The notes beneath the pieces were generated by a model that made no database searches, was not told where the DNA came from, and saw only the letters and a list, made by a program, of their open reading frames with translations. The position numbers and the translations under genes are program-made. Positions 1-64,000 of a DNA stretch of 64,000 nt are shown here, in pieces (position 1 is the first letter of the stretch; every line of letters begins with the position of its first letter). The stretch comes from Candidatus Obscuribacterales bacterium (GTDB taxonomy: Bacteria > Cyanobacteriota > Vampirovibrionia > Obscuribacterales > Obscuribacteraceae), in NCBI GenBank assembly GCA_965228855.1, contig CBDDIJ010000002.1, forward strand, positions 2,016,001 through 2,080,000, written 5' to 3'.

Positions 1-645
1 GTTTTCCCATCGGCTTTTGGCGAATTCACAGTTTACGGTTACAGAAACACACTCGACGGCCAGGAGCATATTGCCTTCGTCAAGGGCGATGTGGAAAACC
101 AGGAAGACGTACTCATTCGCGTTCACTCCGAATGCTTGACCGGCGATGTCTTCGCCAGTCTGCGTTGCGATTGCGGACCGCAGCTTGAAGCAGCGATGGC
201 GATGATTGCTAAAGAGGAGCGCGGTGTTCTCATTTATCTAAGACAAGAAGGTCGTGGTATTGGTTTGCTCAATAAAATCAAAGCCTACGCCTTGCAAGAT
301 ACGGGACAAGACACTGTTCAAGCGAATGAATCATTAGGATTCAAACCCGATTTGAGAGACTATGGAGTCGGCGCTCAGATGCTTGCCGATCTCGGACTGA
401 CTTCCGTCAGATTGATAACAAACAATCCGCGCAAAATTGTCGGACTGGAAGGATATGGTTTGATCGTCAAAGATCGAGTCACACTGCCGCCCGCCTGCAA
501 TAGCCACAACCTCGGTTACTTGCTAACCAAGAAAGAGAAGATGGGTCACTGGCTCGAAAACCTGGAAGCGTCGTCAGTAAATGGGGGCGACGAACAACCC
601 GAGGGAAAGCCCTCGAAGCACAAAATTAAGGCGGCCGCGAAATAG
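1..645 (+). CDS. ribA: GTP cyclohydrolase II, 5'-truncated by the window edge; probably the C-terminal domain of bifunctional RibBA
   Basis: Frame is open from base 1 ([30 protein letters not shown]...). Motifs [51 protein letters not shown]. Confidence 0.95.
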
Positions 646-691
646 TTTCCGCAAAATAGTTTCAGTAGTAGTAGACCGCGCTCGGCTGGCT

Positions 692-2053
692 CTACTCGAA
701 ACGGATGCAGTTTTTTGTCGGGTCGATGGTGTATCTAAGTCCCGACAGAAACGACTGACCGAGCAGCGGTCGGTCGAAGTTCGCATCTATGAGTACACCG
801 GCTCGCACGTGCTTGCGTTCGACGTTCCCAACTTTAACGGAATCGACCGTGAACCCAAACGCTTCTCTTTTGGCGCCAACGCCACCACCGTGCCCCTGGT
901 ACGCGCTGGTTGGACGGTTCAATCCGCAGGCAGCCAGGTGTCTGTCTGCGAAACACAGTATGTCTGCGCCTGTATCAAAATACATCTCGCACTCGCGTCC
1001 ATTGACTAAAACGGTTACGACCATGTTGCCACCGTCTCTTCGGAAGGGAACTTCGTTATCCAGAAGTTTTGGCCGTTGAACCTGTGTTCGACGGCCGGTG
1101 CTGGCGTTTAAACTTGAACTTGAGCTATTGAGCGCGAAAGTGGTCTCCGCCGGTTTCGAGAAAACAATTACTTCGTGCGCGTCATCAACTGAGTAAGGTA
1201 AGTCTGAAAAGAAAGTCTGCCCGAGCAGAGGTAACGGAAAAGTGTCCGGCATGTTTCTGTTATCCTGCACAGTCAGCGGAATTTGACGTTTCAAATCTCC
1301 AACCCTTAAATCAACCATCGCCACAGTCGTCGGAATTTCTCCGCCCACTCCAAGAGCTCTGCCGTGGATATTCGTTCTTTTGACTTTGATGTTGTGACTG
1401 GCTAAAAAAGTCTCCGTGCAAGTCGTCGAAGATGCTCCCGTATCAAACACCATTGTGATTGGAACACCGCCCATTTCCGCGTTCACGATCATCCCGCCGC
1501 TTCCCTTTCTGAATGGAACGGCGACCTGTTCCGGTAGTCCGGACCAATCAATCGGACCGGTTCTGGGAATATCTACGTTTTTAATCGCAGCAGCAGCGGC
1601 GACGGGATCGAGCACGGCAAGCGTTTTCAACGAGTTCCTGGCGGCTGGACTCTGCGGATACTTCGAGAAGACGTATCGATACGCGGCAGCTGCTTCCTTC
1701 AGCCTGCCCAGCTGATGGTAGCAGAGAGCTCGATAATAGGCTGCATTCGCGGCTTGCGTCGAATCAATTTTTCCAGTCTCAAAGATTGCGAGCGCGTCTT
1801 TGAATTTCTTTGTGTTGTATAAACCGACTGCTTTTGAATAAGCGTTTTCAGTAGTTGGCGCTTGTGATTGAGCGGCTCCGGCGAGAATGCAGATTATTGC
1901 AAGGCAGATCAAGATCAATGCAATCAGATTTGAAAAACTGAAAACGTTTTCGCTCGTTCTTGTGCGGCTGAGAACGACTGACCTGCTCCACATGGCTACG
2001 ATGTGCTTATTTTGCTGTTGTTTTCGAGGCGGAATGTGAGGGTTTATAGACAT
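692..2053 (-). CDS. Exported TPR-domain protein with two retropepsin-like aspartyl protease domains
   Basis: Hydrophobic signal/TM segment (LIALILICLAIICILAGAAQSQA); TPR helices (YYRALCYHQLG); two DTG motifs (VFDTGAS, YFDTGAD), each followed by an LLGQ(T/S)F motif. True start probably downstream of 2053. Confidence 0.85.
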   Translation of the reverse strand: MSINPHIPPRKQQQNKHIVAMWSRSVVLSRTRTSENVFSFSNLIALILICLAIICILAGAAQSQAPTTENAYSKAVGLYNTKKFKDALAIFETGKIDSTQAANAAYYRALCYHQLGRLKEAAAAYRYVFSKYPQSPAARNSLKTLAVLDPVAAAAAIKNVDIPRTGPIDWSGLPEQVAVPFRKGSGGMIVNAEMGGVPITMVFDTGASSTTCTETFLASHNIKVKRTNIHGRALGVGGEIPTTVAMVDLRVGDLKRQIPLTVQDNRNMPDTFPLPLLGQTFFSDLPYSVDDAHEVIVFSKPAETTFALNSSSSSLNASTGRRTQVQRPKLLDNEVPFRRDGGNMVVTVLVNGRECEMYFDTGADILCFADRHLAACGLNRPTSAYQGHGGGVGAKREAFGFTVDSVKVGNVERKHVRAGVLIDANFDRPLLGQSFLSGLRYTIDPTKNCIRFE

Positions 2054-2121
2054 GGATTTGTAAGGCTAAACGTTGGACCTATTCTTTTGCTTCCCATCTT
2101 GATTGTTTACTTCAAGGTTCT

Positions 2122-3399
2122 TCAGCGCTCGAACCTGATAACGTTTCTCGATGGATCGACCGTAAAATGCAACCCTTCAAAGAAGCTCTGACCGAGCAGC
2201 GGTCTTGAAAATTTAGTATTGAGAAGCACTGCGGCGCTGACTTCCTTTTTCTCAATCGGACCGAGCTTTATGTTGTCCACGGTGAAGGCATAGCTATCGC
2301 GTCTGCCGTCTACCGTTCTGCGCACGGTATTTGTCGCTTCAACCGGTCGGTTGAGACCACATTGCGCGAGATGACGGTCGGCAAACACAACCTGACTCGC
2401 GCCCGTGTCCACATACATTTCACATTCCCGGTTATTGACCCTGGCCTTCACTACGATATGATGTCCATCGCGAGTAAAAGGTACCTCACGGTCTGTAAGC
2501 TTGATTGGGGCGTCGTTTTTGGACTTAAACCGATTTGTCGGTTTTAACACAATCACTTTACGTCTTGTGTCGATTTCATAGGTCAAGTCGCCGAAAAAGC
2601 TCTGACCGACGATCGGGCAGTTGTCGTAAGATGCGTAAAGGCTATCCGGCGAATCTTGTTCCACATAAATTTTATCGTCTCGTACAAACGAGCCCAGGGC
2701 AATGCGAGCGACAGCGATGTTCGCGATCGTTTCCTTAAAAGCGCCGGGGACTATGGCGTTTTCCTTCGTCCAGTTGAACTGCCAGTTGTTTTTGTTCGCG
2801 AAACTCTGCCGGCAGAAGGTGACACCAGATCCGGTATCAAACAGAATTTTGCACTTTCTGCCGTCAATGGTGCCATCGATGTACATTCGACCGTCCATGG
2901 CCTCTTCCGTGTATCTGAGCACGTAGCCGTTTGAAGGTGTCGTGGCGAATGCGCTTTGTTTAACAATGGAAGAAGCCGTCACGAACGACTCAGGCACGCG
3001 ACCAGTCTCCTTAGCCGTTTCCAGTGCTTGCAAACGAGCACCCAGCTGTTTCATCATCTCGAAGGACTTGTCGCTGTAAGGAGAGTTTGGATAATTCGTG
3101 CATACCACCTTGTAAGAATCGTGCGCTTCTTGCATTTTGTTGAGCTGTTGATAGCTCATGGCCAGGTAGTAGACCGATGCCGCCGTGTTGATGTGGCGTT
3201 GGGCTGCTGAGCGAAAACATGATGCAGCCTCCTCGTAAAGCCCTTTCTTGTAAGCGGCGACTCCTTTGTCGAATGATGTTTCAGTCGCAAGTGCTGGAAG
3301 CGGTTTCATTGCGATTGCGCTGAGCCACAACAGCGTGATTAGGGGAAGCGATGTCAACGCGACTGAGATGCAGAGCGTGGTAATTCGGTTTGTTCGCAC
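2122..3399 (-). CDS. Exported TPR-domain protein with two retropepsin-like aspartyl protease domains (paralog of 692..2053)
   Basis: Signal peptide; TPR (YYLAMSYQQL); LFDTGSG...IVGQSFF and YVDTGAS...LLGQSFF. C-terminal domain strongly similar to the neighbour (EVPFxRDG, RECEMY, FADRHLAxCGLNRP). Confidence 0.85.
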   Translation of the reverse strand: MRTNRITTLCISVALTSLPLITLLWLSAIAMKPLPALATETSFDKGVAAYKKGLYEEAASCFRSAAQRHINTAASVYYLAMSYQQLNKMQEAHDSYKVVCTNYPNSPYSDKSFEMMKQLGARLQALETAKETGRVPESFVTASSIVKQSAFATTPSNGYVLRYTEEAMDGRMYIDGTIDGRKCKILFDTGSGVTFCRQSFANKNNWQFNWTKENAIVPGAFKETIANIAVARIALGSFVRDDKIYVEQDSPDSLYASYDNCPIVGQSFFGDLTYEIDTRRKVIVLKPTNRFKSKNDAPIKLTDREVPFTRDGHHIVVKARVNNRECEMYVDTGASQVVFADRHLAQCGLNRPVEATNTVRRTVDGRRDSYAFTVDNIKLGPIEKKEVSAAVLLNTKFSRPLLGQSFFEGLHFTVDPSRNVIRFER

Positions 3400-3414
3400 A
3401 GCTTCTCGCGTGTT

Positions 3415-4536
3415 TTAACGGCTCAGGAGAGTTTCGTAGAATTCGACTTTAGCTTTGTCTTTCCGGTGATTATACAAAGATATCAGCTTCTGGACGTCTT
3501 TCGGGTTTGCATCGGCACCGTCATGTTTGACTCGTGCTTCTATGCGTTTTAACGCCATAGTCGTGAGAAGCCCTCTTGGACCGAGAAGTAGAAAGGAGAG
3601 CGCGAACGAAACGGCGATTGAAAGCGGCACGAACCAGGGGTTGTCCACGCTCACATGAGCCTTTTGCCAGGCAATGATTGAAGCAATACTTTTATTCGTT
3701 TTGTCCGCATCTACAGTTCTCCCTGAGACACGAAAGCAGTACTCCAGGTCTTGAAGTGTTTTCAAAACGCGATCGCTGTTGGGACCAAACTCGCGTTGAC
3801 GCATCTTCAGCGCTTCTGAGTAAGCCTGTATCGCCTCTTCGTAGCGCTTTTGACTGGTCAAAGAGTTGCCTAGCTTTGTGAGCGCGTTGCCCAGGTGGTG
3901 GTAGCCGCTAGTTTCCTTCCATAGCGCGATCGACTGACGGCTGTATTTCTCTGCGTCGACTGGTCGGTTTCTCTTCAGTGCGATGAATGCGTAGTTGCCA
4001 AACATCTCTGCAATCATCGGATGTTTTTCGCCGTAGATTTCTTTTCGAATATCGAGAAGAAAGTCCGACAGATGTTCAGCTTCGTCGAGTTTGTCGACTT
4101 CGATGTACGCTCCTGCCAGAAGTTCCGCCGACAGCGCCGGATGAACCCCGGGAATTCTGTACAGCGGATTGAGTAGATACAGCTTCTTCGCGGCTGCGAG
4201 CTGATTCGCGCAGGTCAGGCTCAGGCAGCTGAAATCATAGGCGAGAAACAAAAGCACCACCAGCGCCACCACGTTGGAAACCGTTTTGACAGCCTTCCAA
4301 CCCTGTCTGGTTGCTTCTGTTTTATTGCTGAGTTCGTCAAGAACGGCTTGTTGCACTTCTCTTGCATTGCGCGCCTTCTTGCGACTGCGAAAAACGATTA
4401 CGGCTATGAACACAATTACTTCTACGGCAACAGCGGCAACAAGTTCCTTCGTCGGGCATGCGATCGCATAGACGACGAAGTACAAAAGCGTTATGAGCGC
4501 TATCGCGTAGCCGAGTTTCGCAGACAGAGTCGTCAA
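3415..4536 (-). CDS. Membrane protein with TPR repeats
   Basis: Three N-terminal hydrophobic segments; kinesin-light-chain-like TPRs (IYGEKHPMIAEMFGNYA, GNALTKLGNSL...YEEAIQAYSEALKMR); C-terminal TM segment. Confidence 0.75.
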   Translation of the reverse strand: MTTLSAKLGYAIALITLLYFVVYAIACPTKELVAAVAVEVIVFIAVIVFRSRKKARNAREVQQAVLDELSNKTEATRQGWKAVKTVSNVVALVVLLFLAYDFSCLSLTCANQLAAAKKLYLLNPLYRIPGVHPALSAELLAGAYIEVDKLDEAEHLSDFLLDIRKEIYGEKHPMIAEMFGNYAFIALKRNRPVDAEKYSRQSIALWKETSGYHHLGNALTKLGNSLTSQKRYEEAIQAYSEALKMRQREFGPNSDRVLKTLQDLEYCFRVSGRTVDADKTNKSIASIIAWQKAHVSVDNPWFVPLSIAVSFALSFLLLGPRGLLTTMALKRIEARVKHDGADANPKDVQKLISLYNHRKDKAKVEFYETLLSR

Positions 4537-4615
4537 CTTGTTTCTCCATGGACGGCATCATCATAATCGCCGCCGGCATGGAAACCAATGTTGTAATTAC
4601 CAGTGAAGCCGAACT

Positions 4616-6100
4616 CTACGAGAAGTTCTGCAGGCCTATTAGACGCTCGGCATGAACAGGATTTTCTTTCCAGAAGCGTTCTACCAGATTCGTCACTTTG
4701 AGCGTTTCCAGAATCGGACCTTCGACTTCGACAAGCCGGAGCATCAGCGCACGGTGAAGCGGAATCTTGCTTTGAATCAAGCTGATTAGACCCTTGCCGG
4801 TCAGCTTGAATGTGATATCCGGACGTTCATCGGAGGGCTCGTGACGGCGCAGGACAATCCGCCCCTCATCGCGCTTCAAATACCACCTGAGGTCCGACGC
4901 TTCTTTTATGAAGAAACCAATTGAGCGTCCTTGCGACATTGCCTTATCTAGCAGCGATCCGCAATTCAGCCACTCCGGAATAAACTCCTCGAAGTAGAAT
5001 CGGGCAATGCGATCGTTGTAGTTGACTATTTCATCTCGCCGTTCTTCTGTGGCATGACCGCCGAAGTGCTTGCCGCGAGCGGCATTTATCGATTTGCTGA
5101 AGTATCTTTCGTCCATCTGGACCGGGGGAATGTGATATCTCCCTGCGACTTCAAAGAGATTTCGATTTTTAACCTGAACATTGTCAGTCAAAAGCTTTCT
5201 CAGCACAGGCGGCAATGTAAGCCTGTCTTCGTCATCATCTCGAATCGTAACGCCGAGACTCTTACCTACGTAGCCCAGCAACTCGGAATTGAGAAGCGGA
5301 TTGGTTGGAATAATGTTCAAAATAGACGTGCGCTGTTCGTCTTCGAGGAAGCGCCAGAACATGTAAACTGCAGTGTCCACCGGCATCAACCACAGAAATG
5401 AATTCGGATGGAAGCGCATTTTAATTTCTTTGTTTTCGCGTTGCATCTGATTAATCTCGTCTGCTTTATTCGCGAGTTCCTTCAGCATCGGATAGATGCC
5501 TGTGTAGTTCAATGCAAAGCCGTCATCGGTTGCTCCTGCAAGCATCGGCATTCGCACCAGATACCACGGAAAGCCCCAATTCTTGAGCTTCTCGACCAAG
5601 CGCATTTCATATTGCTGGCAAGTGCTTTCCCATGTTGTTTGCGGTTTACGGCGCGTAAAATTTGTCTCTTCCGGAACCACACCATCTTGTTGCACTCCGC
5701 CGTACAGTGAGGAGATGATGTACAGAGGGGCTGATTTCGTGCCTCTCAAAACATCCTTCAGCTCCGCCGCTGACCACGGTGCTCGCGGCGCGCGCGACTC
5801 GTCAAAGTTGGGCGGCATGCCTGAGAAAATTACGGCATCATATGTGGTGCCTTTGGGAAACTCACCTTGTTCGACAATTTTGATCTTGTCCTGGAAAACT
5901 TTGGCTTTGCCGTGACCGCCGAATGATGTGTCGAGCTCCGCTTGTACCGACGATCTCAAGTCGAGTGGAGAGAGCGACAACAAGTTCAAAGAACTTTTGC
6001 AGGCGATATGGGTGTGCCAGCCTTTCTTCACGAGCCAGGCGACGAGCGGTCCGGTAAAGCTAGATATTGGACCCCAGATGTAGGCTGTCTTCTGTGCCAT
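4616..6100 (-). CDS. Degenerate extended-SDR/NAD-binding domain fused to a C-terminal SCP2 (sterol carrier) domain
   Basis: Rossmann-like start (AYIWGPISSFTGPLVAWLVKKGWH); extended-SDR features (YIISSLYGG, LVRMPMLAG, LMPVDTAV); C-terminal PDITFKLTG...LHRALMLRLVEVEGP resembles SCP2. Confidence 0.55.
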   Translation of the reverse strand: MAQKTAYIWGPISSFTGPLVAWLVKKGWHTHIACKSSLNLLSLSPLDLRSSVQAELDTSFGGHGKAKVFQDKIKIVEQGEFPKGTTYDAVIFSGMPPNFDESRAPRAPWSAAELKDVLRGTKSAPLYIISSLYGGVQQDGVVPEETNFTRRKPQTTWESTCQQYEMRLVEKLKNWGFPWYLVRMPMLAGATDDGFALNYTGIYPMLKELANKADEINQMQRENKEIKMRFHPNSFLWLMPVDTAVYMFWRFLEDEQRTSILNIIPTNPLLNSELLGYVGKSLGVTIRDDDEDRLTLPPVLRKLLTDNVQVKNRNLFEVAGRYHIPPVQMDERYFSKSINAARGKHFGGHATEERRDEIVNYNDRIARFYFEEFIPEWLNCGSLLDKAMSQGRSIGFFIKEASDLRWYLKRDEGRIVLRRHEPSDERPDITFKLTGKGLISLIQSKIPLHRALMLRLVEVEGPILETLKVTNLVERFWKENPVHAERLIGLQNFS

Positions 6101-6249
6101 TCAATGCGTCCCTTGACTTGCTGGTGCAATCTGTCAGCCTTCTTGCCCTGGCTGAGCTGGTTAACCAAACCACATATCTTACAACCAGTCGGCACGGATG
6201 CGGTCTCGACTCTAGTCAAGAATGGTCGTTTCGTAACATAGGTAAGAGT

Positions 6250-6945
6250 TTAAAGCGGTTTTGAGAAGTCCATAGGGGACTCTACGAGCATTGTGTTTGC
6301 GAATTTGTCGCCGATTCGGCGCCCGTCCGGTTTCGTATACGCCAGCCAGCACTCTGCTGGAATTAGCAGCATGAGATAAGCCGTGCAGATCCAGTTGACT
6401 ACTTGAAATATGAAGGAATTGATGCTGCCCCCAAAGGGCAGGAATTTAATCAGGGTCAAGATACCCAGGACTATCAACGGCAGGAAGAACAAAATGTTTC
6501 GCTTTACGGACTGGATAATCGTCGGCGGCGTACCGGTCGAGGCGTCTACCACTTGCATACCCATAAGGTTTTTGCCGAAGCCGTGTCCTTGATAAAAGTA
6601 GTCGCGAACCAACATTATCGAGATGATGATGGTTTGCTGTGTGATGAGCTTGGTGATGTGCGGAATCAGGTTACTGAGAACCACAAAGACTGGAATAATC
6701 AACAGGCTCAAACCGAACGCCAGAATGACATCCGCCATGAGCGCAATGCCGCGACGTTTTGGGTCGATTGCACTGGTTTCGATTTCATCGTCTGAAACGG
6801 CGCCGGCCTGCGTCGGACGGCTGCGGCTGTTTCCCGAGCCGTTACTGTCCGCGAAGGACTCGTCAGCCTCAAAATCTGCTTGGCCGTTGGGTTCTCTATA
6901 ACGTCTATTGGGTTGGCGCCCGGAGCCGCCGGATGACCTTGTCAT
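6250..6945 (-). CDS. RDD family membrane protein
   Basis: KRRGIALMADVIL, GFGKNLMGMQVVD, SVKRNIL and RRIGDKFANTMLV match the RDD pattern; TM segments. Confidence 0.85.
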   Translation of the reverse strand: MTRSSGGSGRQPNRRYREPNGQADFEADESFADSNGSGNSRSRPTQAGAVSDDEIETSAIDPKRRGIALMADVILAFGLSLLIIPVFVVLSNLIPHITKLITQQTIIISIMLVRDYFYQGHGFGKNLMGMQVVDASTGTPPTIIQSVKRNILFFLPLIVLGILTLIKFLPFGGSINSFIFQVVNWICTAYLMLLIPAECWLAYTKPDGRRIGDKFANTMLVESPMDFSKPL

Positions 6946-7132
6946 GAGTGTTTAAGTACCCGTTTCCTAACCTGTTCAAGCAGGCGTTACACCAAACTTT
7001 CTTTATGATAGTGCACCAGTTCCAAATCGGAACAAATAGTAAGAGGTGGGCGCTTCTTCGCAGAAGGCCGATAAGATCCAGGCAGGTGTTATTTAGCGCC
7101 TGAGAAACCTGATTCTAAGGGGAAGTTTAGTC

Positions 7133-10458
<3,326 letters not shown>

Positions 10459-10540
10459 GATTAATTTCAGCGTTTTAGATACAATCGAACTCAGGCACCT
10501 GAGTTTAAGCTTCAGTGTCCTTGAGGCAGAATCTTGATAG

Positions 10541-11773
10541 TTGATCGAATCGGTATCTGTGATTAGCACCAAGAAAATCTTTCCAGCGTTGATGATAGCG
10601 GTTGTTTTTTCGACCGCCTCACTTTCGTACATGCCTGATGGCAATCTTTCTTTCATTGCTTCGGCTAAGCAAGGGCGAAAGGGGAAGTATTCTGAGAAAC
10701 CGGCAGAAGAACATTTCATTCGCGGAAAACAACAACTGAAGGCCGAAGATTTGGATGGAGCTGTCGATTCTTTTCTTCAAGCTACCTATTTCGCGCGCAA
10801 TGGATATTATCCGGAAGCCTATTACTGGCTTGGTGTCTCTTACATGGACAAAAACGAGGATAAGAAGGCGGTTGAGGCGTTCGAGAAAAACGTTCAGCAA
10901 TCAATTGAGGAGCCGACTGACACCTACCTGGCGCTTGCTGAAATTCACTTGCGCAACAAACGCTGGGACGAATGCCAGGCGGCTTTGCGCAACATCAAAA
11001 AATACGATGAGAAGACGACGCAGAAGATCGAGTTCGTTTACGGGCTGATGGAAGATAAACGAGCGGACTCCGTAGAGTACAAAGAGCCTAAAGTTATGCT
11101 CGGTAAAGCATACGATAAAGGGAATCAGAAAAATCGCGAGATGGCGAAGCAAGCCATGGAGAATGAGCGCAAGCAGCACCTCATGAGTTCCGAATCGCAC
11201 TTCCTGCGCGCGCTGGGTCAGAAACCCTGGAATCAAACGCGAGTATGGTTGTATTACTGTGAATCGAAGATGAAGCAGCAGAAGTGGCAAGAAGCGCTCA
11301 GAGAGCTAAATGCGCTATTCGACTCGAAAGTTCTGGGCAATCAGGTGCGCATGCCATTGGCTCGGATGCATAAAGACATAGGCGTGTGTCGGCTTGCGAT
11401 AGGAGACCACCAGGGCGCCATGGACAATTGGCGAACCGCGCTCGACTATAACAAAAACGACTTTGAAGTCTGGCTTCAGATTGGAATGTTGCTGGAATCA
11501 GAAAGACATTTTTCATCAGCTGTAAGCTATTACAAGGAGTTCTTACGTCTTCGGGATGGCACAGACGACAATCGTCTTGGAGAAGTGCGGAATCGATTGA
11601 CCACGATTGAACACATGTTGAATCCGAATGAAACTACTCCGACTCATGCTAAGCCATCGCAATACATGCGCACCCAATATGATGGCATCGAGCAGCAGGA
11701 GAATCAGGTTAAGTATCAGCGGCAAAAACAGCAACAGCAGGTTCAACAAAACCTGGAGAATTCGCCGTTCTAA
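10541..11773 (+). CDS. Exported TPR-repeat protein
   Basis: Signal-like N-terminus; multiple TPRs (EAYYWLGVSY, TYLALAEIHL, VWLQIGMLLE); Gln-rich tail. Confidence 0.8.
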   Translation: MIESVSVISTKKIFPALMIAVVFSTASLSYMPDGNLSFIASAKQGRKGKYSEKPAEEHFIRGKQQLKAEDLDGAVDSFLQATYFARNGYYPEAYYWLGVSYMDKNEDKKAVEAFEKNVQQSIEEPTDTYLALAEIHLRNKRWDECQAALRNIKKYDEKTTQKIEFVYGLMEDKRADSVEYKEPKVMLGKAYDKGNQKNREMAKQAMENERKQHLMSSESHFLRALGQKPWNQTRVWLYYCESKMKQQKWQEALRELNALFDSKVLGNQVRMPLARMHKDIGVCRLAIGDHQGAMDNWRTALDYNKNDFEVWLQIGMLLESERHFSSAVSYYKEFLRLRDGTDDNRLGEVRNRLTTIEHMLNPNETTPTHAKPSQYMRTQYDGIEQQENQVKYQRQKQQQQVQQNLENSPF

Positions 11774-11890
11774 CCTATTCGAACCAGTACAACAGTTAAT
11801 GAAGTGTTGGTGCGGCACCTGGAAACATCTGGCAGTACGATATCCTGTGTTTTGAAGTTTCTTGCCAGGTATGTTGCGCTGCAGAAGTTT

Positions 11891-12742
11891 ATGCTCTTGC
11901 GGAAAATTTTGGTACTTTTTGTCGTCGCCTTGGGTCTTTATGTCGGGCTTTCCCCGACCGTCGCCTGGCCGATATATCACGCGATTATTTTTAAACCGGA
12001 CAAGCGCAAACACAAAGTCGATCAACATCTGCAGTTCATGGAGGAACACTATCACGTGCGGAAACGTGAGGTTACCTTTCCTTCGGCTAACGGAAAGACT
12101 TTGCACGGTTGGTTTTTCGAGGTGCCTGGAACGAAACGTGTTTTTCTCGCGAGTCAGGGACGCGGCGGTAACATGCGCAAGAAGCTGAACATCGCTCGCT
12201 CCTTACTGATGTGCGGCGGTTCCGTCCTCCTCTATGACTACGAGGGAAATGGTGACAGCGAGGGTGTCGCGACGTTGGAGAATGTTTGCGACGATGCTGT
12301 CGGCGCGTTTGATTTTCTTGTGAAAAATGAGAAGCGCGATGGCAGAGACATCGTAGCCTACGGTCAATCGTTTGGAACGGGTGTTACCGGTCAACTGGCG
12401 AAGCGAAGACCAGTTGGTGCCGTGATTCTGCATTCCGGCTATACATCGCTATTGAGCGCGGGGCGGGACACTCTACCCTGGCTCTGGCTTTACCCGGACA
12501 GCGTTTTCCCTGCGCAAGTACTGGATAACCAGGCCGTCTTTGAAAAGGAGCATCCACCGCTTCTGATAGTGCATGGAACTCGGGACCATCTTCTGGCATA
12601 CCGGCGATCCGAAGAGCTGTACGAGCACGCAAGGCAGCCGAAAACCATGCTCGCCATTCCCGGCGGCGATCATGGCTGCTTTGGGACGTCCAATCAATTT
12701 GTCACGGCCGTTGTTCAGTTTTTAAAAATAAACAGTCTCTGA
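11891..12742 (+). CDS. Alpha/beta hydrolase with N-terminal membrane anchor (ABHD-like)
   Basis: LHGWF, YDYEGNGDSEG, nucleophile elbow GQSFG, HGTRD, GGDH. Start placed at ATG 11891 (MLLRKILV). Confidence 0.9.
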   Translation: MLLRKILVLFVVALGLYVGLSPTVAWPIYHAIIFKPDKRKHKVDQHLQFMEEHYHVRKREVTFPSANGKTLHGWFFEVPGTKRVFLASQGRGGNMRKKLNIARSLLMCGGSVLLYDYEGNGDSEGVATLENVCDDAVGAFDFLVKNEKRDGRDIVAYGQSFGTGVTGQLAKRRPVGAVILHSGYTSLLSAGRDTLPWLWLYPDSVFPAQVLDNQAVFEKEHPPLLIVHGTRDHLLAYRRSEELYEHARQPKTMLAIPGGDHGCFGTSNQFVTAVVQFLKINSL

Positions 12743-12797
12743 CTTGCCGATTCTAAAGTAAATACATTGGTTCTGTTTAACCAGCCAACCTGGCTGT

Positions 12798-13553
12798 ATG
12801 ATCGGACCATTGATGCCCTTTTGGGGATTGAAAGCAGTGGAACTCGAACTAGTCAAAAAACGAACAACCTATTCTCTGACAACATTTTTTGAAACCTGGA
12901 CGCTCACGTTTCGCAGATTTTTTCCGTTGTTTGGGGCATGGGCGGTGTCAGGTGCTCTGCCGGTAGCAGTCATGGTCGTCACCGTGATTTCAGGCGGCGT
13001 TTTGGATGTGCTGAATGGCGCAACGCATCCATCGTGGTGGACGCTGGTCGGAATTCTGATACCAGCTGTGGTGATGGGTTGGTTTTGGGCCGGCTGGCAT
13101 TTCGTTGCGCTGAAAGTCGCGCGGGGAATTCCTGTGCGCTTCTCTGATTTCTTTCGCCCGGCCAATCAGTCTATAAGCGCCCTTGTCGCGCTAGTCATCA
13201 CGAGTACGCTTATCGGATTAGGGATGCTTCTTATCATTCCCGGAGCTCTGCTCTTTTTGCGCTGGCAGCTGACGCCGTTCTACATCGTGGATCGTAACTA
13301 CGGTCCGATCAAGGCGATGAAGCAGAGCTGGCATGACACTGAGATGCTTTTCGTTCCGCTTGCGATGCTGGACCTGATGCTCTGGGGCGTGGCGTTGTTG
13401 ACTGCTCCTACATTAGTTGGTCCGCTGCTCCAACACATGTCATCGACCGTGACGTCGGCGCTTGTTTACAGCAAGTGGTTGACGGATGAGAACAACCCGG
13501 AGATGCCTCGCATCGATAGCGATCACTCGTTCGGTTCTGAAATGCTCGGCTAA
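12798..13553 (+). CDS. Integral membrane protein (DUF975/YciC-like)
   Basis: About five TM segments; GMLLIIPGALL...FYIVDRNYGPIKAMKQSW pattern. Confidence 0.7.
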   Translation: MIGPLMPFWGLKAVELELVKKRTTYSLTTFFETWTLTFRRFFPLFGAWAVSGALPVAVMVVTVISGGVLDVLNGATHPSWWTLVGILIPAVVMGWFWAGWHFVALKVARGIPVRFSDFFRPANQSISALVALVITSTLIGLGMLLIIPGALLFLRWQLTPFYIVDRNYGPIKAMKQSWHDTEMLFVPLAMLDLMLWGVALLTAPTLVGPLLQHMSSTVTSALVYSKWLTDENNPEMPRIDSDHSFGSEMLG

Positions 13554-14767
13554 ACACGTTTCAATTCCAGCATATCCTCGAAAAAATCCCAGAACGAATC
13601 ATAGAGAAGACCTTTGTCCTCGCTCTCGTCGAAGCCGTAAACTGGTGGGTCTTCGTTCTCGCCGTTAGCGATGAAATACAAATGCAGACCATCGTTGTTT
13701 TTGGCGAATACAAAAGCGCTCGGAGCCAGGTCGACAGGCGCAGCCTCTGTTCTCGTTCCAAGGTCTTTAGCTTGGTCGAAAAAGATCTCCCAGTCCTCGG
13801 CTAGAAATATTCCGGCGCCGCGTCCCATGTGCACGAGAAAGGTGATGTAACTTGAGGGCAGAATCACGCCGTGAACTCTTTCGAGTTCATCAATATCCGC
13901 CTCTGAGCAGCGTTTCAAATTCCACTTCCAAACCTTGCCGCCACTGACCAACCGCTTCATCAAATCTTCAGGTGATTCTCGAATTCTTGTTGGTCGTGCA
14001 GGGGGTGGAATGTCTTTTTTGTATGGGAGCAATAAGTCCAGAATCTCTGGCTTGTCGCTAGCGGCATCGAATGCGTTTTTTTGATAAGTATCAAACTTGT
14101 TTGGGTCGGCGCCATACGAAAGTAAGAGTTTCACAATCGAGGCAAGTCCGTGGCTACTGGCTGTGTGCAGGGCGCTTGTATCAAATATATTGACGGCGTT
14201 AGGATTCGCGCCGGCGTCCAAAAGTTTCTTTATCACTCGTTCTGCTCGCCGGCTATCATAGCCCCTAGTCGTTTCAGCTGACAGCGCCCACTGAATCATC
14301 GTGTGGAAGCATTCTGTTTTCGATTGATAATTGACATTGGCTCCGTGTGCAACGAGGACGTCTACGACCTCCTCGTTTAAGCTCTGGACAGCAAAGTCGA
14401 GTGGTATGCGTCGCTGCTTGGTGATTGCGTTGATCTCTGCTCCACTTTCTATTAGTGCTCTGGCGATATCACCTGTGGCGGCATAAAAAAGTGGTGTACT
14501 TCGATTTTCCAGGCAACGCGCGTTCACTTCTGCGCCGCACTGTATGAGGTATTGAACGCATTCTAGCGAGCCGCTACGGGCAGCATAGTGGAGCGGACGT
14601 AAACCGAACCAACCTCTGGCTTCCCGATGTCGTTTGTTCTGCTGAATTATCTTTTGCAGGTCCTTAAGGCGACCATGTTCCGCCGCGACGTGAATGTCGC
14701 GGTCTTCCAACCCTCGGTGGTCTTTCATGACGTGATACCATAAATTTTTATCCAGGAAAAGGCGCAA
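13550..14767 (-). CDS. Ankyrin-repeat protein with C-terminal SMI1/KNR4 (SUKH) domain
   Basis: Ankyrin repeats (PLHYAARSG, TPLFYA, SALHTASSHG...GADPN); SUKH motifs CSEADIDELERVHGVILPSSYITFL, EDPPVY, SFWDFF. Confidence 0.85.
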   Translation of the reverse strand: MRLFLDKNLWYHVMKDHRGLEDRDIHVAAEHGRLKDLQKIIQQNKRHREARGWFGLRPLHYAARSGSLECVQYLIQCGAEVNARCLENRSTPLFYAATGDIARALIESGAEINAITKQRRIPLDFAVQSLNEEVVDVLVAHGANVNYQSKTECFHTMIQWALSAETTRGYDSRRAERVIKKLLDAGANPNAVNIFDTSALHTASSHGLASIVKLLLSYGADPNKFDTYQKNAFDAASDKPEILDLLLPYKKDIPPPARPTRIRESPEDLMKRLVSGGKVWKWNLKRCSEADIDELERVHGVILPSSYITFLVHMGRGAGIFLAEDWEIFFDQAKDLGTRTEAAPVDLAPSAFVFAKNNDGLHLYFIANGENEDPPVYGFDESEDKGLLYDSFWDFFEDMLELKRV

Positions 14768-14814
14768 GTGAGCGAAGCGCGTGGTGCCAGGGCAATGGCG
14801 TGAAGAACCCTTTT

Positions 14815-14859
14815 AAAGCATCGAAGTTCCGCTGCATGGGGAAGCGGAACTTCGGCTTT
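14815..14859 (-). terminator. Stem-loop, probable intrinsic terminator of the MshEN-repeat gene
   Basis: Perfect 12-bp inverted repeat CGAAGTTCCGCT (14822-14833) / AGCGGAACTTCG (14843-14854), flanked by AAAGC/GCTTT, just downstream of the 14881 stop. Confidence 0.6.
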
Positions 14860-14880
14860 GCGGCTCCTTGTATAGCTGGG

Positions 14881-16029
14881 CTATGCTGCGTATTCGAGTT
14901 CTCTAACTACCTTGTCGGCGCCGAGAACGCGGAGCGCAACATCGTAAGACATCGTGCCGGATTGAATCTGGTGGACGCACATCAAAGCTTTTCTTGCTTG
15001 ATTGGCATTGATTGCGTGGTTGAGAATCAGCGCTTCTGACACGCTCATCTCGAAGTCTTTGATTTGAGCAGCCGTTTCGCGAAGGACTCCTTCGTCGAGT
15101 ACTTCTGCGGCTCTCAGCAAAGTGACAGCTTGTTCGATCACGTCGAGTTCAGCAAGGATATGCTCGAGTGATGCGTTCATGGAATTTACGAGATTAAGAA
15201 GCCGTGCGGCTCTTGCTCTGGTAAACATCGGGTTGCTGAACATTTTTTGCATCCGAACGGCGGCTTCAATCACGTTGGCACCAACGAGATTGTAGTTCTT
15301 AACCAGCTCACCAAACTGCATGTCGCGTTCTGTTCCCAGTTCTGCCAGGACCATTGAGTCTTCGTGCGAGAGCAGCTTAGCCGCGACCAGAAGTTCGCCA
15401 ACTTTCGGTGGTGGCAATGCGATACCAGCACCTCTAAGTCCGAGTGCGGAGAGAAGACCTTCAAATGTCTCACCATCTCTGACGATGTATTGAACCGCCT
15501 TGACTGCGTCGAAGAATGTGAGATGTTTATCGCGGAGAAGAATTTGAATGTTGATGCAAGTAGTAAGTGTTTTTTCCGAAATGTGATTGAGGTGAACAAG
15601 CGAGGTGCCAAGCGGGTAGCCGGTTTGCTCAGCGTAGCGCATTGCTTGCTTCAATTGATCTTCTTGAACGATGCTTGCTGCCAGGAGCAATTTACCGAGG
15701 CGGCTGAGTTGTCCAAGGTCGCGGCTGATGCCGTTCAACCGATAGGCTTCTTCGATGCTGCACTGATGAACGTGAGCGAAACGCAGCAGTTCTTTCGCCA
15801 TTTGAACTTCGATTGAACCGCTACGAATCGAGCGTTGCGCTTGTACTGCGCATTCGACATCGTGGTCGCTAACGTGACCTGACATGACCAGGACGCGCCC
15901 GATTGGAAGACTCATTCTTTTGGCGAGAAGAAGGCTGTTGTTCAAAATGACTGGTGAGATGATTCCGGCTTCGAGGAAAAGCTCGCCGAGGAGGTAGAGA
16001 GGGGTTCGATTTCGAGTGGACACAAACAT
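14881..16029 (-). CDS. Protein built from about three MshEN-like (putative c-di-GMP-binding) domains
   Basis: Repeated motif pairs LLGELFLEAGII / PIGRVLVMSGHV..Q, RLGKLLLAASIV / PLGTSLVHLNHI..Q, KVGELLVAAKLL / QFGELVKNYNLV..Q. SD (GGAG) upstream. Confidence 0.7.
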   Translation of the reverse strand: MFVSTRNRTPLYLLGELFLEAGIISPVILNNSLLLAKRMSLPIGRVLVMSGHVSDHDVECAVQAQRSIRSGSIEVQMAKELLRFAHVHQCSIEEAYRLNGISRDLGQLSRLGKLLLAASIVQEDQLKQAMRYAEQTGYPLGTSLVHLNHISEKTLTTCINIQILLRDKHLTFFDAVKAVQYIVRDGETFEGLLSALGLRGAGIALPPPKVGELLVAAKLLSHEDSMVLAELGTERDMQFGELVKNYNLVGANVIEAAVRMQKMFSNPMFTRARAARLLNLVNSMNASLEHILAELDVIEQAVTLLRAAEVLDEGVLRETAAQIKDFEMSVSEALILNHAINANQARKALMCVHQIQSGTMSYDVALRVLGADKVVRELEYAA

Positions 16030-16344
16030 CAGGAAATCTCCATAGTAAAACTGCGCCGCGAGAGCAGAAGGCTCTCAGAACGTAAACTCGCTGGGTTGTT
16101 AGTAAAAGGTAACCGCTTATGTCCCTATAGTATGGGAGCGAAGTTGAAAAGGGAATTCGCGAAAAACATATAGCAAAAGTGCGTATAAAACGATGGAGAC
16201 GTTCATGAGAAGCCGAGCTTCACTAGTTTTGTCCGAAGATTAAACGTGGATATCGCCAAATATCGGGAAATTCTTCACGTTCAATTCACGAAAAGTGCTT
16301 ATGGTCGGGTTTCGGATTTCTTTCAGATGAAGGAGCTCGATGCG

Positions 16345-18249
16345 CTAGAACTGTGATAAACGAACATCTGGCCGCTGGTCTGCGAACCGCTTCAGCTCTT
16401 CCGGCTTCAAGTGGTCGACCAACAGCAATCTGAGTTTGGACATCTTCGTCAGTTTCATCAAACCGTCGCTGGTGATTCGGGGATTATTCGTGATGTTCAA
16501 TACGATAAGGTTCCGAATGCCGGTAATTGAGTCAAGGTCAGCATCAGAAAGCTTAAGACCGGCAAGATCTAGCCCTTCCAGTCTCACGCTTTTCAGCTTC
16601 TTGAGGTTCTTATGCTCGGTGCTGGTGTACGGCAGAGCTATGCTCGTGTAAACGAGTGACCTGGACAGCGAATCAAGACACGAGCCTTTTATCTTACTGC
16701 AGAATTTCAGGGATATAGTGCTAATCTCCGGGCACGTGCTCAGAGACTTTATTGTTTCGTCCGTGACAGCAGTGTTGTCCAGGTGTATGTATGTCAGGTG
16801 CGGCAGGTTCTCCAGATTACGAATTCCGGCGTCTGTGACACGCGTTTTTACGAGATAGATTTCTTTGAGGGAGCCCTCGTCTCGAAGCGACTCAAGTCCC
16901 TTGTCGGTGATTAAGGTGCCGTTCAGACGAAGACCACCGATAGGAATGAAATCAATTGATCTTAGATCATCATCATTCAATCCGGTGTCATTGGCGTCTA
17001 TATACATAGGTAAGAGATTCATCTGCTTATATTCAAGTAGAGCCGTCTTTCGCAGCTCCTGGAATTTTTGCCGCCAATCCGGTCCCTGTATGGATTTCCA
17101 AGTAGCGCCCTCGTTGAAAGCTCGATCTATGCTTGGATCATCTTTATAGGTGGTAACTACCTTGTTTCCATCTTGGATTTTAAAATCTTCGGGTTTCGTG
17201 AGAGAGTTACTTACGAACCAACCGAACAATGCTAAGCCAATTATTGACACGAGGCTCATCCACAGGATCAGAGATCTCGAGGAAGTTTCAGGTACCGAGA
17301 CCGGAGTAATAGACTCCAGAAAAGCATTAGAGGGTCTGTAAATGCCACTGTTTTCAATTTCTGCCTGGTCATTTGTAAATAGACTCGAACGATAATTCAT
17401 GAGGTCCGTTCGAAGAGCGCCTACCGTTTGATAGCGCTTGTCCGCGTTCTTCTGAAGGCACCTGGCAATAATATCTTCGAGCTCATCTGAAAACGTTTTC
17501 TCCTGAGTCTTGTCAGATAGTTTTGGAACTGGTGAGTTGACGTGCATGAGGAGCGTTTGCGGAATGGTTTCGCCGAGGAACGGCGGTTCGCCCGTTAGCA
17601 TCTCGAACATCAAGCAACCCAAGCTGTAGATGTCCGATCGTTCATCCACAATTTGCCCGTTAGCCTGTTCTGGGCTCATGTACGGTGGACTTCCAATACC
17701 GACGCCTGTCTTGGTTAGGTGTTGATCTTCTGATAACAGTTTGGCCAGTCCGAAATCGGTGATGACCGGCTTTAAGTCACCACTAGCGGTGCGTTCCATG
17801 AATACGTTAGATGGCTTGATGTCTCGATGCAGAATGTCGCGCCCATGAGCATGAGCCAGTCCATCGCATAGCTGGATGAACGTCGACAGCGCCTCGTCCA
17901 GCGAAATCACTTCGCATGAAGCTATTAAGTCAGCGAGGTTCTCTCCGGAGAGCAATTCCAAAACAATATAAAGTTCGTTGGAGTCGGATTGCCCGAAATC
18001 GAGAATGGTCAGAATATTCGGGTGCTTCATCTTCGCAAGAGCGATAGCTTCTTTGTGAAAACGGACAGCGTCCTTCGAAGAGATATTCCAGCTTAGAATT
18101 TTAACAGCGACGTCTCTGAGAAGCTGATTGTCTCGGCATCTCAAAACAACACCCATTCCACCCCTGCCCAGTTCACCGAGCGTTTCATAGCGTTCGTGTT
18201 TAAAACTAGAGTTTTGATTCTGCACTGTTGCTTGCCTTTGATGCGTCAT
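16345..18249 (-). CDS. Hanks-type Ser/Thr protein kinase - TM - leucine-rich repeats
   Basis: GRGGMGVV, VAVK, HRDIKPSN, DFGLAK, GSPPYMSPE, DIYSLG; TM (LILWMSLVSIIGLALFGWFV); LRRs (LxxTxITDxGLxxL). Start placed at ATG 18249. Confidence 0.92.
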   Translation of the reverse strand: MTHQRQATVQNQNSSFKHERYETLGELGRGGMGVVLRCRDNQLLRDVAVKILSWNISSKDAVRFHKEAIALAKMKHPNILTILDFGQSDSNELYIVLELLSGENLADLIASCEVISLDEALSTFIQLCDGLAHAHGRDILHRDIKPSNVFMERTASGDLKPVITDFGLAKLLSEDQHLTKTGVGIGSPPYMSPEQANGQIVDERSDIYSLGCLMFEMLTGEPPFLGETIPQTLLMHVNSPVPKLSDKTQEKTFSDELEDIIARCLQKNADKRYQTVGALRTDLMNYRSSLFTNDQAEIENSGIYRPSNAFLESITPVSVPETSSRSLILWMSLVSIIGLALFGWFVSNSLTKPEDFKIQDGNKVVTTYKDDPSIDRAFNEGATWKSIQGPDWRQKFQELRKTALLEYKQMNLLPMYIDANDTGLNDDDLRSIDFIPIGGLRLNGTLITDKGLESLRDEGSLKEIYLVKTRVTDAGIRNLENLPHLTYIHLDNTAVTDETIKSLSTCPEISTISLKFCSKIKGSCLDSLSRSLVYTSIALPYTSTEHKNLKKLKSVRLEGLDLAGLKLSDADLDSITGIRNLIVLNITNNPRITSDGLMKLTKMSKLRLLLVDHLKPEELKRFADQRPDVRLSQF

Positions 18250-20398
18250 TTTGCTGAGGCTCGAACATCTTGGTCGGATCTGTCGATGTGGGGAATGCGG
18301 GTATTTTTGACGCGTCCGCTTCATCTGTTGGGAAGACGGTTGGTACTTTTGTTTTATCCGCTGTCGTTTGCTTCCTCAGATGTGAGGCATAAACTACCGC
18401 AGGTGGAAAAGTGTGAGCAATGTGAAATCGTTCGATACCATCGGCGGTGACTTTCTCGCAGCCGTTTAAATACAGATTGACCAGATGTTTAATCTTTGCC
18501 GTTGCGAGTACGCCCTTATCGGTGATGTTGGGGTTGCGATTGAGAATTAGAGTTTCCAGTCTTGGAATGCGGATGGCTACGATGTTTTCAATATCTTCAT
18601 CAGTCAGATTCAAATTGGAAAGATCTAGATTTGGGATTTCGACACTTTTCAGGTTTTCCAAGTTCGGAAGTCTCACCCCCGCGCCTCGCAAGCTCAGGTG
18701 AAACAGATCAGAGTTGTTATGCAAAAGTCCCAGAGTTGAGCCGTGGAAGTTTTTGCAGTTGTCCAGTTTCAAAAAGGAGAGCTTGCCGCAGGCTGATAGC
18801 GGTTTCAACGCGGCGTCTGTAACGGCAGTCCCTGACAGAGTAAGCATCTCCAGCTTTCTGAGATTTGCCAGGTGTTGTATTCCCGCATCCGTGATGTTGG
18901 TTCGGTCAAGATAAAGTTCTACCAGCGTAGAATTTTTTCCAAGTTCAGCGAGCCCCTTATCCGTGATTTTGGTGCCCGCCAATTTTAGTCCGCGAATTGG
19001 AATGCCTTCGAGCATTTTCAAATCTTCGTCAACTACGTCGCTGCCCGACAGATTGAGCCAATTCGGAATCATGTCGCTGCCTAGTAGTTTCGATGCCGTT
19101 TTCGAGCGGTCTGCTATCATTTTCAAACCTTCGGTCGCGTTCGTTCCCACTTCAATCCAGATAGTGTTGTCGCGCAATCGACCAGGTTCATTCCTTGTTC
19201 TGTTCTGCGCAAATTTCATGTGGAACATATCGTCTTCAACATCTTCGTCAGATGTTGTAGGTGCGGGATTAGTCAAATTCGCGCTTGCCTGTGGCTCCGT
19301 CATTGCCCATGTGTAAACGGATGGCGTGTATTTGAGCTCAAATTTTGCCGGCTTAGACTTGTATAGAGCGAGCGCACCAAGCACGCCAATGACGAGAACG
19401 ACCATGCCGATAGCAAGGGTGAATTTCTTTTCCTGCGAGGGGCGTACCAAGTTTTGATACCCGCTAATTATGAACGCTCCGGTTCTCAAAAATGATTTTG
19501 CCGGCGAGTAAACACCCGAGTCACCGGAGTCAAAGGTTACGTTTACAATCGAGTCTCTGAGCGACTTCAGGTCTGTTCGCAGGTCACGAACCTTTTGATA
19601 ACGAGCGCCGGGATCCTTAGCGAGGCATTTCTGAATAATTCGATCTATCTCTGGTGGAAAGTTCCGGTCCGGGCACAAATGGCTCAGTGTAGGCGGTTCC
19701 TCTTTGATATGCTGCATCATCAAGGCTGGTATCGAATCTGAATTGAACGGACGCTGACCGCTCAGTACTTCCATCATCAGGCAGCCAAGACTGTAAATAT
19801 CGGAGCGCTGATCGACAGCTTTGCCTGCGCATTGCTCGGGGCTCATGTATGGCGGGCTGCCCATTGCGATGTTTGTTTTGGTCTGGAACTGATCGTCGGT
19901 GAGCAGCTTCGCGAGTCCGAAGTCGGTTATCGTAACTTTGAATTCGCCGGCTTCGTAGCGAGCGACGAACACATTCGACGGTTTGATATCCCGATGCAAA
20001 ATATTTTTTCCATGCGCATGCGACAGTCCATCGCAAATTTGCATGAAGATATCGAGCGCATCTTCAAAAGGCGGATTTTTATCCGCATCGAGTAGCTCTG
20101 AAATACTTCGCCCGGTGAGCAGGTCCATAACAAGGAAGAGCGAGTCATCGTCGGAATGTCCGAAGTGTTGGACGCCGAGAATGTTGGGATGCTGCAGGCG
20201 TGCCAGCGCCTTGGCCTCTTTGTGAAACCGGATTACATCCTCGTTGGACATGTTCCAAGCAATTACTTTGACTGCAACATCTTTAAGCAGTTTGCGGTCG
20301 CGGCATCGGTATACGATACCCATGCCACCACGTCCGATTTCCTCAAGCACCATGTACTGCTCGTGGCTGAAAGATATATTGCTGAAAGGTGAAGACAC
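18206..20398 (-). CDS. Hanks-type Ser/Thr protein kinase - TM - leucine-rich repeats (paralog)
   Basis: Same kinase motifs; TM (FTLAIGMVVLVIGVLGALALY); multiple LRRs. Start placed at GTG 20398 because the ATG at 20494 lies inside a terminator hairpin, upstream of a candidate promoter. Confidence 0.9.
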   Translation of the reverse strand: MSSPFSNISFSHEQYMVLEEIGRGGMGIVYRCRDRKLLKDVAVKVIAWNMSNEDVIRFHKEAKALARLQHPNILGVQHFGHSDDDSLFLVMDLLTGRSISELLDADKNPPFEDALDIFMQICDGLSHAHGKNILHRDIKPSNVFVARYEAGEFKVTITDFGLAKLLTDDQFQTKTNIAMGSPPYMSPEQCAGKAVDQRSDIYSLGCLMMEVLSGQRPFNSDSIPALMMQHIKEEPPTLSHLCPDRNFPPEIDRIIQKCLAKDPGARYQKVRDLRTDLKSLRDSIVNVTFDSGDSGVYSPAKSFLRTGAFIISGYQNLVRPSQEKKFTLAIGMVVLVIGVLGALALYKSKPAKFELKYTPSVYTWAMTEPQASANLTNPAPTTSDEDVEDDMFHMKFAQNRTRNEPGRLRDNTIWIEVGTNATEGLKMIADRSKTASKLLGSDMIPNWLNLSGSDVVDEDLKMLEGIPIRGLKLAGTKITDKGLAELGKNSTLVELYLDRTNITDAGIQHLANLRKLEMLTLSGTAVTDAALKPLSACGKLSFLKLDNCKNFHGSTLGLLHNNSDLFHLSLRGAGVRLPNLENLKSVEIPNLDLSNLNLTDEDIENIVAIRIPRLETLILNRNPNITDKGVLATAKIKHLVNLYLNGCEKVTADGIERFHIAHTFPPAVVYASHLRKQTTADKTKVPTVFPTDEADASKIPAFPTSTDPTKMFEPQQNDASKASNSAESKL

Positions 20399-20438
20399 TC
20401 TGAGCTCTGAACGTTCTGCTGACTCTGCGGCAAGCTCC

Positions 20439-20447
20439 AGTATAACA
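20439..20447 (-). promoter_or_regulatory. Extended -10 promoter element for the kinase-LRR pair
   Basis: Minus strand reads TGtTATACT, about 40 nt upstream of GTG 20398. Confidence 0.45.
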
Positions 20448-20473
20448 GCGACGTCAAGAAAGGAAAGGTTCGC

Positions 20474-20507
20474 AAGCAACAAAGCCAGCCGCATGCTGTG
20501 GCTGGCT
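20474..20507 (-). terminator. Intrinsic terminator of the paa-like operon
   Basis: 8-bp stem AGCCAGCC (20483-20490) / GGCTGGCT (20500-20507), followed on the minus strand by TTGTTGCTT, about 30 nt after the 20535 stop. Confidence 0.6.
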
Positions 20508-20534
20508 CAATTGGTTGGAGAACCGGGTGTCGCC

Positions 20535-21329
20535 CTATTTACCTGTGTATGCCGGAGTGCGCTTTTCTACAAACGCTTTCACGCCTTCGGCAAAATCATC
20601 GGAGCGTCCAGCGATCTCCTGCAGGTTTGCTTCGTATTCGAGCAGTTCTTCGAGGTCGTGGAACAACGCGCGGTTGACGGCTCTCTTTGTCAAACCGAAC
20701 GCCTTGGTCGGGCCGGCTGCTAGCTTCTCGGCAAGCGCCATCGTTTCCTTCATCACCTCTGCTTCTGGAACGACTTTGTTGACGAGGTTGAGCTTCAACG
20801 CCTCAGACGCGGGAAGTTTTTCAGCGGACAGCATTAGCTCGAAAGCCTTAGTCGCGCCGATCAAACGGGGAAGCATGAACGTGGAGCCCGAGTCCGGAAC
20901 GAGACCGACTTTCGTGAACGATTGAATGAAAGAAGCGTTTTCTGATACCACGCGGTAGTCGCAGGCGAAAGCGAGGCTTGCACCTGCACCAGCTGCGACA
21001 CCATTTACGGCAGCTATAATCGGTTTTTCCATGCGACGCAGTTTGATTACGATCGGATTGTAGCGGCGTCTGATTGAATCTCCAAGTGACGGACGTTCGG
21101 CGTCTTCACTGGCGATTCTGCTTTGCAGATCTTGTCCAGAGCAGAAACCACGACCAGCTCCGGTGAGAACAATGACGCGCACGTCTTTGTCTTTTTCCAT
21201 CTCCTTCAGTGCATCTTGGAGACGAAACGAGAGTTCGTCGTTAAATGCGTTCAACTTGTCCGGGCGGTTCAACGTGATTACTCCGATGTTGCCCTTTTTC
21301 TCAGTAAGGAGAATTTGTTCTTCGCTCAT
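20535..21329 (-). CDS. paaG: Enoyl-CoA hydratase/isomerase, PaaG-like (epoxyphenylacetyl-CoA isomerase)
   Basis: LNRPDKLNAF, GRGFCSGQDL, YNPIV, NGVAAGAGASLAFACD, FIQSFTKVGLVPDSG, DFAEGVKAF; clustered with paaK. Confidence 0.75.
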   Translation of the reverse strand: MSEEQILLTEKKGNIGVITLNRPDKLNAFNDELSFRLQDALKEMEKDKDVRVIVLTGAGRGFCSGQDLQSRIASEDAERPSLGDSIRRRYNPIVIKLRRMEKPIIAAVNGVAAGAGASLAFACDYRVVSENASFIQSFTKVGLVPDSGSTFMLPRLIGATKAFELMLSAEKLPASEALKLNLVNKVVPEAEVMKETMALAEKLAAGPTKAFGLTKRAVNRALFHDLEELLEYEANLQEIAGRSDDFAEGVKAFVEKRTPAYTGK

Positions 21330-21386
21330 CTCATTCCTCTTTATTTGGTTGCTGATGATTTGTCGTGTTTTGTCGATTTTTTGTGT

Positions 21387-22169
21387 CTAACGACCAGAGA
21401 AAGTTGGTTTGCGTTTCTCTAAGAACGCCTTCATCCCTTCCTTTTGATCTTCTGATGAGAAGAGCATGTAGAAATTCTTTCGCTCAAACTCAAGACCTTC
21501 ACTCATCGACATTTCATATGTTTTGAGAACCGCTTCTTTTGCGAGTTTCAATGCGATAGGTGATTTCTTGGCGATTTCGTGAGCGAGTTTTTTCGCTTCT
21601 TCCAGATAGAGTTCGACAGGGACGACTTTAACAACGAGCCCGTAGTGATAGGCTTCTTGAGCGGTCATCGGGCGCCCGGTCAGAATCATTTCCATGGCTT
21701 TGTGCTTGCCGACAACTCTGGTTAAGCGCTGGGTTCCACCAGCACCAGGGATGACACCAATGTTGATTTCCGGCTGACCGAATTGCGCGGTTTCAGAAGC
21801 AACGATAATGTCGCAGGTCATCATCAATTCACAACCGCCACCGAGGGCGAAACCGCTTACTGCAGCGATAATCGGTTTTTTGATCTTGCGAACTTTATCC
21901 CAGGTCGCGAATCTGTCCTTGAGCATGATGCTGACGGTCGTTTCTTCCGACATCTCGCCGATGTCGGCGCCAGCTGCGAATGCGCGTTCGCTGCCTGTGA
22001 GAACCATGACGCGAACGCTGTCGTCTGCATCGAAAGCTTCAAGGGCTTGAACGAGTTCGTCCATTAGTTCGTGGCTTAACGCGTTTAGAACTTTTGGACG
22101 GTTGAGAGTGACGATACCGACCGGTCCGTCTTGCTCAACCAGAATGTTTTTGTAATTCGCTTCTTTCAT
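21387..22169 (-). CDS. paaF: Enoyl-CoA hydratase, PaaF-like
   Basis: LNRPKVLNAL, AFAAGADI, GFALGGGCEL, FGQPEINIGVIPGAGGTQRL, EDQKEGM. Start chosen at ATG 22169 with SD GGGAG; an alternative ATG is at 22205. Confidence 0.75.
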   Translation of the reverse strand: MKEANYKNILVEQDGPVGIVTLNRPKVLNALSHELMDELVQALEAFDADDSVRVMVLTGSERAFAAGADIGEMSEETTVSIMLKDRFATWDKVRKIKKPIIAAVSGFALGGGCELMMTCDIIVASETAQFGQPEINIGVIPGAGGTQRLTRVVGKHKAMEMILTGRPMTAQEAYHYGLVVKVVPVELYLEEAKKLAHEIAKKSPIALKLAKEAVLKTYEMSMSEGLEFERKNFYMLFSSEDQKEGMKAFLEKRKPTFSGR

Positions 22170-22234
22170 TGTCGTCTCCCTAACGAGTTCTTTCACATTG
22201 CTCATATTTGCGGACCTTTCTAAACTGAATACTT

Positions 22235-23206
22235 TTACTGAAACTGTTTCCCGCATTCGCAGCAGAATTTGAATGCTTGTGCATTCGGCGTGCTGCATTC
22301 GGGGCAGGGTTTCGAGCCTGCTGCCGGACTGAGGTTACCTGTAGGACCTGCTGCTTTGCAGCGAATCTTGTCGTAATCCATGTCGGTCTTTTTGCGGAAT
22401 GAATCCAAGCCTTGTGCAGTTTCGAACGAACCGGCATGCAGCGATAACCAGTCACGAGCGTGACCGATTGTCATGGACCAGGAGAAGTCTCTCCAGAAAT
22501 TGAGTTGTTGTTTTGTGTATCGCGAGCATTCAGGAAGTTTGTGGTACAACTTCGATGCCAGTTGCTCAACGGCTTCATCAAGCATGGAGTAAGGCACTAC
22601 CTGGTTTACAAGCCCCCAGTCAAGCGCTGTGTATGCGTCGATTGGTTCGCAGAGCAACAGCATTTCGCGAGCCCGGCGGTCGCCTATTATGAGAGGCAGC
22701 CATTGAGTCGCGCCACCGGCGGCGACACTACCGCGCGCTGCGCCTACCTGTTTAATAGTCACATGGTCCGCAGCTATGGCAAGATCACAAGCCATGTTGA
22801 GTTCATTTCCACCACCAACCACCATGCCGTTCAAGCGCGCAATCGTTGGTTTGCCGATATTGCGCAGCCGATCGTGCATCTCGATAAACTGATACATCCA
22901 TTTGTAGTAGTCGTTTGGTTTCTTAAGGATCGGATCCTCTTGTTCTTTTAAATCAGCACCGGTGCAGAATGCTTTATCGCCGACGCCGGTTACGACAACG
23001 ACTGCTATGGCGTCGTCACGGGAGGCGTCGAGAAATGCATTGGACAGTTCTAGAAGTGTGAGTTGGTCGAAACAGTTCAAAACATCAGGCCGATTTATTG
23101 CAACTGTGGCGATGAAGTTCTTCTTCGAGTAGACGATGCGTTTGAAGTTGAACAACTCCGGCGAAATGCCGGTCAGCATCGCATGTTCTTGTGTACTTTG
23201 CGCCAT
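22235..23206 (-). CDS. Crotonase-family hydrolase resembling 6-oxocyclohex-1-ene-carbonyl-CoA hydrolase (Oah/BamA), with C-terminal zinc ribbon
   Basis: GDKAFCTG, PNDYYKWMYQF, NGMVVGGGNELNMACD, GAARGSVAAGGATQWLPLIIG, LCEPIDA; tail CPEC...CCECG. Confidence 0.7.
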   Translation of the reverse strand: MAQSTQEHAMLTGISPELFNFKRIVYSKKNFIATVAINRPDVLNCFDQLTLLELSNAFLDASRDDAIAVVVVTGVGDKAFCTGADLKEQEDPILKKPNDYYKWMYQFIEMHDRLRNIGKPTIARLNGMVVGGGNELNMACDLAIAADHVTIKQVGAARGSVAAGGATQWLPLIIGDRRAREMLLLCEPIDAYTALDWGLVNQVVPYSMLDEAVEQLASKLYHKLPECSRYTKQQLNFWRDFSWSMTIGHARDWLSLHAGSFETAQGLDSFRKKTDMDYDKIRCKAAGPTGNLSPAAGSKPCPECSTPNAQAFKFCCECGKQFQ

Positions 23207-23248
23207 GTTTTTTCTCCGGTCAGGTCGGAATTAATGGTCCAGAATCTC

Positions 23249-23689
23249 TCAGCGAGAATTTGATGAAGTAAGCTCGGTCGCCGCAATATTTTGAATCACG
23301 CTGAGTTCCTTCATCCGGTTTTGCAACCAGGCTTTTTCGATGACAGCGTGGGTCACTGTTCCCCGGGCTATTCTGCCTCGAATATTTGATGCGACAATTT
23401 CAACTTCGACTTTGTTGTCTCTGATGTCTGCGACCCTTGTTTCAATTGTCACCTTCATTCCCGGAAGAGTCATAGCCAGGTGAGATACGTTTACGTGGCA
23501 GCCCATGCACTCTTCGGATTCATCGAGGTATGGCCAGATCATTTTTCTTGCGGAGAGCTCCATATGGTGCACGAGAGTTGAGGTGGAGTATAGTTCGTGC
23601 ACTAATTCGCCCTCATAGCGAACGGTCATGTCCCAGGAAACGTCAATTTCCATAGTGTGTGTTTGGCCAATTGCCAGACCAGGTTTCAT
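23249..23689 (-). CDS. Hotdog-fold thioesterase (fluoroacetyl-CoA thioesterase FlK-like)
   Basis: MKPGLAIG, YSTSTLVHHME, G.HVNVSHLAMT..G, IARG. Confidence 0.8.
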   Translation of the reverse strand: MKPGLAIGQTHTMEIDVSWDMTVRYEGELVHELYSTSTLVHHMELSARKMIWPYLDESEECMGCHVNVSHLAMTLPGMKVTIETRVADIRDNKVEVEIVASNIRGRIARGTVTHAVIEKAWLQNRMKELSVIQNIAATELTSSNSR

Positions 23690-23719
23690 CCCCGTTTCCT
23701 CCTGAAGAAAAGCCGTGGC

Positions 23720-25081
23720 TTACTTGGTTTCCTTGCGCCGGTCGACTACTCGAACCGCTTTGCCCTCGCTGCGTGGCACCGTCCGTGGTTGCATCAGCTT
23801 GACGTCGGCGGTCAGTCCGAGCATGTCTTTCATCAAGCATTGAATCTTCACCGTGAGAGCTTCGAATTCGACACCACAGCTGTTGAATTCGCCCCAGCGC
23901 TTCACCAAATCCTCTGTAACTTCGACTTGAACTTCCAGCACGTCGAGAGCTCTCTCTCGATTTACGACAAGCTGATAGTGAGGGCTCAAGTCCTCGATGG
24001 ATAGCAGGCACTTTTCAATTTCGGAAGGAAACAGATTGACACCTCTAATGATGAGCATATCGTCGATGCGCGCTTTCACTCGCTCCATGCGTGCCATGGT
24101 GCGACCGCAGACACAGGTTTCCGAAAAAAGCCTGGTGAGATCGCCTGTGCGATAACGTACGACTGGAAATGCTTGTTTCGTCAGACTGGTGAAAACGAGC
24201 TCGCCCTCTTCGCCATATGGCAATTTTTCACCTGTGTCCGGATTGACTATTTCCGGCAAGAAGTAGTCTTCCCAGATGTGAAGCCCATTTCGACCCTGCA
24301 GGCATTCCATTGAAACGCCGGGTCCCATAACCTCGCTCAGTCCGTATATGTCAAGCGCCTTGATTTCCAGGACCTTTTCAATCTGTGCGCGTAGCTCTTC
24401 AGTCCAGGGTTCGGCTCCGAAGATACCGATCTCCAGTTTTATCGAATCGCGCGGGATGCCGTGGTCTTGCATCTGGAAGGCCATATTCAACGCATACGAT
24501 GGCGTTGAGCAGAGTATCCGCGCGCCAAAATCTTGAAGCAGCAGAATTTGTTGTTGGGTACGTCCACCGGACGCAGGCACGACAGTGGCGCCGAAATTTT
24601 CTGCGCCGTAATGCATTCCGAGACCGCCGGTGAACAGACCATAGCCGTATGCGTTGTGAACGATATCGCCAGGTTTGGCTCCAGCTGCTGCAAGTGAACG
24701 AGCACAAACTTCTTTCCAGTCGTCAAGATCCGATTCCGTATAACCGACTACTGTGGGCTTGCCCTTCGTGCCTGAAGATGCGTGAATACGCCGGACATTA
24801 TCAAGTGGCTCGGCGAAAAGGCCGAACGGATAATTTTCGCGCAGGTCGGTTTTTTTCGTGAATGGCAGGCATTGAATGTCGTCAAGCGAGTTGAACGAGT
24901 CCAATTTGATCTTGGCTTCGTCGAACTTGCCGGTGTAGAACGGGACTTTGTTATAGACACGCTCCAGAGTGGACTTGAGGCGTTTAAGCTGAAGCTGTTC
25001 GAGCTCCACGCGTGGCAAGCATTCCGCTTGCTTATTCCAAATGAATGTATCTGATTTCGTGGGCACGGAAACGAATACCAC
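23720..25081 (-). CDS. paaK: Phenylacetate-CoA ligase
   Basis: [79 protein letters not shown]. Confidence 0.93.
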
Positions 25082-25292
25082 CCGAAAGCGTGCTGAAAAC
25101 GTGAATCGAGATCATAACTCTAATTGTTGCTTTGACTTGAATTGCTTATGAAGCTTGAATATTCCTGAGGTTGACGAGCGCACAGATGAGTGGTTGCTAA
25201 GCTAGATATTAAGCTGATAGGAAAAACAGGCGCCGCATGAACTAAAATCATTTTGAGAAGGCTTACCAACAGACCACTTTTGAGCTTAAGGC

Positions 25293-28200
25293 ATGATCGG
25301 CACTGACGAGCCTGGTGAACAGCCCGCCGTCAAACGCGAACGCATTTTTGACCACCAGATGTGGTGGATTCTTGTGTTGGGAATTTGCGGAATCGCTGTC
25401 TATCAGATGTTCAAATATCAGGCGTTTCCAGCTGCTTCCATCGAAATCAAAAAGCCGCGTATCGAAATTCAGGAGCAAGCGCGTTCTCTCGCCCCATCTC
25501 TGGGCTACAACAAAACGGGCACAATCGATTCGACCACGTTTAATTCCGAGGACAACGCCAAGTCTTTTCTCGAGCATGAATATCCGCAGGAAGATGCCAA
25601 CAAGCTTATGGCAACGGAGGTTCCGGTCTGGAGCTGGGTGACGCGGTTTTGCAAGGAGTACGACCAGGAAGAGTTTCAAACGTGGATTTCGCCACAGGGC
25701 AAGCTTCTTGCGTTTGAACACGACATTCCGAACGATCTTGCGTTGAATAGCGTTTCGCATGAGCAAGCGCAGAAAATCGCTCGTGCCTTCCTTGAGAAGA
25801 TGGAGCCGAATGCGGCGGATTTCAGCACGCTCATTCGAGACGACGCGAATACGAAACCAAAGCGCGAAGACCATTCATTTGTCTGGGAGAATCAAAAGAA
25901 GGATTACAAATCCGCGCATTTGCGCATTTATGTTTACGTCTCCGGCGATCAGGTAACGCTGTACAACAAGTATCTGCATGTGCCGGATGCCTGGCAGCGA
26001 GAGTACGACACCATGCGCTCTTACAACTATTTGCTAGGGCAGTTCTCGTTCTTCTTCATCTACATGTTCCAGACGATCGCTTTTTTGGTGCTGGTCTGGG
26101 GAGTGATAACCAGGAACATGAGATGGAAGCCGGCTATTGTCGGGGCTCTTCTCCTTGGTGGTATATCTGCCCTGGATTATTTAAACCATTTGCCGAGCTT
26201 GATTGCCTCGTATGGCCCGACAACTTCGTTTCAGAACTACTTGATACAGATCGTCGTGAACGCTCTGATGGGCTTCGTCGGAAACGCGCTTACAGGAGCC
26301 ACTTTGTTTGGAGGCGCTGAGATTTGTTATCGAAAACTATTTCCTCATAAGCTCTCATTCGAACGAATTTTGACCAAGCGAGGACTTACGCACGAGACAG
26401 TTGTGCGTGGGGTTATCGTTGGGCACATCCTGGTCGGGGTGCACCTCGGCTGGATTGTTCTTTACTATATTCTGGGGAAAAAATTTGGTTTCTGGTGCCC
26501 GCTTGGTATCGAGAGTCACGAAGTCTTAAGCAATGTCGTGCCGTTCATTTCAGCAGTTGCACTGGGCGTCAGTGCCTCGTTCGAAGAAGAGCTGGCGTGT
26601 CGGGTAGTCGGTATCGCCATTGGTACCAGACTGTTTAAGAACTTCTGGGTGGCAAATTTATTCCAGGCAATTGTCTGGGGATTCGCGCACAGTAGCTATC
26701 CGCAAGAACCCGCTTATGCCCGCGGTCTCGAGCTCACTGTAGTGGGAATATTGCAGGGCTGGATCTTATACAGGTACGGCATTATCGCCGTCATTACCGA
26801 ACACTATCTGCTCGATGCATTCATGTACGTGGAATCGTTCCTGTACTCTGACGTGCCTATTCTCAAGTTTTCCGTCTTGCCGGCTCTCATCCCGGCCTTG
26901 TTGATTGTCGGTTCGGCGCTCGTTTGGAACAAAATGAAGATGACGCGCGGCGCCGACCAGGATAACGACAAAATTCCGATGTTGAAACCGCCACCACCGC
27001 CGGTGGAAGATGCGCCACCGCCGATCGAGTATAAGCCGCTGTCAAAGCGGCTGAGGTTGAGCATGATCGCAATTTGTATCGCATCACTTTTGACCGCTAT
27101 TTATGTGCCCTGGAGTAGTGGTGTCAACTCTGATGCGAAGCTCAAAATCGGTCGAGCGGAGGCGATTGAGAAGGCGCGCGAAGTGATGAAGAGGCACGAC
27201 ATTGATCCCAAAGGCTGGATGGAAAGCGCGAGTTGCGGGATCAGCAGCGTCGGCGAAACCTTCCAGTATATGTTCGAAAAGACGAACGCCGAAGCTGTGC
27301 GGAAAATCTATAACGAAACCAGGCGAGGATATTACTGGTCGGTAAAGTTCTTTCGACCGCTCCAGTCCGAGGAGTACCAAGTCATACTTGATGGCGATGG
27401 GCGAGAGGATTCTTTCGGGATTTCGCGAGAGGAAAATGATGTCGGCGCAAACCTCTCTTCCGATGAGGCTCGCGAGAAAGCAGAGGCGTATCTGAAGGAG
27501 ACTCATCCGGAACTGCCGGATTACAAGTTTAAACAGATTTCGTCGCAAAAGCGCAAGAACCGAACCGATTACACCGTCGATTTCACCTATCCTAAGCTCG
27601 ATGTCGCTGACGCTAAGTGCCTCATAAGCGTCTCGCTGACTGGCGATCAGGTCGGCGATTTCTCGCAACGATGGGATGTTCCCGACTCATGGTCGTTTGA
27701 GCGCAATAAACGCACTGCCAAAGATGAGTGGTTATCGCATCTGCGAACAGCGACATTGTTTGGTTTGATTCTTCTGGGCATATTCTGGGCTTATTCGGTT
27801 TTGAAAACAGGCGCCATCAAGTTTCGGGCGCCGGTCATAATTTCGCTTGCATATCTGGGACTGGTGCTGCTTTCTTCTCTCAACAATCTGGTGACCTTTT
27901 TCTACGGCTACGACACTACCACTCCTTTGAACTCATACATAGTCGGTGAGATCGTCGGCGCCGGCCAGGGATTATTTATGTACGGAGCAGGCGTCTTTCT
28001 CCTGTCAGCCGTCGCTCTGGGCGCGTTTCGAATAATTTCGCCGCGCACGCATTTGATATCGTACTTTCAATTTGCACTCGGTAAAATGTCAGCTAATGCT
28101 GAACAGCGAAAGTCGCGACTGGCGCTGTGGTATGACGCCGCCTTGATCTCGTACACGACGCTGGCATTTTCCATAACCGTGAGCCAACTGCAAGGACTGG

Positions 28201-28730
28201 TATCACTGGCGATATCACCTTCCGTTCCGATCGGTGAGGTTGGAACGATCGCGAGCCTGACCGGAGTTTACGTTCCTGTCGTCGAGGCCATTCTCGACGC
28301 TCTTAAAACAGCCCCAAACGGTCTTGCTCTAATCGTAGTAGTGGTGGGGATGTCCGCGAGATTCGCTCCAGGGTTTTGGAGATTGTTCGCATTTGGTCTA
28401 GTTTTAAACCTGATTCTTCCAAGCGCTGAGCGATACTGGCAAGACTACCTCATCAGCGTTGTGCAGAACTTTTTGATGTGTCTATTCATGTATGTTCTGG
28501 TAGTGAAATTGGCTCGGAACAACATCCTTGCTTACCTGATGATATTCTCGCTCTACACGTTCGTTCCGTACTGCAAGGCTATTGCGTTGAATGGAGGCTC
28601 GCTCTACATCCCGGAGTTGATAACCTTTTTCCTTCTCTTGACCGTGCCGATCCTTTGTATCCTCTGGGTGCAGGTTCGCACTCTGCGGCATAAGGAGAAA
28701 CCGCTCAGCGAACTTGTCGAAGAGAGCTAG
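25293..28730 (+). CDS. Large CPBP/Abi-family intramembrane metalloprotease with duplicated extracytoplasmic domains
   Basis: CPBP motifs FEEELACR, WGFAHSSY, EHYLLD; many TM segments; two homologous halves separated by a Pro-rich linker. Confidence 0.8.
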   Translation: MIGTDEPGEQPAVKRERIFDHQMWWILVLGICGIAVYQMFKYQAFPAASIEIKKPRIEIQEQARSLAPSLGYNKTGTIDSTTFNSEDNAKSFLEHEYPQEDANKLMATEVPVWSWVTRFCKEYDQEEFQTWISPQGKLLAFEHDIPNDLALNSVSHEQAQKIARAFLEKMEPNAADFSTLIRDDANTKPKREDHSFVWENQKKDYKSAHLRIYVYVSGDQVTLYNKYLHVPDAWQREYDTMRSYNYLLGQFSFFFIYMFQTIAFLVLVWGVITRNMRWKPAIVGALLLGGISALDYLNHLPSLIASYGPTTSFQNYLIQIVVNALMGFVGNALTGATLFGGAEICYRKLFPHKLSFERILTKRGLTHETVVRGVIVGHILVGVHLGWIVLYYILGKKFGFWCPLGIESHEVLSNVVPFISAVALGVSASFEEELACRVVGIAIGTRLFKNFWVANLFQAIVWGFAHSSYPQEPAYARGLELTVVGILQGWILYRYGIIAVITEHYLLDAFMYVESFLYSDVPILKFSVLPALIPALLIVGSALVWNKMKMTRGADQDNDKIPMLKPPPPPVEDAPPPIEYKPLSKRLRLSMIAICIASLLTAIYVPWSSGVNSDAKLKIGRAEAIEKAREVMKRHDIDPKGWMESASCGISSVGETFQYMFEKTNAEAVRKIYNETRRGYYWSVKFFRPLQSEEYQVILDGDGREDSFGISREENDVGANLSSDEAREKAEAYLKETHPELPDYKFKQISSQKRKNRTDYTVDFTYPKLDVADAKCLISVSLTGDQVGDFSQRWDVPDSWSFERNKRTAKDEWLSHLRTATLFGLILLGIFWAYSVLKTGAIKFRAPVIISLAYLGLVLLSSLNNLVTFFYGYDTTTPLNSYIVGEIVGAGQGLFMYGAGVFLLSAVALGAFRIISPRTHLISYFQFALGKMSANAEQRKSRLALWYDAALISYTTLAFSITVSQLQGLVSLAISPSVPIGEVGTIASLTGVYVPVVEAILDALKTAPNGLALIVVVVGMSARFAPGFWRLFAFGLVLNLILPSAERYWQDYLISVVQNFLMCLFMYVLVVKLARNNILAYLMIFSLYTFVPYCKAIALNGGSLYIPELITFFLLLTVPILCILWVQVRTLRHKEKPLSELVEES

Positions 28731-28731
28731 C

Positions 28732-29856
28732 TTATCTTTCCGCTGACTCTTTGGGATCCGGAACAGCTTCACCGGAAGGTGGTTTATAGCTCGGCAACGG
28801 GAACTGAGTTCCGTCTGCCAGCGTCAAAACCGGTTCCAAAATACTCATGTGATAGACGGTCCAGCGCCGCAGTTTTTCACGGCGAACAATGTGTAAGCGC
28901 AATTTCGCCGAAGTCAATCTCGGCAGTTGTTTTTCGATTTCAATCGGCGACATGTTTTTGCCGTCGGCGAGTTTCACTGGTCCGGCATCACGAGGATGCA
29001 AATATCGAGCGACCTGTTCTCCAAGCGTCTCTTTAATCGCATCCTCGACGCTCGCATAGATGAATGAATCATCATTTTCGTCTTCAGTCGTTGCGTCTTG
29101 TTCTTCGCTGTCGAGAGGCTTCGAACTCGGTGTCTGTTCAACCTCTTTAGATGCCTCATCTAGTTTCCCGATTTTCTTTATCGCGGATACAGGTAACTGT
29201 TTGCCCTTGCTTTCGACGATGAGCAAATTGCGTTTATCTTCAATCGATAGAGATTCGCTGCGGTTTACCTCGATTTCTTTTTCAGTCGGTTTGTACTCGA
29301 TGCCTTTGCTGGCTTCCGGTCGTTCGATCGCTCCAGGCGCAATCGATGGACGTAATCTCAACGCAAAGCCTTTGCGGCTGTCCTTATCCGGATCTTTGAT
29401 GAAGGCTGCGAACTCGCTTGCTGTCATCGGAATTCCGTACGCCATGTTGAGGGGAAGAAACATCGGAGCGTATCTTGATTCTTCGAGCTGCAAGTCTACG
29501 TCAACGATCACGTCTTCCGGCTTTTGCCAGGGCAAAATGGTGACTGCATTCTTGTCGGGGTGTTTAATCGCGGTCTCGCGCATGTTTGAGTATTTAAATG
29601 GTCGGCCCATGAGAAATGCGAGGTTGGGTTCTTGAGCGCTTGCATAAACAAGGTATGAAACCCAACCGCCCTTCTTCGGGCAGCGGCAGGTGTTGCCGCC
29701 AAACATTTCAACAGTGCCCTTGTAATCTCCCTTTTGTACAGAGGTGAGAAATTGGTTCGCAGTGGTTTTCGGATCGGCTTCGGAACCACCCGACATCATC
29801 GTGTAGAGAACAATCGCCAGTATGACGAGAACCAGGAGTGGATAGAGGATTCGCAT
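28732..29856 (-). CDS. Hypothetical exported or membrane-anchored protein
   Basis: 374-aa ORF with an N-terminal hydrophobic helix and a CRC motif; no recognised family. Confidence 0.65.
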   Translation of the reverse strand: MRILYPLLVLVILAIVLYTMMSGGSEADPKTTANQFLTSVQKGDYKGTVEMFGGNTCRCPKKGGWVSYLVYASAQEPNLAFLMGRPFKYSNMRETAIKHPDKNAVTILPWQKPEDVIVDVDLQLEESRYAPMFLPLNMAYGIPMTASEFAAFIKDPDKDSRKGFALRLRPSIAPGAIERPEASKGIEYKPTEKEIEVNRSESLSIEDKRNLLIVESKGKQLPVSAIKKIGKLDEASKEVEQTPSSKPLDSEEQDATTEDENDDSFIYASVEDAIKETLGEQVARYLHPRDAGPVKLADGKNMSPIEIEKQLPRLTSAKLRLHIVRREKLRRWTVYHMSILEPVLTLADGTQFPLPSYKPPSGEAVPDPKESAER

Positions 29857-29967
29857 AAGTGGATTCTAACAAGAAATTATCGTCACTTTTTCACGTTGGC
29901 CACGCAACGGTCTTCGTATGACGATATGCTAGTGACATCCAGTCTAGCACGTGGGGATAGTGACCTT

Positions 29968-31521
29968 ATGTCAGTGCTCAAAAACGAGTTACTCGTTATC
30001 TTTGGAATCCTTACTACGGCAGTTTTCTTGTGGCGATTCTCGCGCGATAAAATCGCGCCTCAACTGTCCGGGGCAAATTTAGTGCCCTCTTTGAAGGTGC
30101 TGCTTGCCATGGTGATTCCGGTTGCCGGATTGATGTGGTTGAGCAGTATGGCGGGGCTCGAGTTAGCTGTTGCTGCTCCGTATTTTGGAGCGGCCGCTCT
30201 TCTCCCGTACCTTTTTAGTTCGGTCGGTTTGCCACCATTTTTGAGAGCGTTGCTGCTTCTGGCAAGCGCTGTAGCGTTCACCAGTTTCGTTCCAACCGAT
30301 CATTATCAGGTCTGCGTCGAGTCTGCTATCGCCGGACTGATCTGTTGGAAATCTGTTGAAAACTTGCTGGTCAGCCCGGAAAAATCTACGCTTGAAGATT
30401 TCGTTCCACCATTCTTGTGGATGGCGACCACACTCTGGGTCAGAACAGTTGAAGCCGATAACTGGGTCGCACTGCACCACAACGTGATTCTTGCATCGTT
30501 CGTAGCCGCCATTTTTATGCGATGGATTCAGGATCCATTCCTCAAGATCGATAAGCTCTATGTGAAGCGCGTTTGCCTCGCTATTACAGGCGGGCTGGTT
30601 ATGCTCATTCTTGTCACCAAGGTCGTAGGCGCACTTGAATTGGCAAAACTGTGTGCACTGGCCGGTGGCGGTTATTTGCTTGCATACGTACTACAAGCGC
30701 TTGATGCAAGAAGAGAGCATGAATCGCTCGCTTTGAATTCGTTCAAACAACTGCTTTTCATCGGTATCTTCACACTGATAGCCACTCGTATGTTCTTTAC
30801 TCCCGGGTTGATTGTTCTTGCGATTTCAACAGTCATTGCAACCACATCCGGTGCCGCGTTGATGGCAGGTCTCTACTTCGGTTCTTACATCCTATTGCAG
30901 ACCTTTATCTTCAGATTCAACAGCAATATGACCGGCATCAATATCATGCATTCATACACGAGTGCGGCATTATATGCTGGTTTATTCATCGCGATTACCG
31001 CCTCTCTTCTCCTGCGCGAGCGCATGGATAATCGCGCCAGGGCACTGTTGTTTATCTCAGCTGGATTGATGGCGCCTGCAGCTACCAGCTATTTCTTGCA
31101 CGCAGAACCTGCGGCGAGCTTACTGGTCGCTGTCCTGGTCGGAACGATCATCATCGGCATCTTTTGCCGGGCACTTGCGAATGCCCATTGGAAAGGGTAT
31201 GAGAACGTCATGCTCACGCCTGCGATGATGATTGCTTTTGGTTTGCTCACCGGTGAATTGATCACAATTGGGAATTCGGCTGACGCACAGCAGCGCTACA
31301 CCGTTCTCATCGGTCTTGGCGTCGCTGCCACTGCTGTCCTTGGCATCGCCTCATTCCTGTCGAGGCAAAATCAAGATGGTCCGGAACTCACAGCTCCGAC
31401 CATTACGGTCGAGGACGCGTCACTGACGCCGAAAGATCCTAAAGTTATTGAGCCGTCCGACATGGAAGTGAAAGAACCGGCGTCCGACGAAGAGAAGAAA
31501 GAACAATCGACTGAGGCTTAA
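29968..31521 (+). CDS. Hypothetical polytopic membrane protein
   Basis: More than 12 hydrophobic segments and an acidic C-terminal tail. Start placed at ATG 29968. Confidence 0.7.
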   Translation: MSVLKNELLVIFGILTTAVFLWRFSRDKIAPQLSGANLVPSLKVLLAMVIPVAGLMWLSSMAGLELAVAAPYFGAAALLPYLFSSVGLPPFLRALLLLASAVAFTSFVPTDHYQVCVESAIAGLICWKSVENLLVSPEKSTLEDFVPPFLWMATTLWVRTVEADNWVALHHNVILASFVAAIFMRWIQDPFLKIDKLYVKRVCLAITGGLVMLILVTKVVGALELAKLCALAGGGYLLAYVLQALDARREHESLALNSFKQLLFIGIFTLIATRMFFTPGLIVLAISTVIATTSGAALMAGLYFGSYILLQTFIFRFNSNMTGINIMHSYTSAALYAGLFIAITASLLLRERMDNRARALLFISAGLMAPAATSYFLHAEPAASLLVAVLVGTIIIGIFCRALANAHWKGYENVMLTPAMMIAFGLLTGELITIGNSADAQQRYTVLIGLGVAATAVLGIASFLSRQNQDGPELTAPTITVEDASLTPKDPKVIEPSDMEVKEPASDEEKKEQSTEA

Positions 31522-31634
31522 GTTTCAGCTCAGGCCGAATGCACGGGACTGAGGCATAATAGTAGTCAGCGAATCTATGATTCGTGTGGAATCACGGCGA
31601 CTCCGAAGGGAACGCCAATTGCAAAGGGCTGGCT

Positions 31635-32672
31635 ATGTCCGAAGACTTCTCAGATGAAGATATTCAGTGCCCCGGTTGGGACGCGATCGATAGTTCCACG
31701 AACGCTATTTATGGCGAGCAGGAGCCGCTTCACTTTGGAACGTTGGTAAAGTATGCACTCGGCGGTCCCGATCCGCTTGATGGCTTTTCCGTTTTCAAAT
31801 CCGAGAAAGACCGACCTCACTGGCACTATGTGACGTATGGTTTCAGCGAGCTCTACGAGAAAGAGAGCGAGGACCCGGCTTGCAGTGGATATGGATTCGA
31901 GCTGACCATGCGCGTTCCCATCGAATCAGATGAGCCACCGATGTGGGTAATGAATTTCTTTCAGAATATTGCCCGCTATGTTTTCGGCAGCGGCAATACT
32001 TTTGAATCTGGGCATTACATGGACGCGAACGGTCCACTGTGTCTGGAGACAGAAACCGACATCACGGCGATGGTTTTCGCTGAAGATCCCGAGATGCCGA
32101 GTAAGGACACTCCAAACGGACGCGTCACTTTTCTGCAGGTAGTTGGTATTACGCGCGATGAATTGAAGGCAATTAAACAGTGGCACTCAATGCCGGTGCT
32201 GAAGTTGCTTGCCCGTGACAATCCGTTTTTAATCACGGATTTGAAACGCGTTTCAATTATGACGCAACCGGATGTGGTGGCAGCCGTAAATGAAGGCATA
32301 ACTCGTGATGGTTCATCCACCGGCATGCTCTTTGTCGATCCGTTGAATTGGAAGATTGCCGGAATGCCGCGCAAGAGTTGCACGATATCTGTGGGCTCAC
32401 TGATTGTGCCTGAACTCAAGGCAATCGTACCTGCCCGACTCGGTCATGATAAGCCACTGATGCTGTTCGGCAACGATGCGAGGATTTCGCTGGTACCCGC
32501 TTCCGAGACTAAATTTGAACCGGATGATGCTGGTCTCCGGTTAGAACTGACCAAATCTGACATGGAAGCTTTTATGGAAAAGATGCAGGCTGTGGCTGGT
32601 GTTTATGATGTTCTGCCTGGAGTTAAGGTGGAAGTGATCAAGCAGGTGATTCAGGATGCGGATGCGGGCTAG
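31635..32672 (+). CDS. Suppressor-of-fused (SuFu) domain protein
   Basis: PGWDAID, LGGPDPLDG, HWHYVTYGFSELY, SGYGFELTMR, NIARYVF..GN, FLQVVGIT.DEL. Confidence 0.9.
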   Translation: MSEDFSDEDIQCPGWDAIDSSTNAIYGEQEPLHFGTLVKYALGGPDPLDGFSVFKSEKDRPHWHYVTYGFSELYEKESEDPACSGYGFELTMRVPIESDEPPMWVMNFFQNIARYVFGSGNTFESGHYMDANGPLCLETETDITAMVFAEDPEMPSKDTPNGRVTFLQVVGITRDELKAIKQWHSMPVLKLLARDNPFLITDLKRVSIMTQPDVVAAVNEGITRDGSSTGMLFVDPLNWKIAGMPRKSCTISVGSLIVPELKAIVPARLGHDKPLMLFGNDARISLVPASETKFEPDDAGLRLELTKSDMEAFMEKMQAVAGVYDVLPGVKVEVIKQVIQDADAG

Positions 32673-32680
32673 TTTGTCGG

Positions 32681-33505
32681 GTGATGCGGATGAATCTTTA
32701 TATGTGGAAATCGGTCATCCTCCTCAGTTGTTTTGTGGTTTTCGAATTGATGGCTTCGCCTGCGAATGCTGCCGACGCCTGGTTATTTAAACAGCAGCGT
32801 GCCGGTGAACCGCTTGAAGTAATTGTGAGCAAGAACGCCGTCAAAGCCACCTTGCCTTCGCGAGGCTGGGCGATGGTAGCGGCGGCGCCGGACTGGACTG
32901 CAAAAACTTTCAATACTCACTCGAAACTGTATTTCGATGTGCCCTACAAAAGCTGGGTGAGGATGAGCTGTATAGATCGGTTCACTGATGCGTTAGAAGT
33001 CTACGAACATGCCGATAAGTTGCAAACCCTGCTATCTAAGATTGAAGGAAGGGGCGATACTGCTCGTCTTCGCGTCATTTACAAGGCTCGAGGCGAGGAG
33101 GTCGGCGGTAAGTCCTGGATTGGGGGTATGAGCTCGCTCGACAAGAAAATCGATAACACCAAGCCTGAGCGCGTCAAAGATTACACCTGCATGTACGCTT
33201 CGAAAATCGGCTGTGAGCAAGCGTTCAAAGTGCTTTGTTCGCTGTCGATTGTGCCGCCGAATGCAGGCGTTCCGCTTCGATATTGTGCGAATCTCGAAAA
33301 TGGTCAAACTCTCGTTCGTCTTGCAACATTTTCGGCTAAGCCGTTTAAATCAGACAAATCGACGTTCGCCGTACCTCGGGGTCTTGCTAAAGCCGAGAAC
33401 CAGCGCCAGGTCGCGATAGGTGTTGATCAGCAGGGTTTGGATGAAATGATGAACGGTTTCGATCTTGGTCGCCCGCTTGGTAAAAGCAAAAAACTCGGCA
33501 ACTGA
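32681..33505 (+). CDS. Hypothetical exported protein
   Basis: Signal peptide ending in ANA; no recognised family. Confidence 0.65.
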   Translation: MMRMNLYMWKSVILLSCFVVFELMASPANAADAWLFKQQRAGEPLEVIVSKNAVKATLPSRGWAMVAAAPDWTAKTFNTHSKLYFDVPYKSWVRMSCIDRFTDALEVYEHADKLQTLLSKIEGRGDTARLRVIYKARGEEVGGKSWIGGMSSLDKKIDNTKPERVKDYTCMYASKIGCEQAFKVLCSLSIVPPNAGVPLRYCANLENGQTLVRLATFSAKPFKSDKSTFAVPRGLAKAENQRQVAIGVDQQGLDEMMNGFDLGRPLGKSKKLGN

Positions 33506-33567
33506 CGTTTCAGTCTCAAACGCTTCGATTCAATAGAAGCGGACTCTCAGCTGACTCATGAGCAATT

Positions 33568-34041
33568 CTATTTTGTGTCTTGCCCGAAGGTCATGCCTTG
33601 AAATCCCGCATCGCCGCCGATTGCGGGATTACTTTCGCGTTTCTTCGCTGCTTCGATCGTTTTGAACTCGGGTGAAAACGCCATCACTTCAATCAGAATG
33701 CCCACTAATGAAGCGCTTAACAGGACGGGGATGAGAAATGTGCGTTCGAATTTCGATACTTGCAATTTGTCTTTTACGCAGAGAGCAATCACTAGCATCA
33801 CCAGTGGTGCCAGGCTGACCCAGAGGTGTTGCGTGTGGAATTGCTGGCGCTCCTGCCAGACCCAGCCTAAGACTATGCTCGTGAATACTAACGAAGCTGC
33901 GATGGCTTTGAACGATACGCCTTTCGATGTTGTAAGTCTAACGAGCGCCCAGATTACAATTGCAATATCGAAGGCGCCAAGCCCCTGCGCTCCGAACATC
34001 CAGAAATAGAATGTGTCCATAAACTCGATTATCCCAGGCAA
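33568..34041 (-). CDS. Hypothetical membrane protein (about 4 TM)
   Basis: 157-aa hydrophobic ORF, co-oriented with and downstream of the VanW gene. Confidence 0.55.
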   Translation of the reverse strand: MPGIIEFMDTFYFWMFGAQGLGAFDIAIVIWALVRLTTSKGVSFKAIAASLVFTSIVLGWVWQERQQFHTQHLWVSLAPLVMLVIALCVKDKLQVSKFERTFLIPVLLSASLVGILIEVMAFSPEFKTIEAAKKRESNPAIGGDAGFQGMTFGQDTK

Positions 34042-34124
34042 TCGTCTCTCACGGCATCATCTGAACAACAGATGCGTGAATGACCGAATTGAGTAACAGC
34101 ACTCCGGATTTATTATACCCTTAG

Positions 34125-34790
34125 CTAGTTATTTCTGGTGCGATCGTACAAATCTTGCGAAACTGGCTCCAGTGCATCGCCCTTCTGGAGATACACCGCT
34201 ACTGCGACCTGCCGTGCAGACGCTGGATTTTCCTTGCGAATTATTCTTCGGGATAGCACGTTCTTCGAACCGAGGATTGAAACGTCTACGCTGTAGAAGT
34301 TCGCTTTGCACTGAATTTTGACAGGTTCGTTCGTCTCATTTTTGAACTTCAGATCCTGGCGTCCGTACCATACTGTGGCGTCAAGCCCGGGAAGGACCGT
34401 CGAGATCGTTCGCGAATGAGGAGTTCGTTCCTCAATCTTTAAACCGGATTCAAGTGCCGCTTTGTAGATCAGTGATGAAACCAAACAAACGCCACCGCCC
34501 TCGGTGCTGGCGGTACCATTTCCTAAGTAGGTCGGCGCGGCAACGAAGCCGCGTTCATATGTTCGCGGCCCTACGACGCGATTGAATGAGAAGGTTTCGC
34601 CCGGACGAAGAACATATTCGTCGATTCTCCGACAAGCCTGTCCGATATTTACCTTTGACTTACGGTTTAAAGAGGTGATTCTGCTGTGAGCCTGTCCGAC
34701 TGTAGTTTGGCATGGTCGATCTTGCCAGTAACACAGAAGTATCACGAGAGGCAGAAGTATGATCAGATAGGACTTGTCCATCTTGATCAT
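34125..34790 (-). CDS. VanW family protein
   Basis: NI..AC..ID..VL.PGETFSFN..VGPRT...GF, GGGVCLVSS.IY, ERTPHS, GLDATV, DLKFKN; N-terminal signal; ATGA overlap with the A2M stop. Confidence 0.9.
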   Translation of the reverse strand: MIKMDKSYLIILLPLVILLCYWQDRPCQTTVGQAHSRITSLNRKSKVNIGQACRRIDEYVLRPGETFSFNRVVGPRTYERGFVAAPTYLGNGTASTEGGGVCLVSSLIYKAALESGLKIEERTPHSRTISTVLPGLDATVWYGRQDLKFKNETNEPVKIQCKANFYSVDVSILGSKNVLSRRIIRKENPASARQVAVAVYLQKGDALEPVSQDLYDRTRNN

Positions 34791-37700
34791 TTTATTGTCA
34801 GCTCCTCAGACACGGTGTAGCCGCGGATGAGCTTGGTGTACATTCCAGCTAGCGAGACCGGGTTGACGTTGACCTTGCCCGGCAGCTCCATTCTTAACAG
34901 GCAGCTGAACTCTTTCTTGCCTGCCGGAATAGTCGTGCCGAAAAATACGATTTTATCGTCCAGGATATCCTGGTGTGACCACCAGGTTCCACCCCAGTCA
35001 CCGGATATAGTGGCGCTCGAATCTGAGCCTTCGTCTACCGCTTGTTGGGCGCCGCGGCTCTTAACCACTTCAGCACCGCTAGGCAGCGGGCATTCTACGA
35101 TCACATATGGCATCGAAATCGGGCTGTCGACCAATACCTTCATCAGTATGGTTTCGCCGGCCTTGATAGTGCCGCCGTTAAAGGGTTTCGAAACCACTTT
35201 CAAAACGCCGTCAGTGCCTGCCGGTTGAGATTCTAGCCGGTAGAATGTGCGCGACATCGTCAGACCGGCTGGGCTGTTCTTTACGGGGACCGCTTCCCCA
35301 GGTTTCATCGTTTTCGTGTAGCTGAGAATGGTGTTGTAATACAGCTTACCCATTCCAACTTTCTGCAGTTGAACAGCTCCAGTGGCAGGTTTGAAAGTCG
35401 GTAGCGCGAATGATTTTTCTTTGCTGAAACGCTCGCCGCCGGAGAAAGAAATTTCTGTTTGCAGCACGTTGTCCATCAGGACTCTAGCCGAAACCGTCTC
35501 TCCGCTGTTCGCGGCGCTCATGAGCGCGTCGTCCAGGAGGGCGCGCAGAACCTCGCTGGTTGTCTTGGTATTGCACCAGCCGTCGCGATCGCGATGAAGC
35601 ATCATCCACATCTTTATCTGCTCCAGCAGGTCTGTTTTGTCAGACTTGTTAGCCAGCATTGCGCGGAAAGCCAGCGCCGTTGTTTCCTCTCCTGTGTAGC
35701 GGTAGGACCAGTCAGTGACACCAACTAGTTTCAATCGCTTCAACATCGCATCAGTGTGTTCCCAGTCAACTGTAGCATCCGATTTGTTTGCGATAGCGAT
35801 CAAACGATCACTGGCTTTCTGAGCGGATTCTGTTTCGCCCAGGTTTTTGAACGCAAGTGCTGCGTATGCTAATGGCTCAGGCGTGAAAGCTGGTATCTCT
35901 TTCTTGAGCCATGCAATCACAGATGGTGTCGGTTTAGCCTTGTAGACGCTCATGCAATAAACCAATCTAGCCATATCGCAGCGGCGCGTTTCGGCGTTCC
36001 AGTCCTTAACGAGTTTCGGATCGGAAAGTTGTTTCTCCAGGGCAGTAGTGTTGTCCTGCAGCCACTTCAGACCACGAGTTTGCATTGATTGATCTACGCT
36101 GTAGCCGGCATCTTTCAAGAGATAGAGGCCTTCGAGAACAAGCGAAGTCATATAAGGATCGCTCGCGTCGTCCTTCCACCAACCCCAACCGCCGTCGGAA
36201 TGTTGGTGCTCAGACAATTTAGCCATTCCCATCTGACGAACCTTCTCGAATCGTTTAATCGATTCTGGAAGCAAGGGAACGTTCAACTTCTTGTTTAACT
36301 GCATCGCGACGATTGATGGCATAAAGCGCGACATCGTTTGCTCTGTACAACCGTATGGGTAGTCGATCAGCGAGTCGAAAGTGCCCTGCACCTGACCAAT
36401 CACCGATCCGGCAAGATTTACTTGCATCTTTGGTGAGAAGACCTGCCCCACTTCGGCGTGCGAAATCTGAACAGACGGAGTAGCATCGGTCAGGACGCCG
36501 GAGTCTGCATTGAACAATGGGATGCCCAGTGAGTTTACGGGAAGTTTTCTCTCCAGGTAATCTCCGCCCGTCTGACCTTGAGCTTTCACGCGAATCATGC
36601 CGACACCAGGTTTTGCAATCGATACGGGCCAGGTGAATTTGCCAACCTTCTCAGGCTCAACTGACAGATTCTGTGCTAGTGGCAGGTTGGTTTTGAACTG
36701 ATCGGAAACCGTGAGGGTGAGAGTGATGTTTTGCTTTTGATCCGAGTAGTTATGAACCACGGCGGAAATTTCTCCGCCATCACCTTCGGTGTAGAAGCGT
36801 GGCAATGCCAGACGCGCGATGATGTCTTGCGTCACCAGGATTGATTGCGTCGTGGCTCCGACATCGCAGTTCATGCTGACACCGCGGACAGTGGCGCGCC
36901 AGGTTGTGAGATTGTCGGGAAGTACAACATTGGCGGTGACAACACCGTTTGAATCGGTCACGAGGTGCGGAAGCCATGCTGCCGTGTCCTTGAAATTCTT
37001 ACGAAGCCTGGGCTCGTCCAGCGTTTTGTCCGGACCACCGGAATAGCTCTCCGGGAAGGAGCAGAATGTGCTCACTCGATTGGAGCGCTGGTTGTAGAAC
37101 TTCTTGCGAATATCGCCGGCGTTTTCCGGCCTGATGCTATAGATGCTCTCATCGACGACGCCCAGTGAAACTTCTGTGTTCGGTGCCGGTCGACCATCTT
37201 CGTATGTCGCCTTAATCGTATATTTTGCCGTCTCACCGGCTTTGTATTTCGGTTTGTCAGTTTCGATAGCGAGCTTCAAGAAATGATCTTTTGGTGAAAC
37301 CTTGAGCATCTCTGTGCTTGCGTAGAACTGCTTTTTCTTTGCGACCATGGTTACGCCAACGAAGACATTCGGCGCGTATGCTTTGTCGATCGGAATCTCC
37401 ACCAGATTCGCAGTTGCTTTGAGCGGAACAATGCGGTGGCTATATAGAGTTGTTCCTTCTACGGTGACGAGCGCATCGTAGCCTTCTTTGCCGGTGAATG
37501 GCCCTGAAATCATCACACGGGCGGTGTCACCAACGGTGTAAACGCTCTTGTTGAGGGAGATCTTGAAAGATTGCTTCTCTGAATCGCCGCGATAGAACGG
37601 GTACGAATCGCTTGCTACCCAGATAGAGCCGGTATCAAGTATGGTGTCACCCTTGGCGTCTTTAGCCGTGGCTGTGATATAAAAAGTGTCGGTCGGCCAT

Positions 37701-39802
37701 TGCGTGCCGGCGTTTGCTTTGAACAAGACTTTGCCGTCTGGTCCGGTCGTGACGTCGCCTTCGTTTAGAACGACTTCCTTTTCTTCAGTGTGGGTTACTG
37801 CGTTCCAAGGGAAACGTGAAACTTTGACGTGCACTTTCTGATTGGCAAGCGGCTTACCGTCATAGTCGCGAGCTTCTATGGTGGCCTCGACCCCTTCGCC
37901 AGCCCGCACTACATAGTTGGTCGGGTCTACAAACAGGGCGAAATCTCCAGGCGTTACGGAGACATGCCCGCTGCCGGTTACGGTTAGCTGACTTATGTCA
38001 GTGACCTCGGCTTCTATTTTGTAATCGCGCTCGCGATACTCATAGAAGTAGCTGGACGATGCGTAGTTGGGTTCCACTTTCTTGGTGTCGAAAGTAATTG
38101 TTGCCTGACCGTTTTCGTCGGTTTGCGCGACGCCTTCAGTGAGGAAGCTGCCACCATAGTCATAGTCGCCTTCGCCATCATTGTCATTCCAGTCGTCATA
38201 GAATTCTTCGTAAGCTGGTCGTGGTTGCAGCTTATAGCGGATCGAATAGTCCGGCGAAGCATAGACGGAGTATTTGACGCGCGCATTAGCGACTGGTCCG
38301 CCAAAGAAATAGGTAGCGTTTAGTGTGGCCGAAACCTTGCTGCCGGCAGTCACGCGAGGCGCATTCGGTTTGATTTCAATCTTGTATTCAGGCTTTCTGT
38401 ATTGATCTACTTCAAAATATTCGTAGTCGGTATTGCCGGTCGATGCATATGTGAGTTTGCATGAATAGCCGCCGGTCTTGCCCTCTTCAGGGATGTTGAA
38501 CGTGCCATTGAAGGTTCCGAATTTTGTTGTCTTAATAGTTCCCGAATATAATTGAACGTTGGACGGATCCTCGATGACAACGGTAATTTCCTCTCCTTCG
38601 CCGATGTTCTCGAATCCTTTAGCTGTCAGTTGTCTGGCAACTCCTTTGAAGCAAACCGTTTGTCCAAGCCGGTAAATGGGCCTGTCGGTATAGAAGTAAG
38701 TGGTGATGTCATCGCTACTGCCGCCGTAGTAGTAGCCTCCGGCTGCGTAGGCCGTGTGACCTTGACGCTCTCCGATGATCGTCGACTCGTAATTCTCTCC
38801 ATCGCCGTGCTTGATGAATGCGATGCCGTCCGCGCCGGTAGTGGCTTTAGCGAGGACTTTGCTGGCATCCGAATCCTTGGGAATCATGCTCAGATTGACT
38901 CCACTGATACCGGCAAGCGTGTTTAAATCAATCGCGCGAACAAGAGTCCCCTCAGGCGAATGCTTGGCTACAAGCCCGATATCGCTTACCGTGAACCAGG
39001 AAATTGCCGTGCACTGTTTTTCTCCCGTGAGATCTTTGCACTCTGCCACCACGAAGTAATCTCCGGGCGTTAGATCTTTGTCCAGTTTGAAATCAGCTCT
39101 GCTTGAGTCTTCGAAATTGGGCGAGAGGTGGCGTTTGAGCTCTTTGATCGGTTTTTCCGCCGTCGCAAATGGATTGGTCAATTTCGAATTGTATGAACCG
39201 TACAAACTCAAGTCATTCGACATATGCATGTCGACTTTGGGCAAAACATTTATTGCGGTCGATAAAAACGGTTTCTTGTAAAGCTTGACTGTTGCTTCAG
39301 TGGCACCGGTCGCGCGGATCCAGAACGAAGGATTCTCTTGTGTGGTGAAGACGCGCACGTTGCTGGCTATCGTCACGGACGGTTCCAGTACATGCAGTTT
39401 GATCGTATCAGGAAGCGCCTGGATTTTGCCATCTTTAACCTGCACACCCTGGACATATTCGGTTTCGAAACCGGGTGCGCGAACCTTAATTTCGTACTCA
39501 CCGACCGGAAGCTGGTCGATTGTGAATGTGCCGTCTTCCTTTACCCATGCGCCTCGAGCCAGAGTGATGCCGTCTCTGGGTCCAGTCGCCACTGCATAGA
39601 CTTTGTTTTGCCGAATGTCATAGGAATACAATCCGAATTTCTTTTCTTCCAGCGCTATGGACCCGCTCACAGAGCCGGACGGTCGCTGAAGGAAAATCGC
39701 AAGTGCCGCGGCGACTAACGCGTAAAGCAGCATAACTTCCCATGACAGGAAGAGGTTGCGTTGTGGTGATTGATTGGTTTTATCTGTAGACATCGGCATC
39801 AA
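34787..39802 (-). CDS. Bacterial alpha-2-macroglobulin with intact thioester motif
   Basis: YTDRPIYRLGQ, YRKPEY, GVVDESIY, RKNFKDTAAW, LPDNLTTWR, YPYGCTEQ (CxEQ thioester), QHSDGGWGWW, WCNTKTT, PLPSGAE; N-terminal TM plus carboxypeptidase-regulatory-like domain. Confidence 0.95.
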   Translation of the reverse strand: MMPMSTDKTNQSPQRNLFLSWEVMLLYALVAAALAIFLQRPSGSVSGSIALEEKKFGLYSYDIRQNKVYAVATGPRDGITLARGAWVKEDGTFTIDQLPVGEYEIKVRAPGFETEYVQGVQVKDGKIQALPDTIKLHVLEPSVTIASNVRVFTTQENPSFWIRATGATEATVKLYKKPFLSTAINVLPKVDMHMSNDLSLYGSYNSKLTNPFATAEKPIKELKRHLSPNFEDSSRADFKLDKDLTPGDYFVVAECKDLTGEKQCTAISWFTVSDIGLVAKHSPEGTLVRAIDLNTLAGISGVNLSMIPKDSDASKVLAKATTGADGIAFIKHGDGENYESTIIGERQGHTAYAAGGYYYGGSSDDITTYFYTDRPIYRLGQTVCFKGVARQLTAKGFENIGEGEEITVVIEDPSNVQLYSGTIKTTKFGTFNGTFNIPEEGKTGGYSCKLTYASTGNTDYEYFEVDQYRKPEYKIEIKPNAPRVTAGSKVSATLNATYFFGGPVANARVKYSVYASPDYSIRYKLQPRPAYEEFYDDWNDNDGEGDYDYGGSFLTEGVAQTDENGQATITFDTKKVEPNYASSSYFYEYRERDYKIEAEVTDISQLTVTGSGHVSVTPGDFALFVDPTNYVVRAGEGVEATIEARDYDGKPLANQKVHVKVSRFPWNAVTHTEEKEVVLNEGDVTTGPDGKVLFKANAGTQWPTDTFYITATAKDAKGDTILDTGSIWVASDSYPFYRGDSEKQSFKISLNKSVYTVGDTARVMISGPFTGKEGYDALVTVEGTTLYSHRIVPLKATANLVEIPIDKAYAPNVFVGVTMVAKKKQFYASTEMLKVSPKDHFLKLAIETDKPKYKAGETAKYTIKATYEDGRPAPNTEVSLGVVDESIYSIRPENAGDIRKKFYNQRSNRVSTFCSFPESYSGGPDKTLDEPRLRKNFKDTAAWLPHLVTDSNGVVTANVVLPDNLTTWRATVRGVSMNCDVGATTQSILVTQDIIARLALPRFYTEGDGGEISAVVHNYSDQKQNITLTLTVSDQFKTNLPLAQNLSVEPEKVGKFTWPVSIAKPGVGMIRVKAQGQTGGDYLERKLPVNSLGIPLFNADSGVLTDATPSVQISHAEVGQVFSPKMQVNLAGSVIGQVQGTFDSLIDYPYGCTEQTMSRFMPSIVAMQLNKKLNVPLLPESIKRFEKVRQMGMAKLSEHQHSDGGWGWWKDDASDPYMTSLVLEGLYLLKDAGYSVDQSMQTRGLKWLQDNTTALEKQLSDPKLVKDWNAETRRCDMARLVYCMSVYKAKPTPSVIAWLKKEIPAFTPEPLAYAALAFKNLGETESAQKASDRLIAIANKSDATVDWEHTDAMLKRLKLVGVTDWSYRYTGEETTALAFRAMLANKSDKTDLLEQIKMWMMLHRDRDGWCNTKTTSEVLRALLDDALMSAANSGETVSARVLMDNVLQTEISFSGGERFSKEKSFALPTFKPATGAVQLQKVGMGKLYYNTILSYTKTMKPGEAVPVKNSPAGLTMSRTFYRLESQPAGTDGVLKVVSKPFNGGTIKAGETILMKVLVDSPISMPYVIVECPLPSGAEVVKSRGAQQAVDEGSDSSATISGDWGGTWWSHQDILDDKIVFFGTTIPAGKKEFSCLLRMELPGKVNVNPVSLAGMYTKLIRGYTVSEELTIK

Positions 39803-40583
39803 TTCTGTACAGTTGGCATTGTTGGGATGATGGGATTCCGGCTTTTAGTTTGGTTTTCACCAGCTGATAGTGAGGGTCGCTCGCTTCACCCGGTAATAGA
39901 ACCGCTCCTTTGCCTCCGGCTCGCACCATTAGACCTTGTTTCAAAGGCTGCATGGTACTTATGGAGTTTATAGGAACGATCCTCTTTACTACGGTTACTT
40001 GAGGTATAAGTAGATTAATCTCGCTCTTTTTTATTTTTGAATATCGGTAGTCCTTGTTTAACGCATCTTCAGTTGTGTAGATCGTGGATTCGACGAGGTT
40101 TTTGTGAGTGGCAGCCACATTGCCCCAGCAGGCCCGCGTATCGCCGTTTTTGATCAAGGTGATAAACAGTCCCGCGTTTTTCTGATGATGTTTTTTGACG
40201 GAAAATCTTTTTGCAAGCTCGTCAAGTGAAAGCGTCCTCCAGCTTTCGTTTTCATCTGCACCGAAGTGGTGAAGAATCGTGAGCCGTGCAATCTCGGGTA
40301 ACGATGCGTCGATTGTCCCACCGATAGTTTCCTTTGAAAACATTGTCTTTCTGCCGCTAGACTTGCCTTTCGGCACTTCTGTTTGATTTACGTGTTGCTC
40401 GATGTTTTTAGTGAGGAGGGTTTCATTGAAGGCTGGCGCTGCGAATATTGTTTCGAAAGAGCTGATGGGCGGCTTGATCTGCAGCGATTTTTCAATCTCT
40501 CCATTACAATATGGCGACCATTCAAGTGTGACGGCAAGACATAACAAGGTCGTCAGGCATAGTAAGACAGATTGCATTAGCAC
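39780..40583 (-). CDS. AMMECR1-domain protein with N-terminal signal/anchor
   Basis: GLFITL...DTRACWG (compare LRGCIG), DYRY..I...EI, GLMV..G.KGAVLLPGEA, KLKAG; overlaps the A2M start. Confidence 0.8.
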   Translation of the reverse strand: MLMQSVLLCLTTLLCLAVTLEWSPYCNGEIEKSLQIKPPISSFETIFAAPAFNETLLTKNIEQHVNQTEVPKGKSSGRKTMFSKETIGGTIDASLPEIARLTILHHFGADENESWRTLSLDELAKRFSVKKHHQKNAGLFITLIKNGDTRACWGNVAATHKNLVESTIYTTEDALNKDYRYSKIKKSEINLLIPQVTVVKRIVPINSISTMQPLKQGLMVRAGGKGAVLLPGEASDPHYQLVKTKLKAGIPSSQQCQLYRIDADVYR

Positions 40584-40718
40584 TCTCTCGTTGCTTGTGA
40601 AAGATCTACGGAGCCCTGGAGACTATTATGGGAGTGCTCCGCTAAACTGTTGGAAACCGCAGGTTGAAACCGTGTGAGATGATTGTAAACTTTGTCGCGG
40701 AGAAAAATTCGATTCTTG

Positions 40719-41705
40719 ATGGCACGCAAAGATGATACGGCAAAACAGGCGGAAAGCCTCAACAGACGACGGTTTCTGAAGTCGATGTTTGGGCTCGGCG
40801 GTGCGCTGGAGGCAACTCAGAGCGAACCTGAAGAGGCTGCCGCAGCTAATCCGAGTTCCAAGAAGGCAGTGAAATCTTCCGCTGCGACAGGGGCTCTATT
40901 TTTCTGGGCTGATTTGCAAAATGGCAACGTCGGTTTTCCATCGGGGCTACAAGTGCCGCATTCGCGTGCCGGTAGTGTTATGAAGTTGATCACTGCAGCA
41001 TGTCTTTTAGAGGAAGGCGTTTTTAATCCGAACGAAACAGAAGAATGCACGGGGTCGGTCTCTATCGGCGGGGAAACTTATGGCTGCGGAAAAGGGCATG
41101 GAATCCTGACAATCGATCAGGCGATCGCGCTATCGTGCAATGTGTTTTTTGCGAAAGTGTCGCGCAAAATAGGTCCGATGGCGATCATCGATTACGCCAG
41201 GAAGTTCGGAATGGATTCACCTGCAGCCGGCTTCAAATGTGGTGCCTTTCCCACTAAACCGAAAGCTTCGACAGCTAGATACGCGCTGGGTCTGTCGGAC
41301 GATATGCAGCCAAGCGCTCTCCAAATGCTTAGGCTGGCTGCTATCTTCGGAACTGAAGGCAAGGTGCCGGCTATGAAAAACGCGGGCATGTTTGATGTGA
41401 ATGATCTGAGTATCAAACCGTTTTCACTGGATTTAAGAGAGACGACGTTTCGCCGAATTCGTAAGGGAATGGTCCTAGCCTGTGAGCAAGGTACAGCAAT
41501 GAAGCTTGATCCCGAGCACAAATTGAAAGTCGCAGCTAAGACGGGAACCGTTCCTCATGGGAAGAACTTTGAATCTTGGGTAATTGGTTATTTCCCATAC
41601 GATAAGCCTGTACATGCCTTTTGCTTGTTTGCACCATCAGGAACCAGTCGCGATAGCGCCGTGCCGCAAGCTCGCGATAAGCTGATGTCGGTTTACTGGC
41701 CGTGA
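40719..41705 (+). CDS. Stand-alone penicillin-binding transpeptidase domain with twin-arginine signal
   Basis: SxxK (GSVMK), SxN (SCN), KTG (AKTGT); N-terminal NRRRFLK. Confidence 0.85.
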   Translation: MARKDDTAKQAESLNRRRFLKSMFGLGGALEATQSEPEEAAAANPSSKKAVKSSAATGALFFWADLQNGNVGFPSGLQVPHSRAGSVMKLITAACLLEEGVFNPNETEECTGSVSIGGETYGCGKGHGILTIDQAIALSCNVFFAKVSRKIGPMAIIDYARKFGMDSPAAGFKCGAFPTKPKASTARYALGLSDDMQPSALQMLRLAAIFGTEGKVPAMKNAGMFDVNDLSIKPFSLDLRETTFRRIRKGMVLACEQGTAMKLDPEHKLKVAAKTGTVPHGKNFESWVIGYFPYDKPVHAFCLFAPSGTSRDSAVPQARDKLMSVYWP

Positions 41706-42907
41706 GCCCAGTTAGTATGCTGATGTGGTTTTGCATATCAAAGTTTAGACTGATACTACTGCTGGTGGTCCTCGCTGGCTTGAATGGGGCTCCTGCACTT
41801 GCGCTGCCGTCTAACTTGCGAGTGAAACTGTTCGAAGCGCACGGTAGACTCGAGTCCGTGCATATTCGCGGTCCGCTCGATATCGTAGTACCAGGACAAA
41901 AGAGGATCTCTAAAGCTGAGTGGATAAGGGTCTCCTCAAGAAATGGGCAGATAGAGTTGTTTTCGTCTGGCAACTCGCATCATTCGTTTTTGTCCTGTCA
42001 AAAGTTGGTTGTACAACCGCTAGATCGTCGCGGAGTGCGAATTAAAGTCAATCGAGACAACATAGAAAGAGCCTATCTTGGCCGATTGAACTTCTCTGTC
42101 GGCGAAACGGCCAAACTTCCGTCACTGAAGATAGTCAACGAGCTGCCTACATTTGAATACGTGGCTTCTGTTGTTGGTTCCGAGTCGCCTGTTCGGAGTC
42201 CGCCAGAGGCAATGAAGGCGCTGGCTGTTTTAGTCATCGCTATTGTCGAACAGAAAGGCGAACGCAGCTTGGTTGGTGACTCGACCAAAGAGCAAGCTTA
42301 TAAAGGATGCGAGCACGCAACGCCATCAGTCTTCGCCGCTGTCAAAGCCGTGTACGGCAAGCGGCTTTTTTATAAGAATTCGCCTGTACAAGCATTTTTT
42401 CACTCTACCTGCGCCGGTGGCACTAGTCGAGGCGTCGACATCTTTGGTAAGAATGCCGGACCGCTTGTTTATCTGGAGTCGGTGCCGTGCGAGTACTGCA
42501 AGAACTCACCGTTCTGGGATTTGAAGGTTTCCTCGTTGCCGTTATCGACAATGAAGCAGGCGTTCGGGGGAAGACTGAGTGCCACTAAATACGATGCTCA
42601 AGATCGTCCAACACAAGTAGAGGTTCTGGACGGTAAGTCGGCCGGCAACGTGATGTCCGGTTACGAGGCGTGGCTCAGAATTGGTCGAACTTACGGCTGG
42701 GGAAAGGTGCCAGGGACTCGCTACCAATTTCGTGATAACAACGAGAAATTGGTGGATATCGAATCGTCAGGTGCTGGCCATGGCGTAGGTTATTGCCAAT
42801 GGGGAGGCGTGGGTATGGCAAAGCAAGGGAAGAAGTACGACGAGATTCTGAGGTTTTATTTTCCGAAGTGTAATCTTCGGACGATTGCGGTGAGGGCGCC
42901 TCGTTAA
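41702..42907 (+). CDS. SpoIID/LytB-family lytic transglycosylase
   Basis: VNEL..FEYVASVVGSE (catalytic Glu), EAMKALAV, DST..QAYKG, FHSTCAGGT, GAGHGVGYCQWG, YDEILRFYFP; signal peptide; GTGA overlap with the PBP gene. Confidence 0.9.
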   Translation: MSPVSMLMWFCISKFRLILLLVVLAGLNGAPALALPSNLRVKLFEAHGRLESVHIRGPLDIVVPGQKRISKAEWIRVSSRNGQIELFSSGNSHHSFLSCQKLVVQPLDRRGVRIKVNRDNIERAYLGRLNFSVGETAKLPSLKIVNELPTFEYVASVVGSESPVRSPPEAMKALAVLVIAIVEQKGERSLVGDSTKEQAYKGCEHATPSVFAAVKAVYGKRLFYKNSPVQAFFHSTCAGGTSRGVDIFGKNAGPLVYLESVPCEYCKNSPFWDLKVSSLPLSTMKQAFGGRLSATKYDAQDRPTQVEVLDGKSAGNVMSGYEAWLRIGRTYGWGKVPGTRYQFRDNNEKLVDIESSGAGHGVGYCQWGGVGMAKQGKKYDEILRFYFPKCNLRTIAVRAPR

Positions 42908-43275
42908 AGAAAAATCTCTGAAAATCTTTTGATGGTCTTTGGGTGCCGCCGTTTGGACGCCAAGAGAAGCTCTTTTGGTGATGTCGCTGTTAATAAGGGG
43001 TTCTCTTGCTTCTAAGAAAAACCTCTGAAAATCTTTAGCAACGCCAGGCGATGAAATATGACGATATCAGGCGAGCAATTGATGACTCTTACAAGTTATG
43101 CGTAGTGAGAATATCTTTCGACGAAAAACTATTCGTAGTAAGCATTTTATTCGTCCTAAGAATAATAATCGCGCGAAAATTATTCCAATTGCGACTGTTG
43201 CGCTGGGAAGATTCACATCGGCTCGATGTGACGCCACGACTATTTCGTCACTAAGAAAAAACTCTGAAAGTCTTT
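42907..43275. repeat. Three dispersed 23-bp direct repeats, consensus AAGAAAAAnCTCTGAAArTCTTT
   Basis: Copies at 42907-42929, 43014-43036 and 43253-43275, differing at only two positions. Partial inverted copy AAAAGATTTTT at 43295-43305. Confidence 0.85.
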
Positions 43276-43315
43276 TTCTAACTCTAGGAACCCCAAAAGA
43301 TTTTTCGAAAAAATT

Positions 43316-43340
43316 GAACTTTTAGCCTCCGTTTTCCGTA
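43316..43340 (+). promoter_or_regulatory. Possible ECF-sigma promoter upstream of the DUF6088 gene
   Basis: GAACTT-N15-CGTA, followed by AGGAGG (43368-43373) 9 nt before ATG 43383. Confidence 0.35.
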
Positions 43341-43382
43341 TTTATAAGTAGAAGCAGTTTCACCACGAGGAGGGTGAGTTAT

Positions 43383-44108
43383 ATGAGCACAACCTCGAAA
43401 CTTACAACGGCGGAACAGATCGAAGATTTCATCTCGAAACATCCCGGCGAAGAACTGATCACGCGAAGGCAACTGATACCGTTTGGTTCGGCTGCGGTAG
43501 TCGACAGCATTATTTTCAAGCTCGTTCACAAAACAGGCTCATTAATCCGCATAGCCTGGGGCTGTTATCGAAAACGCGAACGCGTCACGGAAGTTACAGG
43601 AGCGGAGGTGGCGCGAGTCAAGGCTGCAGCTTTCGGACGCAGCGTTGTTTCGTCCCCGCGCACAGTGGCTTTTAACTTGGGTATTTCCCTTAGGCCGGCA
43701 GCACCATTTGAATTTCTGACCAGTGGTCGAAGCAGTTCTTTTAAATTTCAAAATCAAAGGATTGTTTTGACAGGAGCCAGTTCCCGCAAAATGTCGTTGG
43801 GTGAGAGTAAAATCGGGCAGACCATTCGAGCACTTTGGCAGCTAGGCAAGTCTATTGTCGATGAACACGTTATCGGAAAGGCAACCGAATCCTTTTCGAC
43901 CGATGAGAGAATCGAAATGAGCAAGCTATGTGCGTCTATGCCGGAGTGGCTCGGGCAATTCTTCTATCCCTGGAGACTCCTGGAGAAAGTTTCTAGACCG
44001 CAATTCCAATATCCTGACGATTTGGAGCAGCTATGGCTAAACGAAGCATCCGCTCTCTATTGTGTTAGTTCCGACCCTGGCGGAAGCCGTTTGTCTCTCA
44101 CTGGTTAG
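43383..44108 (+). CDS. DUF6088 / AbiEi-like winged-helix protein, no toxin partner adjacent
   Basis: FGSAAVVD..IFKLV..GSLIRIAWGCY, AFNLGIS, FLTSGRS..FKF, IRALWQLGK, MPEWL; strong SD. Confidence 0.75.
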   Translation: MSTTSKLTTAEQIEDFISKHPGEELITRRQLIPFGSAAVVDSIIFKLVHKTGSLIRIAWGCYRKRERVTEVTGAEVARVKAAAFGRSVVSSPRTVAFNLGISLRPAAPFEFLTSGRSSSFKFQNQRIVLTGASSRKMSLGESKIGQTIRALWQLGKSIVDEHVIGKATESFSTDERIEMSKLCASMPEWLGQFFYPWRLLEKVSRPQFQYPDDLEQLWLNEASALYCVSSDPGGSRLSLTG

Positions 44109-44176
44109 GTCTGGAGATAGAGCAAACTTTGACTGTTCAGAAGAGCAAGATAGCGCTTCTCCCTGTCTCAAGCTTC

Positions 44177-44267
44177 GCTCCAGCATTAGGCGGCGTACTT
44201 CAGATTTACCCTCGTAGAGCGTACGCATTCGAATACTTCTAATGCTGGAGCATTCGCTATTTTTTTT
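44177..44267. other. Nested stem-loop element between convergent genes (terminator or structured RNA)
   Basis: Perfect 13-bp IR GCTCCAGCATTAG (44177-44189) / CTAATGCTGGAGC (44239-44251) enclosing a 6-bp IR GCGTAC/GTACGC; T-run at 44260-44267. Confidence 0.55.
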
Positions 44268-44274
44268 CAAACAA

Positions 44275-45069
44275 TCATGAAGCCGCTTTTATGCCACCGG
44301 ACGCGATGGCGCTTGCCGACTGGCTAAAGAGTTGAAAACGTGAACGAATTGCTCGTGGATCTCGCTCGACGACGTCGATGCAATTTGCTGGAATTCCCAT
44401 TTCCGTTCCGATCTTTTTGAAATCTTCGTTGTCGAGTTGCAAGCCCATGAAGAAAATCTTGTGTTTTTCCATTGCGAGCATGTCCTTCACCACCTTTGCC
44501 ACATCTGCAGCAGTTGATCGTCCTTCATTATTGATGCCGTCGGTCATTAATAGGGTGACTGAACGCGTCTGGATTCCATATGTCTCCTCCCACCACTTTG
44601 TCCTTGCGATAACGCTTCCAAGCGTTTCCAGACAGCGGTCGTATAACGGTGTTCCCGAGCCTGCGATGAAACCCTTTCTCTCTAGTCGCGGCGCCGCCTT
44701 CAAATTGGACCAGCGGAATTGTTCTTCGCTTCCAGTGATGTGACGCGTATACAGCTTGCTGTGGTTCAACAGTATTGTCAGTGATTCGATCGAATTCACT
44801 GCTCGGGCACCGATTAGTGAATTCACGACGAGGTTGTGTCCCTCGATAACGGCATTATCGTTGTCGTTGAATTCCATCGATGGACTATTGTCTATCAGCA
44901 TGCATAGCTGAGTTTGTTCTGTCACAGTCGGTTTCACGACCGGAGCCGCCATTGTGCGGTTGATGCGTGTGGATAAACCGTTTAATAGGGCTGCTGAACC
45001 AGGCGAGATCTCGCCGGCATCGAGGGATTCTTGGAAAAGGTCGGATGCATCTGGTGTGTCTGAACTCAT
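44275..45069 (-). CDS. vWA (TerY-like) domain protein
   Basis: MIDAS motifs LIDNSPSM, GTPLYD and LMTDG; SD AGGAG. Confidence 0.85.
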   Translation of the reverse strand: MSSDTPDASDLFQESLDAGEISPGSAALLNGLSTRINRTMAAPVVKPTVTEQTQLCMLIDNSPSMEFNDNDNAVIEGHNLVVNSLIGARAVNSIESLTILLNHSKLYTRHITGSEEQFRWSNLKAAPRLERKGFIAGSGTPLYDRCLETLGSVIARTKWWEETYGIQTRSVTLLMTDGINNEGRSTAADVAKVVKDMLAMEKHKIFFMGLQLDNEDFKKIGTEMGIPANCIDVVERDPRAIRSRFQLFSQSASAIASGGIKAAS

Positions 45070-45127
45070 AATATTCTCCTTCTGAATGAAATTTTGCCGA
45101 AAATCTTTTTGACCGAACTAATTCGAT

Positions 45128-46174
45128 TCACTCAAAGAGGTCGGGATTGATTCCCGGCCAATCCTGCATAGGCGTTTTCGAATTGACGACGTTCATTCCA
45201 GCCTTTTTGAAATCTGCAATTGCTTCCTGTCCTTGTTGTTCAAAACCGGGAACGGAAGAAGTGCAGTCTTCCAGGATGTACACGCGTTTGGCGAGCGCCG
45301 GATCCTGCGCTTTGATTTTCTTGAGGATGTCGTAGATGGCAGCTCGAACACAGTGCGACTCGGCTTCACCCGCAATTATTAGCGCTTCGTATTTAAGCAA
45401 ATCCTCGACTGCTTTATCCGATTCTTCACCAACGGTGACACCATCGTGCGCCTTCGTTATCTCCGTGCCGAACGGCGAATAGTATTCGCTCAGTGGCAAA
45501 TCGCCCTTCAAACGATACTGCGTTCTGCTCCAGCGAGCGATGTCGTGGAAGTCCACCGCCACTTGAAGCGAAGGGACAATTGCATGACCCGGACTGGCTA
45601 ATCTGCCGTGAACAGGCCACACCACCAGTGGTGGCTTGCCTAAACGAGCTAATTCCTCCGTGTAATGAATCACGTAGTTTTGCAACCAGGGCAGAAATTT
45701 CATGTCTCCAAAGAGAACGTATGCCATTTCCGGGTTGACGAAAATTGTTTTACCGACGTCTCCTGGAAGAACTACGGTGAAACCGTTTGGATGTTTTCCA
45801 TCGCCATCGGTCCAGAATAGCGGATGGAAAATCTGAAAGAGGTAGTGTGTATCCAGTGTCAGAATGATGTCGCTTATTACTCTCATGTTGCGGTAAATGA
45901 ATTCGCATATGTTCGAGGTATCAGACACCGATGCCGGAGCGATCGACAGCTCCCCATCGGCAAGGCAGAAAGTCTTCTGCTGGTCGATGATTGTGAGCGC
46001 AATCGAGTGCTTATCTTTTCTGCGCGGTTCAATTTTGTGAAGGGTTCTCCACTCTGCAGCATTCGCCATGATTTCCTGGTAGTTTGGTGTGAAGAAATCC
46101 GCCACTTTGTTTTTGTCGTACAGAGGTGGGAAAGGCAGTTCATAAGCAGGTTTGCTCTTCAGTACGTTACTCAT
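45128..46174 (-). CDS. Nicotinamidase/isochorismatase-family cysteine hydrolase
   Basis: IIDQQKTFC (Asp), TLDTH (metal ligands), WPVH..., RLKG (Lys), GEAESHCV (Cys), LEDCTS; SD AGGAG. Confidence 0.85.
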   Translation of the reverse strand: MSNVLKSKPAYELPFPPLYDKNKVADFFTPNYQEIMANAAEWRTLHKIEPRRKDKHSIALTIIDQQKTFCLADGELSIAPASVSDTSNICEFIYRNMRVISDIILTLDTHYLFQIFHPLFWTDGDGKHPNGFTVVLPGDVGKTIFVNPEMAYVLFGDMKFLPWLQNYVIHYTEELARLGKPPLVVWPVHGRLASPGHAIVPSLQVAVDFHDIARWSRTQYRLKGDLPLSEYYSPFGTEITKAHDGVTVGEESDKAVEDLLKYEALIIAGEAESHCVRAAIYDILKKIKAQDPALAKRVYILEDCTSSVPGFEQQGQEAIADFKKAGMNVVNSKTPMQDWPGINPDLFE

Positions 46175-46248
46175 ATCGATCTCCTTTGGTCGTTCAAAAC
46201 CGAGCGCGTTGTGGTGCGCGCCGAAACTGCAATTTTCTGTTTAACTAA

Positions 46249-48105
46249 CTAACTAATACTCAGTAATCTGATTGATTTTGAGTTCCACGCGTACAACCCT
46301 CCATTCGTGAAAATCAAGTTGTCTCCTGCTTCCAATATTTGTTCTGGTCCCGTAAACTCTTGCGCGATCCGCAATGACATTACATCTGCTTCCACTTTCG
46401 CTATTCCGCTGTTAGTGGGCACCAACAGCGTTTCTATCATTCCTCCTCTTTGATCCGGTATTGCTGCCGCGCAACTTTGATGAAGTCCATCCATCCAACT
46501 GCCGTTGCCGTCCGGTATTTCGCAGGTTCCCAGGCAACTGCCGCAATCGTTAAAAGCGGTGACGCGATTGAAAACTTGTCCCTTTTCTTCGAAGGTTACG
46601 AGCAACCAGAGTTGTCTTTCCGTAAATCGGCAACTCACTTTCAATAACGTTCCGCGCATCGCGTCTACGTCGAGCAGCTTCCGGCCTATCGTTTCATCGT
46701 CGAACAAGAAAGCTCTTCTAAATTCACCGGCAAGGTAAAACCCAAATCCAAAACTGGGACCAGCCCAAATTCTCGTTTGTTCTTTTAGCACCTCGTCTAT
46801 GAAACTTTTTCTGCCATCTTTGATGCTAAAAAGTTGTCCATCCTCAATGATGTAGCAGGTCCGGTGACTGCAATCGAAAACCGGCTCCCTGTCTCTGAAC
46901 TGGTCTATTACAATTTGGTGGTGAGTGCTATCGTGTGCGAAATGCACTAAGCGTTTTCCTTTTCCGGCAAAGGTTGACGAGTTCTGAAGTGCGAACCGCA
47001 AGTCGCTATCGATTTTTCCTTTGAGAACGACTTGACCATTTTCTCGGATGAATTGCTCTTCGAGGTTGTAGAGATATCTTAGATTGGAGCCATCATGAGT
47101 GACGTTCAGTATTACGCCGTCCGTTGAGAAAACAACTTGAGACTTTCCGTTTGATGCTACTTTAGCCTTAGTGGTCCCTGATGCTGACTTTTTCGAAGGG
47201 CTCAAATTTAGAAGAAGAGGAAGTGGAAACGGTGTCCGCACGTCTTCTTGCAGCATAGCCTCGAAAAAAACAATCAGGTCCCGCGAGAGAATATCTTGAA
47301 TTCTTTTGCCTGCCAGTGGGTAGGATACGTCTTTGTTGAATACTGAAATTCGTTTGAGGGCGCGCTGATCAGGCGAGACTCTTTGCACAGGAAGTTTTGG
47401 TTTGTACACACCGCCGTAGGGATGTACGTTAAGCAGCGCCTCAAATAGCATCGTCGAGAATGAGTACCAGTCTGTCTCCTCTGAAAATCTTTCGCACAAT
47501 CCGATTTGACCATTTGTCAGCTGCAGTACGAGCGGATCCGCATACCTGTTCGTGAAAGTCTTACATGTATACGTTGAGAACTGCATGCTGTCGGTATCGA
47601 CGATGTATGCGTCTTTGCCGGATACTAAAACATTAAGGCTATTGAAGTCACCGATTATGACACCACTTGCGTGCAGAGCTGAAACGGAAGCATGCAAATC
47701 TGAGAACACATCTACAATTGTCGGTATGGAGATGTCTTTTGATTCCTGAAAATCGCGCTGCGAAAATTCGTGCATGCTATTTGCCCGAGTGATGTTCGCC
47801 ATGGTGTAGCCCACAACTCTTCGATCGGCTTGCTGATTCTTGTCGTAAACAAGCCTTAAAGGTGATACTACATGAGGTATCAGCAGCTTCGGGAACTGCT
47901 CCAGTTTGATTTGATGCTCTTGCAGTCTAATCCCGGCAGTCTGAGCGGATCGCAAATCTGACTTGAATTGCGGATGGCTGGGTTGTTTGAACAACTTCAA
48001 TACTTCCTGGTCATCGAGTTTGTAGACTTCAGCTTCGCCCCCTTCTCCGATCAAAGCTGACGGTTGAAGGCGGATTTTTTGATCTTCTATGTAAACAGCA
48101 AACAT
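46249..48105 (-). CDS. YegI-type (TerY-P triad) Ser/Thr kinase with C-terminal beta-rich domain
   Basis: IGEGGEAEVY, VLKLF, GVIIGDFNSLNVLV, IVDTDSMQ, TDWYSF, VHPYGG. Start at ATG 48105 with SD GAGGT. Confidence 0.85.
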   Translation of the reverse strand: MFAVYIEDQKIRLQPSALIGEGGEAEVYKLDDQEVLKLFKQPSHPQFKSDLRSAQTAGIRLQEHQIKLEQFPKLLIPHVVSPLRLVYDKNQQADRRVVGYTMANITRANSMHEFSQRDFQESKDISIPTIVDVFSDLHASVSALHASGVIIGDFNSLNVLVSGKDAYIVDTDSMQFSTYTCKTFTNRYADPLVLQLTNGQIGLCERFSEETDWYSFSTMLFEALLNVHPYGGVYKPKLPVQRVSPDQRALKRISVFNKDVSYPLAGKRIQDILSRDLIVFFEAMLQEDVRTPFPLPLLLNLSPSKKSASGTTKAKVASNGKSQVVFSTDGVILNVTHDGSNLRYLYNLEEQFIRENGQVVLKGKIDSDLRFALQNSSTFAGKGKRLVHFAHDSTHHQIVIDQFRDREPVFDCSHRTCYIIEDGQLFSIKDGRKSFIDEVLKEQTRIWAGPSFGFGFYLAGEFRRAFLFDDETIGRKLLDVDAMRGTLLKVSCRFTERQLWLLVTFEEKGQVFNRVTAFNDCGSCLGTCEIPDGNGSWMDGLHQSCAAAIPDQRGGMIETLLVPTNSGIAKVEADVMSLRIAQEFTGPEQILEAGDNLIFTNGGLYAWNSKSIRLLSIS

Positions 48106-48115
48106 CTTCGTTACC

Positions 48116-49009
48116 TCATCGCCGGCGTAACGCAATTACGGTTGTGTCGTCCGGAAGTAAACCTTGATGGCGTTCCATCCGCATTTCCAGAGAGTTGAAT
48201 GTAGTAACTTCGCTGTTTAGCTGGCGGAGCCACGGCGTTAACGAATGAGGGTTTTCTTCCGTAAAAAAATTGTCGTTAGTCCAGATTTGACTGATGTGTC
48301 CGACTAGCCGGTTTTTACCTGGAATTCTTCGCAGTTCTTTGTCCAGTAAATCTCTCAAACCATCAGTAGCGATCATCACGGTCTCGAGGTCTTCAGTTGG
48401 GATTACTTTGTGTACTTTGATCTTCAGGAAGTCACCTTCGCATCTAGAGTTTGTGAAGAGTGAATATGCAAGATAGGGCGGCGCATTTCCCGGATATGGA
48501 CCAATTTCCCGGAGCTCTCCATTGACTGCGTAGAGCCCGTCTCCCAGCGAAAAGACGACTGTTTTATGCACAGTCACGATGACGCCAACAGTCGTAAAAA
48601 GTAGATAGTCCTGGATGAAGTTTTTGAAGTCGCAGTTGCAATATTCATTGAAATCATGTCTGCAGGTGCCAACTTCCAGACTGCTGATTATTTTTCTAAG
48701 CTGCTTCAAGCAGCGCTTCTTCGTTTGCTCAAGCTGTTCCGAAATCGATTCTTCGGTTGCCACCATGGACAGTGCACCACGACTTGCCAACTCGAGCATC
48801 GCTCGACTTAGAAGTGCTCCACCGATTTTTGCGCCGATTTCCGAATGCCGTCCGCTACCGCAGCCATCGTGAACAAGTGCGATTATGCAATCTTCGAACC
48901 TCTGCACTTCGAAACTGTCTTGATTGTTGGTGCCTTTCAGCAGATTGCCATATCCAATATGAGATCTGCCAGGAATCGTACCAGCAGAGATTTGAAACCC
49001 GAGAGCCAT
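48116..49009 (-). CDS. PP2C-type phosphatase (YegK-like, TerY-P triad)
   Basis: AGTIPGRSH, NNQD, VHDGCGSG..SEIGA, LGDG, IATDG, DDTT; SD GGAGG. Confidence 0.88.
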   Translation of the reverse strand: MALGFQISAGTIPGRSHIGYGNLLKGTNNQDSFEVQRFEDCIIALVHDGCGSGRHSEIGAKIGGALLSRAMLELASRGALSMVATEESISEQLEQTKKRCLKQLRKIISSLEVGTCRHDFNEYCNCDFKNFIQDYLLFTTVGVIVTVHKTVVFSLGDGLYAVNGELREIGPYPGNAPPYLAYSLFTNSRCEGDFLKIKVHKVIPTEDLETVMIATDGLRDLLDKELRRIPGKNRLVGHISQIWTNDNFFTEENPHSLTPWLRQLNSEVTTFNSLEMRMERHQGLLPDDTTVIALRRR

Positions 49010-49118
49010 TAGAACCTCCCGCGCCTGACTATAAAAAATCGCGCGCTCACGCAGGAAGAACTGTTGTTCGTCCGTGCAAATTATTTTGTTTTGATCTCGC
49101 CCAGTAAGCGTTATTTAT

Positions 49119-49147
49119 ACGATAACTCTCCGCCGGTTCTTTGTCAA
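49119..49147 (-). promoter_or_regulatory. Sigma70-type promoter of the PP2C-kinase-hydrolase-vWA operon
   Basis: Minus strand TTGACA (49147-49142), 17-bp spacer, TATCGT (49124-49119). A second TTGACA-17-CATCCT lies at 49175-49147. Confidence 0.55.
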
Positions 49148-49406
49148 GGATGGTAAGCCGAATCTGGACTGTCAAGCATTGTGCGGATTAGCGAACGCAA
49201 AATGTACGTTTAGTAGCGTTGCATCACTCGCGCGTTTCTGAAAAGGCGAGAGACTTCTTTGCCCTGCCCGCGCTCGTCCAAAGCGAGCAGTTTGTCTGGG
49301 TTCCAGCGTTAAATCCATACAAGCAGAAACGCCGAGTTCTGTAGTATCGTATGTTTATACACAGTCAGAAAACGGCGCTCTGAACCGCGCCGACGGAGAA
49401 TGCGAC

Positions 49407-50405
49407 ATGATAAAAGCACCGCCGCGAACCGTACCCTCTCACCTGGAACCGAGAGACTATTGTCGGCTTGCTGTCCAATACTACCTCATGGGCTGGACGC
49501 GGCAGGCTGTGAAATCCGGACGTCTTGCACTTCAGAGTAACCCGTCCGCTCACGGAAACTCGCCGCTGGGCGACTTAAGCGAAGAGGATTATGGTCGGTT
49601 CCGCCAGATGGTTCAGGGACTTGATACGAGTGTGTCAATTGGCGAGCAATTTTTCGGCGTTAGTAGAACAGTAAGCGATTTCATGCATGAGGGCGCCGAG
49701 GCAACTTCTGCTTTCGCGGATGAGCTCATCCGTGACAATAAGACTCTCAAGCTTTTGAAGTTTGGGTTGGAGGAGGCTGCTCGTCAGATTTCGACGGGGG
49801 CGCAGGATTTGTTTGAGCAGGCACTCGAGCAGGCTGTCAAAGTAGCGCAGCCCCCCAAGCCGGTTCCGGATGGTTTGACTTCGCAGGGTTACCTGGATCT
49901 TGCGAAACAGTATTTGCAATTCGGCTGGACAGAACAGGCTCGAGATAGTTTGCTCAAGGTTCGCGAAATGGAAGGTGAGCGCTTGAAAGGTGCTCTGGCT
50001 TGGACGTTGCTACGCACTCAGCTGCCGAAGGAACCGTTGCCGTTTCTGGCTGAAGAAGGTTTGGCTGAAGCTCGTCGTAAGTCTATGCGTGGCGCTGAAG
50101 AGGCTGCTATCGAAGTCTTGGAAGAGCTCATTCAGCGTTACCCGGATCTGGAGCTGCCTTATGTGGTGCTCTCGAATTACGAGTTGCGAAACGGTCGACT
50201 TGAAAAGGCGCGGTCGTTGCTGAATGCAGCCGCAAAACTCAACCCGAATTATTTGAATACTTGGCTTCAACTCGCCAAAGTTCATGCAATCGGTGGCGAC
50301 ATTCTCGAGTCGCAGCGTTGTTTGGATAGAGCAACGGATCTCGATCCCGACGATTTCGCGATTCCGCCTCTGCGTCAGCTAATATCGATCCTGTCCCGAC
50401 TCTAG
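49407..50405 (+). CDS. TPR-repeat protein
   Basis: TPRs (PYVVLSNYEL, TWLQLAKVH..., LDPDD); duplicated YxxLAxQYxxxGWTxQA motif. Confidence 0.75.
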   Translation: MIKAPPRTVPSHLEPRDYCRLAVQYYLMGWTRQAVKSGRLALQSNPSAHGNSPLGDLSEEDYGRFRQMVQGLDTSVSIGEQFFGVSRTVSDFMHEGAEATSAFADELIRDNKTLKLLKFGLEEAARQISTGAQDLFEQALEQAVKVAQPPKPVPDGLTSQGYLDLAKQYLQFGWTEQARDSLLKVREMEGERLKGALAWTLLRTQLPKEPLPFLAEEGLAEARRKSMRGAEEAAIEVLEELIQRYPDLELPYVVLSNYELRNGRLEKARSLLNAAAKLNPNYLNTWLQLAKVHAIGGDILESQRCLDRATDLDPDDFAIPPLRQLISILSRL

Positions 50406-50659
50406 CCTGACGCGGTTGGGCTTACGCAAGCTTCTGATGCAGATGCAATTCAGCCTTCATGGTCTTGTGAAAATGATCTGATAATGTGCCTGAACCCACT
50501 AAATTTGCGTATTTCCACCATTACGGTAGTATGAGACTAAAGTTATATTGGTTAATGGAAATCGATCACTGGGCAAGTCATAGCAAAGCGCCCTACGGGC
50601 TGTTGTCAATGCAAGGCTGCTGAAGTTTAAAACCCTGTTCCAAGAAGAGTTTCAAAGTT

Positions 50660-50980
50660 ATGGATACTTTCACCCAGGCATCGATGTATGGAACTACGCC
50701 TCTTGAAGAGAAGGCGGAACAGTTTGCATCGCTTTTGCGCGCCGGTCTTGAGGATGAGTTCGCAAAGCAGTTTCAGCGCTCGACAGCCGGTATGGATGAA
50801 TGCCAGGCGGATGCGCTCATAGCGCTGGTCAATATGCGCCTTTCCAATGGCATTCGGCGTCGCGATCTGAAGGTTGTCATCGCACGCAAGGCTGATAGTC
50901 CAAACACTGTCACGGTGCTAGACCGTTCGCGCTTCTTCGGCAGCGGATGGTCGGTTGCGCGCCAGACTTTTGCGATTTAA
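50660..50980 (+). CDS. Hypothetical protein
   Basis: 106-aa ATG-started ORF filling the gap between co-oriented genes; no recognised motif. Confidence 0.55.
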   Translation: MDTFTQASMYGTTPLEEKAEQFASLLRAGLEDEFAKQFQRSTAGMDECQADALIALVNMRLSNGIRRRDLKVVIARKADSPNTVTVLDRSRFFGSGWSVARQTFAI

Positions 50981-51096
50981 AACTGAAAGCGTTTCCCAAG
51001 CTTTAACCTTGTAAAACAGAATCGCGGGTTCGCGAGGTTGTATATTATGAGGATTATTTTTCGCGCGTCACAGAACGCCGCCAGCAGGAGAACGCC

Positions 51097-52284
51097 ATGC
51101 AGTCTCAGACGAGAAAGACCGGTTCGGCTAAAGCCAATCAGTTCAAAGAGTCGGTTATCCGAGAAATGTCGCGGCTTGCGGCGCAGCATAAAGCTGTCAA
51201 TTTAGCCCAGGGTCTTCCTGATTTCGCGGCACCACTCGAACTTAAGGAAGCGGCTATAAAAGCCATTCTTGACGACGTCAATCAGTACGCAATCACGTGG
51301 GGCGATAGACCTTTTCGCGAGGCGATCGCCGCAAAAACAAAAAACTATCTAGGACTGACTATCGATCCGGAGAAAAACATCACGGTCACCTGCGGGGCTA
51401 CCGAGGCGATGGTCGCAGGTATGCTGGCACTCGTGGATCCTGATGAAGAGGTCATAGTCTTCGAACCCTTTTATGAAAACTATGGACCCGATGCCATCTT
51501 ATCCGGTGCAAAACCGCGCTACGTAAAACTAAATGCACCAAACTGGGACTTTGACGAAGATGAGCTCAGGCAGGCGTTTAACAGTAAGACGCGAGCGATT
51601 ATCGTCAACACTCCTCACAATCCAACCGGCAAAGTTTTCAAAAAAGAAGAGCTGGAGTTTATCGCAAGCCTATGCCAAAAGCACGGTGTGCTGTGCTTTA
51701 CCGATGAGATTTATGAGCACATTTTGTACGATGATGCAAAGCATATTGCGATGGCTTCGATTCCGGGAATGGAAGATTTGACTGTCACGATCAACAGTTT
51801 ATCCAAAACATACAGTGTCACAGGTTGGCGTGTGGGCTGGGCAATCGCTCATGAAGACTTGACCTTGCCGATACGAAAAGTTCACGATTTCCTGACGGTT
51901 GGATCACCTGCACCACTTCAGCGTGCGGGAGCAGCCGCCGTTAATTTGCCACAGAAATTTTATTCTGACATGCATGAAGAATACGCAATTCGTCGTAAGG
52001 TAATGCTAGAAATCCTTGATGAGTCAGGCATTCCGTACTACAAGCCGGAAGGCGCCTATTACGTTTTCTGTGACGTAAGAAAGTTTGGTTACAAAGACGA
52101 TTTAGCAATCACCAAGCATCTAGTGCGAGAAGTTGGTGTGGCTGTTGTGCCTGGAAGCAGTTTCTTCCGCAAATCCGAAACAGAGGAAGCTAGGCACTTC
52201 ATCAGATTCTGCTTCAGCAGAAAGATGGAGACGCTTGAAACTGCTCGCGAACGGTTGAAGAAGTTGGCGCCATTCAAAGCTTAG
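51097..52284 (+). CDS. PLP-dependent aminotransferase class I/II (YbdL/kynurenine aminotransferase-like)
   Basis: VNLAQGLPDF, NQYA, TCGATEA, NTPHNPTGKVF, DEIYE, SLSKTYSVTGWRVG (PLP Lys), RFCF. Confidence 0.93.
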   Translation: MQSQTRKTGSAKANQFKESVIREMSRLAAQHKAVNLAQGLPDFAAPLELKEAAIKAILDDVNQYAITWGDRPFREAIAAKTKNYLGLTIDPEKNITVTCGATEAMVAGMLALVDPDEEVIVFEPFYENYGPDAILSGAKPRYVKLNAPNWDFDEDELRQAFNSKTRAIIVNTPHNPTGKVFKKEELEFIASLCQKHGVLCFTDEIYEHILYDDAKHIAMASIPGMEDLTVTINSLSKTYSVTGWRVGWAIAHEDLTLPIRKVHDFLTVGSPAPLQRAGAAAVNLPQKFYSDMHEEYAIRRKVMLEILDESGIPYYKPEGAYYVFCDVRKFGYKDDLAITKHLVREVGVAVVPGSSFFRKSETEEARHFIRFCFSRKMETLETARERLKKLAPFKA

Positions 52285-52355
52285 AGTATGCAGCGTTCCG
52301 CTAGAAACTTAGAGTAAATGCACTTGAAACTGGAACGTCTTTTCGGAGCCGTGAT

Positions 52356-52724
52356 TTATTGAATCACGCCGACTGCCTGTAACAATCCGACGATTACTAT
52401 AACTTCAGCGATGCTGCAGATCACGAGCATCATGCCCGATGGCATGAATTTTTTCGTCTTCGCCAAACGCGACGCAAACATACCGTCGAGAAGGAAGAGA
52501 AGTACCGTAGCTGCAACCAAGCCGGCTCTCAAATCTGCCTGGGTTACGAAAAAGCTTACTGCCAGGAGGATACCGCTGATTACACCGGCAATGAGAGAGG
52601 CTTTACTCTTTGCTTTTACAAAGCCCATGATGCCGCCGAGCGCGACTAAAATTGCAGTACCGAGAATTGTGTACTGTGCGATGGGAATGAATTGACCTAC
52701 GGCGGCGCCTGTTTCTGGATTCAT
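52356..52724 (-). CDS. TMEM14 family membrane protein
   Basis: LVALGGIMGFVKAKSKASLIAG and RLAKTKKFMPSG signatures. Confidence 0.88.
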   Translation of the reverse strand: MNPETGAAVGQFIPIAQYTILGTAILVALGGIMGFVKAKSKASLIAGVISGILLAVSFFVTQADLRAGLVAATVLLFLLDGMFASRLAKTKKFMPSGMMLVICSIAEVIVIVGLLQAVGVIQ

Positions 52725-52807
52725 TGAGATTTATCCTTTGCTATTTGCTTCAGATTCTAGCGCGTTAAGCAGCGTCTCAAAGTGAAGGCGGTTTCAAGTT
52801 CTTGCAT

Positions 52808-54484
52808 TCAATGCCCCGAATTCGGTTGTAGAGTTCCGTTAGCCGCCTTTTCAAGCTTCATGTCGCGGCCAATCGTTAACGGCGCAGAGCCGGGTTTCGT
52901 CAAGCTGAATTGATCTACCACTTTGCCGTCTCCGGTGATCTGCGACATTTTGAGCGTTCTGTCGTTGATGTCAACCAGCGAAAAGGAATGCGCATAAACG
53001 AATTTATGAATGAACGGCGCCATTAAAGCGTTGTCTTTTTCCTGATACAAATTTGCGCCACCACCTCCGGTGACAATGTAGATGATGCCGTTGGGCATTG
53101 TATTTGTTTTGCCGTCAAATTTTTTGTCGAATGTAAATGAACCCGCTACTGCATCCTGATATGGTCCAGGGGCAAGCTTCTTCAAGTCAGGTTTGAATCG
53201 TAACGGTATTGTTCTCTGGTAGCAATGAGCGTGTCCTGCGAAAACAATGTCAACGTTGTGTTTTTCAAAGATGTCCGAGAGAAGACGCATGCGTTGTTCG
53301 TCTGCGTGTGACTCGTCGACGCTGAATCCGGGCTGGTGAAAGGTGGCAAATTTCCAGGTTGCATTCTTCGCTTTGGCAAGGTCGTCGTCGACCCACTGGC
53401 GCGTCTTCTCGTCGGTCCAGTCCATGTAGCCGTTGCCGTCAAGAACAATCCAATGAGAATTTCCATAGTCGAAAGAATAGTTTGCCATCACCGGAAAGCG
53501 CTTGCCGGCTGCCTTAACGAAGCTCAGTTGATTTGCTGCACTACCACCCAATCGGGTTGTGTTCTTCGCGTTAATCAGTTTGGTCGGTCCGTTTAGTGGT
53601 GAAGACCATAACAAATAATATCCGAGCGCATCTGGAAATCTTGAGAGATTGACTCCCTGTCCTGGATTCGTGAGTGCTACATCATGGTTTCCAATGACGG
53701 GCATCGTGAGTACGGAGCGCATAAGCGGTGCGCCGCTCGCTGGAGAATTCGCGTCGGAGTTCATGATTGGAAAAAATCTGTAGAGGTATTCGGAAACCAG
53801 ACCTCTGTCATAGACGATGTCCCCAGGGATTACGAACAGGTCCGGTTTCTTCAAGGCAATTTGATGCGCTACTTTTTTCTGTCCGCTTGATCCGGAACCG
53901 ATATCGCCGACGATGGCAAATCGAAATGGCTGTTTCTCCGATTTTCGAGCGATGGCCTGAGACTGAAAAGCACTTTTCCCATCTCGCGAGAGCCTGTAAG
54001 AGAAAGGTTTTCCTGGAATCAGGTTGGTAACTTTAGCGGTAAATCGAAAAATTGGTTGACCTGCGATGAAGCCCATTTGCAAGGCTTCCTCGATCTTCCC
54101 TTCTTCCCAGCTCGCATTGTTTTTCGGATCGCATTCCACTTTCCATAGTTTCGCTGCATCTGCGTCTTTTTCGATTGACAGCCAGATTACCACCACTGAT
54201 TCCGACTTTTGTAGTTTCGATTCGTTGCCGAGTTGAATATATGGCTTTACGATGAACGCACTACTTTCAGCTTGTGCGCCGGCCTGCTGCGCTGTAAATT
54301 TATTGGTCAACCAGGGGCTGACAAGCAGCGCTGCCGCTAGTATCAACAGTGAAGTTCTAAAGCGCTTCGCGGCGCGTTCCTTTCTTCCGCTAATCTTTAA
54401 AAAGTCGGAATTGATAAATGTCACTTCGAGTCTCCGGGAGCCTGTGAGATGCATTAAGATAGCGCTTTGAACTTGGAGTTTCAT
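52808..54484 (-). CDS. Exported purple-acid-phosphatase-like metallophosphoesterase
   Basis: GDIG, GDIVY, GNHD, FHQP and GHAH motifs; N-terminal FN3-like region; signal peptide. True start probably downstream of 54484. Confidence 0.88.
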   Translation of the reverse strand: MKLQVQSAILMHLTGSRRLEVTFINSDFLKISGRKERAAKRFRTSLLILAAALLVSPWLTNKFTAQQAGAQAESSAFIVKPYIQLGNESKLQKSESVVVIWLSIEKDADAAKLWKVECDPKNNASWEEGKIEEALQMGFIAGQPIFRFTAKVTNLIPGKPFSYRLSRDGKSAFQSQAIARKSEKQPFRFAIVGDIGSGSSGQKKVAHQIALKKPDLFVIPGDIVYDRGLVSEYLYRFFPIMNSDANSPASGAPLMRSVLTMPVIGNHDVALTNPGQGVNLSRFPDALGYYLLWSSPLNGPTKLINAKNTTRLGGSAANQLSFVKAAGKRFPVMANYSFDYGNSHWIVLDGNGYMDWTDEKTRQWVDDDLAKAKNATWKFATFHQPGFSVDESHADEQRMRLLSDIFEKHNVDIVFAGHAHCYQRTIPLRFKPDLKKLAPGPYQDAVAGSFTFDKKFDGKTNTMPNGIIYIVTGGGGANLYQEKDNALMAPFIHKFVYAHSFSLVDINDRTLKMSQITGDGKVVDQFSLTKPGSAPLTIGRDMKLEKAANGTLQPNSGH

Positions 54485-54543
54485 TATTCAATACAATTTG
54501 AATAAGAATAATTTGCCTGTTGAATCAGGATTGATTTACTCGA

Positions 54544-54942
54544 ATGAGCGACGACGAAATATTCATATGTCCAGTGTGCGAGGCTGAGAATCGCCAGAGT
54601 GCTCGCTTTTGCCGGCGCTGTGGTCGCAGCCGCTTAATATTGGAACGCGAAGAACGCGGGGAGACTGCGCCGGCAAAGCCGACCTTGCTTACCTGTGCGC
54701 GCTGTACCGCTCCTGTTCGAGTGACCGACAGCTACTGCTCGTATTGCGGAGACGCCCAGCCGTACCGCATTCTTGCCGACATGAAGGTATGTCGTGACTG
54801 CGGTGTTCAAATGCCGGAGGTCGCCAATTTCTGTTATTCGTGCGGAGTGGATGTCGCTAACCACTCTCCGAAGCAAGTGCCTGTTCCAGTTGCGCTTTTC
54901 GAAGAAGAGGATCCCGATAACTTTCCTCAATTCGAAGCTTAG
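54544..54942 (+). CDS. Triple zinc-ribbon (DZR-like) protein
   Basis: CPVC..CRRC, CARC..CSYC, CRDC..CYSC. Confidence 0.8.
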   Translation: MSDDEIFICPVCEAENRQSARFCRRCGRSRLILEREERGETAPAKPTLLTCARCTAPVRVTDSYCSYCGDAQPYRILADMKVCRDCGVQMPEVANFCYSCGVDVANHSPKQVPVPVALFEEEDPDNFPQFEA

Positions 54943-54989
54943 CACCACCTGTAGTGTCAGTGCCGAGGCGGTTATCGGTTTAAACTTTA

Positions 54990-55062
<73 letters not shown>

Positions 55063-55199
55063 GCGGTTCTTCGATGGTGCAGGTCTTCAGCCCTTGAGGA
55101 CCAAGCGATTAACACCAACGAGGATTTATACTACCACACCCTGACTCAACAGTTTTGAGTCGAAGGGTTCAGGTTCAATCTCGGAAACAAATTATCAAT

Positions 55200-55910
55200 T
55201 CAATAGGTTGGCGAGTAGTTCGTGGGTGCCATCGAATAGGTCGGCGTCGCCTGGGCTTGCACGTAGGTACGGTTGCTGATTGCGGCAATTCTAAGATTTT
55301 CGTTTTCGTTCTTTACAAGAAAATCCGTGACAACCTGGCTGGTATTGGCAGGCTGGCCATTCATTTGAAGAACCAGTGAGCCTTTCATGGAGACCACTAC
55401 TGTTCCATCCGGATTTATCGCCTGGGGTTCGATCGAAACTGGCTGGAAAGCAGCAACCAATCTGCCGGAACTGATTCCCTCGGCCATGGCGTCATTCCAA
55501 AACGCCTGTTTGAAACTTTCTTTTGCGTCCGGCAACATCCAGAGAAACGCTTGTTCATGATTCTTTGTTGCTGTTGTTGCCTGGAAATCCATTGCGCCAC
55601 CCAGCCACCATTTCACGAAATCAGCGGCCTTGGTAGGTTCGAGTGCGACTTGCGGTGCTGGAGCTGCCTGCTGCGGCTGGGATTGCGCTTGAGCATGAGG
55701 TCCTCTGGATTGAGCCTGAGCGGCGTCACCGCCCTGTCCAGGAGGCATCATTGCGCTTTCAGGAAGCTTCTCTTCAGTGTTCTTAGAATGCCCCGATTCG
55801 TCGTTGCTGCCCGCCAGGAAGACGCCCAGTATTCCAACGATAACGAGACCCATTAAGATTTTGTCTCGCAGGACCCGCTGAATAATTGCTCTAATAACTT
55901 CTTGAATCAT
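55200..55910 (-). CDS. Bitopic membrane protein, possibly with a VirB8/IcmL-like (NTF2-fold) domain
   Basis: N-terminal TM, Q/P/A-rich linker, then a helical segment followed by beta strands. Start placed at ATG 55910. Fold assignment is tentative. Confidence 0.55.
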   Translation of the reverse strand: MIQEVIRAIIQRVLRDKILMGLVIVGILGVFLAGSNDESGHSKNTEEKLPESAMMPPGQGGDAAQAQSRGPHAQAQSQPQQAAPAPQVALEPTKAADFVKWWLGGAMDFQATTATKNHEQAFLWMLPDAKESFKQAFWNDAMAEGISSGRLVAAFQPVSIEPQAINPDGTVVVSMKGSLVLQMNGQPANTSQVVTDFLVKNENENLRIAAISNRTYVQAQATPTYSMAPTNYSPTY

Positions 55911-56133
55911 TTTATTTGCCGAGCCTCTGTGCGGCTTGCCTCTCTGCCGCGATGTATACAACTGATTGTGAAATCGATTGTGAGCGAAAAGGCTCAAAAA
56001 AGAAAGCCGAATATGGGAATCCTCCCATGGGTTGAGCAAATTAGTTTGAAAAGTATGAGTTTCCTGAAACGAATCGAAACCTTTTTGAAGCCCAGGTTCG
56101 CTGTACAATTGGGATGGAAAAAAGAAGCAGGCA

Positions 56134-56577
56134 ATGCGAGAGAACGAAAAACGCGAACCGCATGAACACTCTCGGGCGCCAGGATTTGAGTCCTGGGTCG
56201 CTGCTCGTTCGCCTGTGCAGGGAGGCGGAGACCGGCGCTACGAGCGCACCCTGGAGGAGATCGACGACGAAGACGATGCTCCCGAAACTTCTGCAAAAGG
56301 GCACGACAACAACAAAGTTGTAGCCGACCGAGTCAAGAATTACGTCGCTTATACGATTAAACTGCCGTCCGATCAGCTATCGGCCCTGCAATCGATCTGG
56401 TTGGAGTTGAAAAAGCTTTACGGCACGCACTCGCCTGATAAGAGCGGCATGATTCAGGCCGCAATCGACGCCTGGCTCAAACGGTGGGATGGACCCGACC
56501 GTGAGAAGCTCTTGGAGGAGTTGCTCGACATTCGCCAGAGCACCCGTCGCCGGCAGTATCGAAAAGGCAAAAATTAG
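56134..56577 (+). CDS. Hypothetical protein, possible ribbon-helix-helix DNA-binding domain
   Basis: Disordered acidic N-terminus, then YTIKLP (strand), a helix, and DKSGMIQAAIDAWL (second helix). Confidence 0.55.
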   Translation: MRENEKREPHEHSRAPGFESWVAARSPVQGGGDRRYERTLEEIDDEDDAPETSAKGHDNNKVVADRVKNYVAYTIKLPSDQLSALQSIWLELKKLYGTHSPDKSGMIQAAIDAWLKRWDGPDREKLLEELLDIRQSTRRRQYRKGKN

Positions 56578-56596
56578 CTCCGCCTTTGCGTTCGAT

Positions 56597-57277
56597 TTAC
56601 TCGGACTTGGCGGTAGTCGGTTCTTGAGGAGCTTGAGTCAGCTCAGGCTGTTTAGCTGCGCGCGACGATTCAGGCTTCAGGTGGTGCCACAGGTAGTAGC
56701 CGAAGCCGGCGACACAGAAGAGAACGATGGCAATGTCGAATTTGTGCCAGTACTCTTTGAACATCTCCATGTTCTTGCCGAATTCGATGCCCACCCAGGT
56801 CAGGAAATAGCACCAGACCAATGAGCCGATAAAGGTGAAGACCGTAAACATCAAGAAGTGGGCTTTCAACACGCCTGCCGGAAATGAGATGAAGGTGCGA
56901 ACCACGGGCAGCATGCGGCAGATGAAGAATACGACATCTCCGTACTTGTTGACCCACTTGTCAGCAAGCTCCAGATCGCGGGATTTGAGCAGGAAATAGC
57001 GACCGTATTTTTCAAGAAATGGTCTGCCGCCCCACATTCCCAGGAAATATGAGGGGATGGAACCGATTACGCAACCTACCGCACCGGCGAGTGCCGCCAG
57101 GTGGATGTCCATTTTGCCCTGCTGCACCAGAATGCCTGCGGTAGGCATGATTGCTTCGGAAGGCAGCGGTATGTTGGCGGATTCAATCGCCATCATGATC
57201 ATGACCGCCATGTACCCGCCATGCTCGACGCCGCTTTTGATCCACTCCAGAATCGGGTCTATATATTGATGGAGCAC
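56597..57277 (-). CDS. dedA: DedA family membrane protein
   Basis: MAIESANIPLPSE, G..IGS...Y.LG..GGR, FICRMLPVVRTFISFPAG. Confidence 0.93.
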   Translation of the reverse strand: MLHQYIDPILEWIKSGVEHGGYMAVMIMMAIESANIPLPSEAIMPTAGILVQQGKMDIHLAALAGAVGCVIGSIPSYFLGMWGGRPFLEKYGRYFLLKSRDLELADKWVNKYGDVVFFICRMLPVVRTFISFPAGVLKAHFLMFTVFTFIGSLVWCYFLTWVGIEFGKNMEMFKEYWHKFDIAIVLFCVAGFGYYLWHHLKPESSRAAKQPELTQAPQEPTTAKSE

Positions 57278-57474
57278 TTCGGATACCTCGTATTCCGTGT
57301 CGCATGAATGATCTGCGCGTAGATTCTACTCTTTCGCGCGTTGGATGCCGTTAGGAATCTCTCACGCTAGGCGCCTGGCGTCTTTCGATGCCCACCGGTC
57401 TAGCTTGCGCGGACAACTAATTTCTGATCACCTCATTGCAAAACGGTTATATTTAAACGACATACGGTCAAATT

Positions 57475-59547
57475 ATGTCTACTGAAACCACCACAACCCA
57501 CCGCGCAACACTACACTTCACCCTGGCGACAGCCGGTCACGTCGATCATGGCAAAACCAGCGTCCTGAGAGCTCTGACGGGAACAGACCCCGATCGTCTG
57601 AAAGAGGAAAAGGAACGTGAGATGACAATCGACCTCGGTTTTGCGCATATGCGCGCAACCCGGGGAGATATTGAAACTGCAGATAAAGCGCTGGGTGTTC
57701 GTTTTGAAGCGAGCTTTACCGACGGCGAAGATATCGACGAGGCGGAGCTTATCATCGGTTTCGTTGATGTACCTGGCCACGGGAAGTTCTTGAAGAATAT
57801 GCTTGCCGGTGTTGGTGGCATGGATCTGGCACTGCTGGTAGTGGCAGCCGATGAAGGTGTTATGCCTCAAACAATCCAACACGTCAAGATTCTTACGCTG
57901 CTCGGTGTTCGTGAGTGCATTCTGGTCATGAATAAAACCGACCTCGCCGATTCAGACCAGCGCGAGTTAGCTACCGAAGAAGCTCATCAGCTCTTGCAGC
58001 GTCTGGGCATTCATGTTTTAGAAACCGTTCCATTCTCCTGCTCGAACAATGATTCCACTCAGTCGTTGAAAAACGCCATCATTCGTCATGTCCTCTCTTT
58101 ACCTTCTCGTGACAGGCGACTTGACGCGACTGGAAAAATGTTGCCGTCGTTTTTATCCATCGACCGAGTTTTCTCGAAAGCTGGTTACGGTGCGGTTGTT
58201 ACAGGCACATTAACCAGGGGGATAATCAAAGTCGGCGATGAAGTTCAGATCGAACCGGGAAGTATAAGCGCACGTGTGCGCGGCTTGCAAACCTTTTCGC
58301 ATAAGCTGGACAGGGCGTTTCCAGGCCAGCGCCTGGCTATCAATCTGTCACTGAAGGAAAATAAATCGATAGAGCGTGGGCAGGCAGTAGTAGGCGACAA
58401 AACGGCTCCGGTCAACACGCTTATCGTACAACTCACCGATTTGGGTGGTCTGGAGTCATCTAAAGATCTGCCGGGCGTGCAATTGAAACCTCAAAATGTT
58501 CGCTTCTATCATGGCACTGCAGAACGTTACGCTGTGCTTCGCTGGCTGCAGAAGCTTGACGTTGATAATGAAAATGAACTGCGCCAGGCATTGATAGGGC
58601 AGCTGGTTCTTTCAGAGCCGGTCATCGCTGGACCTGGTGAAAAATTTGTCCTTAGATACGGCGATTATGGTATCGCAGGTGGTGAGATCCTCATCACCGC
58701 TCGTCCTAGATGGCTGTCACGTGCCATGTTGAAGTCGCTTGCAGAGAAAATCTGGATTGGAGACCTGGAGTCTTCGGCTCTCGATTTCATAAACATGGCG
58801 CCGCAACGTAGCCTCGCTCAGGACATCATGAACTCACTTCTTCCCGACTTTGATCGCCGCCGGGTTTTAAAGCAACTGACAGAAAAGGGGCTCATTGAAA
58901 AGCTCGGAGAGCAACTCATCACCAGGGATGAAAAGCAAGAGCTGATAGGAAAGGTTTTAGAGTTTCTGAAAAGCGCTGCTGACAATAATCCAAGAGACCC
59001 GGCTGTGTCGCAGGAAAAGCTCAAGGTTGAAATTGCTCCGCTTGTCGATCGTCTGGTGTTTCAAAACATCGTGAAAGAACTGCTTGCCTCCAACCAAGTG
59101 GTTAAGGTGGAAGAAAAGCTTGGATTGCCTAATGGCAAAGATGCCGATGCGAAGGTCGATGACGAACTGTCGCCGGTTTCCGCACGTATACAGGAGTTAT
59201 TAAACGATAACTTCTGTCTTGAAATCTCCGAACTGGCCGCGCAGTCCGGCTTCAAGCAACAAGACGTTATGGATTCGCTTTCTCGGCTTCAGAAAGAAGG
59301 GAAGGCTGCTGTTGTCGCGCACGAATTCGCTTCCAACAGTGCCTCGATTCTGGAAGCGCACAGGGCACTGGCGCTTATCTGGGGCAAGCAGCGTAATATC
59401 AGTCCCGGAGACTTCCGTGAGCAGTTAGGTGTTTCACGGAAGTATGCGATGGCGCTTCTCGCTTATTTTGATGACAGTAAGGTGACACGGCGACTACCAA
59501 CTGGACGCGTCTTGATGAAGGCGCCGCCGGTCTCCCCGCCGCAATAG
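57475..59547 (+). CDS. selB: Selenocysteine-specific translation elongation factor
   Basis: [64 protein letters not shown]-terminal winged helices ending [20 protein letters not shown]. Confidence 0.95.
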
Positions 59548-59686
59548 ACAGGACAATTAAGCGATTATGAAGGAACACGACATTGTCAAGCGGTTGCAAT
59601 ATACTAGGTTCATCAAGGTTATTTCGTGAGTTGGCAAATAAGACTGATACTACTGGCGGTGCCGGTGGTGTTCACCTGGTTTAAGG

Positions 59687-59725
59687 CGAAAACGAGAAGG
59701 CTCCCGCAAGGGAGCCTTCCGTTTT
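59687..59725. terminator. Bidirectional intrinsic terminator between selB and the large kinase gene
   Basis: GAAGGCTCCC-GCAA-GGGAGCCTTC stem with a GNRA loop, extended by AAAACG/CGTTTT. Confidence 0.85.
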
Positions 59726-59726
59726 A

Positions 59727-59751
59727 AACCTTTTGAACCTTTTGAACCTTG
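59727..59751. repeat. Short tandem repeat (AACCTTTTG, about 2.7 copies)
   Basis: aaccttttg aaccttttg aaccttg directly after the terminator. Confidence 0.6.
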
Positions 59752-59781
59752 TGCATGAAACGTCGGCGCTTGTTCGCGGGC

Positions 59782-62700
59782 TTATTCCTGGTCAGTCTTT
59801 TCTGCATTGATTTTCTTGGGCGGTAAAAACCGTTCCCACTCGGCGGCGAGATCCAACTGATTAAACACGTGCAAATTCTCCACTCTTTCTCGAATTATGC
59901 CTGTCAGACCGCTGGAAACAAGCCATGTTGCAATTGCCTCGACTTCCGTTTGGTCTTGAGTATCGCAAAGTCTTCTAAGGAACGGCAGAAAATCCTGATC
60001 GATGGCCAGCAGTTGCGTCAATACCAGATGCAGTGCGGTTGTTTTATTGTAGTTGGCAAATCGCAGTGCCATAGGTTTCAAAATATCAGCTCGTCCGATG
60101 AGTGTGAGGTGGCGAACCATCAGGTCGGCAAGCACAGTGTTCAGGTCAGCGCAGCGCTCGATAACGATGTACAGGGCGGTTTCGTCAGGCGCTTCTCGAA
60201 CGACCAGTGTCAAAACACCTTTAGCTTCATAGATGTGATTTTGCGCAAGGGAAAGGGCGATATCTAAAGCACGTTCCAATTGACCGCCTAGAATTAGATT
60301 CGTCGTCACGCTGTACAGCGCTTCTCTCTTCTCCTCTGCCGCCAGGCGCTCTGCAATAGCCAGCAATGTTTTCGTTTTCCCGAGCAAGGCTTGTTCGATC
60401 GTATACGTGTTCAGAAGCATCAGATTCTGTTGACGAGCTAGATCCACGGCCCAGGCGGTCGAAAGCCCGTCGTATTTTTCATGGATGCTTTCAGAAAAAA
60501 TGTTATGGGGACCCTGCGCGATCAATCTTTCGAAATTTTCTCTGCCGATGAAACTGCGAATCTTATGCAGCGCTTCCATGCTGGAATTCAGCTCACGATA
60601 GGCGACTTGAAGGTCTGGATCGATAATTCTCTGTTCTTCAAACAGCGCGGGTACGAAAAGTAGAGCATCGAGCTTGGTGCAGCACTGCTCAAAAGCTAAT
60701 TGAGTAACTTTGAATCCTTCTTCTGATGAGGCGCCGGTTTGGAGCACGTTGTAAAACTTTCTCAAACCGTTTAAATTCATCGTCGTGGCAATGCAGCAGG
60801 TAAGTTCGGCGAGCGTTCCGAATTCGTTTTGACGAATCAATTTGTCAAATATTGATTCCTGATAAGGAGCCGCCAGTATCTCGTTGAAGTCAAAAGAAAG
60901 CCGGGAAAGCTTGCCATTCTCGTGAAGATGGACGAGCAATCGGGATGCTTTCTGTGTTTGCTTTTGCTGAATCAAATGTGCGACGATGCTGGCCGCGTAT
61001 ACGGTGCCGTCGTTGCGACATGCTATTGCTGCATCAGTCAGCTCAATCAACTGGTTATGATCGGATGATCGCGCCAGCTCTCGAGTTATGTTTGCAAAAA
61101 CCACGAGCTTGCCATGCTCGACAAGAAGTTTCGCCAGATCGAAGAGCTCGCTGATGTTTCCTTCAGCGACTAGTTGTTTTAAAATTCCATCCAATACCGT
61201 CATGTGACCGTTCGAGACGATCATTGAACATATCCGCTCAAGCCAATCCAGTTGGCCTTCTCTGGTCAAATCAAGAATGAAACCGACATATCTATCGAAG
61301 CTACTGGTAGCAACGAGATTGAAGAACCAGTTGCTAACCACTTCTCGATATTCGTCTGAAATTAGAACGCTGAAGATGTTCTTTGCGCTATCTGAATCTT
61401 CGAGTTGGATGAAGTGATTTCGAAAATTCTCAAGAACTGAAATCTGCGCGTAATAGTGGTTCCAGGAAAAGTTGTTAAAACGTTCCTTGTCGATCGGCGA
61501 CATGGCCGATTTCAAGTTTTCTATCGCAGTTTTTACTGCAATGTCACATGCCTCATTGATTATTTGCGCATGAACCTCTGAATCTTTTTCTTCCGATGCC
61601 TGCGCTCCTGTAATCATTACATGGTGGAAAAGCGCATGGTCACAGTGTTCAGCGAGTTTGTGAAATATTACCGCCAGCTTGGGCAATGGATCAGCGGCAA
61701 CAAGCAATCGAATTACAATCGATAGAATGTTCTGGCGCGAAAAATCCGCAAGACGGAGAATAAAGTCATCTCTTACTCGTTGCGGACAAGATGCCGCGAA
61801 GTAACTCTCACTTAAACAGGTCAAGATCGTTGCATCGTCGAGTGATTCGAGTGCCTCGACAACAAGCCTGGATTCGCCGCCGTCACACAGGGGGGCAATT
61901 CGACTAGCCACGCGAAGAGCGTCCAGAGATTCTGAATGGCTATCCATTTGTTTGAAGAAGTGGCTGACGTTTACCAGCAGCTTAAGTATGCTCGACGCGT
62001 TCAAATACTTTCCTGCAACCAGTGCTAGTCTGGCGAAGTCTTCAACATTTGTGTGTCCGAGGTTTGCAAGCGTAAGCATCGCTTCATTTTGAGACCCTTC
62101 TATGGAATTTTGCAAAACGGCGCCACAAAAACTGGCAGTCTTTCCCTGCTCGTAAAAGCCTTTGGCGTAACAAGCTTCTGCGAACGCAAAATACAATTTC
62201 TTGGTTCGCTCCGTCAGAACCGTCATTGACTCTAACTTCGGCATGATCCCAATCAGCTCCATGTAAGAGTCGAGCAGGTCTTCCGAACAATCGTTCGAGT
62301 CCGACAGCAGCAGCTGCATAAATATGAGCGAGGCGCTCTTCACAAGGTCGTACACGAGCGTCGCATCTCGATTAGACCTGGCGATCTTCAGAGCGGCTGC
62401 TTGCAAAAATCTGTATGTGTTCCATCGGTAGATGTAGACGTTTCGCCGCTCCTCACCGACCATCTGTGCCAAATCGATGAAGTGAACCTGGTAGTCCAGG
62501 ATAACCTTGATTGCCGCCGTTTCGTTACTGTCATCAAATTTACAGATGGCCAGGAGAAACGCCGCATCGCGAATCTCATCACTTGCAACCTCATTTTGTC
62601 GACGATCAATGTCGAATCTTCGTTTGCCTTCGTTGAGGAACAGCAAAAAATAATTCGTGGCAACGGAGTATTGACCGGTCATGCCAAAGCAGTATCCGAG

Positions 62701-63999
62701 AGAGATTGCCACCTCCGAAAGTATAAGCTGGTGTCTATCCTGGTCTAGTTGTTTGAAAACCTCCAGGTAAACCTTTCCGGCCTCTGCGTATTCCGCATCG
62801 AAATAAAGCTCCGAGGCCTCTTTGAGTTTTCGCGCAATCCAGTTGGACGGAATTGTGGAGAGCTCGAGTTTGTCCGCGACCTTTTGAATGCGATCTTTGG
62901 CTTGACGACCAGCTTTGAACGTGTTCTGTGTTAGTTTGGCAAATTGTATTCCGGGATTTTTCTTCTGTCTCTGTCTATCGAGCACCGATGAGTCGATCGC
63001 GTCATAGGCATCGGCAAAGTCAAACTGCAATATTTTCGTTTGGTCATCTACGCCCATCGCGGATGCAGACGTGTCTATTTCAGAGGTTTCTTTATAGATT
63101 GGTTGCGAGCCTGTGTCTCTTGTGGCAACCGGCAGATGAGCACGCCCGTGGGTCCCAGCTTCATCCGCCGATTTGGGAAGCTGTTCCAAATCTTCCGGAG
63201 GGGCGCCGAGGTGCGGTATCGTATTCGGTGCAGCCCAGAGCATGCGTCTGATGACGGTAACTGTTTGTCTAATATGTTCAGACTCGTGTTCCAGAAGTTT
63301 TGCAAATACTGTTGAGCTATCAGGGTCAAGCAAATCTTTTCGTTTGAAAAGAATGCATTCGTCGCCGCCGCTTAGACTCCTATATAACGAAGGATCCACT
63401 GCAAGACAGAATATCGAAGCATGGATGAGCCATCGCGAGAAATTGTCAACGTTAGGATCGAAGTGGTTCTCATTGCGGTTTGGATGTTGATAGTTTGGAT
63501 GACCGAATTCCAAACTCTTCAATCCGGATAGGGCCGGAACAAAAAGCGTGTCATAGTCAACGAGTCTCAGACCCTTGTCTGTTACGATGATGTTTCCGTG
63601 CTGGAGGTCTCCATGGCCGATGCCGGCACCCTCCAACTCTCCAACCATTTGATGAAAACCTTTGAGTAGGTTTGTCATCTTGTTGGTATCACTGTAAGAC
63701 TGTTCGATGTATCTGTCGAGTGTCATCCCCTCAACCCACGTCATTTTCAGGCAGGGGTACCATTTCCCTCTGACTTTGATGCCCTTGTCCAGGTAGTAAA
63801 AATCAACCGTTGATTCGAGGTTGTCGAAAAGGACAAAGTCGGAGATGTGCTGGTAGCGGGCTTTCTGTTCGATTCTATTGTTGAGAAAACAGCGCACCGC
63901 CCATGAGGCCTCTCCATCGGTAGCTTTATATACACTTGCAAACGACCCGCTTGCCGCATGTGGTAAGCCTATCTTGTTGGTTGCAATCTTGGCGTTGCG
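59782..63999 (-). CDS. Large protein (>1400 aa, 5'-truncated by the window edge) with an N-terminal atypical Ser/Thr kinase and a long alpha-helical repeat region
   Basis: Frame is open to the edge (..GLPHAASGSFASVYK..WAVRCF); MTWVEG, HGDLQHGNI, LVDYD, GHPNYQHP; then TPR/HEAT-like helices. Confidence 0.85.
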   Translation of the reverse strand, partial: RNAKIATNKIGLPHAASGSFASVYKATDGEASWAVRCFLNNRIEQKARYQHISDFVLFDNLESTVDFYYLDKGIKVRGKWYPCLKMTWVEGMTLDRYIEQSYSDTNKMTNLLKGFHQMVGELEGAGIGHGDLQHGNIIVTDKGLRLVDYDTLFVPALSGLKSLEFGHPNYQHPNRNENHFDPNVDNFSRWLIHASIFCLAVDPSLYRSLSGGDECILFKRKDLLDPDSSTVFAKLLEHESEHIRQTVTVIRRMLWAAPNTIPHLGAPPEDLEQLPKSADEAGTHGRAHLPVATRDTGSQPIYKETSEIDTSASAMGVDDQTKILQFDFADAYDAIDSSVLDRQRQKKNPGIQFAKLTQNTFKAGRQAKDRIQKVADKLELSTIPSNWIARKLKEASELYFDAEYAEAGKVYLEVFKQLDQDRHQLILSEVAISLGYCFGMTGQYSVATNYFLLFLNEGKRRFDIDRRQNEVASDEIRDAAFLLAICKFDDSNETAAIKVILDYQVHFIDLAQMVGEERRNVYIYRWNTYRFLQAAALKIARSNRDATLVYDLVKSASLIFMQLLLSDSNDCSEDLLDSYMELIGIMPKLESMTVLTERTKKLYFAFAEACYAKGFYEQGKTASFCGAVLQNSIEGSQNEAMLTLANLGHTNVEDFARLALVAGKYLNASSILKLLVNVSHFFKQMDSHSESLDALRVASRIAPLCDGGESRLVVEALESLDDATILTCLSESYFAASCPQRVRDDFILRLADFSRQNILSIVIRLLVAADPLPKLAVIFHKLAEHCDHALFHHVMITGAQASEEKDSEVHAQIINEACDIAVKTAIENLKSAMSPIDKERFNNFSWNHYYAQISVLENFRNHFIQLEDSDSAKNIFSVLISDEYREVVSNWFFNLVATSSFDRYVGFILDLTREGQLDWLERICSMIVSNGHMTVLDGILKQLVAEGNISELFDLAKLLVEHGKLVVFANITRELARSSDHNQLIELTDAAIACRNDGTVYAASIVAHLIQQKQTQKASRLLVHLHENGKLSRLSFDFNEILAAPYQESIFDKLIRQNEFGTLAELTCCIATTMNLNGLRKFYNVLQTGASSEEGFKVTQLAFEQCCTKLDALLFVPALFEEQRIIDPDLQVAYRELNSSMEALHKIRSFIGRENFERLIAQGPHNIFSESIHEKYDGLSTAWAVDLARQQNLMLLNTYTIEQALLGKTKTLLAIAERLAAEEKREALYSVTTNLILGGQLERALDIALSLAQNHIYEAKGVLTLVVREAPDETALYIVIERCADLNTVLADLMVRHLTLIGRADILKPMALRFANYNKTTALHLVLTQLLAIDQDFLPFLRRLCDTQDQTEVEAIATWLVSSGLTGIIRERVENLHVFNQLDLAAEWERFLPPKKINAEKTDQE

Positions 64000-64000
64000 C

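Follow-up and report, generated by a model that had tools for sequence, protein, structure and literature searches.

Introduction

The TerY-P triad combines a TerY-like vWA protein, a PP2C phosphatase and a Ser/Thr kinase-zinc ribbon protein (Anantharaman 2012, as summarised in an excerpt of PMC11090510), and in the related E. coli operon yegL-pphC-yegI the serine of the YegI D-x-D-S loop is needed for autophosphorylation of YegI (10.1101/819920). Stand-alone TerY-P-like triads with an OB-fold kinase have been described as defence systems (Gao 2020, as cited in the same excerpt of PMC11090510). The physiological substrate of TerY-P-type triads is not known.

In deamidated NAD+ salvage, nicotinamide is converted to nicotinate by nicotinamidase, and PncB, NadD and NadE then complete the route. 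The nicotinamidase PncA occurs in NrtR regulons such as nrtR-pncA-pncB-nadD-nadE, whose operator consensus is a 21-bp palindrome with a GT-N7-AC core at the promoter; ADP-ribose releases NrtR from this operator, and draG of Streptomyces is also under NrtR control (excerpts of PMC2330246, to which all our statements from that paper are confined). NAD+ reconstitution is also encoded by phages, as the pathways NARP1, NARP2 and NARP3 with the gene pairs Adps+Namat, Nampt+Nmnat and PnuC+NadR (10.1101/2024.02.11.579819; PMC13464706). Furthermore, Preiss-Handler pncB-nadD-nadE clusters, for which nicotinate is the starting substrate, are already known from gut jumbo phages (PMC11662467).

Here we analyse a four-gene unit in a 64,000-nucleotide stretch of contig CBDDIJ010000002.1 from a Candidatus Obscuribacterales bacterium (the window). 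We consider it likely, if with modest confidence, that this unit is an entry step of NAD+ salvage that ADP-ribose induces and phosphorylation gates. No description of the unit was found in the main texts searched, and supplements may list the neighbourhood; the 2012 papers of Anantharaman and of de Souza and Aravind are the likeliest sources of any earlier mention. At their cut-offs, Pfam, NCBIfam and PHROGs leave both the hydrolase and the vWA protein without a name, the latter two giving no family at all for the hydrolase, and these missing names may explain why the unit was overlooked.

Organization of the four-gene unit

Four co-oriented minus-strand ORFs occupy 44275..49009 in the order PP2C, kinase, hydrolase, vWA, with the following features.

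44275..45069, minus strand: vWA domain protein, 264 aa, its MIDAS intact (Pfam VWA, E 0.15)
45128..46174, minus strand: PncA-like cysteine hydrolase, 348 aa (catalytic and metal residues, fold)
46249..48105, minus strand: Hanks-type Ser/Thr kinase, 618 aa counted from ATG 48105
46252..47148, minus strand: all-beta C-terminal part of the kinase (residues 320-617), modelled with 28 strands
48116..49009, minus strand: PP2C-type Ser/Thr phosphatase, 297 aa (Pfam PP2C_2, E 5.5e-18)
49105..49125, no strand assigned: predicted NrtR operator, a 21-bp imperfect palindrome with a GT-N7-AC core, overlapping the -10 hexamer
49119..49147, minus strand: sigma70-type promoter-like site TTGACA-17-TATCGT, 10/12 matches

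The preliminary description, made from the letters of this DNA, had recognised the four genes, their common orientation and their ribosome-binding sites, and this layout stands: the catalytic residues are intact and each gene has a Shine-Dalgarno-like site, that of the kinase belonging to ATG 48105 and not to TTG 48135. The chromosomal neighbours of the unit are fixed across the genus. At this locus the unit is directly flanked by an orphan AbiEi-like gene, which we rejected as a member since no genome other than this one and the near-identical G193 shows it.

The metal-binding aspartates of the PP2C protein (D31, D48, D216 and D287-D288) are invariant in 53 sequences. As first described, the vWA protein keeps its MIDAS, D60-x-S62-x-S64...T140...D177, which is 94-100% conserved in 62 sequences, and it is likely a metal-binding adaptor of the unit. 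The locus resembles TerY-P and yegL-pphC-yegI in combining vWA, PP2C and kinase domains in a single operon and in keeping the MIDAS intact. In contrast to them, it adds a near-obligate nicotinamidase-like partner, a predicted beta-propeller on the kinase and an NrtR-type operator, and it is common in phages. Moreover, the vWA and PP2C proteins lack significant BLAST similarity to YegL (E 0.32) and PphC (E 0.056), and the vWA protein does not match the PADLOC TerY model, which scores YegL itself only at E 0.032.

A YegI-like kinase with an all-beta C-terminal domain

The earlier assignment of the kinase to the YegI type is borne out by its catalytic motifs. The Lys, the catalytic Asp/Asn and the Mg-binding Asp show 100% conservation across 51 sequences, and DFG is replaced by a YegI-like D170-T-D172-S173 (ATG numbering; D-S-D-S in YegI), with the serine 98% conserved. 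Identity to YegI is 23% across the kinase domain (BLAST E 3e-10), and the structural match to PknB has a Z of 18.8 and an rmsd of 3.6 with 246 aligned. Whereas YegI has two transmembrane segments, this kinase has none (hydropathy maximum 1.26 vs 2.27 for YegI) and is modelled as a soluble protein of two domains. A zinc ribbon following the kinase domain, as in TerY-P, is found in 22 of 47 aligned family kinases but not in this copy, nor in six family relatives.

The extra beta-rich domain of about 300 aa, noted previously, is modelled as 28 strands with pLDDT mostly above 88; Gao-type systems share the vWA/phosphatase/kinase triad, but their kinase carries an OB fold in place of this all-beta domain (excerpt of PMC11090510). 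Its strand pattern, together with the LRRK2 chains that are the top Foldseek matches of the full-length kinase (aligned over about 700 columns), suggests a seven-bladed beta-propeller. The wide structural search was dominated by the kinase domain and barely probed residues beyond 368, and the ESM Atlas gave no usable match for the C-terminal domain.

The hydrolase is a predicted nicotinamidase

The preliminary description had credited the hydrolase with the Asp/Lys/Cys triad and DxH metal motif of a nicotinamidase-like enzyme, and residues, profile and fold now agree on this point. The catalytic triad (D64, K223, C275) is invariant in an alignment of 53 sequences including E. coli PncA, as are D108-x-H110, W186 and H189; the Asp-x-His and the His of W-P-x-H we take to be the metal site of nicotinamidase. 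A PDB search with the single sequence gave no match and a profile was required, which placed five nicotinamidases at the head of the PDB matches (E 8e-10 to 7e-7). With the structure model (pLDDT 96.9), Foldseek ranks 1-14 are all nicotinamidases, with TM by target mostly 0.70-0.78, and among isochorismatase-like hydrolases the fold is closest to nicotinamidases.

From its residues, fold and neighbours, we predict that the enzyme is a nicotinamidase that converts nicotinamide to nicotinate. It shares catalytic triad, metal site and fold with the PncA of NrtR regulons (excerpts of PMC2330246), but exceeds that enzyme and E. coli PncA by about 130 aa. Because it has QKTF instead of QxDF and H-G instead of H-C, along with large inserts, its substrate could differ. 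Within the best 80 of at least 584 cellular loci, 60 hold the hydrolase without the triad, some of them at contig ends; thus the triad is not required for hydrolase activity.

A putative NrtR operator at the promoter

The sigma70 promoter reported earlier is present at 49147-49119, but the TTGACA-17-TATCGT site alone is not above chance (1 found, 5.2 expected in shuffles). Overlapping its -10 hexamer is a 21-bp GT-N7-AC palindrome at 49105-49125, absent from the earlier account and conserved in 7 of the 8 family relatives, which is likely an NrtR operator as judged from sequence. An operator of this kind over the promoter, and pairing with nrtR, pncB and nadE, are likewise features of PncA in NrtR regulons, whereas the operon tables excerpted from PMC2330246 show no kinase, phosphatase or vWA partner.

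The host genome encodes nrtR, at C3:1521382-1522056, as well as nadA and pncB. We scanned it with a matrix built from six other genomes, and among 45 matches the window's box ranks first, a rank that is partly circular because the training boxes were chosen by resemblance to it; a box upstream of an SPFH-unknown-CinA operon ranks second and one upstream of nadA sixth. The same scan gave no strong box upstream of the host's pncB or nrtR. Of 56 metagenomic loci, 25 have an NrtR-type palindrome, compared with 2.5% in shuffles; at the first gene of viral loci the count is 0 of 43.

Linkage and neighbours in bacteria and phages

All four genes are present in 8/8 fetched family relatives, and the unit is found in huge phages, in cyanobacteria and in a gut temperate-phage clade, where it is cargo between terminase and portal. 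Of 80 viral loci, 70 hold the full unit (33 of 38 after dereplication). Among kinase-seeded, dereplicated loci of full context, 34 of 37 from viruses and 24 of 24 from metagenomes have the four genes. In hydrolase-seeded loci, the first core gene to follow the hydrolase is the vWA gene in 93 of 93 (not dereplicated), and the four-gene linkage persists through at least three gene orders. The preliminary description had asked whether the hydrolase accompanies the triad across phyla, and this survey shows that it does. A collection of 50,697 phage records held no cultured phage with a match; its 4 matches are all uncultured.

One alternative is that the triad is a general stress switch merely co-regulated with the hydrolase under NrtR, with no physical or catalytic link. 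Consistent with this, the hydrolase repeatedly loses the triad (9 label changes across a 119-row tree), and three viral kinase-seeded loci (L226, L238, L239) lack a hydrolase within 7 kb. We nevertheless regard this as very improbable, as the hydrolase accompanies the kinase clade in 58 of 61 loci and the link holds both in phages that lack the box and across the different gene orders.

The commonest neighbours of the unit are PncB, NadE and NadD-like genes, which lie near 16 of 33 dereplicated viral modules; the other 17 have none within about 10 kb, and a gut-phage clade without them carries a TROVE-like gene and tRNAs. The nrtR gene adjoins the unit in L039, L049, L052, L079 and L090. These salvage-gene neighbours in phages and the NrtR-type operator in cells uphold the suggestion that the unit is NAD-related.

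Alternatively, the unit may serve ADP-ribosylation turnover or repair instead of NAD+ supply, which we consider unlikely. In that case the hydrolase would remove a related amide or nicotinamide itself, which inhibits sirtuins and ADP-ribosyltransferases as their product, and the target of the triad would lie elsewhere, for example in an ADP-ribosylated protein or RNA-repair complex. An ADP-ribosylglycohydrolase lies inside the unit in L039, L052, L079 and L081, its gene separating those for PP2C and kinase in four cyanobacterial loci, and neighbours in phages include Macro-like, PARP-WGR, NUDIX, RNA ligase, RtcB and TROVE-like genes. At least one ordinary PncA is encoded in 4 of 6 module-bearing genomes tested; the host itself encodes two ordinary PncA domains elsewhere, fused to NadE, so a third copy is unneeded for plain salvage. 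The control of draG by NrtR and the roughly half of viral modules without downstream salvage genes nearby also fit such a role. Against it, salvage genes are the most frequent neighbours, PncB accompanies 17 of the 60 triad-less cellular relatives, and only 1 of 70 viral modules and 4 of 13 cellular ones (within the best 80 of at least 584 loci) contain the glycohydrolase.

A proposed entry step of NAD+ salvage

For the favoured reading, in which the unit feeds NAD+ salvage, the following sequence of events may be proposed. NAD+ cleavage, as is established, yields ADP-ribose and nicotinamide. ADP-ribose would then detach NrtR from its operator at the -10 box, a release established for NrtR itself (excerpts of PMC2330246) and extended here to an operator predicted from its letters. 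The operon would be expressed, and the hydrolase, to judge from residues, fold and neighbours, would deamidate nicotinamide. Finally, gene linkage suggests that the kinase and PP2C set the phosphorylation of the vWA protein or the hydrolase; the kinase propeller might dock a partner or ligand, and phosphorylation might provide a fast second control above transcription.

In phages, the same unit, mostly without an operator at its first gene, would help to rebuild NAD+ during infection. It would share phage-encoded NAD+ rebuilding with NARP1/2/3 and the jumbo-phage Preiss-Handler clusters, whose main texts, in contrast, describe no nicotinamidase entry step and no kinase-phosphatase switch; none of the four genes belongs to the NARP1, NARP2 or NARP3 families in Pfam or NCBIfam. 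A further reading, possible though on balance doubtful, is that the unit opens a fourth, deamidating phage route to NAD+, running from nicotinamidase through PncB, NadD and NadE, whose kinase-propeller/phosphatase/vWA gate is on only when host immunity destroys NAD+, and that bacteria later captured it and placed it under NrtR. The captured cassette would serve recovery from the bacterium's own NAD+-destroying defences. Cellular copies nest among viral copies in both trees, which sample the best 80 of at least 584 cellular loci and have a long outgroup branch, and for these reasons we do not claim a phage donor.

If the salvage reading is true, a post-translational control layer is added to bacterial NAD+ salvage, and the jumbo-phage pncB-nadD-nadE clusters gain a candidate nicotinamidase entry step. 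This clade also brings to TerY-P-type triads a built-in candidate substrate, an enzyme that is easily assayed, so that four small soluble proteins allow a direct test of what these triads switch.

The unit and anti-phage defence

The preliminary description had proposed a defence or stress role in which nicotinamide might be diverted from salvage. For anti-phage defence in the style of the stand-alone TerY-P-like systems, the kinase would sense infection and the hydrolase would drain nicotinamide, and copies in phages would act against superinfection or be stolen cargo. Defence has indeed been reported for TerY-P-like triads whose kinase carries an OB fold (PMC11090510, excerpt, citing Gao 2020), the distribution is patchy (present in 9 of 47 genomes of the family and in 0 of 153 from ten others), the AbiEi-like gene adjoins the unit here, and the gut temperate-phage clade carries it in the terminase/portal interval. 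Deamidation of nicotinamide could also starve phage pathways that need it, NARP1 and NARP2. The claim finds little support in our results, and we consider it improbable: the unit is common in phages, NrtR-type control in cells indicates NAD homeostasis, and large phages often place the unit beside PncB, NadE or NadD-like genes that would use its product, which speaks against diversion from salvage.

The genomic setting points the same way, since the chromosomal neighbours are fixed and, by PADLOC models applied to the window genes, this locus is not in a defence island, unlike the Gao-type context (excerpt of PMC11090510). Counted without a background control, PADLOC matches fall on 2 of the 22 genes in the window and, across 16 cellular loci, on 11 of 86 neighbours, with no recurring family. 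None of the four proteins matches PADLOC TerY (PDLC02224) or STK_OB (PDLC02223) at E <= 0.1. Another kinase in the window, at 59785+, was rejected as part of a second triad because no vWA- or PP2C-like ORF lies nearby, as judged by reading the 8 ORFs of at least 150 aa in the surrounding 19 kb; this kinase is matched by the STK_OB model at E 7e-53.

The four-gene unit and its partners

As the preliminary description proposed, the window carries four minus-strand ORFs ordered PP2C phosphatase, kinase, PncA-like hydrolase and vWA protein, each behind a Shine-Dalgarno-like site, with ATG 48105 the most likely kinase start. The proposed sigma70-type promoter stands in part: a promoter-like site is present but on its own does not exceed chance (1 found versus 5.2 expected). 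This module occurs once in the 8.2-Mb genome, has its closest named homologue in Candidatus Obscuribacterales, and has a GC content of 0.46-0.50, slightly below its neighbours' 0.48-0.51. The genes beside it at 34787-42907, presumably alpha-2-macroglobulin-like, AMMECR1-like, transpeptidase-like and SpoIID-like, keep their order across the genus. Matches in the class were confined to 10 of 201 genomes: the window's own and 9 of the 47 others of its family. The hydrolase adjoins the triad, with all four genes in the same order, in 8 of 8 family relatives examined of the nine matching.

The link between hydrolase and triad is one-sided: the kinase clade is nearly always found with the hydrolase, and the hydrolase can lose the triad. 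When loci were collected by kinase and filtered (distinct locus, with 4 kb or more of upstream and 2.5 kb or more of downstream sequence), 37 of 44 viral loci passed and 34 of these had all four genes; at least 384 metagenomic loci matched, and of the best 80 of these 24 passed, all with the four genes, the other 56 being contig ends or duplicates. Hydrolase-seeded viral loci (best 80 of 198) comprised 70 with the full triad, 7 with part and 3 with none, or a full triad at 33 of 38 after dereplication and inclusion of three GenBank huge phages. The two tests are not independent because module kinases supplied the kinase seed alignment and some viral contigs turned up in both searches. Cellular hydrolase loci (best 80 of at least 584) divide into 13 full, 7 partial and 60 triad-less; several of these 60 sit at contig ends, and 17 have PncB nearby. 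The triad label changes 9 times among 119 rows of the hydrolase tree, versus 40 in shuffles. That triad and hydrolase are merely co-regulated could be entertained from the triad-less loci, and given the near-constant company of the kinase clade we rate it lowest of the explanations weighed here. A third gene order, vWA-PP2C-kinase-hydrolase, occurs on two large viral contigs (L198 and L207).

Protein features

Pfam recognized the phosphatase (PP2C_2, E 5.5e-18), and the kinase, hydrolase and vWA protein all scored below family cut-offs. The nicotinamidase-like character claimed for the hydrolase is supported: the best PDB matches of a 65-sequence profile are five nicotinamidases, as are Foldseek ranks 1-14 for its model (pLDDT 96.9). 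Invariant in a 53-row alignment with E. coli PncA are D64, Q66, F69, D108, H110, W186, H189, K223, G224, G269, A271, C275 and D303, which include the intact Asp/Lys/Cys triad (D64, K223, C275) and DxH motif (D108, H110). The hydrolase exceeds PncA by about 130 aa, and the window's copy has two local changes, QKTF and HG. Elsewhere (P0119, P0130, P0141, P0144, P0152, P0156, P0163; L099) it follows, within one fused protein, a conserved N-terminal domain about 230 aa long, for which a Pfam scan of P0130 gave no match.

The vWA MIDAS, PP2C aspartates and kinase catalytic residues are 94-100% conserved (62, 53 and 51 dereplicated relatives, respectively). The kinase has a Hanks-type catalytic domain (PknB Z 18.8, rmsd 3.6, 246 aligned) that shares with YegI a loop in place of DFG, in keeping with its proposed YegI type. 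The extra C-terminal beta-rich domain was also recovered: residues 320-617 are modelled as 28 strands arranged as seven sets of four, and LRRK2 chains, whose C-terminal end is a WD40 propeller, lead the Foldseek matches (about 700 columns aligned). From these we infer a predicted propeller with seven blades. Between the catalytic and the C-terminal domain, 22 of 47 relatives have a zinc ribbon, which is missing from all seven copies of the window's family; by zinc-ribbon, OB-fold and membrane tests the module falls outside the named triads.

Two ordinary PncA domains are encoded elsewhere in the genome, on contig C2:

229.5-232.4 kb, NadE-PncA fusion gene 1
245.9-248.9 kb, NadE-PncA fusion gene 2

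These fusions (L193, L190) lie about 16 kb apart within G000:C2 226-249 kb, possibly an integrated element, each behind a Prs-like gene and the first also behind genes resembling NadD and NAPRT; comparable long reading frames with PncA are found in many genomes of the family. The module hydrolase therefore adds a further copy under separate control, in line with an inducible role but also compatible with another substrate.

A predicted NrtR-type operator

The NrtR operator is a 21-bp palindrome with a GT-N7-AC core (excerpt of PMC2330246). Such a palindrome at 49105-49125 covers the -10 hexamer. Of 8 relatives, 7 retain it with no more than three mismatches to the idealised motif; these include one nearly identical to the window's genome. 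The module's box ranked 1st of 45 genome-wide hits with a matrix from six other genomes, a partly circular comparison. The second, also a strong box, at G000:C2:1877133, precedes an SPFH gene, a 336-aa gene without a Pfam match that we assume to be NAD-kinase-like, and CinA (L192:1634-5211); we take these genes to be, probably, the nrtX-nrtY pair of PMC2330246. The sixth precedes nadA, which adjoins nrtR; the scan found no strong box before pncB or nrtR, and most remaining boxes lie ahead of unrelated genes. Without dereplication, palindromes of this kind were counted at 25 of 56 kinase-seeded metagenomic loci (2.5% in shuffles), 5 of them GC-rich, unlike the others, and at 0 of 43 kinase-seeded viral loci. 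In phages the operator might be sited further upstream; NrtR is encoded by a few of the viral loci, and nrtR adjoins the module in five cellular loci.

We lean towards NrtR-controlled NAD+ salvage, with nicotinamide deamidation and a phosphorylation switch. In the excerpt of PMC2330246, ADP-ribose releases NrtR and PncA supplies the PncB-NadD-NadE route. The module would be induced by NAD+ breakdown and its hydrolase would deamidate nicotinamide; a second switch may come from phosphorylation of either the vWA protein or the hydrolase. The module would then work like a TerY-P switch tied to NrtR-controlled NAD+ salvage. It is real and widespread, and apparently an undescribed variant made of known parts. 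The literature passages searched contained no description of a nicotinamidase joined to a vWA-PP2C-kinase triad (sources included PMC2330246, PMC11090510, PMC9503650, PMC7824862, PMC11662467, 10.1101/303594, 10.1101/819920, 10.1101/2024.02.11.579819 and PMC13464706); a Deinococcus vWA-kinase-FHA-PP2C operon is reported (10.64898/2026.01.23.701218).

Defence-model matches and neighbouring genes

The surroundings speak against a defence island. PADLOC matched 2 of 22 window genes at 25-64 kb (an orphan AbiEi and an unrelated kinase). In 16 cellular loci it matched 11 of 86 module neighbours, with no match seen repeatedly, a count made without a background set. The kinase is:

59785 to beyond 64000 (L195:2783-7096), minus strand, 1437-aa kinase protein, PADLOC STK_OB E 7e-53

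The match is to its N-terminal kinase, after which a long region follows, and none of the 8 ORFs of 150 aa or more in the surrounding 19 kb looked like a vWA or PP2C gene. Anti-phage defence, with these scattered matches, appears improbable. The orphan AbiEi-like antitoxin gene (43374-44108, plus strand; Pfam DUF6088, PADLOC AbiEi E 5e-22) is convergent to the vWA gene, has no partner toxin gene beside it, and was seen solely in this genome and in G193, which is near-identical to it.

Of 33 dereplicated viral modules, 16 have a gene for PncB, NAD synthetase or a NadD-like nucleotidyltransferase no more than about 10 kb away, sometimes inside the module (L206, L217, L222); phage pncB-nadD-nadE clusters are already published (excerpt of PMC11662467). 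Further viral neighbours include NUDIX, NrtR, Macro-like, PARP and RNA ligase genes, and in four cyanobacterial loci an ADP-ribosylglycohydrolase sits between phosphatase and kinase. Such neighbours would suit ADP-ribosylation turnover, which, taken together with action on another substrate, we consider unlikely beside the salvage genes. In a redundant gut temperate-phage clade (L109-L156) the module lies between terminase and portal, accompanied by a TROVE-like DUF2828 gene, an SPFH gene and 12-13 tRNAs, with no salvage genes found near it; in L123, L130 and L143 a deletion leaves a short vWA and kinase remnant. On a 205-kb viral contig a WGR-PARP gene (L165:7081-8481) adjoins a module with PncB and glutamine-dependent NadE, and on a 436-kb viral contig a major-vault-protein-like gene (L099:2858-5461; MVP shoulder and repeat domains) lies upstream of the module.
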